Source: Tubulanus polymorphus (Eukaryota; Animalia; Nemertea). From it: a DNA stretch of 64,000 nt. Every line of letters starts with the position of its first letter. Positions within the stretch are counted from its first letter, which is position 1. The notes beneath the pieces were generated by a model. The model had not been told where the DNA came from and did no database searches. It worked only from the letters and a program-made list of their open reading frames with translations. Shown piece after piece: positions 1-64,000 of this stretch. Position numbers and translations under genes: made by a program. The stretch is taken from the NCBI RefSeq assembly GCF_964204645.1, contig NC_134028.1, forward strand, positions 19,475,653 through 19,539,652. The letters are read 5' to 3'.

Positions 1-470
1 TATTGATCCTTCCTCTCCATTTCGATGACTGACGAGAGAGGTGGAACCTCACTGGTAGGTGTATGTATCGAAGGTACTTGAGTGAATGGCAAAATGTAAA
101 AAATGTATATAAAGTTGTAAAATGAAATTGTAATAAAGTTGTTTGTGATAAAATGTGTAAAAAATATTCATTCATTTTTCAATTTAGAATTCTGTATAAA
201 CTAATTCAATTACAGCAGGGATCTCAAATAAAAATTCAATCCCAATTTAATGCTAAAGTTCTTTAGTTTGTTTGGTTTTGTTTGCGTTGACGAGGAATTA
301 AAATGACTGAGTATTACTCAATGAAACGAGAGCTGTCGTTAACAAAACAGGTCCCGACTGACTAACGTTCCTATTCCACTGCCACATATAGTACCAGTAT
401 ACACAGTACTGCGCTGTCATTGTGTTACTATGTTCAAGATATGTAGGATCGAATTCATGGCGAAGGCAAA

Positions 471-3400
471 ATGAGAGAATTGAGGATCATTATACATCGT
501 GTTTTATTGATCTGTTTATGTTTTCCTGGTGAGTTCCAGTCCACAATCTTCTCGCTCGGTATCCAATCAAACAAATTGGTAAAATGATAATAGGGAATTA
601 GACTTTAAGAATTTCGGTAGAATAAGAAACGTGGAAACGTTTTATATAAATGAGAACTTAAAGTTTAGGAAAAGTGTCTAGAATATTAGATGAGGGGCTC
701 AATCTCAAAAGAGGACTAAATACGACCGAGAGGGTTCAGTATCAAATGAAAGGACTGTGATACAGGACCCAGTTCCACAGTTCTTGATTAACTTTTAACT
801 CAGAGGTAAATTCCCTATATCAGACTTAGTTTCTGAGTTAAAAACTAACTCTGTGCCAGATTCAATCAAGAACTGCGGAACGGGTCCAGGTGTATCAAGT
901 GAGGATTTCGTAAATGTATATATTGAATTGAGTGGCATTTTTCTCTGGGACCTTTTCTATTCAAATGAATGCTTTTTTCTGTATTGAATGAGGATATGAT
1001 GAGGGTCATTTTCTGTATTGAACGAGGGTTATGTTGTGTGGGACATTAGGTTTTTTTTCTGTATTGAATAAGCGCTCTATGAATTTTAAGGCATTACCTG
1101 GTATTTCTAGTATATATGTATATGTATGTACGTATGTGTGTATAAGGCACTAGGAATGCGGACACCACTTGATCGAGTGTCGTCGTCTTAAATTAATATT
1201 ATTTATTACTAAGCTGAAGTCAACAATCACAGGTAGGGCGGGTTTTACTAAAAACTTGAGTCTTTTCTGTCGACGGTACAGAAGATTCGCCGAATTTTTT
1301 CTTTATACATGTTTTTCTACATAATAGATATATTTTTGTACGTGTCCCACCCGAACCAGTTCACTTCTTTAATTACCAAATCGCACGAGGCCTATACTTA
1401 AGAACTTGGGCAACAAAGATCTTTTCTTTCCGATTGTCAGCATCTGACCCTGATTGATAAAACAAAGCGTGGGTGTGCGCAGATAATACACTAATCAAGT
1501 AATAATCAAATATTTCATAACAGAACTATACAACGCAGTGGTAAAGAACAGTTAAACTGTCTGCCACAGGTTAAGCGGTGTGGGTGACGAGAGTCTTTGA
1601 AGGCTTCAATGACTCTCAGGAAACACTACAGAAATGTAATTTTCCATTAGCAATTTTTCCAACCACTCTTCTACGTGGTTTTTCTCACGAAAAAGTCACG
1701 GCGATTTGTCTGCGTGTTTAAGCTTTGTCACCCAGTAATTTTTGGTAGATTTTTACCACAATGAAACGTTTTAAGTGCCTAAGATGACTTAATGTAATGC
1801 GAACGCATGTACTTTATACTATAAAACGTCCCCTGAAAACATCGATTTTTTTTTCTCATCGACGTGTTTAAAGATCAATTTGTTGACCGGATAAAGGTTA
1901 GAGCTCGGGCCGAATATGGGGCGTTCTTGGAGTTTGAAAAAACATTGGACCCGTTCATCGATAGTGGCCTAAACATAATTTGCCGCATCAATTAACAAAG
2001 ATCACTCATTGGTGACATTTTATCGTTAGTTTTCGTTCAAAATATGCCTTTGAAAATTACTGGATTCGAAACGAAATCGTAGTGATATGAAGCAATAATT
2101 TGTTAAACTTGAAAAATGTTCAACCAATTTCGCCCCAATATGTCAGACTCCAGGACTCTAAGATTTACGCGTCCTGTGACTTTTCTGTGAGAAAAAAAGT
2201 TGCAAAAAAGTCGGCAGAAAAATTACCCACCTGGAAATAACTTTTCCGCGGAAATAGAAAGTCATACAATTGGTTCGAGTGGCGCAGTCAAAAGTTAGAA
2301 AATTTGACCACGCCCTCTCTCATATTCTTAACTTCTTACAGGTGTTTATGGTATGGAAGATGTCACGGGGATTATAATTGGTTGCTCAGTCGGTGGTTCG
2401 GTGTTTATCGCTATTCTCATATTCATTACCTATTATTTCTGCATGTAAGTATCTTTTATTTACAATCATTGCAAAAATAGGAGATAGAAATTTGAATGTG
2501 AAGACAGATAGTACTTAATACAGTATAGGTTATTTTGATTTCAGTGAAAATCGTTCGCTTCCACGTTAGCTGTGAAAGCTCGTATTTTCGATCCTACTCT
2601 GTCATCTCACTTTCTCATTTCACACTATTGATTAATAACACAGTTCCAATACTATTCTCATTGCGCTGCAAACTTAACAAATTATCCAGATGCCCAAAGA
2701 CACTATCCCTTGAGGCCAAGCCCCTGCACCCGGAAAAGTTGGTTGTCTAGGCGGTTTGACCAAAAGGTCTGAGCCAGATTAACCAAGTTACGGCCCTTCA
2801 AAGTTGATGCCTAGTTTCTCACCCAAACCTCTTTTCTAGACATGACGAGGGCGGGCGAGCGAATTTATTTGTTTAGGAGCTTTATTTTCATATTGTCCAA
2901 GGAGACCAGGGCGGGAGGTTTTTTCCTTCTAAATCCAAAATTATTCACCGTATAATACTTATATGAGACGAGGGCGGGAGTTTTTCAGAATCTCGATCCC
3001 TACGTGGACAGAACCAAGAAATTTGAATTATTCTCTTAATCTTAAACATCTGAACCACATAATTTCAAACAAATGCAGTATAAAATGGCATATAATCTCC
3101 ACGGTCACGCCCAAACATTTTGTGAATGGATGGGAATGCCATCCTTATTATCATACCTAAGGCTATAAATCGAATAGACCAAAGAACACTATGCTAATTT
3201 TTCTCTTGATTGACTGGTTTATTAGAGTACAACTCACTGAAGGTCTCTTCTACTCGGTTATTTTGACTTGCTCCGGCCAGTTCATCATAGGTTCAAATTG
3301 AAATGATCAGTAAGTACATTACTAATTACACAATACTGATTATCGTTAAAAGTGAAATGCATAAAAAATATTACTGTATACAATGCATCAGCACGCGCGC

Positions 3401-6400
3401 GTGAGGTTTTCATTCAAAAAAGGAAGAGCCGACCGTAAGCAATCTGATGTGGGTTTCGGACTTTCATTTTTATTTTGGCTTTCGGGAGTGGCGCGGGCGG
3501 CTTCGCAATTTGATGAGAGACAAGTTATCAATTTTGAAGGGCCTAAGGTCTGAAGGGCACTTCAACCACTCTTCGAAATGGTTGTTTCCATTGTGATTGT
3601 GCTTGGTAAAAGGAAGTTAAAGAAACAGTGGCAAATTATTCTAGGTCAGTTTATTTTAGAATAGATACATGGTGGCTGATCCGAGCCATGACGTGAAATC
3701 TTGATACGCAAATCAGGCCAAACGAAAAAACGCCAAAACAAAAGAATTTTCTTTAAAAAATCCGTTTTCGTGCCCCCCCCCCCGCTCTGAAACAACGATC
3801 GAACGTCGATTTTTCTAAAAATCAGAATTCCGTGGTTGAATGTTTGTCTTGGCGGGGGCCTGAAATACGAATTAACCGCGCTAAAACGCCAAAAAAATCC
3901 GTTTTGGTATCCCAAAGTAGATTTCTAATCGGTTTTGGCGCGCCAAAATAGATTGCTGTTCTGGCAAAACGGATTTTAAAAATACAACTCGATGGTTTTT
4001 GGCTTTCTGACGCCTCATTTACATATGGCCTGAATCAGCCACCATAAGATATTCAGAAAAGTATCTATTTCTGCTTCGTGGCTACGCCTCTCTCTTCATG
4101 TACACAACTGGACAACGCGACCCCCATTTTGAATTCTCGGAACGGCCCCACTGGGGTAGGGCCAGCCATGTCTTAGGCTCTACCGAGGGGGACATTCAGA
4201 GTAAGCAAATATAATTTTCTATTTTCAGCAGAGAAGATTCAAACCGGAAACTTGGGACCAGCACTAAATCTAAAATGAAATATCGTAGGAAAAAACCAGT
4301 ACCCATGACAACACGACCTTATACTCATACATTCAGTATAGACAGACGGGTTTTAGAGAGACCAGTATCAGCGCCATCGATCGCACAAAATCAGAACCGT
4401 TATCCCAGTCTTCACACGTATCAACCTAGAATCTGGATGACTAGTTTAGATAGAGCTGATAACACAAGACGTAACGGGCTCGATTCCGGGCGAACCGCAG
4501 CGGATAGTTTTAAGACTGCGTCATTAGATAGACTGGATCCTGAGAGAAATCGAGCCTTTTCAGATCCGACGTTTTATAACGGTAAAGAAACGTCAGTAAA
4601 TATATATCTGAAACACGACGCCGGGTCTTTTTTGCCGGAAAAGGGACATTTCCACCTAAATAAATCACACGTGGCGAAACAAGAATTGAAATTATATTCG
4701 AACAATAGCCTCAAGCTTGGCTTAAAAATCTTATCCTTAACTGCAGTAACGAAACGTAACCCTAGCTCACTCAACAACCCTAACACTATAGCATGTAGGC
4801 TCGAATGATCTGCGGCCTCCATCATGCCAGCCGAGCGCGCTAACTATACTCCAAACTTTGAGGGTTCGCCTGGTCAAAGTCGTGTGTTGGCTATTTTCAT
4901 TTATGAGCGCGACCAGTTGTGGTCACTCATTTGTGGTTTTACTTCATTTTCCTGCACTGTGTCCTTGAATCTAGTAAATTTGAAAAATATTTTGAACGAT
5001 AATTAACGAAAAATGTCATTAAAGTGAAACGTTTAAATAGATACCAATTTTCTTTAGGTCGGCATCAGGGCAACCTTTGTCGATGAGTGAAGGGGAGAGG
5101 GGGTCAGCCTGTCATAATCTCGTTTTGTTTGTTTTTTTTTGTGTTCAGCAACAGATCTTTCTTTAGAATTTTATGCTATCCCCTCAACCTCTTTTAATCC
5201 GGTTAGTACCGCGCCCGCTGCTTTCTTTCCTATACCTTCCCATATATTCTTACTTCCCAATTCGGTTCTTTTATTTTGATAATAGCTACTTCGAAACAGG
5301 CGAAATAGGTGTTACTATTCGAAAATATGTGAAACTCATTTCTATTGCCTGCAATTGCAGGATGCAGACATGAAGCATTTTGGGGGAACTATTTCAGTTA
5401 TACATTTCCCGGCTCATTAAACGAATATCAAATGCCGGGCAATGCGAGACAATCAGTACGGTAACGGGAAGATGTAGCCTGTCGTTCTTTGATAACCATT
5501 TGTGAGTGCGTTCAGGTGGGTACGGGCCCGAACTCCACTTAGTACATATGCATCTATCTATCTATCGGCAGCCGAAATTTCACAGAAAAATCCTGGCCAC
5601 GTTCTGAAGCGCGTAGTCGCTAGCGTCCCTGTCAACCTCTTATAACGAGTTTTTTAGGACCACATAACGCGTTGACGTAGCGTAGGTGCCAGTCACCAAA
5701 TCAAGTTTGAATCTCAACGTCGGTCTGATGATTCCCTTAAAACCTGTTAATCGTTGAGCAACATTCTATAATCGATTTTCTTGTTTCAAATAGTTCTGTT
5801 ATATATTTTGTAGATTATCAAAAGAAGAACCCTTTATTTATGCCAAACGATGATACACACAGTAAAGTATACAGTTTTACTAAAGATTATTCAGAAGACA
5901 CGGTGGATAATAATAAAACATGGAAGACGGATGAACTAGCTACCAGTGAGAAAAGTGATTCAGGGTTCGGTCGATCAAGTGCTTCTATAAAGCACATCCG
6001 TATAGCCACAGAACTATCATCGCCTACTTATAGTACATTAGAGGACTTAGATTTACCCCCTGAAATACACCACCATCAGGAGGTGACACAACGCCACGAG
6101 GACCCTGAACATGCGTTATACGCAGTCCCCAGTTTTAAGAAGCGCCCACCTCCCCTACCCCCACGAAGTGACGAGGGTGATGACTACCCTCCACCTCCTC
6201 AAGCCTCCTCACCCACTCACAGTGAGAATATCTCAGTAAATATTCTAGCCACCGCAACCACTAATCCCGCTGATAAGGACAGCAGGACGAGAGAACGCAC
6301 TTTGAGTGTAGTTACATCTACTAGTGATTACACCCGTCAAGGTAAAGTATAAAATTTTCAACTCGTGAAACTCAAATGCCAAACCCACGTACAAGTCGTT

Positions 6401-6565
6401 ATAATCATGAAATATCAATTCATGAAGTCAATTTCTGATATTTCAGGTAAGGAAGTTACGTCCTCGGCTTTTCAGTTTTTGGAAGATTACGCGACATCAG
6501 AAAAAGATGAATCAAACAACACAGTAATATCAGAGGTGATAGTACATAGACCGGCAGACGGTTAG
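471..6565 (+). CDS. Spliced gene (5 coding exons: 471-528, 2342-2444, 4229-4581, 5814-6341, 6447-6565) for an ~386-aa type I single-pass membrane protein with a very short ectodomain and a long Ser/Pro-rich cytoplasmic tail
   Basis: All four introns are GT-AG and the phases join in frame. The protein has a signal peptide (MRELRIIIHRVLLICLCFPGVYG), a TM helix (GIIIGCSVGGSVFIAILIFITYYFC), then the frames of ORFs 4275, 5840 and 6365. AATAAA lies at ~6754. Confidence 0.8.
766..886. mobile_element. Small MITE (~120 bp) with ~25-bp TIRs
   Basis: GACCCAGTTCCACAGTTCTTGATT ... AATCAAGAACTGCGGAACGGGTC, flanked by CAG on both sides (possible 3-bp TSD, PIF/Harbinger-like). Confidence 0.55.
3668..4046. 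mobile_element. Diverged non-autonomous element related to the 26461 transposon family
   Basis: Ends (C)ATGGTGGCTGAT ... ATCAGCCACCATA, internal decayed CGCCAAAA / TTTTGGCGCGCCAAAA modules, AGATA on both flanks. Confidence 0.7.
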
Positions 6566-7586
6566 TACACCCCAGACGATTACTATCACAACTACTGCAA
6601 CCCTACCGGTCTATTGAAAAACTATATCTAATTACTATTGTATTGCAGGTACACCTGGTTGACGTTTAATCTCAGTCCATGTTTATGAAATACTCCTGAA
6701 TTCATTGTAATTTTCATGTTAGTCTACATTTAACTGTGATATAATTTACTATAAATAAAACATTCGTATGATATTTAATTGTTATCTATACAAAACCGCT
6801 TTATTGTCGTTGAGTGAATCCATCTCTCCACCCTCCTCCCACCACTGACTGTCTACTATAGCTAGCTCTCTCATCAGCTCGACTCTAGTCTGAGAGTATT
6901 CTCCGTTTGTTCTCCTCGTGGATTAACGCTACGAGACTATGATCAGGTAAAACCATGTTTATCATTCGAACACGAAAATGAAAAGTTAGTTAAAAGATAA
7001 TCATAATCATTCTGACATTGTTTTCATTCAGGTATAGAATTTCACTCGCATTTAACAGAATATCAAAGTATTATCTAAAATGTAACGAAATTCAACCATG
7101 TTGAACCGTGAAATGAAGATTTCAAATCATAAAAGTTTCTTCTACTTTTCAATTTTCGATAGTTATGTCGAATGCTAATGTATCATTGAATTCGTGATAA
7201 AATCAGAAAATGTTTATTTCTGATGATTTTGAATATTTTGCAGTAAATTAGTGAATAATGTATTTTGTAAGACGCATATGTAGAATAAGAATAACACCCC
7301 CCACTCGACTGATTGGAGCAGCTGGTGTTGTGTAGGCTGTAGTTTAATACATTTATATCTATTGTTTTAATATAGAATTATCAATTGTATACACGTCATA
7401 CCTGTAGACAACACATACACGATACATATCCGACATACTTACTTGAACCTAGCACAATACATTGTTATCATGGACGCAAATGATCGTGTATATACCGTAC
7501 ATATTTTACCTACTTACTAAAGATTATATAGATTTATTCGTTAATGATTTCAATACTTCGATTCTTTTGATTGATACAGATGTAAA

Positions 7587-8588
7587 ATGAAAGTATGGGT
7601 ACGTATATACGCATGCGCATTGCTGGTTTTTGATGCGTGTATAAGAACAGAATCGCAGGGGACGCCAACTGTGCAGGGCCGTCCAGAATGGGGCCCGCCA
7701 CCTCTAACTCAAAGATATCTACAACCTTGGGATCATTATCAAATGTTTATGCGAGCGCCACGCCCAGCATGGCCGACATCATCTGTCGCAGTACCATGGG
7801 GTCAAGCCCCCTGGTGGGAGCAGCAGCAGCAACAACCAGCAACCCCGAAATCACCAATTCGAATTACTGAACAACTAGTTGAATATTGTCACAGGAGACC
7901 TAATGATAACGCATGTAGAGGTATTCCCCGTATTGACTGTAGTAAGTATGATCTTCTATATCTGATTGGTCCAATCATTGACTTCGTGTATTCATTCACT
8001 TTCACTGTGACCTCATCTCCACTTTGTGACCTCGTCATCCCATTCCCTCTAACTGTGACCTTTTTTCTCCACTGTTTGTTAGACGCGTGGTTACCGGAAG
8101 GTGATGTTAAAGTTGCTCGAATTGTAAAACGTGATGAAATAAAGACTATTGAGACTCTTCACCCATATGCGTCAGAACACGACATCAACTGGATTATTTA
8201 CACAGTCTGTGGACAGGTATATTATACTCTGTTACTGATAATTTGTAGGCCTACCGGATTTTACAAGAAGAGAGAGAACTGTTTATAACTGTGTTTAATC
8301 AATTGTTTGCAGAATTTACAGTTTCGAGTTGTCAGTATCGAGTTGTCTCCGCCGATAGATGGTGTTTGTAAAGCTGATTATGTACAAGTTAGTTTATATG
8401 GAGATGTAGGGAAGATGGAACCAGCAATGTGCGGTTCCGTACCAGACAGGTCGCAAGACAGAAAAACTTCAATTGAAAATTCTTTATTCATCAAATTCAA
8501 AGCATCCACGAATACATTAATGCCTCGTTTGGGAGGTTTTATTCTACAAGTTCGTGTGGCTTCCGATTCGCCCTGGCCGCGGTATTAA
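7587..8588 (+). CDS. Secreted CUB-domain protein (exons 7587-7941, 8083-8216, 8313-8588) with a Pro/Gln/Trp-rich N-terminal region
   Basis: Signal peptide MKVWVRIYACALLVFDAC. GT-AG introns join in frame. The C-terminal part shows the CUB pattern C..DYVQV...CG...S.ENSLFIKF....GF. Confidence 0.75.
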
Positions 8589-8799
8589 AAATCGTTCACG
8601 TGCCACAGTTCGTTGATCTTCAAGAAATCACTCACCATCTGCCACAGTTCACTCAGGCTCTCTCTTTGTTCAATAGATAAATAAATCAACTCTAAGTAAA
8701 CACGAGTATTGTTGATTCTGATTTTTTTCACGCAACCGAGATATTCAAGGTTTTCTTCAGATCTTTCCTCAGTATATGACCACAAGAATAACGACCAAA

Positions 8800-11700
8800 T
8801 CTAATGTATCTTTTATTATCTGGTAAAATTCTATTAAAATCAATCAAATTGACCAAAGGTGTTCGAGATTTCAAAATTGAAAAAGCAAAAGGTTCTATGA
8901 TTAAACCTAGAATTAAATGGAGACAATTCGGCGAGCAAATTATACAATTTTTTGCAAATTATGAAAAACAACGCGCTAAAGCGAATCATATCAGGACTCT
9001 CAAAAACCATTAGGCGAAATCAAAACTGGTCAGAAAAACATATTGAAAAAACTCAACTTGAAATTCTGTAAAGACCTATATAGAAAGAAAGAAACGGATA
9101 TAGAAAACCAAAATCTATTTCTGACAAATTTATCCGAATTAATCTCTATAATGAAAAGAAACTTCAGCATGTCATGAAATTAGAATTGACAATGAAATTG
9201 ACAATTGGTTGAAAATTAACAATTGGTTGGACTGAGTGCTTTGAGGAGTACGAGTTTTGTAGCGTTGGGAAATTAAAGGATTTTTTGAAAGAAAGGAGAC
9301 TCTCTGTGCTGATTGCAAAGGTGACCTAGTTGAGAGCCTATCTTTGCGTTTGAACAGAATGCACCGCTCATGGTTGGAGACTATAGAACAAAATCAAGGT
9401 GTCAAAATCAATATGTGGCTCAGTTGAATGTTGCAAAAATGGATGTCGACCCTCTAAAACAGAATATTCAATGGGGGACAGATATGATATTCATGATATT
9501 GGAATTTGATATCAGTAAGGTTTTCTGTCATGTTTTCCAGCAAGAAGGTCGATATTCAGTAAATTCATCGTATGATCCCAGAATGAGGGATTACGAGAGA
9601 GGCTTATGTTTTTAACATGTCATAACGGTTAAATTGATGGCCACCATTTAACCATGGACTCCAAAACGTTTGTGAGTCCATGATTTCACCGAACACAAAT
9701 TCGGCGCTAGGCTGGACTGACTGCACAGTTCAAACTTCAATAGCGGGGAAAACCGGATCCCGAAAGCAAGCTTAAACGAATGCTCCCGCCAATATTGTAC
9801 AAACAAGATAGGGATTATAATCTCAATATATCCCTATGGAAAATGTGAAGAAATTGAATGTCATTTAAGATTTCTTGTCACAAATCTCAACGTTCAGTGA
9901 AATGGCGTTGCGCAGTGGGAGACCCCTTTGGCGCGTAATCTCGAACTCTAGCGGTTACACATCAGTCATTAGGGAAGGTATTTAATAAAATTCAACGCAA
10001 GCTAAAACTGCAAATAATGCTCTTTAACCTCAGTAAAGATGGAAAATCTAGCTTTACTAACCACTTTCAAAATTAATAAAAATCGCAATTTTTTTGACGC
10101 GCGGTTAGTATGCGGTCCTTGGTTTCACATCGACATTGCTCTTAATTGTTGCATTCAAAAATTCCAAGAATCACCGGCAAATATCTGCATTTCATTTCCT
10201 TTAAAATGGTCTATGAATTAATTTAATCGAGCAAGGGACTGCAGAGGTATGACATTCAATCAAAACTTATGTTTCAAAAATGAGCGTAAGTTACCAACAA
10301 TGGGGACCTCGAGGGACCGCCACAGAATGGCGCCTAGAAACTGGAAACTTCTTTATTAGACTTGATCGGTTATGTTGATAATGATAATTTAGAAGCATTT
10401 TTGGTAACCATTGATCAAATGAAAGTGTTCGATCGACGTGTTGACTGGCAATATATGTTTAAAACTTTAGAATCTTTTGGCATTGGAGATAATCTAATTC
10501 GATACATCAAAACCGGCTATTCAAATCCAAAATCAAAAATATATGGCAGATAGTAACAGCTTCTTAACTATACCTTTCACATCAGAAAGGCGTAAAAAGG
10601 CGTACGTAACCTACGAGCAATTATCTAACTCGTGCCCCATGAGCGCAATACTCTACGATAGCAGCAGAACCGCAAGCAATCACAATACGAGAAAACAATT
10701 ACATCAAAGGAGTATAGCTACCATGACACAGAAATTAAGATCAAACAATACGCTGACGACACCACGCTATGTTTAACCGACGTCTTCACCACTTTGTTAA
10801 TTTTGCACTTTTTGAACGAGTATTTGGGTGCAAAAATTAATAAAGATAAAACTGAATGTATGTATTGGATCTTGGAAAACTAGAAACGATAAACCTTTAT
10901 ACCTAAATTGGAGGAAATCAAAGAAAATTTATGGTATCCATTTCAGAAATGGTACTGAAATGAATACTGATGATTTAAACTGGAATCCAAAAATTGATAA
11001 AATTAAAAATATAACAGCCCTTCGGTGCCAAACTAAATTATCTTAACACGGAAAAAGGTCGTCATTAACAATATTACCGATTTTATGGTACACTTCCGAG
11101 ATATTTCCAACTCCGGATATATACATCAAAATCCTTGAACCAAAAATCGTAAATTTCCTATTGGATAATGGAAAATGCCTTGTCGGTAAAGACATACATG
11201 AAATTCAAAAAGAATCGAACACGGAGGCTTTGACATACACAACATAAAATACAGACAACAAACAGGCAATGAGGACGATAACCACGCTCTAAGACCAACA
11301 AAACCTGAAAACCGCTTATTGACTACAATTTAGGGTAAAACCTTGGCCCAGGCTGGATTATTTCAAACGTCAAATTCGAAACGAGGTACCGAAAAAAACA
11401 TTACAAACGACTGTTAGACATTTATCAAAATCACAGACAGCTTTCCAACAACATTTGACTCCAAATGAAACCATTACCGAAATTCTGCAAAACCCTATCT
11501 TTGACAATCCTAAAAATAAACTAAGAAAACCCATTCACAGAAAACATGCAACACGGTATAACTAATCTGCTATTAGATAACCGTGATAATTACAAACCAC
11601 TTATCGAAACTCCACTAACAAATAAATCGAAATACGCAAGCAACGTGATACCGCAACATTGGAAACTAATTCTATCAGACCTTAATTAAAACCATGGTGG

Positions 11701-11870
11701 GTTACCAAAAATGTTCAATTTCACAACATAAGTTGCACCAAAAGACACATTTAATCATCTCAAGTTAACATTTAGAATTCTACAATTCAAAAGTCTCCAT
11801 CAAATCACACCGACTGGGCAAACAAAATTACTGAAATGTCTTGAATTGAAGGGAAGTAATTCATGGAAAA
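8800..11870 (+). pseudogene. Decayed L1/Tx1-type LINE ORF2 (RT) fragments (~8800-9180 and ~10350-11870), interrupted by other repeats
   Basis: AKGSMIKPRIKWRQFGEQIIQFFANYEKQR resembles the L1/Tx1 ORF2 'RSR.KW...GEK.T.YF..LEK.R' motif. IDQMKVFDRVDWQYMFKTLESFGIG resembles the RT 'D..KAFD.V.W' motif. Many stops and frameshifts. Confidence 0.7.
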
Positions 11871-11880
11871 GTAATTCATC

Positions 11881-12900
11881 AGTCAGGAGCAACTGTTGAA
11901 TACATCGACCAACTACTCTCGAAAATTAGCTCCAATATTGCCCATCCCGATTCTGTTGAAAGTGTCGTGGTCCATCTCGGCACTAACGACATTAATCGAC
12001 ATACTCCGAGGTTGACAATGTTAAAATGAACTTCACCATTGGGATAGCGAAAGTTCAGGAGCATTTTCCGAATTCGAAAATTTGCGTATCAAGCATTATA
12101 CCTAAGAAGGGATCATCTCCTACCGTAAAAGATTATAATGCAGCGTTTGGTTTCGTAAATAAATATATGGAGGCGTTTTGTGTTAAGCAAAATATGATTT
12201 ATATAAATAATGATGTGATCATCAAACCTACAGGCAATATTCGAGATAGGTATTACAATGTCAGTGATAGTCGCGGGGTGCATCTTAATGATTTAGGAAA
12301 GTCGGCACTTTCCAGTAACTTTGAATCTGCTCTTAAGCCTGACGACAAAGTTACATCTACGCCATCAAATAACAAAAGAAAGAACAGATCGGTGACCTCT
12401 CCACCCAGCGCTGAAAAATTAGCGAAAAAACCAAATGTGGAATCAGATGGCGATGATGAATAAGACTCTTGACAGTGTGACCCGACTCGGGTCAATGTTG
12501 ACATTAATGTGTTCACTCGACTAGAACATTTATTCTATGGTTGATATATCAGTCAATAACACCTGTCGTTATCACGACGAAAATGAATTACTCTCATGTG
12601 GAGATAATTTATCTTTTTTTCTCATAATGCCAGGAGTTTCAATTCAAATTTTGATAAAATTACGGATTTTCTCTACTATTCGGCTAATAAATTTTCTGTA
12701 ATAGGATTCACAGAGACATGGGCAAATGATGACCACGAAAATAATATAATGTATAATATGGGGGTGAAACCCAGGGTGGTGGAGTAAAAAATGGAACTCA
12801 GTCTGATTTCTTTGACAGTTTCATCAGCCTAAGACAATGAGATAATTTGTCTCCTCTTTTTTCTGTCATTATCAACGACCTAGAGTCGTATCTCTGTAGT
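11881..12900 (+). pseudogene. CR1/L2-type LINE fragment: ORF1 SGNH-esterase domain followed by a decayed APE endonuclease start
   Basis: SGATV...VVVHLGTNDI (SGNH blocks II/III) and, after a frameshift, DSRGVHLNDLG (block V). Downstream remnant FSVIGFTETW is typical of LINE endonucleases. Confidence 0.65.
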
Positions 12901-15065
12901 TGTTCGCTTTCTCTCGGCTGTGACGTATTTCGGCCCACTTCGATACGTGTTACTGCTGCTATTCATAGTGTTTTCATCACTTAAAGTACAATAACAGTTC
13001 TAAAATATAGCTGCAGAGCAGCGATAACGGATTTTCTGACAAGCCATGCTGCTGAAATTAAAGCAATTAGAGAAAAAAAAGATATTTCATTCGCGTGATT
13101 CGAACTTGATGTGGCACCTTCTGATTTAAGAATACATTTCCGGAGATTTGAACCAGATATAACTGGAGAAAATTAAAAGATGTCACCGAAGTAAACGGGT
13201 GCAGACAAAGATGTATGCAGGAATACGAAGCACCTGAATGGACATACCGATAGCATATTTCTTCCGGTGTTAACTGTCTGACAGTAAGTAATTCTAAGTT
13301 TAAAATAGGATGGAAAGCACATACATAGAATCTACGCCGAGAGAATCTGTTATATTACTACCAGAGTTCAACATTTCGTTTAGAATATGTTAGTTTAGTC
13401 AAATCTGATAGATGAATTTTAAGTGACGAAAAAAGTTAAAATATGTAATAATAATGATAATCAACAGAATTACAAAAGGGATTTCGACGAAAGCCAAAAA
13501 ACCCTAATTATTGATTTCATAGAACAAAATATAAAAACAAGTTCATTGATGTAGGATGTCTAACTACGCATTAATTTTTTAAATTTCCATTAATCTAGAA
13601 ATATGTCGTCTTATATTAATATCATCGTGTGAATAGGTCTATCATGTTAGTGTTGATATAATAATATTCTCATTTTTCAATTACCTCTATTTTTTAAATA
13701 AATGACTGATTCACTTTTAATTTCTAGAAATATTTCATACATAAACTGTTTACTCAATATTTGAAATCTGAAATAGATAAGAATATCATGTTCAATGTTC
13801 TCATATTCTCATATTCCCATAATCATCTGCATATTTCGTTCTGGCATTTTTTTTCGTGTGAAATTTTTACCTCTGACATTAATACCTGGATTCGGCAATG
13901 TTAACTTGTTTAACTCCTTTAAAAATCGCTATGAACACCTTTTCCATGGAGGATTACTCTCATTTTTAGCCTTTCAATTAATATTTTATTTGCCCTATTA
14001 GCATAATAACTCCACCAAAATGCCTCCACCTAAATATACCACACCCAGAATCCCTCCACCCAGAATACCCTCATATGTGACTAGAATACCTCTAGGCCCT
14101 AAATACAGTGGATTCATGCCTGAAGGAAAAAATTAGGAATATATTAGTGAAAATTTTTTAGAAAGAACATTCTCTGTGATGGTGGAGCTAGAATGTGCAG
14201 GACAGACTCATTGTTGAAACCAACTAAAGTTCTAACGTATAGTGTAGTGATTAAAATTATTTTTATCAAAAATTTCATCTCCAAACTAGCAAGGGCACAT
14301 TTAGTCGTCCCTAATCAACAACTCAGTAAAGAGATCATTTTTTTATTGTACGAGGCAGATAATTTCAAAGAAAAATGGCACATTCAGTCTACCATCAATA
14401 CCGAAAAATTAAAGAAGAAAGGGCACCTTGTTTTTATCAATCCCAAAAATAGGAAAGTGCATATTTTTACTAGACGAGGCAACAAAACGGTTTACCATTT
14501 TTCAGGATTTCATCTTTATTGCATTGAAACTACATTTTAATGCATTAGATTACCTAAAAGCACAATTTGCATCAGGAATTCATTAATTGCTGGCAAAAGC
14601 AGTAAATCTTCAAAACATTTCTTGGGGAGGTTTCCCAGACCACCCTCGTTTTTCGGAGATAATGCCCTTTTTTACAAGTCGTCCCGTGATCCGTTCATCT
14701 TTGTGGTCCAGATTGCAGGAAATTTATCTAAAAACTGGTAAATACACCAAAATTTTCTCACCCCTTTGGCGATCACACTGTCCGGCCCACCGCCATCACC
14801 ATCTTGTGTGCCTTCGTGGTGACATTGCCCTTTTTCTCTCAACAGAACTCCCTCCCCCTAAAAAAAGTCCTGTGTACACGGGCCTGTCTAGTACACTGTT
14901 TTCTTAGATTTTAAGACTAATTAATATCCTATAATCTGAATATTACTTCCTTTACTATATGGATCAAAGAAATCTTGCAGCAGATTAAAGACTGATTGAG
15001 GTTATCAACCCGGATTTGTTCTTCCCAGTTTCAGATACGTTTTTGGTGTTTACTTTGTTTTCTAG

Positions 15066-15345
15066 ATCACGTTCGAATGCGAAGTCACTTCAGAACCGAT
15101 AGCCACGATCACTTTTTACAAAACATCAAAATCTCCAAACTTGCAGCCGGAGTACATTGTGTCTGAGACGGGTAGCACGCCCATAGCGACGACTTCCAGA
15201 GGAAAATGTGGTGAAAGCTAGGCTGACTGTCGATAGCCTGTAACCAGGGAAACACGAGCCTGGATACTGGTACATTTGCAACGCGGACAACGGATACGAC
15301 AGTAGCTTCCAGGGGTTGTATATCAACCTAATCTCCGAATAGTAG
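15066..15345 (+). pseudogene. Orphan, frameshifted copy of the terminal Ig exon of the 16981-20965 gene
   Basis: AG acceptor followed by ITFECEVTSEPIATI..., matching exon 20627 (ITFECEVTSEPKATI...), and later YICNADNGYD. It contains a frameshift and stop codons. Confidence 0.75.
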
Positions 15346-16980
15346 CAAGGGGAACGAAGCTCGATGGCGATTAATAAACGGACAACCTATGTAGAATATT
15401 GAATAATATGTAATAGATGAAATCGAAGTGACGGACGCCTCGTCACAGCGAATTTTATTAAGTACATGATACATTATAGAACTACGGAAAGATGACTTGT
15501 ACGTTTGGTGTGAAACATAGAAAATCAGCGAAAACAATCTTTTAGAAAGAAATTAACATTCACAAATTTACGATTTTGTGAATAAAGCTTCCTAAAATCC
15601 CTAAATCTTAGTTCATGTGTAAAAGTTATCCGATGCCGTCGATTTTATATTGAAAAGCCCATTGATCCCTGGGATGCATAAATCATGGCAATCTAATACC
15701 ATGAAATCAATAAAATCTAAAATTACCCGATCCAAAAATGCTGGATTTAGTGAATGCGCTGCCGGATGACGTAAATTTACTTCCGATTTCGCCATGAACT
15801 TCAAACCGGACATCAATTGACATCATTTTTTCTGGCTTTGTCAAACTCAGATTCGGTTAAAAGGCATTTTGAAGTAACCACATATACGTGTTTATCAAAG
15901 TCGCGCTCATTCAAAATAGCCGTATGTTATTAAGTGATTAGAATTATTTCGATGAAATCTTTGTGCGCCTCCCAGTGCGACATTTAAACCGGCAAGGCAG
16001 AAAACCGTTGTCTTTGCTGTGCGGCTATATTTTTCGTTATATTTTGGCTTTTGGGAATGACGCAGGCGGCTTCGCGATTTGATGAGAAACAAGGTATCAC
16101 TTTATTGATGGGCCTAATCGTGTTTATATATATATGCAGAAAAATAAGCATATTTCTATAGAAATTGAACGATATCTAAGTCAATATGAGAATATCTATA
16201 ACTCATGTTTGTTGACGACTTGTTTGTTGAAATTGTATGCCATCCAATTTTTGTTAATACTGCCCAATCAAGCAATTTACCACGGAAATTGGCATGAAAT
16301 ATGTAATTACGAGAAAACCAGACACAGCAGTTATGTGCGTATGAATAATACCGAAAATGCATACAACACCGTTTTTCGACACTACTCAATGACACAGTAC
16401 ATGGAGATTACCTAAAAAATAATATAAGGTAGAATATACATGAACTGAATCCAGTTTCAGAGTTGTAAGTTAAGATTGTATTTAACTGAGTTAACTCTTA
16501 ACTTGAAAGTTAACTCATTGGAAATGCACTAATTTAACTCACGACTGTAAAACTGGGCCAAGTTCTATAGTTTTGAGTATAGATTTGACTCAAAACACAT
16601 TCCAAAATGGACTATCTTTATTTCAGAACTGTGAAACTGGGCACAGTTCCATGGTTATGAGTTAAGATTGGGCTCGAGGGTTAACTAATTGAATCTAATG
16701 TTAACATAGAGTTACTCACAACTCCAATGCAAATGAGACCTTGGACCCAGTTCCATGGTTAGGGGCTGACTCGGAGTTAACTCATTGAGAATGAAGTGAT
16801 TTCAATTAAGATCCGGTAAATCAGTTTGTGAGTCAAGATTTGACTGAGAAATGTGGGGCTTGTACAGGTGCTTTACATATTTGTATATAATTCTGTTACT
16901 TAATAATACTTTGTACTTATCATTCTGTTAATGTTATAGTAAACTGGTTTTGTTTTTGATTCTTCCAGGTACCATCGACA

Positions 16981-19900
16981 ATGACGCGGTACTACAAGTT
17001 GTTTATCTTAATCCTCTTAGTTCAAGTTAGTGGAGCCATGAAGGTTGGTATCGTAGTATTTAATAGATGATATCAGCTATTGTTCCACAGTCAGGCGCTG
17101 ATCTAGGGGTTTGTGGCCCTTGCACAAACAAGACTCAACTATTTTGAGTTGCCCTTTTCTGAATGCTCTTTTCGACAATATCATTTGAAATACAGCTGTT
17201 TGACGGCCAATATGACGCATGTGAACAATTTGTGTGACTAGGCTCTTCAGTATTCCTGAATATGACCATCAGGGTGAACGTTAAACTACTAACTCAAGGA
17301 AACATTACTGACTCTTTTACTCTCAGTGTTGAATTCTGTATCATCTTTACAACACTCAGACTCAGAGTGTTCCTTCCACCAATGATTATAACGTGAACAG
17401 CATCGCATTCCCTGATGAGATGACTATTAGGATGTAGTCGGAACTTCGAATATTCTGTACCTAGTTTATATCATTTTCTTATTACTTAATTAGTGTCCTT
17501 GTTCAGATTAATTCGGTTATAGGGTCTAACACTAGTACTCCTGAAGATAGCATATGCAGTCGAAATCTTCTATAAACAACTCGCTCAAGGAGATATTTCA
17601 GACTATTTTCATTCTTAGTGTAGGATTTTATATTATCTTTACAACACGGACCGAAAGTTTCATCATTGGTTGTAATGAGAACAACAGCAGTCTTCCTGAA
17701 GATGATGACTATTAGGACATAAACGTTGAAATAACTACTAGCTCAAGGAAAGTAACAGACTTTATATTTTCTATTGTTAGTGTGGGATCCTCTACATATC
17801 CACCACTTAAAAACTAGTCAAAATATTACATTCGAATATGATAAAAACCGACTGTGTATTTTATGTATTTTAAAAACATAGACACTAAGATTTAATATTC
17901 GAAAATAGACAAGGCGTTTCAACTAGACAACTGAGGATGAATACGCGGAAAGCTATCATAACAGAAGGTGCTTATAATAAAACTGAAATGAATTTAAGTT
18001 TGGTTTCATTTAAATGAACCATTGGAAAAACATTCTTTAGCCGGAGTTGTAACGATTAATCGCATCAGGAAAGAAGTAATCCGATTTTTGGACACGTTTT
18101 GGACTTTTTCTATCGTTTGAATGTACCTGTACAATGAATGTAATTAACCGTCTGTTGTTTTTCACATTTTCAATCATTTATATCTAACAGATGGCCAGGA
18201 CAAACCCGTGTCGAGCCGAGCTGGGCATAATCCGAAAGCTCGACGTATCGAACACCGGATCAGGTCGCGTCTTTAGAGCTCAGCTTGAATATGAAACTAA
18301 TTTGCAATACGAAGTAGCCATAGCGACAATGAAGAAAGATAATGTTTACTTAGCAAAAGGTATTTGAAATTGTTTTCTCTTTGATCAGATAATTTCCCTA
18401 AATTACTCCTATTAAATACAGTGAACCCTGGCAAACGGAGCATCTGGCTTTTGCAACGAAGCTGTTAAAAAAACCCTGATATACTTCCACCATACTTTTT
18501 ATGCCGCTCAAATTCTAAATCACCATGGCTTGATTTCAGATATCATTCTAATGAGCCCTTCCTTGTTTACTTAGACAGTCTAAGGAGCTCGTTCCCCTTC
18601 AGGTCATAGGTGCGACATATCATAATACCGTGAAGATTTGTTTTCGTTTCAGAAAATGAACGTGATTCATCTGAAGTAACTGCTGACGGCAAAGCATTGT
18701 CGGTTAAAACCTTCGAGTTTAAGGTCCGATCAGATACCCAAATCGACGAGCTCAATTTTCAGTTCTTCATCACTGACAACGGGAACTGTTTCGGAGTGTT
18801 TCTAGCCCACGTCAAACTAGGCCCGGTTTCTGATAGTAAAGTCGAGGTGACCGACTTTCAGTTGCCCACTATTGATATGATCACGCCGCTCGTGCAGAAC
18901 GTGAAGCCCGGTTCCAAATTTTCGCTTATCACCGAAATGTCGCTGAAAGCCCCCGAAAAAATCGACGGACTGAGCACCTATGGACGATGGGCGAAAAATC
19001 TTCCGAGACGCGATCGAAATAAGAACGTAGTCAAAAACGAAGGTTAGTATCCTGGCAGAAGCTGTGGCGAAGATGCAACCGATCTGCTTAAATTCCTCAA
19101 AGAGAAGAACAAATCTTCAGAAATATGAATAGGAATTTGTAAAGAACTTAACGCACTTGAGAAAGATGTCTTCAGAAAGTGCTTGCGATAGAATAAACTT
19201 AAGTACACCAAACGATTACATGAATTGTACGTTATAAGTACCCCACACGTAGTTTGCTCTACTTCGTGTTTTTTAGTTTGTAACTGTGTTTATGCTGTTT
19301 ACAATCCCTTGTTTGTGCGAGATATTGTTACTTAGTTAATCTCTTTGTTCTGGAACGTATACATATTCCGAGGTTTTTGTTACGCTATATTCAGGGATTC
19401 TAGAATCCCTGAAGATACCGTTACGGCCTATGATATAGTTAAAGGTATCGAAAAGAAAGGTATAATTCTTGTAAGAAGAAAATAAATCGTGTTTTTCAGT
19501 TAGGAAAAACTGGTTGAGCTCCGAAAAGATGCATGTAGTGCGACCCGAAATGGTAGTAAGCAAGGCGACCCCTAGCGACGAAGGCACGTACTGCAGTGGG
19601 TTCGGTTATGATAATTACAAAAACAGTTTCACGCACTGTGTAGTCGTTCGTTTAGTCGGATCGGGTACTTTTGGCAAAGTTGGCGAGGTTCAGGTTTACA
19701 GTTCTAGTACAATGCTGCGGGTTTTGGTACAATCAGGGGCGACCAGCAACACGTTGAAGTTCTTTGGTAATGTGCCAGTCTCGAGAGCGGGTGATATGAT
19801 CTTTGTCGTTGTCGAGGGATGGCCTCGTCCGCACGTCCAAGTGCTGAAGACCGATAAATACGGCGTCACGAAGAAGTTGTCGAATGATGTATACTGCGGA

Positions 19901-20965
19901 TACGATTTGACGACGGCCAGGGTGTGTTTCTGGTCGGACGATCATGCGGCTAACTCGTACACTGTTGAAGCCGGATATAGGGAGCCGCTAGTGAGGAAGT
20001 CGTTTGAAACGAGGGTTTATACGCCGATAAAATTCGCTGATGGCAAAGAGAATAAGAAAGTATCATTTGATGATAGGGACACAAATAATAGGGTGAGTGG
20101 ATGAGTTTTAGTATGCAACAAAGTGCTCTTCTTCTTGATATACGTACGTAGCTCCGAACTGGTACGGACTTCTGCCTTCTTGTTTGCGTTGCTGCCATTT
20201 GTCAAAAAATACATTGTATATACAAAACTAGCTGCAAATTTGACAATGACCCTCTCTAAGATTGCGATTTTCGGGAGTACATAAAAATCGTATGAATGGA
20301 TTACATTTTCCTGAATCGTTGAACTAATGATTGGTAAGGCTTAGAATAAAAACCATTCTAAGTAAGCTCATCTTAGATTTATTACCGATCAACTTAATGC
20401 CAGATTAATCGATTGTCATATGGCCAATCTAACACCTTAAAACCAGTCTAAGATTTGGGTTCTATCACCAATCTAACACCGTAAGCATGATAAACATAAC
20501 ATTTGCAACTACTTGAGCATCACGACTTAGCTAGATAGTTTTCCACGTTGAATTCTCATCATCTTTCAAACGAATATTTTACCAATAGGCATTATTTCAA
20601 CTCACTGATTATATTGTGTTTTATAGATCACATTTGAATGCGAAGTCACCTCAGAACCGAAAGCCACGATCAAATTTTTCGAAACATCGTTCGGCATTGT
20701 AGATTCGAACTGGCAGCCTGAGTACGCGGGTCCCGCATTAACGGAGACGAGAGACACCCGTGTCGAGACTTCTTCACGAGGAAATACTTCGAAAGCTAAG
20801 CTCACCGTCAATAACATGCTACCAGGGGAATACGAATCTGAGCGCACGTATATATGTGGCGCCGACAACGGCTACGACAATATTTTCAAAACGTTGGTTG
20901 TAAAATGGCCCGCGACAGGTCATTCCTTCAACGCAACAATGTTCCACCACTTAGAAATCGATTAG
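16981..20965 (+). CDS. Secreted Ig-like domain protein (exons 16981-17043, 18191-18359, 18653-19042, 19500-20092, 20627-20965)
   Basis: Signal peptide MTRYYKLFILILLVQVSG. GT-AG introns join in frame. Ig signatures include DEGTYC, V.GWPRP.V and C(EVTSEP)...YIC.ADNG. No TM segment is seen. Confidence 0.75.
17245..17790 (+). repeat. Degenerate ~130-155-bp tandem repeat (4 copies) with hammerhead-ribozyme-like cores, Penelope/retrozyme-like
   Basis: CTGA(N)GA-like cores at ~17256, 17412, 17541 and 17696, each followed by a short stem and a GAAA-like motif. Shared blocks CTCAAGGA and TCTTTACAACAC recur. Confidence 0.5.
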
Positions 20966-22673
20966 ATTCGCCGAGTTAATACACAAGTTAAATGGAAACT
21001 TACCTGTAAATTGAAGTTGGATTGCAATTATCTTGTCATAGTATACATCCATACTCCCTACTCATAATTTAACACTTTTTAACTTCCTTATAGTCTCTGC
21101 CATTTGACTGCAAAGTATAGAGCCAATAACGTTACCAGTTTCATCGCCAATGACTTAAGAGTCAACTCCGATAGCATCAATGAAACATTCAAACATTAAC
21201 ACATTAACATCCCAAGTTTGTATATAACGTGGCAGTGCTAGTCTATTATTGAAAATGCCTTATTATCCTTGAAAACTCTTACTAAAATCTCTCAATATAC
21301 GTTCTGTACTCTGTTTGCTTGTTTCTGTCCCCGAAAATCCTTCGTTCTCCGGACACCTGCCGACAAATGGCACGCGACAACTTTTGCCACAGTGGGTGTT
21401 CCACATCCGATTCCGGTTGCCTCACTAACCTACGGTTTTTTGCCGCTAGTAGTAGAACGTGGGTGGAATACTAAGAATATGTCGGCCGGATTAAAGGAGG
21501 AAAGGAGGAAAATGTAGAAACTAAGACAACGCCATTCAACAGTGGGTGCATCTACAGTCCACGCTTCCGTATCAGGCTAACACGACACACATCTGTCAAC
21601 ATGACGGTTATTCCTCAATACAAACAAATCTACGCCAATAAGCAGATTTAAATCAGTTCTTAAAATTTCAAAAATGTTGGGATTGAGCATCCACTCAGTT
21701 TTCTGATTACATTCCTACTGTAAAAAATCGGCTTTATTTACCCCAGGTAGGCAGCACTGATCCATATTCTATCTATCAGAGAGCTTACTTAACAAACTTC
21801 AAACTATGTTGGAATTCATGCCCTCTGGGGACTGAAAAGAGTTATCTCTCGATTCGGGTGCTTCATCTTTATTTGTGGAAGCTAGTTAATTGGCGCTTTG
21901 CCTTTTTAGCTGGCATTTTGCCTTTCCCGATCATCCCCTTCTTAATAGGTAGCGCCTCCTTCTGGCGACCCGAAGTCCCAGGCTCCATGCTCGCAGTACG
22001 AGCAGACACACCCACCTCGCTCCCTTTTGTACCCCTCATCGTAGACCAAGAGAAGCTAATCGTTGAACTCAGCTCGGACACGATCACAGAGGTTAATTCC
22101 AGTAAATGTAGAATATCGGGTGACAAAACGTTCAGTTAGAATAAACACCAAACACAAACAAGAGCTTCCACGGAAAAGTAATCGCCTCTGCGAACCACAG
22201 AAAAATAAACACGTGTTACTGAGTTAAAAGCACTATGTACAATGAGCAGAAAGTATAGATGTATATCTCATGTTTTCTCGAGGTGACCAGGAAGGATAAT
22301 GAGAATGGGAACCGTTAAACCAATGATCCCGCAAGGTGGCGTTATGAGCACTCGATCTTACGTTGTCAAAAGTAATTCATTGTCAATCAGCTTGGAACTG
22401 AATTTCTTGGCTCCCGAATCCATACAGTACTTAAAGACCCACCAAATATACATCACATTCATTTTACCAGTGATTGGCATAGTTTCCATTGAATTTTACT
22501 AATTAAGTGAAAGTTTTATTCGATTTTTACTGTTAAATGTCGAAGAAATTGAACGTGAAATACTGAAGCACCATAAGCTTGCCATAGTGGAATCCCCGAT
22601 TGCCACACTAACAATGGGAGCTGACCATTGCGTACGTTGCTATGTTTCAGGCTAGATGAATACCATATAGATA

Positions 22674-23159
<486 letters not shown>

Positions 23160-23235
23160 GAACTCTTTTGGTAATGCGCCTCATTATACTGCTATTTCTA
23201 CACGTTTATAGAACTATAGAATGAATAAACAAGTC

Positions 23236-23690
23236 AGGCCCGTACATAGGGGTTCGAGAGGGTAGGACGAAGTGTCCTTTTCAAATTTTTGCCGCCTGAA
23301 AGATTTCTCAAATTTTTCCCAAAAATGTTATCCCCAAACTAAAACGGGCACATGTTGTCGTCCCTATCAATCGCAAAAGTAAATAAGGGCACATTTTTAC
23401 AGGATGAGGCAGATAATTTTAAAGATAAAAGGCACGACCGTTCGTCAATCAAAAAATAAGAAAGGGCACGTTTAGTCGTTTTTATCAATCCCAAAAGTAG
23501 GAAAGGACATATCTTTACAAGACGAGGCAGATATTTTTCAACAAAAAGGGCCATTCTTCGGGATTTCATCTTTATTGTCTGTAAACTACATCTCAAGACA
23601 GTTAACTTCCTAAAAAGCAATTTGCATCAAGACTTCATTTATTGCTTGGAAATCGCACCAAAAAGCAGTAAATCTACAAAGACTTGAGAT
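23236..23690. repeat. Dispersed repeat/MITE family copy (another copy at ~14260-14886)
   Basis: Shared blocks AGGGCAC.TTTAGTCGT, TTTTATCAATCCCAAAA, GGATTTCATCTTTATT and GCAGTAAATCT. CAGGCCCGTAC terminus here, TACACGGGCCTG at ~14875-14886. Confidence 0.6.
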
Positions 23691-26519
23691 CGCGAGATGG
23701 GGTAGCTCGAGGGGTGTCCCTCTCGACGTTTAGAAAGTTTTGGAAAATCCTCGGGAACATGGTGGAATATGACGGCATTTGAGCGATGGTTTCTGTAAAG
23801 ATTATTACAGCCTACTGAGTCATGATAGTACCACAGCCAGGATGAGGTGTTGATAATTCAATTGCGATACCGCAATATTGATTCGGGGAGACTAAGCAGA
23901 GCAATTCAATTTAATGTAATACCTCTTTGGCATTCGTATTCAGATGAAATGCCCCGTGATTTTGAAAGTGTATATCTAAGATTGTAATTAGCTGATGAAC
24001 GTACCACATCCGTTCAAACTAAGCGCACAGATATAGGTGGGATTTGAAAAGCAATCCATGTCATTCTCTGGTAAGGAATACGGACTTTCACGTTATCATT
24101 CGGGATTATCGTTAAGTGAGTGTAATTAATACCATGGTTAGACATAATACCGCACGATAATATTTTTGACTTATGAACTGATGAATGCAGGGGCGGATTT
24201 AGGTTTTTCAAAGGAGGGTGGCTGACATGAAACGTAATGAAGAGACTGTGACCAGCGCGCCGCGCAGCGGCCAAGTCTGAGTCGCGAGGCGGGGGAGCTC
24301 GAGGGGGTGCCCCCTCAACGTTCAGAAAATTTTAAAAATCCTCGGGAAATGGTGGAATTTTGATATCATTTTTTCAGTAAAAAAATAATTACAGCCTGCT
24401 GAGTCATAGTGCCGCGGCCAGGAAAAGGTGTTGATGATCTTAATGAGATATCCGCACGATTGATTTGGGGAAGCAGGTCATTTATCAAACATTTGTCATT
24501 ATAATTTTTCAATTTGTCATAGCACTGATCTCGGGAATTTTTTCACACAGATTGGGAAAAATTTAGATAATTCTAATTGGAAAAATGACCGTTTACCGGA
24601 CACATTTTCGGCCTAGCGGAATGCCTGTAACACTGAACGAAAATAGGGCCTAATAACAAATATCGGGTGGAGCTGCACTTACATATACACGGCGTCATAG
24701 GTATGTAATACAAAGTTGTTGCGCTACGAACTGTAAGTTCTGATACCGAGGCAGTGAAGCAACAATCTTATTGGCCCAAAAATTCACAAACCATGTTCAT
24801 CTTAATTCAACAGTGGGAGTTTCAGAAACGCTACATAAGTCGATGTGAACAGATTTCTGATCTAGTGCTAACATGGAAAACTGGTGTACTTTAACCGCGG
24901 CGAATTCGATCCCTCGCACGAGTCAAGCATGACCTGGAGCGTCAATGTCTGCCGAACTGCTGCGATGACAGAAATAGGCTATTTACACGTACTAGAGAAG
25001 AAACACAAACTATATTTGTCGCAAACAGAGACGACATTCCTCGGTAATTTACTAAAAGTAACACAGGCTTAACTGGACCTTCTTTTATTTCAGTTACCTA
25101 GAAAATAAAAAATTATACAAACCATACAAACATACAAATAGAGGAAATAGGAAGTAGGAAACAAGAAATAAGGCTACAAAATTACTAATTCCAACACTCT
25201 TGAGACCTTTACCTATCCATGGATGGGGGGGGGGGGCGAATGCCACGAACATTGAAACATGATAAACCACGTAAACTTAAAATCATAAGCGTGAAAAACA
25301 TGAGCACACGAGAACAGATATCAAATATCTGGTGGGGACAACTAAATATCGGCAATAATAGCTAAGAACTGATATGACAGTACAGAATGAGACGTATTGA
25401 GAAAGATATAATAATACATGACATTTCAATACACAAACGCAGAAAGCAGATTCAATCTTCAACAATATTAAAGGACCATGCGGGTTCAGAAGGATCAACT
25501 GAGAATGTTTTACTTGAGCACAATAATCAGGTTGTTCTCGAATTTGCAATATCGTTTAACATGAAATTATGGTGCACTGTACGTACGTGTTAGTAAGCAT
25601 CTTCAACTTTGATGGTATATACATGGTCGGGGTTTTCCCATGACTCACTAGCACATGGCCGAACGAACTACATATGTTCGTGATGATGACGTCACTGGGA
25701 AAGCCCTTCACTAAAATGCTTTCCCAAGGGGCACTACACTTTTCACATTCGCTTTTCATAGATCAAATGATGCACAATCTGTGGGTTATTACATATTTGT
25801 CAAAAAAAAACTCTCACCCGATCAATAGACAATTGTGGTGTTATTAGCAGAGGCACTGAGGCTTGCACAAACGAATATCACAGATCAATCTTCACCGATG
25901 GTCTAATGAATAATTTGAATGTGGAATAAAATAATCTTTAATTTGATGAATGTCAAATTTTGCCCGATAAAGTAAACTTGACTTGGATTTGATATTTCTT
26001 GCGGAATAAGATTTTATTGAATTTGCAATTCGTGCACATGGCTAATTAACATATCACGGTCATCTATCCGATTTGAGAAAAAAGGCGGTTTTTCCCGAAC
26101 AATTGTCGAGGATGAATATTCGCTCCATTTGTACAGGCTCAGCGGACGGCTGGCCTTAATATTACCTCCCGATGTTATTACTCTTACATTATTTTGTTTA
26201 TTTCATCAACTGACATTGGCAAGATAATATATTCGTAGAGACGCGCGCGTAGTGCGCAATAGCAATTCGTGTCTGCTTATACTACGTTTGTAAGCACGCG
26301 CAGGTCGGCATTAGTGTGTGTGCTTCAGTGATGAACAACAGCACTCTCACACATCTGCGACGCGCGCGTGTTAGCATCTTTATCAGACAAACTAACTAGG
26401 CAAAGTTTGATGCAGTCCATAAAAGACTGGATAAAAGACTGCCCTCTAGAAAGCGATTACTATGGTGGCTGATAAGGGCCATAGCGTAAAATTCCTGGTA
26501 TGTAAATGAGGGCGCCAGA

Positions 26520-27104
26520 ACGCCAGAACGCCAAAACGAAAAAAAACGTCCAATTTTCTCTGAAAGTTCGTTTTGGCGCGCCAAAACAAAGAAAATTCCG
26601 TTTTGGCGCCCCCGCCAAAACGAACTTTCATTTTGGCGCCCCCGCCAAAACGAACTTTCGTTTTGGCGCCCCCGCCAAAACAACGAAAAACGTCGAAATT
26701 TCTCTAAAAGTTCGTTTTGGCGCGCCAAAACAAAGAAAATTCCGTTTTGGCGCCCCCGCCAAAACGAACTTTCATTTTGGCGCCCCCGCCAAAACGAACT
26801 TTCGTTTTGGCGCCCCCGCCAAAACAACGAAAAACGTCGAAATTTCTCTAAAAGTTCGTTTTGGCGCGCCAAAACGGAGAATATTCCGTTTTGGCGCCCC
26901 CGCCAAAACGAACTTTCATTTTGGCGCCCCCGCCAAAACGAACTTTCGTTTTGGCGCCCCCGCCAAAACAACGAAAAACGTCGAAATTTCTCTAAAAGTT
27001 CGTTTTGGCGCGCCAAAACAAAGAAAATTCCGTTTTGGCGCCCCCGCCAAAACGAACTTTCATTTTGGCGCCCCCGCCAAAACGAACTTTCGTTTTGGCG
27101 CCCC
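26520..27104 (+). repeat. Left TIR array: ~4 x 144-bp higher-order repeat of palindromic modules
   Basis: CGCGCCAAAA at 26577, 26721, 26865 and 27009 (period 144). TTTTGGCG palindromes are spaced 30,30,30,54 bp. Confidence 0.95.
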
Positions 27105-27277
27105 GGAAACGTGTCTACTCCAGATGCTGACATACAAATTATGTACATACGCATACGTACTCGTGCACGACCGCTTAATTATAATGGACACCGTTCGGAC
27201 TTGTATCCTTTTACGTAATAAAGACCAAGTTGCTCAACGGTCGATTTTGCTGTTGATCTTGTTGATGATCTTAACAG

Positions 27278-29476
27278 ATTCCTCTAGTTGATGATACTGT
27301 TCGGAAGCTTTTTGCAGATGGGTACACAAATGCAGAAATGAGGATTGCCATGTTATCTAACTTCGGAATAACTATTAGGTACGTATATATAAATTCCATG
27401 GCCTACATCAAGATGGTCTAAGAATAGATTTTAATTGTCTGCAGCTACGTATGGGCACTGCCATTTTTATTCAATATTACTCCTTATAATGATGTGATAT
27501 AGTAGTTTAGTTCACAAACCGTCTTGTTTATTTTAAACTTTCAGTGGACGCCACCTCAAACGACAATTGAATAGGTTAGGTTTGAAAAGAAACAACAATT
27601 ACGTTCTCAATGACGTAACCGCTGCAGTCGAGGAAAGTAATCCGAATTTTTGAAGTGATGCTTATATCTGATAGAAATTGAAAATGTCTTTTGGGTTTAA
27701 GATTATGTTCTCTGCATTATTACAGGTTGAGCTTGCTGGCAGCGGATGTTGCATGGGATATCGTGCTATGTCACAACGTCTCCGTCAACGCTACGGAATA
27801 AGAGCCCCTAGGTAAGATGTATGGTCGGGTGGCTACCTGCACGGTTAATTCCTGACATGATAAATGAGGGCGCTAAAGTACCAAAACGCCATAACTAAAA
27901 AAACTTAATTTCTCGAAAAATATTTTTTGGCCAAATTGAAGAATTGTCAGTTTTGTTACTCCTGACAAAAAGAACTTTCGAATCGGCCAGCATATGTATA
28001 AATGTGTATTTGATTGATGTAAGACCTTTAAGATGAGATCTGGATCACTTCACTCATGTGTTATATGATTGTTTACTTCTAGGTCTCTAGTTTCCAATAT
28101 CCTTCAGAATTTAGACTTCGAAGGAGTACAGAATAGGACCCATGGAGTTTTAAGACGACGACGTTACTTTAACAAGGGTCCCAATTATCTTGTCCATCTC
28201 GATGGTTATGACAAGCTCAAGCCTTTTGGTTTCCCGATTCATGGGTGTATAGATGGGTAAACATAATATATAATTGATATATCCTAAAAGATATTATTTC
28301 CACCTATCAACAGCAGTTGCTATAAGTTCAGAATTTGGTTTGTCGAACATGTTCATAAACACAGTCTATATTTAAAAGATTTTCCCGACGAATCCTTTGG
28401 TTAAGAGTTGGAAATACTAATAATGACCCAGAGGTGGTTGCGTGGTACTTTTTAGATTTCGTTCAGGACATTGAAGGTAGATAGAATTGTCATATATAAA
28501 TACACAATGTGCCGAAATTATGCCTGGGAAAAATTATCTGTTATCAATCGTCGATTAAGATAATACTCTGACCGTCATCTTTATATCATCATTCAGCAGT
28601 TCCTCGCTGCATCCGTATGGACGCTGGAACCGAAAATGGCAGAATTGCAGCGATTCAGAAGGCCTTTAGAGCAGAATATGATGACGAAACGTGCGTTCTT
28701 GTGGGTAGATCTACGAGTAATCAGGTTCGTGGTGTCATTAATATGGGTAGATTTGGACAATCCCCATTTCTGCGCTAGAACCAACTTAAGATACTTCAAA
28801 ACTCACCAATTATTTTATTTTTCTTTGTTTTTAGCGCATTGAACGATGGTGGCGAAGTCTTCGAAACGAAGTTGTTCAGTTTTGGATGAACGTTTTTAAA
28901 GATATGGAGGAAAATGGAAGTCTATCTACCGCGGACGTTGTGCACATGTAGGTTAAATACCCGCCTTTAAAGCGCGTGGCGATTTTTTGTGATCCACGTA
29001 GTAATTTCCCTTTCTCCAATATTTTTCAGTCAAACCTTAAGATACTGTTTTTTTGATTTGATAAATGCCGATCTTCAGGATTTCGTGCAGGAGTGGAATA
29101 CACATGCCATCAGGCCTCAACGAAATGTGGATGTTCCACCCGGAAAACCTGATCTATTATACTTCTCGCCGGAATATTACGGTACGAAATACGCTGTATA
29201 AAAATGAGCATAGGTTTCTAAGTTTACGATGTTTTTATCACTTCTTGATAATACGAAATAATATTTTCAGGCACGATAGACTACAAATTTCCAGTGGACG
29301 CTGGACTACTTCCGCAAATTCGAGAGGAATTTTGTAGTAAGCCGAATGAATCGAGAGGCTGTGATCCGGACTTTTCAGCGATGTGTGATCTTATAACGAG
29401 GCAGGGACAACAATCAAGACCGACATCAACCCCAGAAGCCGCTGCTTTGTATGACTGGCTATTAACTCAATTCTGA
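27278..29476 (+). CDS. DDE transposase/integrase (HTH-like N-terminus + RNase H fold); exons 27278-27378, 27545-27632, 27726-27811, 28083-28256, 28379-28476, 28597-28724, 28835-28947, 29030-29181, 29271-29476; start exon uncertain (ATG at 27184?)
   Basis: The spliced product reads ...FGITISGRHLKRQLNRLGLKR...GYRAM...GPNYLVHLDGYDKLKPFGFPIHGCIDGFSRRILWL...PRCIRMDAGTENG...GRSTSNQRIERWWRSLR...EWNTHAIR...GKPDLLY. The D, D and E catalytic residues are present. One donor site reads GA instead of GT (27633). Confidence 0.85.
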
Positions 29477-31081
29477 GAGCATACATGTTAGAATCATTTT
29501 TATACGTATCTGTCCTGCACGGTTTATGTGTTGTCTGTTCATGATGTATTTCGAAGATTCAAATATATCTATGATACACGTTACGCGTTGAAAAGAATAT
29601 GATTGTAATTTTTCATGGATTCATGCGACTGTTTGGGCTTAGTTATACATCATACTAACACTACCCATGTTTTAATTCGCTATCCAACCCCATCTTAAGT
29701 AGGTGTCTCAGAAATAGAATACGCGTGCCATCAATTTACATGGAGAATTATCTGCGAAAGCGTACTCCAGTATCCGCTATTCTCAAAACGCTTCAGAATA
29801 AATTTGCGTATGGTTCAAAAAGATGTATTTTTGATTGAATTTATTTTGAGAAAGTTCTATGAAGCGGTTGTTTAAAAAGTGGTCTTATGGACAAGTCACA
29901 TATCTTTCATCCTCGCATGCCAGGGGTCTGGTATCGCACCCCGAACTCGTTTCCACCACCCCCTGGCCTCACGACGCGTGATTTCATTACTGGTTGAAAT
30001 ACCTCCTTGTACGTTGATTGGTCCATTTAACGGGAAAATCAACAGAAGCCTATAATATCGTTTGCTTAAAGCGCTGTGATTGGTACGACCGGATTCTGGT
30101 CGGCTAGTAACGACTCCAACGACTCGCGAGGTCAAGGGGTTCGGGGAACACGGCTTTAGCTTAGTGAATTCGATTCCCACGACAGGTGAAGATGCATACA
30201 TTGGAACCTCGTTACAACGAACCTCTGGGGACCAGAAAATATTGTTCATTTTAACAGATATTTCGTCATATCCAGTGTGAAATTAATCAAATTGTCTAAT
30301 GTGGGACACAATCTTGTATTTGTTATGTCCGATGAATCGTTGTATCCCAGTTAGTTATAACGAGTTCCACTGTATCTCTATATGAATGTGCAATTTTGAC
30401 AGTATATAATTTAATCGTGTTCGAATACGTGCCAATGACACTTTCGTACTACGATATCATTTGCAGCTCGAGTGAAAGTGAGACACCATGAAAGAACGAA
30501 AACGCAATGAAGTGAAGATATTTGAATATTTTAATCGAAGTATCAAAGTTTCTCTTAAAAGCCTTAAAACATTATCTACGTTTTAATACCGTGTTGATAC
30601 AATATATCAATATGTACTTAAAGATGATTGTCTTACAATTTCGAGACAAAACATAACTTGACAGCAGAGAAGTGGCACCCCCAAATCGCCCTGTTTTCAA
30701 TACAAACAAAAAACGTATTTGGTCATGATTGATTCCCTAATTTGAAACGACAAATATAAGGAGCAAGTTTAACAGCTCTCGGTAAGGTTTGACTCGAGAG
30801 TCAAGTCGGTTTTTTTCAATATTTCCAATGCTTTAACTCTAGAGTCAAACTTAACCGAGAACTGTAGAACCTGGTCAAAATGCACTGCATGAATAATTAC
30901 TTCTATCATCAAAAAGATCGTCACTAAGTAATTCTATGATAAAAGAAACGACATCAGGGCTGGCAATATTAAAAATAAACACACCACTTTTGGCCTAAAC
31001 AAAAGAACTTAAACACGTTTTGATCCAACTTTGAAAATATGAAACTTACGTGGATTACGTCATTTCGTTTCTAGAATAATT

Positions 31082-33684
31082 TTATACGACGTCCATAACC
31101 CAAACATTGCTCTGGAGAATATTATCGAATTCTTGTTTCAGTTCGACGTATTCGTCATATGTTTCTGGTAACTCCAATATCTGGGCACATGTTCGAGCAA
31201 CTGGAGCTCGTTGGAGACCGTCTACCTTAGTAAAGGTCACGTCAATCTTTTGGCAGTTACAGATGTCAGAACCAGTACAATAGCGGAGGAACTTAGACAA
31301 CATGCTTTCATCCAATGATCTGACATATCTCTTCAGTAACGTAGCAACATTTGACTGAGGAGCTGACAAAACGTTTGGAAAAGAAAGTAATTCTACCACT
31401 TTGCGACAGGAGGGTTTAAGATCCGTACAAAGATCGAGGTACTGTTTATATGATATTGTTACATATTTCTGTATCATAGGTTTTATACAATCAACTATAA
31501 ATCTCGGCTTTTGCACCAATTCCTGGTGACTAATTTCCCGAATCAACATGGAGAAGTTCTCCTTCGTAGGAAGTTTCCGACATTCATATCCCCCCAGTAT
31601 GTCTATTATCTCTTCGACGTCATTTGCTTCATCATCGAAATTAGCCAATGCGCGTCGAAATACCAGCTCCTCAGACGGAGAAACATATTTCAGGAATGAT
31701 TCGACCAAGTCTACGCTATCATCCTGCTGGAAGAAAAATTCGGAAACAAATGGCTGCGCGAGGAATATTGGGAAATATGATGTTTCCTGAAATCCTTTAC
31801 TGATGATGCGTCCTACAGCCTCCCATTTCTCTGTGCCATAATCATGGCGTATGAGAGGGATCATCTGACTACTACCCGTCATACATTGCTTTCTAAATTC
31901 TGACCAAAATTCAGTAAGACACTCTCGAAAGACACCGTGTCCTTCTCCGGCTTCAACATTTCCATTAGGGAGTATCATTCGAGCATTTATTATTTTCCCC
32001 ATCACCGATGCATCACAAAAAGCGTTTATCATATCTTCGACCATGGCTGTTCTGCGAACCAGAAGGTTGTATTCTTCCCGTTCAATGCGATTAATCTCTT
32101 CTTGTGATAACTCGCCACTCGTCTGTACTCTGAATTGAATTGTAGGCGTATCAGGCTGTATCAATTCGAAATCATTAAAGTTGATATCTGCTATACCATC
32201 ACGGGAATGTGTATCATTTGCACCCGTATGTATGCCAACAGCACCGGTAGGCACATAACCAGACTGAATCCCGGCCGCAAATGGAGTTGAAAGTGTATGG
32301 GCAGATTGGGTATGCGTAGTTAAAACGATAGGTTGAATATCACTACTAGCCGAAATTGTAGATGAGGCTGCTGGCGTAAACGACAATGCCGGTTGCATCA
32401 ACGAAAACATAGGTAAAGTTGACTCAGAAATCGGTGGCTGGTGGGTATTAGCAAGAAAGGATGACATGGATGGCAAGGATGTTTCATCATCACTATCGTC
32501 AACTAAAACAGTTGTGTGAAGATAGAGCCTAATAGGGTTTGTTTTATGTGCTGCGATGTAGGCCTCTAGACCAAAAACATTACCACACTCAAGATAATCA
32601 CATAACCGATTACCATTGAAATTTGCTAAGTAATAGCTCACATCATTGATTTTTAGGTTCATCGCATTCGATTTGCCGTCTGGAAAAAATAGGTTTAAGA
32701 ACTCCATGGTTAAGGCCGACAAGTTCATTTCTTTTTTCAGGTCCAAAGTGTGTGTCCCCCCACCCTTGCTTGCAGTAACTAGTACAAAGGTCCCGCTTTT
32801 GATGGCGTGTTTCCAACCTAGTTTTATTCGTCGTATATCTTTCTCTGCATTTTTTGTCGTCATTGATTTCTTGGTGCCGGCCTTACGTTTTTGAAATTGC
32901 GTTCTCAACCTGCACAAAACACTAGATGATCCTGAAAATGAAATAATAAAGGAAAGTGTTATATATTTCAAGTAAACAATTTACAAATTTGTAAAAAGAT
33001 CCATTGATCGCAGACCCGTCGTAAGTCGAATCGCAAGGATAGAACAAGTTCTATTTCAGCGATGAGTTATGCGTCAAATGACCTTTGGACTCGGCGATGA
33101 TTGAATCGTTGTCGATCTGACTGTGACAAACGAATCGCCAATCGGCGGTCACGTGTTTACTACCGCTGTTTTTACGACGAGATGGTCGTCGTAAGTCGAC
33201 CTCAGCTTAGCTTAATCACGAGAAATAGGCACAAGCCTGCATAACCTCTCTAAAAGTATAACCCTCTGATAGCACAATCTCATGGACAGAATTGAATTAG
33301 CGTAACGGTCAGTGACAACGGTCATGAAAGTTGGAATTAAGCACGTGATTTATCTTAAAACTCAAATTATTACCTGCACTAGACACATTTTCATCTTCTT
33401 TAGGCTGAGAATTTACTATCCTACACCTATTCCTTAGCCGGACTCTATCCCCGATAGCTGTAACTCCTGCTGCTTCAAAATCACTATCTGTCATGGTCGT
33501 GACGTCACTAACACCTATCTGGATGAGAAATTAAAATATGATACATTTTCAGAAGTTATGGCCCTATAGCATTACCAATCGGGGCAAGTCTGTGTATACA
33601 TAAAGTATTGAAACACGGTACCTTATTTTCGAGAAACTTTGCAATGTATTGGCCTAATCCCAATTCTAGGAGTATGTTGTCCAT
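31082..33684 (-). CDS. SAM-domain + HECT E3 ubiquitin ligase, ~685 aa (exons 33684-33622, 33518-33374, 32931-31082)
   Basis: N-terminus MDNILLELGLGQYIAKFLENKIGVSDVTTMTDSDFEAAGVTAIGDRVRLR fits the SAM consensus. The C-terminal HECT has GEGHGVFRECLTEFW...FLRYCTGSD...PVARTCAQILELPETY with the catalytic Cys. GT-AG introns join in frame with no stops. Confidence 0.85.
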
Positions 33685-34369
33685 CTGTAAAGAAGACATT
33701 TACGAATTAACGCCATTGAATGATTATAATTCATTAGTTTTCACTAATGCAGACCGAGCAAAATAATCGTCGCTTACAATGATTAGGCAGTACGAGAGAA
33801 ACGGCTCACGTCGAAAACTTAGAATACTACCAGTACGTGTTATATTGCCTGCGCATACCAGAGAACGACATCGGTTTTTTTAATATGTTTTCAGCGGCCG
33901 AAAATCAATCGATTTTTAAAATATATTGGCATATTAAAGAACAAAGTTTATGAATAGGCCTATGTGAGCTAAGCAATGCGAGGCAATGTATAGGATTTAA
34001 ATGATACCAGGGGCTGATCCAGCATTTTTTAAGGAGTGGGGGTCGAGGGGGTACGGTGGTGCTCTGCTGGTCATCCCGAGAAATCTTAAAAACTTAGTCC
34101 CATTTTCATGAATTGTAAGCGTTTTTAGGCGCTACTTGATCATCTCATACATTTAAGATGTAGGCCTAACATGTCTACTTTGAAAAGTAGTTTTCCAAGT
34201 GAAAGGGGTTCTCGAGGACCCAAAGCAACCCCTGCATTTAACCCTGAATAGGCTACATACCTGTTCGTTAGTCCGTTAATGTATACACCACCACCATCGA
34301 CAACGATATGTATTATCACGTATACCTAGATCCGACTCGTAACAAAATCGAAGGGAGACGAATCGGATT

Positions 34370-35305
34370 TTCAAAGAAAGTTCGACGTTTTTCGCTGTTT
34401 GGCGGGGGGCGCCAAAACGAAAGTTCATTTTGGCGGGGGCGCCAAAATGAAAGTTCGTTTTGGCGGGGGCGCCAAAACGGAATATTCTCCGTTTTGGCGC
34501 GCCAAAACGAACTTTTAGAGAAATTTCGACGCTTTTCGTTGTTTTGGCGGGGGCGCCAAAATGAAAGTTCGTTTTGGCGGGGGCGCCAAAACGGAATATT
34601 CTCCGTTTTGGCGCGCCAAAACGAACTTTTAGAGAAATTTCGACGTTTTTCGTTGTTTTGGCGGGGGCGCCAAAACGAAAGTTCGTTTTGGCGGGGGCGC
34701 CAAAATGAAAGTTCGTTTTGGCGGGGGCGCCAAAACGGAATATTCTCCGTTTTGGCGCGCCAAAACGAACTTTTAGAGAAATTTCGACGTTTTTCGTTGT
34801 TTTGGCGGGGGCGCCAAAACGGAATTTTCTTTGTTTTGGCGCGCCAAAACGAACTTTTAGAGAAATTTCGACGTTTTTCGTTGTTTTGGCGGGGGCGCCA
34901 AAACGAAAGTTCGTTTTGGCGGGGGCGCCAAAATGAAAGTTCGTTTTGGCGGGGGCGCCAAAACGGAATTTTCTTTGTTTTGGCGCGCCAAAACGAACTT
35001 TTAGAGAAATTTCGACGTTTTTCGTTGTTTTGGTGGGGGCGCCAAAACGAAAGTTCGTTTTGGCGGGGGCGCCAAAATGAAAGTTCGTTTTGGCGGGGGC
35101 GCCAAAACGGAATTTTCTTTGTTTTGGCGCGCCAAAACGAACTTTTAGAGAAATTTCGACGTTTTTCGTTGTTTTGGCGGGGGCGCCAAAACGAAAGTTC
35201 GTTTTGGCGGGGGCGCCAAAATGAAAGTTCGTTTTGGCGGGGGCGCCAAAACGGAATATTCTCCGTTTTGGCGCGCCAAAACGAACTTTTAGAGAAATTT
35301 CGACG
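34370..35305 (-). repeat. Right TIR array: ~7 units of the 144-bp repeat in inverted orientation, two shortened by exact 30-bp modules
   Basis: Reverse complement of the left array. Units are 144, 114 and 84 bp. Confidence 0.95.
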
Positions 35306-36699
35306 AACTTTCATTTTCGACTGCCGACATTCCCAAAGCAGCCACTCAAAGCGCAGTTTCCCATAATGACGTAAAAAGCGCTGGCATTCCCAAAACAATC
35401 AATCAGAGCGTGGACGGATTTTCCATAATCACGTCAGCGCTCGACATAGCAGTGCTGTGCCGACAATATGTGCCATAGTCTAGCTATAGTCTTTCAAGGA
35501 ATCCTGTCAATTTTTTTAAAAATCAAATGACGGAAATATTGGACAGCGTATTAAACTTAATCTAACATTCGATAGTACAAGTAAGTTGTATATGGCGAAA
35601 AGTGTAGACATTATGTTGTTACGGAGAAAACTGAACGGTAAGAATTTGAATGACCTAGAAGACAACATGACGTCATTTGAACAGGATAACAATTGGTCGT
35701 TCACTACGTGAACCGACGAGTACACAAAAAGTACACCAAACTATAAAATGAACTTAACGTTTTTCTATTGACCTATGGAGTACGACAGGACAATGCGGGC
35801 GATGAATGTTCAATCAGGACAAATTGTGCTTGAAAGCTACGTCTAAATATGAGAATCATTACGTGCTTTTGCATTTGAATACATGACCAGACCTTCGACT
35901 GACAATTCGTTGAGCCCGTGGAAAGCAATTTTGTATAATACCGCATGTCCTAAATGGCTAATTTACTAAAAATTGATACCACTATTCGACTATAAACCTG
36001 CTTCACAGCCCATTCGATCAATTAATCTCTCAGGATTGAGCATAAAACCTGGACGTTTAGTCACCAGTTGGACTGTTTGTAGTTGGTAAATTATTCTGGA
36101 CATACGTATACATCATCTCTTGATCAACAGAAAAACCGCCGTCACCGAGAATACGCATATCCAAGAGTCAGGTGAATGACTATTATGACAAGAATATTTT
36201 TTCAAAAAAGAAATCTATCAGAAAAAGGCTGTTGAAAGTACATTAGAAGTAGATTGTAACGCCACTTAAGGACCAATGGAAAATATGGCGTTATAACAAA
36301 TTTGAATTGTAAAGAATTGTATTTCCATTGAATTTGAGTAAGATTGAGCAAATTCGTTCTGAAAAATCTTGGCTTTAAGTGAGCAGTGGCATCATAAAGG
36401 ATGCAGCTTTATAACATACTTCGAATGTAATAGAAAACCCTATCTACGTACATACAAATATAAAGCGACTAAAAAGGAAATTTATCAATCAAGAATTAAC
36501 TCAATTTGTATACGTCTACCGGTCTATTTGGGGTTTAATCTTATCAATGCCTATTAAATCATAAAATTGCTTATTGCATATCGGAATTAGGTGTTTCGTT
36601 ACGTTTTGCCTTGCTACCCCACTATACATATTGTATATCATTCCCATTTAATCAACTTAAGCTCGAATAGATTGTGAAATATGCAAAAACACTCGTAGG

Positions 36700-36966
36700 A
36701 GTAATAGGGTATATGACTTTTCATACCAGAGGTCGAGATGTCGAGCACGTAAAAATAGAAATAAATTCTCACACGCTCGAATTTATCTTTACTTTTACTC
36801 ACTCGCCCCCTCAACTTCTGATATGAAAAGACATGTACCCTATTATTCTGATAATTTCATATATATATGAACATAATATATTAAATGAATATCATATATG
36901 AAAATCAATTATATAGATTTCGAATAAAAACATATGTAAAATAAATGGTAGAATTAAAAGAATATA
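36700..36966 (+). mobile_element. Solo Polinton-like terminal fragment
   Basis: AGTAATAGGG...TCATACCAGAGGTCGA...CTGATATGAAAAGA followed by an AT-rich sequence ending TAAATGG, colinear with 57584-57850. Confidence 0.65.
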
Positions 36967-37568
36967 ACAAGCGCATAAAAGATCCCATATGGTCTCTACG
37001 GGCACGGGTGATCACACCACATAATAGGCCACTTTAAAATGATCGTACTCAATTCACGTGCAATGAATTATTAAGTTGGAAAATCTACGTTTTAAAATCA
37101 CCCGGCTTTCCAGTACTAGTAATGCTTAAATTGTTATCATACCATTAATTGAAAAACGAGATAGTCGTTAATGATTTAAAGTAGGACATATAGATGGGAT
37201 GATATCTAAAATAATGCAATTATCATTTTGTATCAGAAAGTACAGTTTGGCGTAATTCTGGATATATCTCGTCCACTAAGTACGTACATTTTCTAAGAGA
37301 CTCCCTACAGAAAAGTACGTCCATTTTCTTTCACACCTCTCCCCGTTCGAAATTTAGTACAATATTTGTTATCTCCCTCCCCTGGAAATCGTTACGTATA
37401 CTAATTGAACGTTCATCCTCGAAGTTTGTAAATCCCCTGATTTTCTTTTGTTGTTATGTATATAAGGCGAGTCTCCAGCACTGAACAAACTATGTCGTCA
37501 CGTTCACGTGCAACTACTCTGTTCTGCTCATAAAAAATGTTCATTTCTATTTTCAATGAATGCAGAAA

Positions 37569-40500
37569 ATGGCGAGCTCAGTCGTTGAAGTGTTTACTGC
37601 AGCTGTGATTATTTCAATGCTATTCCAGTCATCACAAGGTCAGTATACAACGAAAGCCTGAATTTCCGTTCACATTCACTTCTTATTGCAATTATCGTTT
37701 ATAATAATCTTAATTATCATTGATGGATTTATCATCATTTCTTAAACCTTGAAACCAAGCGGACAGAACGTCCAGTGTCTGTACAGCCTTTCATGGCTTT
37801 CAGCAGGGTCCTAATACACTTCATATTTCTATGATCCATTTACGTAACCTAATTCAATGATGATATTATAATTTCAAGACAAATTTAATGATTCTTTTTA
37901 ATACAATTCAATAAATACAATACAAATGGTGTTTTTAGTTTCAGCCAACGATGTGCAATGCTCAAATATGATCGATCTGTTAAAATCAATCCCATTGTCG
38001 AACATAAGAATGTCTCATCACGCCTTAGACGATCATTTCGACATAACTGATGCCTTAGAGGTAGGCTTAAAGGGCCAGGGTGTAAAATTCTGGTCAATTT
38101 ATTCTTTGTACAATCGTAAACAGACAATTCAGAAAAACGCTTTCTCATTATCGACAATTGATTGAGATCACTACTACTAGATAAACCTTCTGCTATTTCG
38201 GGACCCTATCGTTAATCATCGTGAATATTTGGATTTTCTGCTACTTTGCAGAAGGCTATTGTTATTTTATTCATGATAACTTTTTCCGCCCCTTCCAGCC
38301 AGTCAGTGTTCATAAAGTGTTTATCGCCTATCGAACCGACTACTATCAAAATCGCCTATCAAACCGACTACTTACAGCTACTAACGCAATGAATAATCCG
38401 CTGGCATACGTCATATCTCTAATATATGTACATTCCTTCTTATTTAAGTCGTTGAATAATACATTGTTTTACATTGTTAATGATGAATCATGAATAAATG
38501 GCATAATATCAATCGATAATATTTTGAATTTCAGTATATCAGTTATTGAATTGAATTGACCAACAACCAGTCTAGCTCAGATATATAGCGCTGAAAAATA
38601 TCAGGACATGTAAATTTATCAAACAGAAAATTAATAAAAATAAATAAAATAAATGCCAAAATTCACGATTGTAATTTTGAAGTAACGATATTGATCATGT
38701 AGTACACATCGAATCCCACAGAACCCTTCTTTAAATAACGCATAATATAGTTATCAATGTATACACATTATTGTACGGCGTCAAAAATCCGAATGATATG
38801 TAGAAATCATCGTGCGACGGCGAATTTATTTTTCACAAGTGACCAGCGCATGCGCAGTAATGAAATGGCTACCGGTATTGGATGATGCCAATCTTGATTG
38901 TCGATAGAAAATGGCGGCTTTTTAAATAGTCGTTCTATAGAGCGTCCAGAGCGTAAGGTTATGTTTACAGAGTCCAACGGGTCAGAGTTAAGTTAGGATT
39001 AGAGTAGGCTTAGGTTTAGGATTAGGGTTTTAAGGGGAAAGAACAATAGGTAAATATGTAAAAATAGGTAAACATGTAAATATAATAAAAATTGCTTAGC
39101 CGGTACTCGAGCAGTGCGTGCATGTTCAAATCCCATCTTTTGAAATCAACATCGAATTTTCTAAGACGACTAAACATACTAAAAAACTCATAAAGGTAAT
39201 TATCTAAGAGAGTTCATGTAAACATCGAGAGTTCCTGTTAATATATTGATTGAACTGCTGAAAAGTGAACTATTGTTCCGTTGACTCCTAGATGAATACA
39301 GCAGTAATAGCTGCTGTAAGTTTTTGATGGATATCCAATGCATATATATTCTGAATTCTAATTTGAAGTACATTACTTATTGCTGTCATAGAACTAGGCG
39401 TTTTTAGAAATTACAATTTTGGTTGACCTATGCATTAGTAGGCCTTCGTAACTTGCGTTTTGTTTTCTTGAGGTAATGATGGGCAATTCATCGATCGATT
39501 TTCAGTTCAACTCATGCAGTGAATCCAACGGTGCATCTAAACAATAGTTGACAAAACAATTTGACTAATAAAAAGTTTCATTTTTGATGCAGTAATTGTT
39601 TATTTCCTTCTTTTTTCTTTATTCTTTATTAATGTTATGGTTTACGTCTAGCAAAATATATGGTCTGCGCATGCGCCGGTCTCTTGTGAAAAATAAATTC
39701 GCCGTGCGACGAGTTAATTCCCTACAAACTTTACCCGACGACCTTGAGATATGTCCCATGTATTAGTAAAATAGGACTGCTCCGGAAATGTCAAATCAGG
39801 ACAGTGTCTAAGTAACATTGCCAAAATTCAACTCTATTTATATTATCAGGTTCGAATCCCAGCAATATGTTTTTTCCAGTTTCCATAATTCCCTTCAATT
39901 TGTTTGCGGTTGTTGCAGAAACCGTTTTCTCGCTGTTTGTCGCTGTATTCATTGTTATTATTACAGGGCAAAGACCATTATGACAACACAGCCGAGCGCT
40001 TATATCTGGACGATCCGTTTGGTTGGCACACTTATTCCACTGACGTTTGGGTCGAACTTGACTTCGGGAAAACGGTTGAAATCAATGATATCGTCACGAG
40101 GGGCACCGTGCATCATCTCGGAAAGTTTTGGGTTCAGGAATATCGTCTGAAATACAAGGACAGAGGCGATAGTTGGTATTACGTCACGAATGAAGATGGT
40201 AGTCCCAAGGTAAAGATGGTGGCTATTATTTGCGCAAAAGCTATTGTGAAACTGCGAATGAATGGGGAACTGCAATTATACTATAGTTTTCCTGCCAGAT
40301 GGCGTGATGAGCAGTCTTACGTTATCAGAATGAGTTCATTATCGATTTAAACTAGACTCCTGAATCCACATATTATCACAGTACTGGTACACACATACAC
40401 ACCAAATACACTTTTGATTCATTTTTCTAGTCAGTTATACGGGATATCGGCAAATTAAAGTTCTTGAATTACTCGTTTGATGGCGCTAGTCAGAACCGGA

Positions 40501-43500
40501 AATTGGAACCTAAATCCGCCATGTTTTAGTTCATTTGCAATAAAAATCTCTCGCTTCAAGTTTTTAGTTAGCGATATTTTACTTACTATACAACGGCATG
40601 CATAATCCTTTGAGTATGATATCCTGACAATGTGTTGAATTCGATAAAAACCCACTTCGAACGCTAAAGATTACTAGAAATGTAAAAAAACTACCAAAAA
40701 TAACAAATTTAGCGATGACGCTCGAAGCAGCTAACGGAAATAATGACTGGTGCCGGGTGTCATCACTTTGTTGTTGAGTTCAAGACTCTTAAGGTTAATT
40801 TATTGCAGGCTACACTGATAAATATAAAATACTATTGTGAAATAAAATTGATTTTAGAAAGACTAAACTCGTAGATTCATAATAGAAATATGAAAAGTAC
40901 CAGGACTCGAACCAACAATCAAAATTGGACCGTCAAGTGCTGCCACCATGTGACACCTGGCAACCAGTCTTTGCATCGTCAGCAGTTGCAAAATGTTTTT
41001 TGATAATTTTAGGACATTTATAGTGATTTCTAGCCTTTGCAGTGAGGTTTCATCATATCCAACGTAGTGGTAGGATATCATATTTAAAGGATTATGCGTG
41101 ACGATATATAGTAAGTCAAATATCGCTCATTGAAAACTTGAAGCGAGAGATTTTCATTGCAAATGAACTAGAGCATGGCGGATTTAGATTCCAATTTCCG
41201 GTTCTGACTAGCGCCATCAAACGAGTAATTCAAGAACTTGAATTTGTCGATATCCCGTATTGGGATAGCTTTCGTAGATAATTGATTTAATTTACGAACT
41301 AATTTCGTTCAAGATTTGGACTGGATGTAACAGTAACAGTAACAGTAACAGTAACAGTAACTGTAACATTAAGTGATGGACCGCTTTGGCGATCTTAACA
41401 CTGTTTAACGATACACAGTTGTTAGATTTTAAAGTTAATGCACAGAAGAAATTGAACACGGAGTTACTACTCGTGACACCTGGTGGATCCTTGTTTGTCA
41501 TTAGGGGAATCTTTGATTACCACAGTAGAGTTGGAAATTCCCTTTTAAACCTATATAGAATATGTGACCTTTGACAGAAAAATAGGTTTTATATATTATC
41601 ACTTGTAAAAGGCGCCGAAAAACCCTTATATACGAACCAATGATAGGATACCAAACACCTTCCGAGGTCCACACATAAGACAGGTGTTTCGATTTCTATC
41701 GGAGGCGTCAGAAGAGAATTTTCTCTTCTGACGCCTTATTGTTTCGGCCAGAATATGCGAGCTTCCTCTTCCGGAATAGCATAATAAAGCTGAGAGAAGC
41801 GGTCGGTCGAGAGTTCGTTATCCGGAATCGATATTCTTGACTCGGAAAATGTTCGACCGAAATCTGTCTAAGTAGGCTATTGACATGAGAAGTTCGAATA
41901 TACATTTCTGTGTTGAAATTATAAATCAAGAGGTATAAGCAACACGTTTCCTATTTAAGTACTCATCGGACAAATCAAGTCAGTATTGCTAGGGCCAATT
42001 ATACGGTAACATAATAACAAAAATCAGAAACAATTGGCAGCACTAGGTATATGGTTATTAACCCTTGGAGAAAATACGACTAATTTTGAGATAATGAACG
42101 ACTTTGTATTTTTTCAGCTATTTTCTGCAAACTCAGATCCCCGCGGAGAAGTACGCCATGCAGTGTATTTAACGGCGACGGCGCTGCGGTTAGAAGCAAC
42201 GAAAACTAAACGATGCTGTTTCGTCGAGTTCACCGACCCGCCGCACGTCACCGGGATGAGACTCAAGGTCGAGGGCTGTTTTACCCCGAGGGAACGAAAA
42301 CCTTGCGAACCGAACGTCGACCTCGTAAAAGCGACGTCTTTATCCGATATAAAAGTTGCCCATACGGCTAGCGATGAGAATTTCGACGTTAATGACCCAA
42401 TGAGAGTAAGAAGCTTTTTAATGTTTTTCTTATCTAGAATTCCATTCACAAGTAAGATTCATTGAGTTCGCTAATCGTGATGAGTCCTACTATTTTTGGA
42501 TCGCCAAAATATTCTTTAAAAATCAGAAGATTGGGGCCCGTTTTACTAACTCTTAGAGAGAATCCATCTCATTCGTCCTCATTCTTTTCTGGTCACTCCG
42601 ATATAACCCAACGCCGGGTACCACCACGAACCACATCACAAATAATGATGTGATGTTGTGCACCTCGACTCATCTACGAGCAATTTAGATAATTGCTCGT
42701 AGGACTCATAAACTACTGGTAACCCCTGATTAAAAACACATCATGGCATCAACGTATGGAATCATTATTGTAACGGTTCTTAGGGCGTACAAAATATGAA
42801 AATTCATCACATTTTTGAAAATAATAGTTATGAAATTCATCTAGTTACAAAATAAACGCAAAGTTTGATAGTTGTAAATGTCATTTTGAAACGCCAATAT
42901 TGATGACGTAAACACACTACCCTTTGAATAAAGCATAGCAGTAATGAGATAAGTGTCTTTTCATACCAGAGGTCGAAAGGTCGAGCTCATAAGAAATAAA
43001 AAATGAATTCTATAATTTAAAACTGTATTAAATATTTTAGGATTTTTGATTCCATTATCTATTAGTTCAGTAATTAAATATGTTGATAATATTTGATTAA
43101 TTATACTAATATTATCAATTTTATATTGTCTTGCATACAATAAATTTGTTGCTGAGATATAATGTTTAATGTTAAATAATGAAAATAAGTTATTAGTTTC
43201 TTTTCTAATATGATTTTTAGATTTTAAATGTTGTTCATAATATCTTTTGTTACTGAATGATTGATTACATGTATCACATTTATATATTTCTTTTTCATTC
43301 TTTAATTCTTCTAATTTAGTTTCTAATATATCATTATTATATTCTAATTTCAATTTATTTTCTAAATGAGATTTACTTTTATGAGATGAGTGTCTTTTCA
43401 TATCAGAGGTAGAGAGGTTGAGTGAGTAAAAAATAAAAAATAATTTCGAGCATGCGAGAATTTATTTTTTAATTTTTTATGAGCTTGACCTTTGGACCTC

Positions 43501-46500
43501 TGGTATGGAACGACACTTATCTCATTACTCATAGTAATTACTGACTATCGAGCATGTAGTAAAGGTGAATAATATAATGCCTTGATAATACCACTGTTGG
43601 TACCAATTTGAAAATATGGCGTTATAACTAATTCGGCAACGTTATAAAGAATTGTATTTCCATTGAGTTAGATAAAAAGCAAATTTAAGCTCTGAAAAAA
43701 TGTTGGCGTTTAGTGAGCGGTGGCAGCGTTATAACAGACCTTGACCTGTGTAAAAATATTCAGTAACGGTTTTTACGGCGTCAACAAATTAGTAATTAAA
43801 CCATCCATTGACTAATAATTATACAATTTAAACGAATCTTTTATAGAACGGAAAACATCTGAACGTAACAGCCGAGCGTCTGTACTTCGACGACCCGTAC
43901 GGCTGGAATACTTACGCCGCTAAAGTTTGGCTGCAATTAGACTTCCATAGAACGGCTGAAATTCACGCGATCGTCACCAAAGGAACGATCCACCACATGG
44001 GCGTTATCTGGGTCAGAGAATACCGTCTGAAATACCAGAAACCAGGAAACGATGACAGATGGTATGATGTCACAGATGAGAACGGGAATCCCAAGGTAAA
44101 AGTGATCGAATCTTTAAAACAATTAAGTAGGCCTAAACTTGGCTATGGTAAAAAGGCTGTCAATTATCGTGCTTCCTAAGAAAAGCGGTAGGGTATGTGT
44201 AAATTATCTATAATTCGGCTGACGACTCTAGATCTAAAATTTGAAATGATTCTGAAAACTATCCGGTGTATTTGAATTTACATAATCATAAAACAACCCT
44301 ATCATTTGTTGATTTCATAAATTTCCAAAATACATGAATACATTCAAACAAATAAAAAGAGGATCGCTATGATATATGTAATAGGAATCTGATATCATTC
44401 TAACGACACATTTCTGTAGCAAATGTAGGTATTGCTGATTCGTTACAGTAGCTTAAGTATGGTTCAACTAAATCAAAATATAGAGTATAGATTGGGGTAA
44501 TGGGCGTTTTAATCTATTCAATATCCCTACACTGTGGGGAACCTTATGTCGAACACAACCCAGGAAGAAAGCCACTAAATATTTGGATGGATATATGAAA
44601 GCTGTGGGTACTGGAGTGTGTAATGGGTAGTGTAGTGTGATCTGTGTGAATTTGTGGCCAGCACACAGATCACATTGTTCATTGGGGTTTATTATTTTTT
44701 TTCAACAACACGGAAGTAACGTGTAATAAATGATGACTTGAATTGCATGACTACCTACCACCCCTCATTATTGTTGGAAAAGTAAAGGTTCCGCACTGAC
44801 TGAAAATTAGTAATAATAATTAATAACATTTTAGAAATGGCCAGAATTTAGGTTCTATCTCATTTTTATTTTACAATTGCGATTGGTATAATTTTTTTTT
44901 TAAACGGCCGTTAAGGCTTCATGTTTCGTTTGCAATTCACTGCAAATAGTTACGCAACTATGCACATTTCAGTGTTTTTGGCAGCTGTACACTCAATTGG
45001 CACCGTTCGTGACTAGCTTCACTGCGGAATTATCATTAATTAACATCGCCATATCACATCATCAACTTATATTGTGCCTTAAAACCCTAACAGCCGAAAT
45101 AATTGAAATGCACACGCGATTTCTATCATTGAAAATTGAGAGAGTGGCCATGTTTGTGTTTGCTGCTTCGCGTAAATCCCGCGCGGTGGCGCATCCGCGC
45201 GGAGTGGGGCCGATACGTCTAGGAAATTAGTATTTCGGCCCTGTCAATTGCTTGACCACTTATTTGAATTGAAGTATTATCAGGTAAATTGGAACTGAAC
45301 ACAATGAAATGCGTCTTTTTTAAGTTTAAAGATAGTTTGTTGGCTTGGATCCACTCGGCCAATTTATCATGTGCGTAGTTCAGGGTTTGCACTAAACGTA
45401 TTAAATGTATATGTTTGAAACTCTGAGGTAAGCCTAGGTGACAATTGGAGTCCAATGTCCAGTTTGACTCTAGGGTTAAGACACTACAAGGTATATTTCT
45501 AAAAGAAAAAATACTGCGACAGGTGGTTTTGCAAAGTCATTAAAGATTAAGATTAAAAGCCTCTAAGGATATAATTCTTCCGATTATGGTGGGAGAAGTC
45601 ATGAAGAATGAATAAATTAATGAAGATTAAAAAATCGGAAATATGAAAATAATAAACGAAACATGTTGTTCATTTTGAAAAGAAGCACCGTGATAAAATG
45701 TAGATTTAAAGTATTATATAATCATACATTATGAAAAACGGAATGAAATGAAACATGCTACGGTAAGTATTCACGTAATCAAATTGTAGAATAAAAAAAG
45801 TATAAGAGAATAAAGAATTTAATTGAATATAAGCCACGAGAGAAGAGCAAAGAGATTTAGTCAATCAATATCCGGCGCGGCTTAAAATAAAGAAACCCCT
45901 CAAAATGAATAAACTAAAATGCAAGATTTTTGCTTTTGAATGATTTGTAATTTCCCAGAATAGGCCTAAGGCTCATATAACTCTGTATTTTTGAGTTTTA
46001 AATTTTGTAATCAAAAGATCTAAAAATAGTATTCATCATTAGCGGGACGTCGATTCGGCAATAATTTTTCAGGGAAGCCGGAGCTGATAAGCCTTTCCCG
46101 AAAGGGAAATGCGCATCCGTAGTCGAAAAAAAACTTATTGCTCATTAAATTTGATAAATGAAAAATATGATACGTTGTTTTCTGATTACTTATAGATTCT
46201 TAATTCTATTTGTGTACTGTCTACTTAATTGTGGAAATCCGGAAACAATAAACTGGGAACAAAAAAGTATATTTGAACTTGAATTGAGCCCATTAGGTGG
46301 TGGTATTGGAAGACACCAGGCGGTTTGGTCAACTTGATATGCTCTAGCGCCGTGGTGCTATCGCAAAAAATAAACTTATTCGAACTGTTAAACTTAATCG
46401 ACAACAGTAGAACTGGGTCCAAACACAATACAAAAAACCTCATCTAGTAATCAGACACAGTCAACTCGAACTTTTGGCCTACCAAACCTAACATTCTAAT

Positions 46501-47245
46501 CGTCTCTTTCTTAGCCGCCCTAATTTTGACCATTAACGATGCCGACTATAGCAATACGCCGGAGTTTCTAAAATGTCAATTTATGATAATGTAGCTTATT
46601 ATTTACCCTGGTCCCAACCGTCGAAAACTGAACGAAGTTATTGAATGAAATTCGTTTTATAAGTTGCATTTTAGCAAAACGCTGAATCGACTATGATACT
46701 GCAAAATGACAATTTGAGAGGAAAAAGCCGAAACAACGATAGCAAAATTTTGGGGAAAAGGCGTCTAAATTTTCCGCTCCCACTCACTATGGAATATTCT
46801 GCCCATAGTTAGTTATATTAGATCTAGCCTTACAGACGAAACTTTTAAATCAAATCTTATGAGTTATCTTTTTAAATCAACCTATTTGTCTTCATTATTG
46901 TGCAAAGATTACATAATTGTAGTTGATGTGCGATTATTTTTACCATAATGTCATTAGGGTTTCTTTCTGCCGAGCGGAAAACCCTGACAATGCTTATATA
47001 ACGCAAACACTCCAGCTAGATGCTTAAGAGAAATAATAAAAATCAGTTAATGTTTCACTTCAAATTTCTAGATATTCGCAGGTAACACCGACGCACTCGG
47101 CGAAGTACGTCACGAAGTGCGTTTAACAACCACGGCGCTACGGTTGGAAGCGACGAAGACAAAACGCTGTTGTTTCGTCCAGTTAACAGATCCGCCTCAT
47201 GTCACCGGTATGAGACTCAAGATCGAGGGCTGCTTTGAAAAATAG
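37569..47245 (+). CDS. Secreted protein with two tandem discoidin (F5/8 type C) domains, ~379 aa (exons 37569-37638, 37945-38060, 39967-40209, 42118-42405, 43847-44095, 47072-47245)
   Basis: Signal peptide, then twice GW....W(V/L).LDF.....I..IVT.G......WV.EYRLKY....W..VT.E.G.PK.F..N.D...EVRH....MRLK(V/I)EGC. All introns are GT-AG and in frame. Confidence 0.85.
38820..39702. mobile_element. MITE with ~38-bp TIRs and a target-site duplication
   Basis: GCGAATTTATTTTTCACAAG.GACC.GCGCATGCGCAG and its reverse complement. CGTGCGACG flanks both sides (9-bp TSD, MULE-like; 7 bp if the ends are drawn 1 nt wider). Confidence 0.8.
40440..41257. mobile_element. MITE with ~125-bp TIRs and TA flanks (Tc1/mariner-like)
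   Basis: CGGGATATCGGCAAATT...CTTCAAGTTTT at 40440-40564, mirrored at ~41133-41257, with TA on each side. Confidence 0.8.
42940..43529. mobile_element. Polinton-like mini-element (590 bp) with AGTAAT...ATTACT termini, ~6-bp TSD and a C2H2 zinc-finger ORF fragment
   Basis: ~55-bp TIRs homologous to the 57584 terminus. Flanks CATAGC / CATAGT. Minus-strand fragment YKCDTCNQSFSNKRYYEQHLKSKNH. Confidence 0.75.
45230..45400 (-). pseudogene. Short LINE (CR1/L2-like) RT fragment
   Basis: LAEWIQANKLSLNLKKTHFIVFS matches the RT 'W...N.L.LN..KT' motif. Confidence 0.6.
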
Positions 47246-47359
47246 GAAATTAACGTTGTATATACATTATATGGTATAATAAAAGAATTATTCGATGGAA
47301 ACGAAAAGTTGTAGCTAATTCCAGTAGTAATGCCTCATATCGATAATCCAATAGTAAAA

Positions 47360-47432
47360 CTGCAGATACATCAAACGCCATATCTCTCGCTTGCCAGGGG
47401 AGTGCTTTAACCATTCTAGCAATCGGGGCGAC
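47360..47432 (-). repeat. Decayed tRNA-derived SINE head
   Basis: The minus strand reads GCCCCGATTGCTAGAATGGTTAAAGCAC...GGCGTTTGAT, with an A-box-like and a weak B-box-like motif. No intact cloverleaf. Confidence 0.35.
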
Positions 47433-48263
47433 CCACAAATTCTAGCTTTTCCTTTAATTTTTCAGTCCAGGCCAAGTCAGGTCCTAGATAAAACAGGGAG
47501 TAAGAAATGCCGATGAGATGTAGCAGATAGCCCTCCACAATGTGAACTTACTCAAGAGCGTTTCATAATTTTGCAAGACCCTCAAATCTTGGAACAGAGC
47601 CTCTGGAAATCAATTTTACAATGATCTCAGCGATTTCACTGAATGATTTATAACAATATTTGCAATATCATGTTTGAAATCATAGACTCTGGTAATTATA
47701 ACAAGAAACTGCTGTCATTAGGGTTTTCTGACTTTCGTCGTAAACCCTCTTGTAATTCTGCTGATTGTTATTTCTTTTCCCCTTTCCAGCCATAAAAAAC
47801 TTCATAAAATGTTTCTTCTCTGAGATTCGACTAATGGACAATAAGTGCTCTTATCAATGTAGTTGATATTCATAGGACACTGAAAGTGTGGGCTGGAATT
47901 CTTTTTATAGTATTCATCGAATTAATCTCATGACGGATATACAGAGACCTTACTAGATAATGGATTCGCCATTCGTTTATTTCTAATCCTTAAATTCCTA
48001 ATTCCACCCGATGACCTTGAGAATGGTCTCTGTGTAAGTCAAAAAGAAGATTGCTCAGAGAATAACCAAATCAGGGAAATCCAAATCAGCTCCGTTTACT
48101 AACGGCTACTGAACGCGTTCAACAATTAAGTGAGAGCATTCTGGAAACGATGATTGGAATTCTTTGAATGTAGCTGCGACGAAAAGCCAGTACCGACTAA
48201 AATAGATTGGTCGTCCTGTAAACTCTACCCGACAAGAAAATGAAATAACGTATAACCGATCCG

Positions 48264-51200
48264 TGTCGGTGACGCCATTCAGTTTGACACAATTCTTTCT
48301 ATAGTTTATAGTTTGAACCGCTCTTATCAGTACACTTTCATTCAGGCATTACGGTAATTCGACTCTCTTTAGATAAACGACTATTTCCAGGCATCACCCA
48401 CGTCTCTCTTTCCTCTGCGCATGCGTATATAATCATAACCTTATAGTTTTAGTAAAATATATTCAGTTAATCATATGGAAATTCATGAGTTAGATCTGAT
48501 CAATCGATAGTCGCCACTCGGACGGCCAGAGTCGACGACATTGGTGCCGTGACCAGGATACTAATCATCATCATCAATACACAACGCAATGCATTAATGG
48601 ATAAAAAAGTCAACTAACTCAAACGAAGTCAAAAGTTAAGAAAATTCAATTCATCATGACGAAGATCGAACAACTCATCAGAAAAAGAGAATCAACCATC
48701 GACGCATTTGATGCGGAATACTCTGTTATTCTGCAAATAATGCAGTAAACAACGGTAACCGAAGACCAGGGGACTGAGCTCGAAGCTCGCCTGGAAGAAT
48801 TACAAGACGCACACGAAACACGGGAAAACGTTTCTAATCAAATCCAAGAGATGATTAGAAACGACGACGACTATAAAAACGAAACGAAAAAACATCAAAC
48901 GCAAGACGATCAGAAGAACGAGTTAAACTTCTGAAAACCAAACGATATATTGAAAACCACACGAAGTCTAAACAACCCGAAACATCAACTGTCCGGGTAA
49001 CAGACGACAATGATCATCATCAATTTACGGCGAGATTACCTAAATTGAAACTGCCTGTATTCGACGGAACTTACACCCAGTGGACAGCGTTCTGGGAAAC
49101 GATTGAATGCGACGTCATCGCAGGAAAATTCAGCGATATAACAAAATTCAACTATATCGTCGGTCAGCTTCGGGGAAGCGCCCTCGAAGCAGTTAAGGGA
49201 CTATTCGCATCCGGCTCGAATCTCGAGACATTGACATCAATTCTGAAAGATCGTTTCGGACAAAATCGTAAAATTGTTCGAGCGCATATTCAGGAAATCT
49301 ATGATATTCCATCAACAACTTCGAACTATTCAGGACTGTCACAATTTCTAAATAAGATCAACGCGAATGTAAGATCATTAAAACATCTGGGCGTTGACGT
49401 TAACGCGTGTGCACCATTCATCATAACATCGTTAGAGAAAAAACTACCGCGTAATCTATTAGAAAAAATGGGCACATGCGGTCAAAAAGATAACTTTGAT
49501 CTGGATAAATTCATTAACACATACGAAGAGTGTCTCGACAATCTGGGTGAAAATGTAAGTGAAAAATCTCTACAGTACCAACATCAGTATCGAAATTCGA
49601 GATCCGGTACTGCGACATCATTGGTATCCGTCACTAAACAGACACAGTTGAAATGCACATTTTGTGACGGTGAACACTACCCAACAAACTGTCAACTACC
49701 AATCGAAGAACGTCTTCAAAGGGTAATCGAAAGACGATTATGTCGAAACTGTCTCAAACCAAATCATCAAGCAAAGGACTGTCAAAACCGCAATCGCTGT
49801 AAAATATGCAAGAAGACACATCACACGTCAATTCACCGAGATCAACATCAACAAACCGTCTCCGGATGTACATTCGTCAACCAAGGTCATGCGCTGGATA
49901 AAATCGTTCAAACATCGGATATAAATAATGTCAAATCATGCGAGGATATGAATTTCAGTATCGATTTCGGAAAATACGCATTGGATACTACCAACATGGT
50001 CAGTAATGAAAATCATGATTATCAAAATGAGGTTGTGTTGCTGCAAACGGGGCAGGTGAGTATTGAATATCACAATCACACTTTGGAAGCCAATACCCTG
50101 CTCGACAATTGTTCCTCTATGTCATACATTCGCTTCGCTGTTGCCAAAGCTCTCAAATTGGTACCGTCGTACCAACTATCGAAAAAGGTAAATGGTTTCG
50201 GTGGCCATTCTACGAAGCGCGTATTTGATATGGCACCCATAGGCATTAGAACATCTGATGGCGTTAAATTCATCGACGTAGCTGTCACTGATGAGATAAT
50301 TCGTCCCATCTATCGACACGGTTGGGCTGATTGTCTAAAGTACGAACAAATCTCAAATGCACACCTCGCAGATAACTTCAAATCCGAGGTATTCGTGGTC
50401 GATTTATTAATCGGTACTGCCCATCATCATCTATTCTTAAAGAACAATCTGGAGGACGTACCGGACGGTCCCCAGTTACAACACACGAATCTCGGTAGTT
50501 TCGTTTTCGGGCCCTTACACAGGTTGTTAACCCCTATTGATACAAATAGGTCTAGTACAAATGCATACACGGTAAGTACCCTTACAGACTCATCAATTAA
50601 CAATCGGGAACTGTTGGATGACCAAAGCATAGGAGACTATCTACACCAAAACATAGCTGAGTTTCCCGGGGATAACACTTTCGATCGAGAAAGTTTCATA
50701 ACGCAGTATCAAGGTAAGATAGAGTATAAACATGGGTGTTACTGGGCCCCACTCCCATGGAAACATGAACATGATGAGCTGGGTACCAATCTGGAACAAT
50801 GCCGGGCTAGATTGTTTCAGATCACCAATCGTCTCCAAAGAACCAATCGACTTGACCAGTACATAAAAGTAATGGAAGAACATCGCAACCGAGGTACAGT
50901 ATCTGAATTACCAAACCCTGATTCTGTCAAGGAAGGGGATTGTTACTACTTGCCACATTTCCCTGTACTAAAGGAGAGTAACACAACCCCTTAACGGATC
51001 GTCTTTGCGGCTAACGCAGGCTCCCCATCATTAAACGACTGTCTGTATGAGGGTCCAAATATGCTCATTGATCTACCTACCCTCATAATGAAATTCAGAA
51101 TTGGTAGAATTGGTTTGTCGGCTGACATAGCTAAGGCATTTCTATCAGTTAAACTACAGGAAGGTGACAGGAGGTATGTACGATTTCTCTGGTACAAGGA

Positions 51201-54200
51201 CAATAACCCAAACAATCCGATCGTTCCTTACCAACACAATACCGTTATTTTCGGTTCTACTGCTAGCCCGTTCATGCTAGCGGCAGTGTTGAATAAGCAT
51301 TTGCAACTGAGCGATTCTTGGATCGCAGCGGATATGATCAACAGATTTTACGTTGATAATCTACTCACGAGTGTGATGTCAGAGGTCGATGCTCTGTCAT
51401 ATTATCAATCATCGAACAAAATTCTCAACGACGCAGGTTTCCACTTACGTCAGTGGGCCTCGAACTCGAAACAGGTAAGCGATGCAGCGAAAATCGATGA
51501 AATTCAGTACCCCACAGAAGAGGTGTCAGTTCTAGGAATGAGCTGGAATACTAGAACTGACCTCATTTCGTTATCTCAGGCTCAGTTGGTTACAACAACA
51601 ACAAATACTAAACGGTCTGTAGTTTCGCAAACAGCCTCGGTTTATGACCCACTTGGCTTAGCTGGCCCAGTTATCGCATTAGCTAAGATATTTATCAACA
51701 AACTGTGGCTGACTGGAAAAGACTGGGATGACAGGTTATCAACAGAAGAAACGGGTGAGTGGGATGTTATTAGGTCAAATTTGCGACAGACGAATGAAAT
51801 CATAGTGCCGCGTTGGCTTGGTATGGACACCAATCAGAAGGTACATTTCATGGTATTCTCCGATGCTGCTCCGAATGTAGCCATCGGCTGTGTGGTTTAT
51901 GCAAAACAAGGTGGAAATGTACAGATTATAGGTTCTAAAAACAAAGTCGTGTCCAAAAACAAATCCGGATGGACTGTTCCAAAGTTGGAGCTCGAAGCGA
52001 TGACTATGGCTGTCAAATATGTAAACACAGTCATAGACGCATATTCATCACAATTCAAAACAATTGAGGTAAGATATTTTACCGATTCAACTATAGCTCT
52101 GTGTTGGCTGAAATCAAACAAGGATTTGACCCAATTTGTAAAGAATCGAGTCGAAAAGATCAAGAATGGGAGCCTTGTGGATCGCTGGACGCATATGGCT
52201 TCAGAACACAATCCGGCTGACATCATTTCTAGAGGCATGTCCTTTGACAATCTTAGAAGATCTATGTGGTTCACAGGCCCTCAGTGGATGCTAGCCTCTT
52301 TGGCCCCTCCCGTTGCTAATGAGGATATCGGGGTCACAATCCTCGCAGCAGCAACAGAATACGAAAATGAATTCATCACTCGAGAAACGCAAGATTCCGA
52401 CAAACAAGGTATTCACAACATTATTGATGTCAACGAATTCACTGATTGGACCAAGCTCATAAAGGTTATAGCGTTGGTCAAGCGAGCCTTTAAAAAAGGG
52501 CTAACACACAAACGATGTCAATTGTCTGCTGCTGACATGTACTCAGCTGAAATGACACTGATACTTAGCCACCAACGTAGAACATACCCTGATGTTTTCA
52601 GATACATCGAAACAAACAAAGGTAAGTGCCCTGCTCTTGTTAGGCAGTTAGGTATCGAAAAAGACAAACATGGTGGTTACCTTCGTTGTGTAGGTCGACT
52701 TAAGAATGCGAAACGGGTAAACCCTCTTCTCAATTCACACAACTCATACCTAGCTACGCTCATCATACGCCAATCTCACGAAAATGTCCTACACTACGGT
52801 GTTGGTATGACAATATGCGATGTTCGGAAGCGATATTGGATCTCGGCGGTCAGATTCGTTGCCAAGAAAAATCTCCATCGATGCGTAACATGCAAAAAGC
52901 TGTACGGTAAGCCCTATACCGCCCCTGACCCCCCACCTCTTCCGGACTTCAGGTTGACCAATTTCAGGCCTTTCTCCGCCACTGCCATGGATTTCACTGG
53001 CCATTTGAATGTCCGGAAAGGGGTGACAGAGGTAGGTAAATGTTACATATGTTTGTACACGTGTTGTACAACCCATTTAGAAGTGGTTAACGACCTGTCC
53101 GTAGATTCTTACATACGCTCGTTTCGACGTTTTTGTACGGCCTATTCGACTCCAAATATACTCTACAGCGATAATGCGAAAACCTTCGTCGCGGGGGAGG
53201 CCGAAATAAAGCGTTTATTTGAAATCGCAAATTCGTCTCAATCACAAAACCATTATGCTGAAAAGCGTGTTGCCTTCAAGTATGCTCCAGTCCAAGCCCC
53301 TTGGATGGCGGGAGTTCACGAGCGGTGCGTAGGTACGATAAAACGAGCTGTCAAGAAAACGCTTAAGAATGCTCTCGTTACAATTGAAGAATTACAAACG
53401 CTTGTTAAAGAAATTCAGGCTATAGTAAATAATAGGCCCCTAACTTACGTCGAAGAAAAAATTGACGAGCTAAAACCAGTCACTCCTAATTCGTTAATCT
53501 ATGGACGTGACGTCGAGTTGATACCTAACGAAGAAATCGGGGAATCTGTAATATTTGATGCGGATTATTTGAACAACACGAGCATAACGTTGCAAAAGAT
53601 GGCCTTTTATAGAGCCAAGCTCATTACTGATTTTCAAAACCGTTTTAAATCTGAGTACCTAGCTGTACTCCGCGAACGACATAGAACTGAAATTAAAAAG
53701 CGACATCACAAAAAGGCCACAATAAAAAACGGAGATGTGGTAGTGATTAACGACAAAGACACTCCTCGTCACAAATGGAAACTCGGAATTATTACCGAAA
53801 CCCTCGAAAGTAGTGACGGCGGTATCCGCGCGGCTAGGGTCAAAACCATCAACGGAACAACTTGTCGAGCAGTGTCAAAATCATATCCACTTGAATTTAG
53901 TGTAGATGTGATTGTGAAACAAAACAAATCAGCAGCTGACAAACCCAAACCATTAAAAAGACCCTGTCGTGAAGCAGCACACAAAGCTCGAGCTAAGATT
54001 GCTCAACTGGCGACTGATAGTGATCATGATTCGGATTCGACTTAGTTGGGAATTTACATTCGAACGTGTTTAAGTTTACATAAAAATTCTTATGTTGAAA
54101 ATTGTGTGCATCTCGTTCAATCTCGCATATATTTTAGTTTAGCGTAGATTAGTATTAGATTAAATAGTTTGTTATATATGTTACATGTTCAAATGAAATC

Positions 54201-54749
54201 AAAGTGTATGGGTGATTACATATTCGTGGATTATTTCAACGCGCGCAGCCATGACCTATGGAATGGAACACAGTGACCTACAACCGTGGATAACTCATAT
54301 CACCGGATGATATAAACATTAGTAATTTTAATCACGCCAGTAACTGTTTACGCGTTTACACCTGGAACTTTAATTGTTCAACTACAAATTGCATATGCGG
54401 ATATTATAAAAAGACACTAGAACTACGCTGCGACTATTTCATATCTTGTACCTATCTTCCGGCGGGGGAGGATGTCTGTGACGCCATTCAGTTTGACACA
54501 ATTCTTTCTATAGTTTATAGTTTGAACCGCTCTTATCAGTACACTTTCATTCAGGCATTACGGTAATTCGACTCTCTTTAGATAAACGACTATTTCCAGG
54601 CATCACCCACGTCTCTCTTTCCTCTGCGCATGCGTATATAATCATAACCTTATAGTTTTAGTAAAATATATTCAGTTAATCATATGGAAATTCATGAGTT
54701 AGATCTGATCAATCGATAGTCGCCACTCGGACGGCCAGAGTCGACGACA
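48264..54749 (+). mobile_element. Full-length BEL/Pao LTR retrotransposon
   Basis: 277-bp TG...CA LTRs (48264-48540, 54473-54749), 5-bp TSD ATCCG, PBS TGGTGCCGTGACCAGGAT (tRNA-His-like) at 48542, and a polypurine tract GGCGGGGGAGGA before the 3' LTR. Confidence 0.97.
48656..54045 (+). pseudogene. BEL/Pao gag-pol polyprotein (DUF1759-type gag, three zinc knuckles, aspartic protease, RT, Pao peptidase/RNase H, integrase) with disabling lesions
   Basis: LPVFDG..W..FW, CxxC...H...C knuckles, LLDNCS, ADIAKAF, YVDN, FSDA, DFTG, SDNAKTF, APWMAGVHER. Stops at 48746 and 50992, plus a frameshift near 48930. Confidence 0.9.
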
Positions 54750-54920
54750 ATCCGTAATGCCGATCTGGATACGTCATTTAAACTCACCCACGCAACAGTG
54801 AAAAACCATCGTTTTCGTACTGATTTAAGATGGATTTTTACCAAATATAAGAACGATATTCGAACTAACATGTCAGAAAACATGTTATCGCTGCTTTGCA
54901 GCTATGTTTCTTCTGGTATT

Positions 54921-55478
54921 TATGGTGGCTGATAAGGGCCATTGTGTAAATTTCCTGGTATGTAAATGAGGGCGCCAGAACGCCAAAACGAAAAAAAACC
55001 CTCAAATTTTCTCTGAAAGTAGTTTGTTTTGGCGCGCCAAAACAAAGAATGTTCCATTTTGGCGCCCCCGCCAATACGAACTTTCATTTTGGCGCCCCCG
55101 CCAAAACGAACTTTCAACCACGTAAAATAATTCTATATATGCGAATTTATGCAAATTACACACAGGATCAACGCGCCAAATTGAAAAATAATTTTACTGT
55201 GGTTGAATGCTTGTTTTGGCGGGGGCGCCAAAACGGAAATAACCGCGCCAAAACGAAATAATCTTTGTTTTGGCGCGCCAAAACGAACTTTCAGAGAAAA
55301 TTTGACGTTTTTCGTTGTTTTGGCGGGGGCGCCAAAACGGAATATTCTTTGTCTTGGCGCGCCAAAACGAACTTTCAGAGAAAATTGGACGTTTTTTTTT
55401 CGTTTTGGCGTTCTGGCGTTCTGGCGCCCTTATTTACATACCAGGCATTTTACGCTATGGCACTTATCATCCACCATA
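54921..55478. mobile_element. Non-autonomous (MITE) member of the 26461 transposon family
   Basis: TATGGTGGCTGATAAGGGCC ... GGCACTTATCATCCACCATA termini, internal palindromic modules in inverted orientation, perfect 6-bp TSD GGTATT (54915-54920, 55479-55484). Confidence 0.92.
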
Positions 55479-55490
55479 GGTATTGTTATA

Positions 55491-57121
55491 TTGATTGATT
55501 GATTTTATTTTCATAGAACATAGTCTAGTATAATAATTTATCTTACAAAATACCACTATGAACTATGAAGGACTCGTCCAGAGCCTGAAGGCTGTAGCTC
55601 TGAACAGAGTGGACGAGCCCCGGTGACTATGAAATGGATTATGATGACAAATACACAGATGTCAATATTATAAGATTTATCTATGGTAAGCTATTTTCAA
55701 AACAACATACAACATACAATGGTAATTATACTTCAATAACTATTATATAACATAAACATACTATGATAGAATATTTTAGGGGGACGGGATGAATATTCAA
55801 TATCTATTGATGAGCTGTTTTTTGTAGAGCCTGGTGAATGAATGAATTAATGGAGATTTTCTGATTGTGTTATCGATTGTTTGCCAAATGACTGGAACTT
55901 TGTTAAGAAACGATTTATTGAACATATTCGTTTTGTGACGGGCAGATTGTGAATAATTTCTTGATCTTGTGTTATGTGTGTGGTTTACTTGGTTATGTTG
56001 GAACAATGCTCTTATCGGGGTGGGCAATTTTCCTTCGAAGTATTTGTAGCCAATTTTTGCGAGGTCTAAATTTATTATGTCTTCAAATTCTAGGATATCA
56101 TATTTTCTAAATAAGTGTGATGTGGGGGCCATTATAGCGGCTGTTATCGATATATCTGATTGCCCTTTTCTGCAATTTGAAAATGGTGTCTATTTGTTTT
56201 TTTGAGAGAAGAGTGCCCCACGATGTCACTGCATAAGATAAATGTGTATGTATATAGCTTAATACAGCAGTTTCTTACTCCAAGCAGGTATAAATTTTTT
56301 TATTCTTCTTAATAAATACAAGTTTCTATTGATTTTTGAACAGATTTGTTTGAATTGTTGTTCACAAGATAGATTTTCATCAATAAGTACTCCTAAAAAT
56401 TTACACTGCTTTAATGATCTTATTTTCTCAGTACCAAATATGAGATCTATACCTGTTTGGAAACTTTTACTTCTGGGACTGTTAATTTGTTAGCATGGAA
56501 CCAATCGATCAGTGTAGATAGGTCATCTTTCAGAAGATCTAAAATAGTGTTAAGATTCTTTCCGGTAATATATATGCTAGTGTCGTCTGCGAATAATATA
56601 CTTTTACAGGATTTTAAAACTTGTAGGGCATCGTTAACATATATAAGCAGTGGTCCGAGTATAGAGCCTTGAGGAATTCCATATTCGACTTTAGTTAGAT
56701 TTGATTTGATTCCGTTGACCTTTACATACATTCTCCTTTCACTGTGGTAACTTTTCAACCATTGCAATGGAATTCCTCTTATTCCATACTTATCTAATTT
56801 GTATACTAACGTTGGGATATCGAGCGAGTCAAACGCTTTAGACAGATCAAGGAAGACTCAAATAGTGTTATTACCATTGTCGAAGCTACTAATTATATTT
56901 CCGGTTAATTCAAGTATTGCTTGAGCAGTTGAATGATTTTCTCTGTACCCATATTGGCTGCTGTAGAGTAAGTTGTTCGTAATAAAAAAGTTATATAGCC
57001 TGTTGTGAACTATTTTTTCTAGTATTTTAGATATTACGGGTAAAAGTGAGATAGGCCTGTAGTTAGTTGCTTGGGATTTATCATCACCTTTGTGGATAGG
57101 AATAACTTCTGCAATTTTCAT
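55491..57121 (-). pseudogene. 5'-truncated CR1/L2-type LINE (RT and C-terminal region, 3' UTR, (AATC)n tail)
   Basis: VIPIHKGDD...NYRPISLLPVISKILEK, GIPQGSILGPLL, LFADDT, WFHANKL. Frameshifted. Tail (TTGA)n at 55491-55503. Confidence 0.88.
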
Positions 57122-58455
57122 TAATTTATTTTCATTATATTATATTAATGTAAAATGTTTATGCTTTGTAAATTCTACTTGTAAATATAACTCTGGAGAC
57201 CACGACCCTAAAGGGTGTAATAAGTACAATAAAGAGATTATTGAATTGAATTGTTTGGAATCGAATAGCGTCACAGAGGGTTATGAGCCCTGAAACCTCC
57301 TCGGAGCTCTCCTGAAGTCGTACGTTTGTGAAGCTATCGTTTTGTGGCGCGCTCTTGTGGAGACGCCGCCTTGAATCTTTGTCAAATTACACCGGCTTAT
57401 AACCACAGAAGGCATGCGGAAGGAAACATCCACCAAGCTCTGGAGGTGGATCCACAGTGGTCAACGACGCTCTGCGATCCTTCTACACCCATCTGCAGTA
57501 CACTGAGCTGCCAAGTTGTAACTACTGTCACACCTGCTCTCCATGCGATGTTTTGGTCCGTAATTTCGTTAATAATCGGTTTAAGTAATAGGGAATATCT
57601 TATTTCATACCAGAGGTCGAAGGGTCGAGCTCGCAATAAAATAAAAACAAATTCTCACACGCTCGAATTTATTTTTATTTTTTTACTCACTCACCTCTTC
57701 AACCTCTGATATGAAAAAAAGATATTCCTAATTACTCTAAACATTTCATATATATGAATATCATTTATATATATGAGTATCATTTATATAAATATCATGT
57801 ATATGAAAATCAATTTTAATAAAAAGTATGTATAATAAATGGAGAGTAAAAAAATACACTGTGAATTCCTAGCTAAAATTAAAGATACTACAAATGTCAC
57901 ATCTATAGATTATAAATTTAAAAAGTTATATGAATTAACATTACATAATAAATATTTAATTACAAATATAGCTGCGAAGCAGCGATAACGGGTTTTCTGT
58001 ACAGTCTTAAAAACCTGTTAAACGGTCAACACAGTTTTATAAAAGGAAGGTCGACAAATAGTCAATTATACCTACTTGAAGCCATGGACGACTGGACCAG
58101 ATGGTCTTGTTTAACTCTTGAGAATCGACTGTTAGGCCTTAATTAGTCTTTATGGATTTCGACACAAAGCCTTTGATAAGGAACAACATCGGCCATTGCT
58201 AAACAAGCTATTGGGAAACATTATCAATAGTAATTAGAAGATGGCGTTTTCAACCCAGAGTACGAGAGTACGAGCTTGCAAAAATGAAAAACATGAAAAT
58301 AATAGCAATTTCTACTTGAATTAGCAGCGAAACTCATAAAAATGAACATTATTTACATAAATTTCATATATTTTAAAATCATTTATATGTTAATTATAAC
58401 TCATTTCATACCAGACGAGACACCCGTCATCACAAGTAATTTTTTTTCCTTATAA

Positions 58456-58782
58456 ATGGGAGATAGAAAAGCATTCTTAGCAACAATAAATAACAGAATT
58501 AAACCAGCAAAAAAACAATTTGAAATAAAAAAGTTAGTTGATGTTACAAATGAAATTGAACATAAAATATTGAAATTAGAAAAGATAAAAACTAAATATG
58601 GAGAGAAAGTATCAGCTAATTTAAGCTACTGTAATGTTAGTACATCGCGAGAATTTAAAGTATTTTTACCTGATAAATGGGTTTCATTGAGTACAGAGGA
58701 ATTAAAAGATTTAGAAGGATTTAAAATAATCTATCATGGAAAAAATGAAGATGGTCATCATGATTTAGAAATTGTTGATTAA
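58456..58782 (+). CDS. Polinton-associated small hypothetical protein (108 aa)
   Basis: Intact ORF with a TATAAATG start context inside the AT-rich element. No confident domain assignment. Confidence 0.55.
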   Translation: MGDRKAFLATINNRIKPAKKQFEIKKLVDVTNEIEHKILKLEKIKTKYGEKVSANLSYCNVSTSREFKVFLPDKWVSLSTEELKDLEGFKIIYHGKNEDGHHDLEIVD

Positions 58783-58897
58783 ATTTAAAAAAAAATAAAT
58801 TAATTAAAATAATGAATATCTAGAATCCGAAATGACTTATCTGGACAATTTAATTGCTCCGCATAGATAGACAAAAGTAGTGAGATATTCAATTAAT

Positions 58898-59326
58898 TTA
58901 AAAAAAATTATTTTTTTTGCTTTTTTCTAAAATATTAATCCATTTTTTTATTGTCAATTTTGGAATTTCAGAAGTATTTTCATTTTTGATAGCAGTTGTT
59001 TCAGAATTATAAATATCATGAATTTTATTTGATTTCTTATACCAATTACGCCCAATCAAAATGAATACAATTACAAATCGAACTGTAAAATATAAATATT
59101 TATCAAATATTTTATTACCAGAAGGAGTAGAAATAACAATATTTTCACTATTATTAAAATTTTCATTATTTATTCCTTCTTTTTTAGCTTTTTTATATTC
59201 TTGTGATTTAATTCCAAATTGCCGAGACCATTCATTTTGTTTCGGACTTCTCAGGTTTTTCTTCACAGTTAATTCCTTCACTTCTTCCACTTCGCTCATT
59301 AATTGTAGAAAAATTTCTACTTTCAA
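58898..59326 (-). pseudogene. Polinton-associated hypothetical ORF, probably partial
   Basis: Lys/Asn-rich open frame with a short hydrophobic stretch and no clear ATG start. Confidence 0.35.
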
Positions 59327-59374
59327 TATTCGAAAATGTTATAACTCCAGTTGATAATAATGTCATAAATCCAC

Positions 59375-59833
59375 TTATTGAAATGATAAATATCCAATCC
59401 ACTTATTTAATTCAGTCATAACTAAATAATCATTTTTTAAATCGGAATAATATCTTTTTTCATCTTGAATTGGCAGCATATAATTACATAATTTAATATA
59501 ACTTTTTACTACATTTTCTGATATCACGTCATTAATTCTAGCTATTCTCGCAGTTTCATAAATCTTAAATAATTTAATAATTTCATCTGATTTCATTGTA
59601 TCTAATTCATTATAAGTTAAATTTTTACTAATAAAACTTTTACATTTCCCAGATGCTATTAATATTTCTAATTGATGTTTACAATAAAGATAATATTCAT
59701 AATTATTATTTGTTGTGACATTATTTAAAGCACCATCATCTGGAGTTAATTTTGTTTCTGTTATTCCTATATCATCTAAAGTTTTTTCAATTGGAACATC
59801 GCCATTTTTAGATTTTTTCTTTTCACCTCCCAT
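59375..59833 (-). CDS. Polinton-associated hypothetical protein (152 aa, possibly truncated)
   Basis: Open frame with a TATAAATG start context, downstream of the ATPase on the same strand. Confidence 0.55.
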   Translation of the reverse strand: MGGEKKKSKNGDVPIEKTLDDIGITETKLTPDDGALNNVTTNNNYEYYLYCKHQLEILIASGKCKSFISKNLTYNELDTMKSDEIIKLFKIYETARIARINDVISENVVKSYIKLCNYMLPIQDEKRYYSDLKNDYLVMTELNKWIGYLSFQ

Positions 59834-59866
59834 TTATATAACAAAAAAATTAGTTGTGATGTTGCG

Positions 59867-60138
59867 ACTAGAATTTAACTAGAATGTAACTAAAAATCAA
59901 CTAGATTAACAAACTAGTTGAATTATTATTGTTTTTATTTATTTCTTGTTAAATCTAGTTGATTTTTGTTCCAACTACCAATAACTAGAATTCAACTGGA
60001 ATGTAACTAAAAATATACTAGATTAACAAGCTAGTTAAAATATTGTTGAATTTTATTTGATTTTTGTTTCAACTACCAATAACTAGAATTCAACTAGAAT
60101 GTAACTAAATATGTAATAGATTAACAAGCTAGTTGAAT
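59867..60138. repeat. Three direct copies of an ~57-bp ACTAG-rich motif between Polinton ORFs
   Basis: ACTAGAATT.AACT.GAATGTAACTAAA.....TAGATTAACAA.CTAGTT.AA at ~59867, 59984 and 60082. Confidence 0.75.
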
Positions 60139-60684
60139 TTAAATAAATTCATATTTAAAAGGGTGCTGTAATCGAAATAGTAATTTTGATCTTTTATTAA
60201 TTTTCAATTTATCCATATATTCATTATGTAAATCATGTGGAATAATATCATTTTCCTCAAGCGCATTTTTCATCGATTTCCTATCTTTATTGTAGAATAA
60301 AACTAAAAATCTAATGTTTTCTCTAAAATCTTTAACAATTGAATTATATTTTTGATTTAAAACCCAAGTTGTCATCCTAAAATGTCTACCAGAAAAAGCT
60401 AAATAACATAACTCACTTTCTCTAACTTTTGAATCATGTAAATTTGCACAATCATCTATAATGAATAATGTATTTGATCCTTCATAAACATCAATTGCTA
60501 TTTTAATACAATTATCTAAATTTTCTTTTACTGTTTTAGGATCTAATATAATAAATTTATTATTTTTAGTTATATTTCTATCATAAGTTTGATTAAATTC
60601 ATATGTTGGACAAAATAATACTATATTATCAAAATAGTTTTTATAAACAGTTTCTAATAAATTTAATATAAAATAAGTATTTCC
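60139..60684 (-). pseudogene. A32/FtsK-like packaging ATPase of Polinton type, N-terminus cut off at Walker A
   Basis: G(N)TYFILNLL (Walker A remnant), TLFIIDDCA (Walker B), LAFSGRH, VLNQKY..I.K..REN. Confidence 0.8.
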
Positions 60685-60994
60685 GTCGAGTACTGTACCC
60701 TTTCCTATGGTTTTTGCCAATATTTTCTAAATTTGGATTTATCGCCAATGGTTTTTCTATACGACCCGGCCCTGCGGTATTGCATTTAGCCACCGGCGAA
60801 ATCCGCCATCTTTTTTCTTGGCGTTCTCGCAGTAGAACGCGTTGGATTTTTTCGCCGTAAAAATCTGGGAATTAGGATATTAGAGAGTTTTCACTCTCAT
60901 AACGGTGAGTCCGTTCGGTTTGGGGGTTATCCCTGGTTTCTTTTTTTCCGTAAGAATTTTATTTACAAATATAATTTGATTGAATTGAATTGTT

Positions 60995-63211
60995 TTGATT
61001 TGTAACATGATAATTATGCCCCCCCCTCCTAAGGGTCAGCATCGTGGCGGGGAGGGATGCGGGCATTTGTTTGGCGCCTGGGACAACCACGATTCATGTG
61101 CGTCGTGCAGGCGCAAATCCGGTCAAATATGTGCAAGGAGCAATCCTTGCAAGATTTGCGTCGTGTGGTCCGAGGACCTTTGGCTTCGGGCCGATAAGGC
61201 TCTTAAACTAAGAGATCGTCGTCGAGTTAGCAGGGATTCGTCGGTTTCGGCCGATGTGCCAACCGACGTTTCTAATCCTGTTTCTTATCGTAAAGCGGAG
61301 CGGTCGCCGGTCGTCCAGGTACGATCGGCTTCCCAACTCCGTTCACCGGGGAGGAACGCTGGTTCACCGGCACCGGTCTCCGGTCATTCACCGGTCTCTG
61401 GTCGTTCACCGGTTCGGCCGGTTCAGACAACATGTTCGGAACCGAGCGCGCGCCGCGGTAGTCGCGAACGGCCCGCACCGGTTCGGTCGGTACCGGTCCG
61501 GTCCGGGTCGGGCATCGGTCCGGTTCGGTCCGGTTCGGCCACCGGTCCGGTCCAGACGTCGTCCGGTTCAAAACATCCGGTACGTTCATCGTCTGATTCT
61601 GATCGTCGCTCCGGGGATAGAGCTCGCTCTCCCACTAGATTTAGACGCCGTGAGCGTAATAAACGAGCAAGATCTCCTCGCAGATCAAGGTTTGATCGCG
61701 AGAGGGACTACGATCGTTATTGTCGGAAGTTTCGCCGTCGGTCTTCTCATCGTTCGTCGACGTCGGTTAGCGATGAAAGCGATCCTTCTAGTAGGTCGCG
61801 ATCCCGTTCGAGGGACCGTCACCGAAGTCGGCATGATCGTCGGGATACTGGAAAATACCTGACTCAGAAGGATCTCCATGTATTTGAGGAGAAAATTTTA
61901 AACTTGTTATCTTCGTCGCAACAAGTCGCTGCAACTTCTACAACAGGTAAGCCTATTCCTGATTGTCCGGTTAGAAGTTCGCCAGCCCACTCAGTTTTTC
62001 GGAATTCTGACTCTGAATTCCTGGATCCGGTCCCAGAAGCGGCAATTGCTTCTGGGGTCGTTCCTGTCGCAAGCAATTGTGGGTTGCCCCAGACGATGGG
62101 GGCTTCCCTGGCTCGCAATGTATCTCCGTCCCGTTCAGTTTTATCCGAACCAGCGGGGGACATGCCATTTAGAGCAATGATAAGTGAGTTCTTTGTCAAG
62201 CACGGGGCAACTCGCGCTAAGCCCACAGCAGCTCCTCTGGTCGGTGAGTCAATGGAAGCTTATCGCCCTCTTAACGTTTTACGGGAATCGTCAGCGGTTT
62301 CGAGAGAATGGGCTCGATTGGATACGCAATTATGGGGTGAATGTCGGCCTGGAACATTTTCATTTCCCCCTCCAGAACGGGGTATGAAATCTGGGAAATG
62401 TTTTAGTTCAACCGATCCACCTATAGGCGCATTTCGCTCGGCGTATTACGCAACTCCAGGTGCTGTGGATCACAGTCATAACTGCCTGGATGCTGATTAT
62501 ACTTTGATCAGCCCGGATACTGTTACAGCACAGTCGGGTATTCGTTTGCCTAAGTCCTGTTTGGTGGCCATGACGTCAATCCTGGACAATCTTACCAGGG
62601 TTGGTTCGTTTCAAGATATGGCACTTAAGGTGTTGACGGGTGAGCTTCGCGAGACTCACGCCGCCGTTCATGCGGGCTCCGACCCAGAGTCAGTTGCCCT
62701 AAAACTGGAGGGAATGGACCGGATTATCCAATCTTTGGCTCGGTCTGTTTCGCATGTAATTCCGTTGTCGGTTCGGGGTCAGGCTAATCTGGTGTTAGCC
62801 TCCCGTCAGTCAGTGATGGACTCCAGTTCCAAAACTCGTCTACCGTATATGGTGTCCAATGCTTTGCTGAGAGCCCCATTGGGGACGTCTTCACGTCTCT
62901 TCTCCGGTTGGTGCGCTCCGGTTTCCGCAGAGCTGAGGAAGATTCGGGAGGTTCAGGCCAAGTCCAACCCCCGGACTCCGTGGAAAAAGCGTTCTGGTCC
63001 GACGCCGGCGGCGCAAGGTTCGGCACGGACGCAAATAGGACCATCTCAAACTTCAGCGCTTTCTCAGGCGGCTTCGGATGCCGGTTGGAGAACTAGCGCG
63101 CAACTTCAACAATCGTGTCAAGCCTCGTCCGGTCGTAACAGTTCCGGTTCGTATCGAGGCATGGGGAAGGCTCCAAAAAGGGGCTCTTCCTTTCGGAAAA
63201 ACTCGAAATGA
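60995..63211 (+). CDS. DIRS gag-like ORF1 (N-terminal Cys/His finger, RS-rich region); likely ATG at 61007 or 61016
   Basis: CGH....DNHDSCASCR.....C...NPCKICVVWS motif typical of DIRS gag; 738-aa open frame. Confidence 0.8.
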   Translation: MICNMIIMPPPPKGQHRGGEGCGHLFGAWDNHDSCASCRRKSGQICARSNPCKICVVWSEDLWLRADKALKLRDRRRVSRDSSVSADVPTDVSNPVSYRKAERSPVVQVRSASQLRSPGRNAGSPAPVSGHSPVSGRSPVRPVQTTCSEPSARRGSRERPAPVRSVPVRSGSGIGPVRSGSATGPVQTSSGSKHPVRSSSDSDRRSGDRARSPTRFRRRERNKRARSPRRSRFDRERDYDRYCRKFRRRSSHRSSTSVSDESDPSSRSRSRSRDRHRSRHDRRDTGKYLTQKDLHVFEEKILNLLSSSQQVAATSTTGKPIPDCPVRSSPAHSVFRNSDSEFLDPVPEAAIASGVVPVASNCGLPQTMGASLARNVSPSRSVLSEPAGDMPFRAMISEFFVKHGATRAKPTAAPLVGESMEAYRPLNVLRESSAVSREWARLDTQLWGECRPGTFSFPPPERGMKSGKCFSSTDPPIGAFRSAYYATPGAVDHSHNCLDADYTLISPDTVTAQSGIRLPKSCLVAMTSILDNLTRVGSFQDMALKVLTGELRETHAAVHAGSDPESVALKLEGMDRIIQSLARSVSHVIPLSVRGQANLVLASRQSVMDSSSKTRLPYMVSNALLRAPLGTSSRLFSGWCAPVSAELRKIREVQAKSNPRTPWKKRSGPTPAAQGSARTQIGPSQTSALSQAASDAGWRTSAQLQQSCQASSGRNSSGSYRGMGKAPKRGSSFRKNSK

Positions 63212-63221
63212 ATTCTTGGGA

Positions 63222-64000
63222 CCAGTGGGAGGTTGTCTGCAGCAGGCAGCAACCCACTGGTCCGACCTCTTTGGAGACGGTTGGCCCTCCCGGGTCGTCT
63301 CTCGTGGCTACCGTCTCCGTTTCCTAAGGCGACCGCGCCTGATGAGGTCACCACCCGACATGCGGCCAAAACCAGGTCAGGAGCCCTTAATCTCTCCGGC
63401 TCTCAAGGAACTGGCAGAGAAGGGAGCGATAGAACCAGTTTGCAACGAAACTTCTCCCGGCTGGTTTTCTCGAATATTCATGGTACCAAAGGCCACAGGG
63501 GGTCAACGGACAGTAATAGATCTGTCATCCCTCAATCGGCACCTAGACATTCCAAGGTTCCGGATGACCAAGCCCAAGGACGTGATTCAAGGGCTCCGTC
63601 CGGGTCAATGGGCGGCTTCATTGGACCTGAAAGATGCTTACTTTCAGGTTCCAATTCACCCAAGATCTCGGCGATTTCTCAGGATAAAGTGGAAAGGCCG
63701 CCAGTTCCAATTCAGGTCTCTTCCATTTGGCCTCAGTACGGCCCCGTGGGTTTTCACCAAGTTGGTCAATTCAGTTCAGAAGGTACTTCAGTCAAGGGGT
63801 GTTCGACTGTTCGTTTACCTCGACGACTGGTTAATAGTCGCGAATTCGGCTCAGGAATGTCGGGAGGCAATGACCTCAGTCTTGGACTTAGTCCATCAGC
63901 TAGGGTTCCGCGTAAACAGGGAAAAATCTCAGTTGACGCCGGCCCAACAGTTCACTTATCTGGGCATGGACTTCGATCTCCGAATCGGCAAAGTCTTTCC
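63222..64000 (+). CDS. DIRS pol: reverse transcriptase (partial, runs off the window end)
   Basis: PVGGCL...GYRLRF...KGAIE...FSRIFMVPKATGG.R.VIDLSSLN...LDLKDAYFQVPIH...LPFGLSTAPWVFTK...YLDDWLI, in the +1 frame relative to gag. Confidence 0.92.

Follow-up and report, generated by a model that had tools for sequence, protein, structure and literature searches.

The 64,000-nt window of Tubulanus polymorphus (a nemertean, or ribbon worm) DNA that we analyzed contains, at positions 26461–35305, a DNA transposon of the IS3EU/GingerRoot group in which two convergent genes lie between long inverted arrays (Table 1). The arms of these arrays (26547–27053 and 34799–35305) match at 98% over 507 nt. The initial annotation had described such arrays, a transposase gene of at least nine exons with an intact D-D-E triad, and a gene for a HECT protein of ~685 amino acids with its catalytic cysteine, and our analysis bears out all three. 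It had also counted exactly two genes between the arrays, which holds with the caveat that high-copy repeats are nested between them, where depth rises to ~1700 compared with ~50 and many loose ends occur.

Table 1. Features of the IS3EU-type element and related sequences in the T. polymorphus window
Feature	Position	Strand	Description
Left terminal inverted repeat	26461..27104	+	TATGG terminus, followed by a unique end of ~70 bp and four units of 144 bp; flanked on the left by GATTAC
IS3EU transposase gene	27184..29476	+	10 exons, 388 aa; D139-D198-E235; gene-model exons 27184-27214 (uncertain), 27288-27378, 27545-27632, 27726-27811, 28083-28256, 28379-28476, 28597-28724, 28835-28947, 29030-29181, 29271-29476
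Intron with non-canonical GA donor (GA..AG)	27633..27725	+	93 nt; from the sequence and a 93-nt skip in run X4
Nested high-copy short repeats (MITE-like)	29940..30370		Between the 3′ ends of the two genes; limits approximate
E3 gene	31082..33684	-	3 exons, 685 aa; exons 33684-33622, 33518-33374, 32931-31082; convergent to transposase
Bilobed HECT domain	31085..32080	-	C651 (codon 31187-31189) in PVARTC
Predicted beta-grasp (ubiquitin-like) domain	32492..32860	-	Invariant GGG and FFPxG; between SAM and HECT
Right inverted array	34375..35305	-	Breaks off at 35305, with neither terminus nor TSD
Non-autonomous derivative (sister MITE)	54921..55478		558 bp; termini TATGG..CCATA, perfect 6-bp TSD GGTATT
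Older, diverged MITE, same terminal type	3668..4046		75% over 83 nt; TSD inexact

The D-D-E residues of the transposase lie in the motifs HLDGYD, RMDAGTE and NQRIERWW, and the first D and the E are invariant in all 53 aligned rows. The Pfam profile rva_4 matches the RefSeq twin of this protein (P0046) with an E value of 1.2e-38. Introns 3–9 are spliced in public run X4, which we took to be RNA on the strength of its splice joints. Since the intron with the GA donor is among those spliced, this donor is not a pseudogene lesion; RefSeq models treat the intron the same way (read through).

The convergent gene encodes, without stop or frameshift, a predicted HECT ubiquitin ligase (E3) consisting of a SAM-like segment, a basic patch, a ubiquitin-like domain, a disordered linker and the HECT domain. 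Pfam detects the HECT domain above its cut-off (E = 3.5e-8). All 24 aligned proteins share the catalytic Cys and the Thr beside it, and both lobes are kept and folded with high confidence in the AlphaFold2 (AF2) model. HECT-mediated transfer requires a Phe four residues from the C terminus. The E3 ends in WVMDVV, with Met where this Phe would stand, and the tail W-x-M-D-hydrophobic is present in at least 90% of rows. A sequence-profile search of solved structures with the HECT protein returned no matches; the AF2 model of the domain matched the HUWE1 HECT in Foldseek (E = 7.2e-13 over 392 columns). The predicted bilobed fold and the Cys position are shared with HUWE1, UBR5 and NEDD4 (PDB 6xz1, 8p83 and 4be8), although identity in these fold matches is 12–19% and these are single-copy host genes with other N termini and a different C-terminal tail. 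On sequence and predicted structure, the E3 is probably an active enzyme. HECT coverage is low in X4, and no HECT splice joint is among those listed.

The N terminus matches a profile of homologue N termini (E = 1.1e-7). The initial annotation had called the protein a SAM-HECT ligase; the HECT part is secure and a ubiquitin-like domain has been added, but the SAM assignment is weak by Pfam (SAM_1, E = 0.078 on exon 2). The first 70 residues of a fish homologue match mostly SAM clusters in the Atlas, at scores of only 0.75–0.82, which we treat as a lead only. The ubiquitin-like domain (AF2 pLDDT 81.5; best Foldseek E = 1.7e-3) aligns with the USP11 UBL in VIA (Z 8.3, rmsd 2.8, 86 aligned), and nearly all of the top rows are beta-grasp folds. 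Neither Pfam nor the AF2 model revealed RING/PHD-like fingers in the E3.

Is this copy mobile? Its left end lies at 26461, where 633 reads in run X5 break off, their flanks being unrelated (agreement 0.38). The right array, however, breaks off in mid-unit, so that the terminal ~85 bp and the CCATA end are gone, and the left flank GATTAC was not found repeated at the right edge of the copy. This copy therefore has neither a right end nor a TSD. A distant partner for the left end was also considered, but the two MITEs account for all other ends in the window, and of the seven GATTAC sites past position 34000 not one is preceded by a terminus. Thus, of the TAY...RTA ends and 6-bp TSD proposed by the initial annotation, this copy has only the left terminus, and the complete set is seen in the sister MITE, whose two ends resemble the element's first 100 nt at 86% and 95%. 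The copy, having lost its right end, is probably no longer able to move, but it could still be a source of both proteins.

The element is nonetheless a recently multiplied, multi-copy one. Mean depth in run X5 is 48.7 over the transposase and 53.7 over HECT exon 3, compared with ~10 in nine flank bins that we picked as single-copy; depth is even across both genes, at ~5–10 times single copy. Contigs from run X1 have depths of 231 and 218–321, compared with 20–28. The family is dispersed over at least nine RefSeq loci on several chromosomes, and many unrelated flanks adjoin the terminus. At 90% clustering, RefSeq holds 12 T. polymorphus transposase proteins but only one HECT protein.

Assignment to IS3EU, which the initial annotation proposed, agrees with published descriptions. 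The element shares with IS3EU/GingerRoot an IS3/IS481-like D-D-E core, with motifs as in IS3EU-1_DR, IS3EU-1_HM and IS3EU-1_CGi (PMC10045372; the first two matched motif by motif, by eye, in the supplement), TA..TA (TAYGG..CCRTA) ends, a 6-bp TSD and aquatic animal hosts (PMC10045372; PMC6839031). It differs in its terminal inverted repeats, which are tandem arrays of 0.6–0.9 kb rather than the 100–150 bp of GingerRoot. The available sections of the IS3EU/GingerRoot literature, which do not extend to the Repbase entries themselves, name no HECT or ubiquitin gene, and among the papers listed in literature searches none, judged by title or opening of the abstract, concerned a transposon-borne HECT or a HECT of IS3EU elements. 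Repbase seems to record a second protein, to judge from the label IS3EU-1_CGi_2p. A parallel is the TET+ IS3EU of rust fungi, which has the same termini and a second enzyme gene opposite the transposase, although that gene encodes an alpha-kinase (plus TET/JBP) and not a HECT (PMC12730594).

The two genes are paired well beyond the ribbon worm. Where a metagenome HECT locus extends 2 kb or more downstream, a convergent transposase is present in 18 of 22 cases and absent in four; the pair occurs in 10 DNA-level groups of loci. Inverted repeats flank both genes in L002, L007/L008 and L043, and L007/L008, a single locus read from two contigs, is bordered on either side by GGTTTC, a 6-bp TSD. In the tilapia annotation, the HECT and transposase have consecutive accessions for all eight listed transposases of the cluster, and in pipefish the genes are 1–8 locus numbers apart in seven of eight cases. 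An apparent fusion of the transposase N terminus to HECT in L048, L049 and L052 is out of frame and reflects decayed copies. Searches of viral contigs found no relatives of either protein.

The HECT gene is under purifying selection (dN/dS 0.20–0.48 in eight pairs), and the two gene trees match: eight of the nine starred transposase clades are also starred in the HECT tree, and the deep nodes are without resolution. A cruder distance test with one row per family gave no correlation (rho 0.04, p = 0.37). This test hinted at module swapping at L006, which groups differently in the two trees, but agreement was not rejected (p-AU 0.125) and swapping is unsupported. The initial annotation had viewed the E3 as a dedicated transposon protein, to be doubted if its gene were single-copy and absent from other copies of the element; the gene is multi-copy and the pair recurs. 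Because of the read depth, convergent pairing, fish annotations, dN/dS and matching trees, we conclude that this lineage of transposons carries the HECT gene as a regular constituent and did not acquire it in a one-off capture. The two-gene layout, multiple copies, spliced transposase RNA, recurrent convergent pair, purifying selection and matching trees are secure observations.

If the second gene is retained across animals, what does it do? We think it may well ubiquitinate the element's own transposase or the transposition complex, with the transposase, rather than host silencing factors, as our tentatively favored target. The transposase would bind the terminal arrays and insert the element with a 6-bp duplication, mobilizing MITEs likewise. 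A host E2 would pass ubiquitin to Cys651 of the E3, while the SAM-like and ubiquitin-like domains of the E3 may recruit substrate or the proteasome/p97. Spent transposase would then be taken off DNA or turned over, so that transposition is completed or limited. The E3 tracks its own transposase, whereas the TET/JBP genes carried by fungal elements group according to host and pass from one superfamily to another (PMC12730594); we read this difference as pointing to the transposase as target. Matching trees are, however, expected from physical linkage alone and name no target. A self-directed E3 would work in any host with E2 and ubiquitin.

A less probable alternative, though one to be taken seriously, is that the E3 frees the element from silencing or defense by ubiquitinating a conserved host protein, such as a piRNA, heterochromatin, histone or repair factor. 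The fungal IS3EU, with its alpha-kinase opposite the transposase plus TET/JBP, is read by its author as escaping silencing (PMC12730594), and spliced RNA is made from the T. polymorphus transposase gene. Domains of Polycomb and SATB1 proteins are among the many that the ubiquitin-like domain resembles, although a common fold does not establish function. Against this alternative, Pfam and the model revealed no DNA- or chromatin-reader domain in the E3, and the gene remains linked to its own transposase lineage, unlike host-directed TET/JBP cargo.

It is unlikely that the E3 is a required accessory lacking activity, acting instead as a scaffold or decoy for E2, ubiquitin or transposase, although several features point in this direction. 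Its HECT domain is extremely divergent, as in the class IV HECTs G2E3, GL-Metazoa and GL-Bikonta, and the G2E3 HECT is reported to be non-functional (PMC3673628), both of which count against an active E3; the tail is also atypical, and a look-alike cluster in the Atlas bears the name G2E3-like. However, the invariant Cys and Thr and the confidently folded lobes argue for catalysis. G2E3 also differs in having RING/PHD fingers, whereas the T. polymorphus E3 has a SAM-like and ubiquitin-like N terminus and is multi-copy and mobile.

That a host HECT gene was captured once, or lies here by chance, is highly improbable: GingerRoot elements pick up host gene sequence (PMC6839031) and a single HECT protein is annotated in the T. 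polymorphus cluster, but the captures described there are fragments rather than whole genes, and equal depth on both genes, the convergent pair in metagenome groups and fish, purifying selection and matching trees all speak against it.

The suggestion of the initial annotation that 'G2E3-like' HECT annotations in animals represent such elements has a single lead in its favor: one Atlas look-alike cluster of the HECT is named G2E3-like (score 0.95). The named homologues are annotated as uncharacterized, hypothetical or unnamed. More speculatively, a widespread lineage of animal transposons might be a two-component system that cannot transpose unless its self-encoded HECT ubiquitinates the cognate transposase or, alternatively, a factor by which the host silences it. 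Such elements might also be the source of many multi-copy HECT genes annotated as 'uncharacterized' or 'G2E3-like' in fish and invertebrates, and perhaps even of the host G2E3 HECT.

Finally, the structure and function of IS3EU elements are largely unexplored (PMC11934779). Since near-identical, intact, multi-copy elements exist in T. polymorphus and in fish (tilapia, pipefish and killifish), these proposals are directly testable. Reported 'G2E3 expansions' merit a check for a facing IS3EU transposase; one example is a hadal sea cucumber, in which 20 copies have been read as adaptation (PMC9700323). Permanent retention of a ubiquitin ligase gene by a lineage of DNA transposons would, if true, give such elements a new way to steer their transposase or their host.

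The element at 26461–35305 is a real IS3EU transposon whose right end has been cut and whose two genes are intact, and its lineage carries a dedicated HECT gene. The spliced D-D-E transposase proposed in the initial annotation is borne out by a model with a complete catalytic triad, and read skips in X4, a public run taken as RNA from its splice joints, agree with introns 3–9 (7 of 9 model introns, among the joints listed). Introns 1 and 2 are not among these joints, and RefSeq models disagree on exon 1. One 93-nt intron (27633–27725), with a GA donor and an AG acceptor, is spliced in X4 and could limit transposase output. By eye, the core motifs are those of IS3EU-1_DR and IS3EU-1_HM in the portion consulted of the PMC10045372 supplement. 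RefSeq proteins of this ribbon worm, Tubulanus polymorphus, are near-identical to both gene products. The species also has a second IS3EU transposase family, 56% identical (proteins P0048 and P0177), and close transposase relatives occur in Xenopus tropicalis and bullfrog annotations (P0237 and P0238; 67–68% to a fish-type query).

The convergent gene encodes a predicted HECT ligase (E3), earlier described as unbroken, ~685 aa long and retaining its catalytic Cys; the three-exon model is intact and the Cys is invariant (24/24 aligned proteins). At the N terminus, SAM scores weakly (Pfam E 0.078; Atlas leads < 0.9), in a region common to homologues (E 1.1e-7). Next comes a basic patch and, after it, a domain predicted to be beta-grasp (pLDDT 81.5); a disordered stretch of ~140 residues then leads into the HECT domain, whose fold is complete. 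The beta-grasp model resembles the USP11 UBL (Z 8.3, rmsd 2.8, 86 residues), and the HECT model matches the HUWE1 fold (E 7.2e-13). In one E3 clade (P0014–P0022 and P0045), the SAM-like N-terminal region is missing and the linker contains a CxxC...CxxC finger. One X4 contig matches from the HECT exon 3 boundary onward, after 205 nt of other sequence; exons 1 and 2 together measure 208 nt, and the similar length suggests a spliced E3 transcript, at low coverage and with no joint listed.

Features of the element and of the surrounding window
Feature	Position	Strand	Description
Left end of element	starts 26461		TATGG, short unique end, then four 144-bp units
Transposase gene		+	10 exons, 388 aa; catalytic D139, D198, E235
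E3 gene		-	3 exons, 685 aa; no breaks
Right inverted array	~34375-35305		507 nt of inverted match at 98%; breaks off mid-unit
Older derivative	3668-4046		
Non-autonomous derivative	54921-55478		558 bp; both ends, TATGG..CCATA; perfect 6-bp TSD GGTATT
Host gene exons	39800-44000		F5/8 type C domains
BEL/Pao LTR retrotransposon	48264-54749		identical 277-bp LTRs, two long ORFs
ORF with Pox_A32 packaging ATPase	58900-60726		E 1.5e-9; no Pfam match in neighbouring ORFs; possibly a Polinton-like remnant
Long overlapping ORFs	60989-64000		reverse transcriptase E 4.8e-25; DIRS-like layout; cut by window end

In the portions consulted, IS3EU elements are described as having TA..TA ends, with TSDs that are mostly 6 bp long, and as forming one lineage with GingerRoot (PMC10045372), and fungal members as ending TAYGG..CCRTA (PMC12730594). 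The TAY..RTA ends and 6-bp TSD first attributed to the element are found together on the 558-bp derivative; the full-length copy keeps the left end. Since a search with its first 100 nt found no matching end at the right array, and no second GATTAC (its left flank) follows that array, this copy has lost its right terminus and shows no TSD. Past the cut, 35306–35460 opens with a short word oriented as in the left array, followed by other DNA that resembles repeats, a junction that may reflect deletion, insertion or misassembly. Transposase intron 4 contains a relic of the element's own terminus (27847–27903; 81% over 57 nt). The arrays (26572–27101 and 34398–35280) account for 80 of the 105 TTTSSCGS matches in the window, against a chance mean of 12.6, for a pattern picked post hoc from the sequence and a count inflated by repeats. 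Many of these matches are in the palindromic form TTTTGGCGCGCCAAAA. We take TTTSSCGS to be the E2F consensus; the arrays are possibly an S-phase promoter, or possibly just transposase sites. Arrays of the metagenome loci L002 and L007 have units that differ from the window's.

How common is the HECT gene in this genome? The RefSeq transposase cluster contains 12 proteins, which come from at least nine named loci spread over several chromosomes. Its HECT counterpart contains one, whose numbering adjoins a transposase fragment. By itself this single protein points to rarity, but read depth contradicts it. In X5, a public run from another study (~12% sampled; likeness cut-offs 90 and 93), mean depth was 48.7 for the transposase and 53.7 for HECT exon 3, compared with ~10 for a single-copy baseline of 9 hand-picked bins among 30 in the flank. 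X1 contigs gave 231 (transposase) and 218–321 (HECT) versus 20–28. There are therefore ~5–10 copies with both genes, rather than the single-copy HECT that the initial annotation had named as the contrary case. At 26461, 633 X5 reads run on into unrelated flanks, with a local depth of ~1000 that is mostly MITEs, and an X1 flank contig stops exactly at 26460, suggestive of a filled/empty branch.

Pairing extends beyond the ribbon worm, as had been anticipated. A HECT alignment yielded 54 metagenome loci, of which 52 were kept; L053 was a weak match on a gene-dense contig with no transposase within ~10 kb on either side, and L054 gave no HECT match on re-search. A transposase core lies downstream of the HECT in 18 of the 22 loci with at least 2 kb there, on the opposite strand every time, and is absent from L003, L023, L039 and L050. 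Two shorter loci raise the paired total to 20, in 10 DNA-likeness groups. Upstream, one of eight loci with at least 2 kb has a transposase match, and all three upstream matches are N-terminal scraps in decayed copies. In the decayed L048, L049 and L052, an inverted transposase N-terminal piece precedes a HECT C-lobe remnant, out of frame. Inverted repeats surround both genes in L002, L007/L008 and L043, and the L007/L008 ends, TACG..CGTA, are both flanked externally by GGTTTC.

Fish annotations show pairing as adjacency by accession or locus number, an indirect kind of evidence in which orientation and TIRs are not visible. In tilapia GenBank entries, all eight listed transposase accessions of one cluster adjoin a HECT accession, and 8/10 listed HECT accessions have a transposase neighbor, from listings of 15 of 23 and 15 of 21 cluster members; one transposase of another cluster is without a HECT partner among those listed. 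In Syngnathus typhle, seven of eight listed transposase loci lie within 1–8 locus numbers of a HECT locus. Further numbered pairs occur in Fundulus, Sarotherodon and Simochromis.

The proposed co-phylogeny check used 18 paired rows (L024, L031, L047 and L048 omitted as short or redundant). Eight of nine starred transposase clades were also starred in the HECT tree; the ninth (L006 with L018/L025) was absent from it, though not rejected (p-AU 0.125). In a previous comparison of distances, rho was 0.04 (p 0.37) with 11 rows, one for each family, and 0.24 (p 0.009) with 18 rows. The window's own rows were long and unplaced. The proposed dN/dS check on the HECT returned 0.20–0.48 in 8 of 14 computed, non-independent pairs, the others being saturated (three) or having dN = 0 (two) or dS = 0 (one). 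No relatives of either protein were found in viral contigs.

In literature on IS3EU, GingerRoot, transposon HECTs and anti-silencing E3s, we found no HECT–IS3EU link in the portions consulted of PMC10045372, PMC12730594, PMC3673628, PMC2837046, PMC9700323, PMC11934779, PMC4455052, 10.1101/2021.09.26.461848 and PMC6839031; "HECT" occurs 0 times in the consulted part of the PMC12730594 supplement, and Repbase may name the second protein.

If the element moves by cut-and-paste with a 6-bp duplication, as its family would predict, what might the E3 do? Its predicted fold and Cys point to ligase activity. A Phe in the HECT C-terminal tail is needed for activity; the absence of this residue, the divergence of the HECT and the inactivity reported for the G2E3 HECT (PMC3673628) count against it. 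The E3 might target host silencing, which we consider rather unlikely: fungal TET/JBP cargo, which is host-directed, clusters by host and crosses superfamilies (PMC12730594, in part), whereas the E3 tracks its transposase. That the E3 is an inactive scaffold, as the G2E3 HECT reported inactive in the consulted part of PMC3673628 might suggest, seems improbable given the fold and Cys. We tentatively favor the element's own transposase as the target, at somewhat short of even odds: the E3 keeps in step with the transposase lineage, no chromatin-reader domain is seen in it, and a ligase directed at its own element would function in any host.
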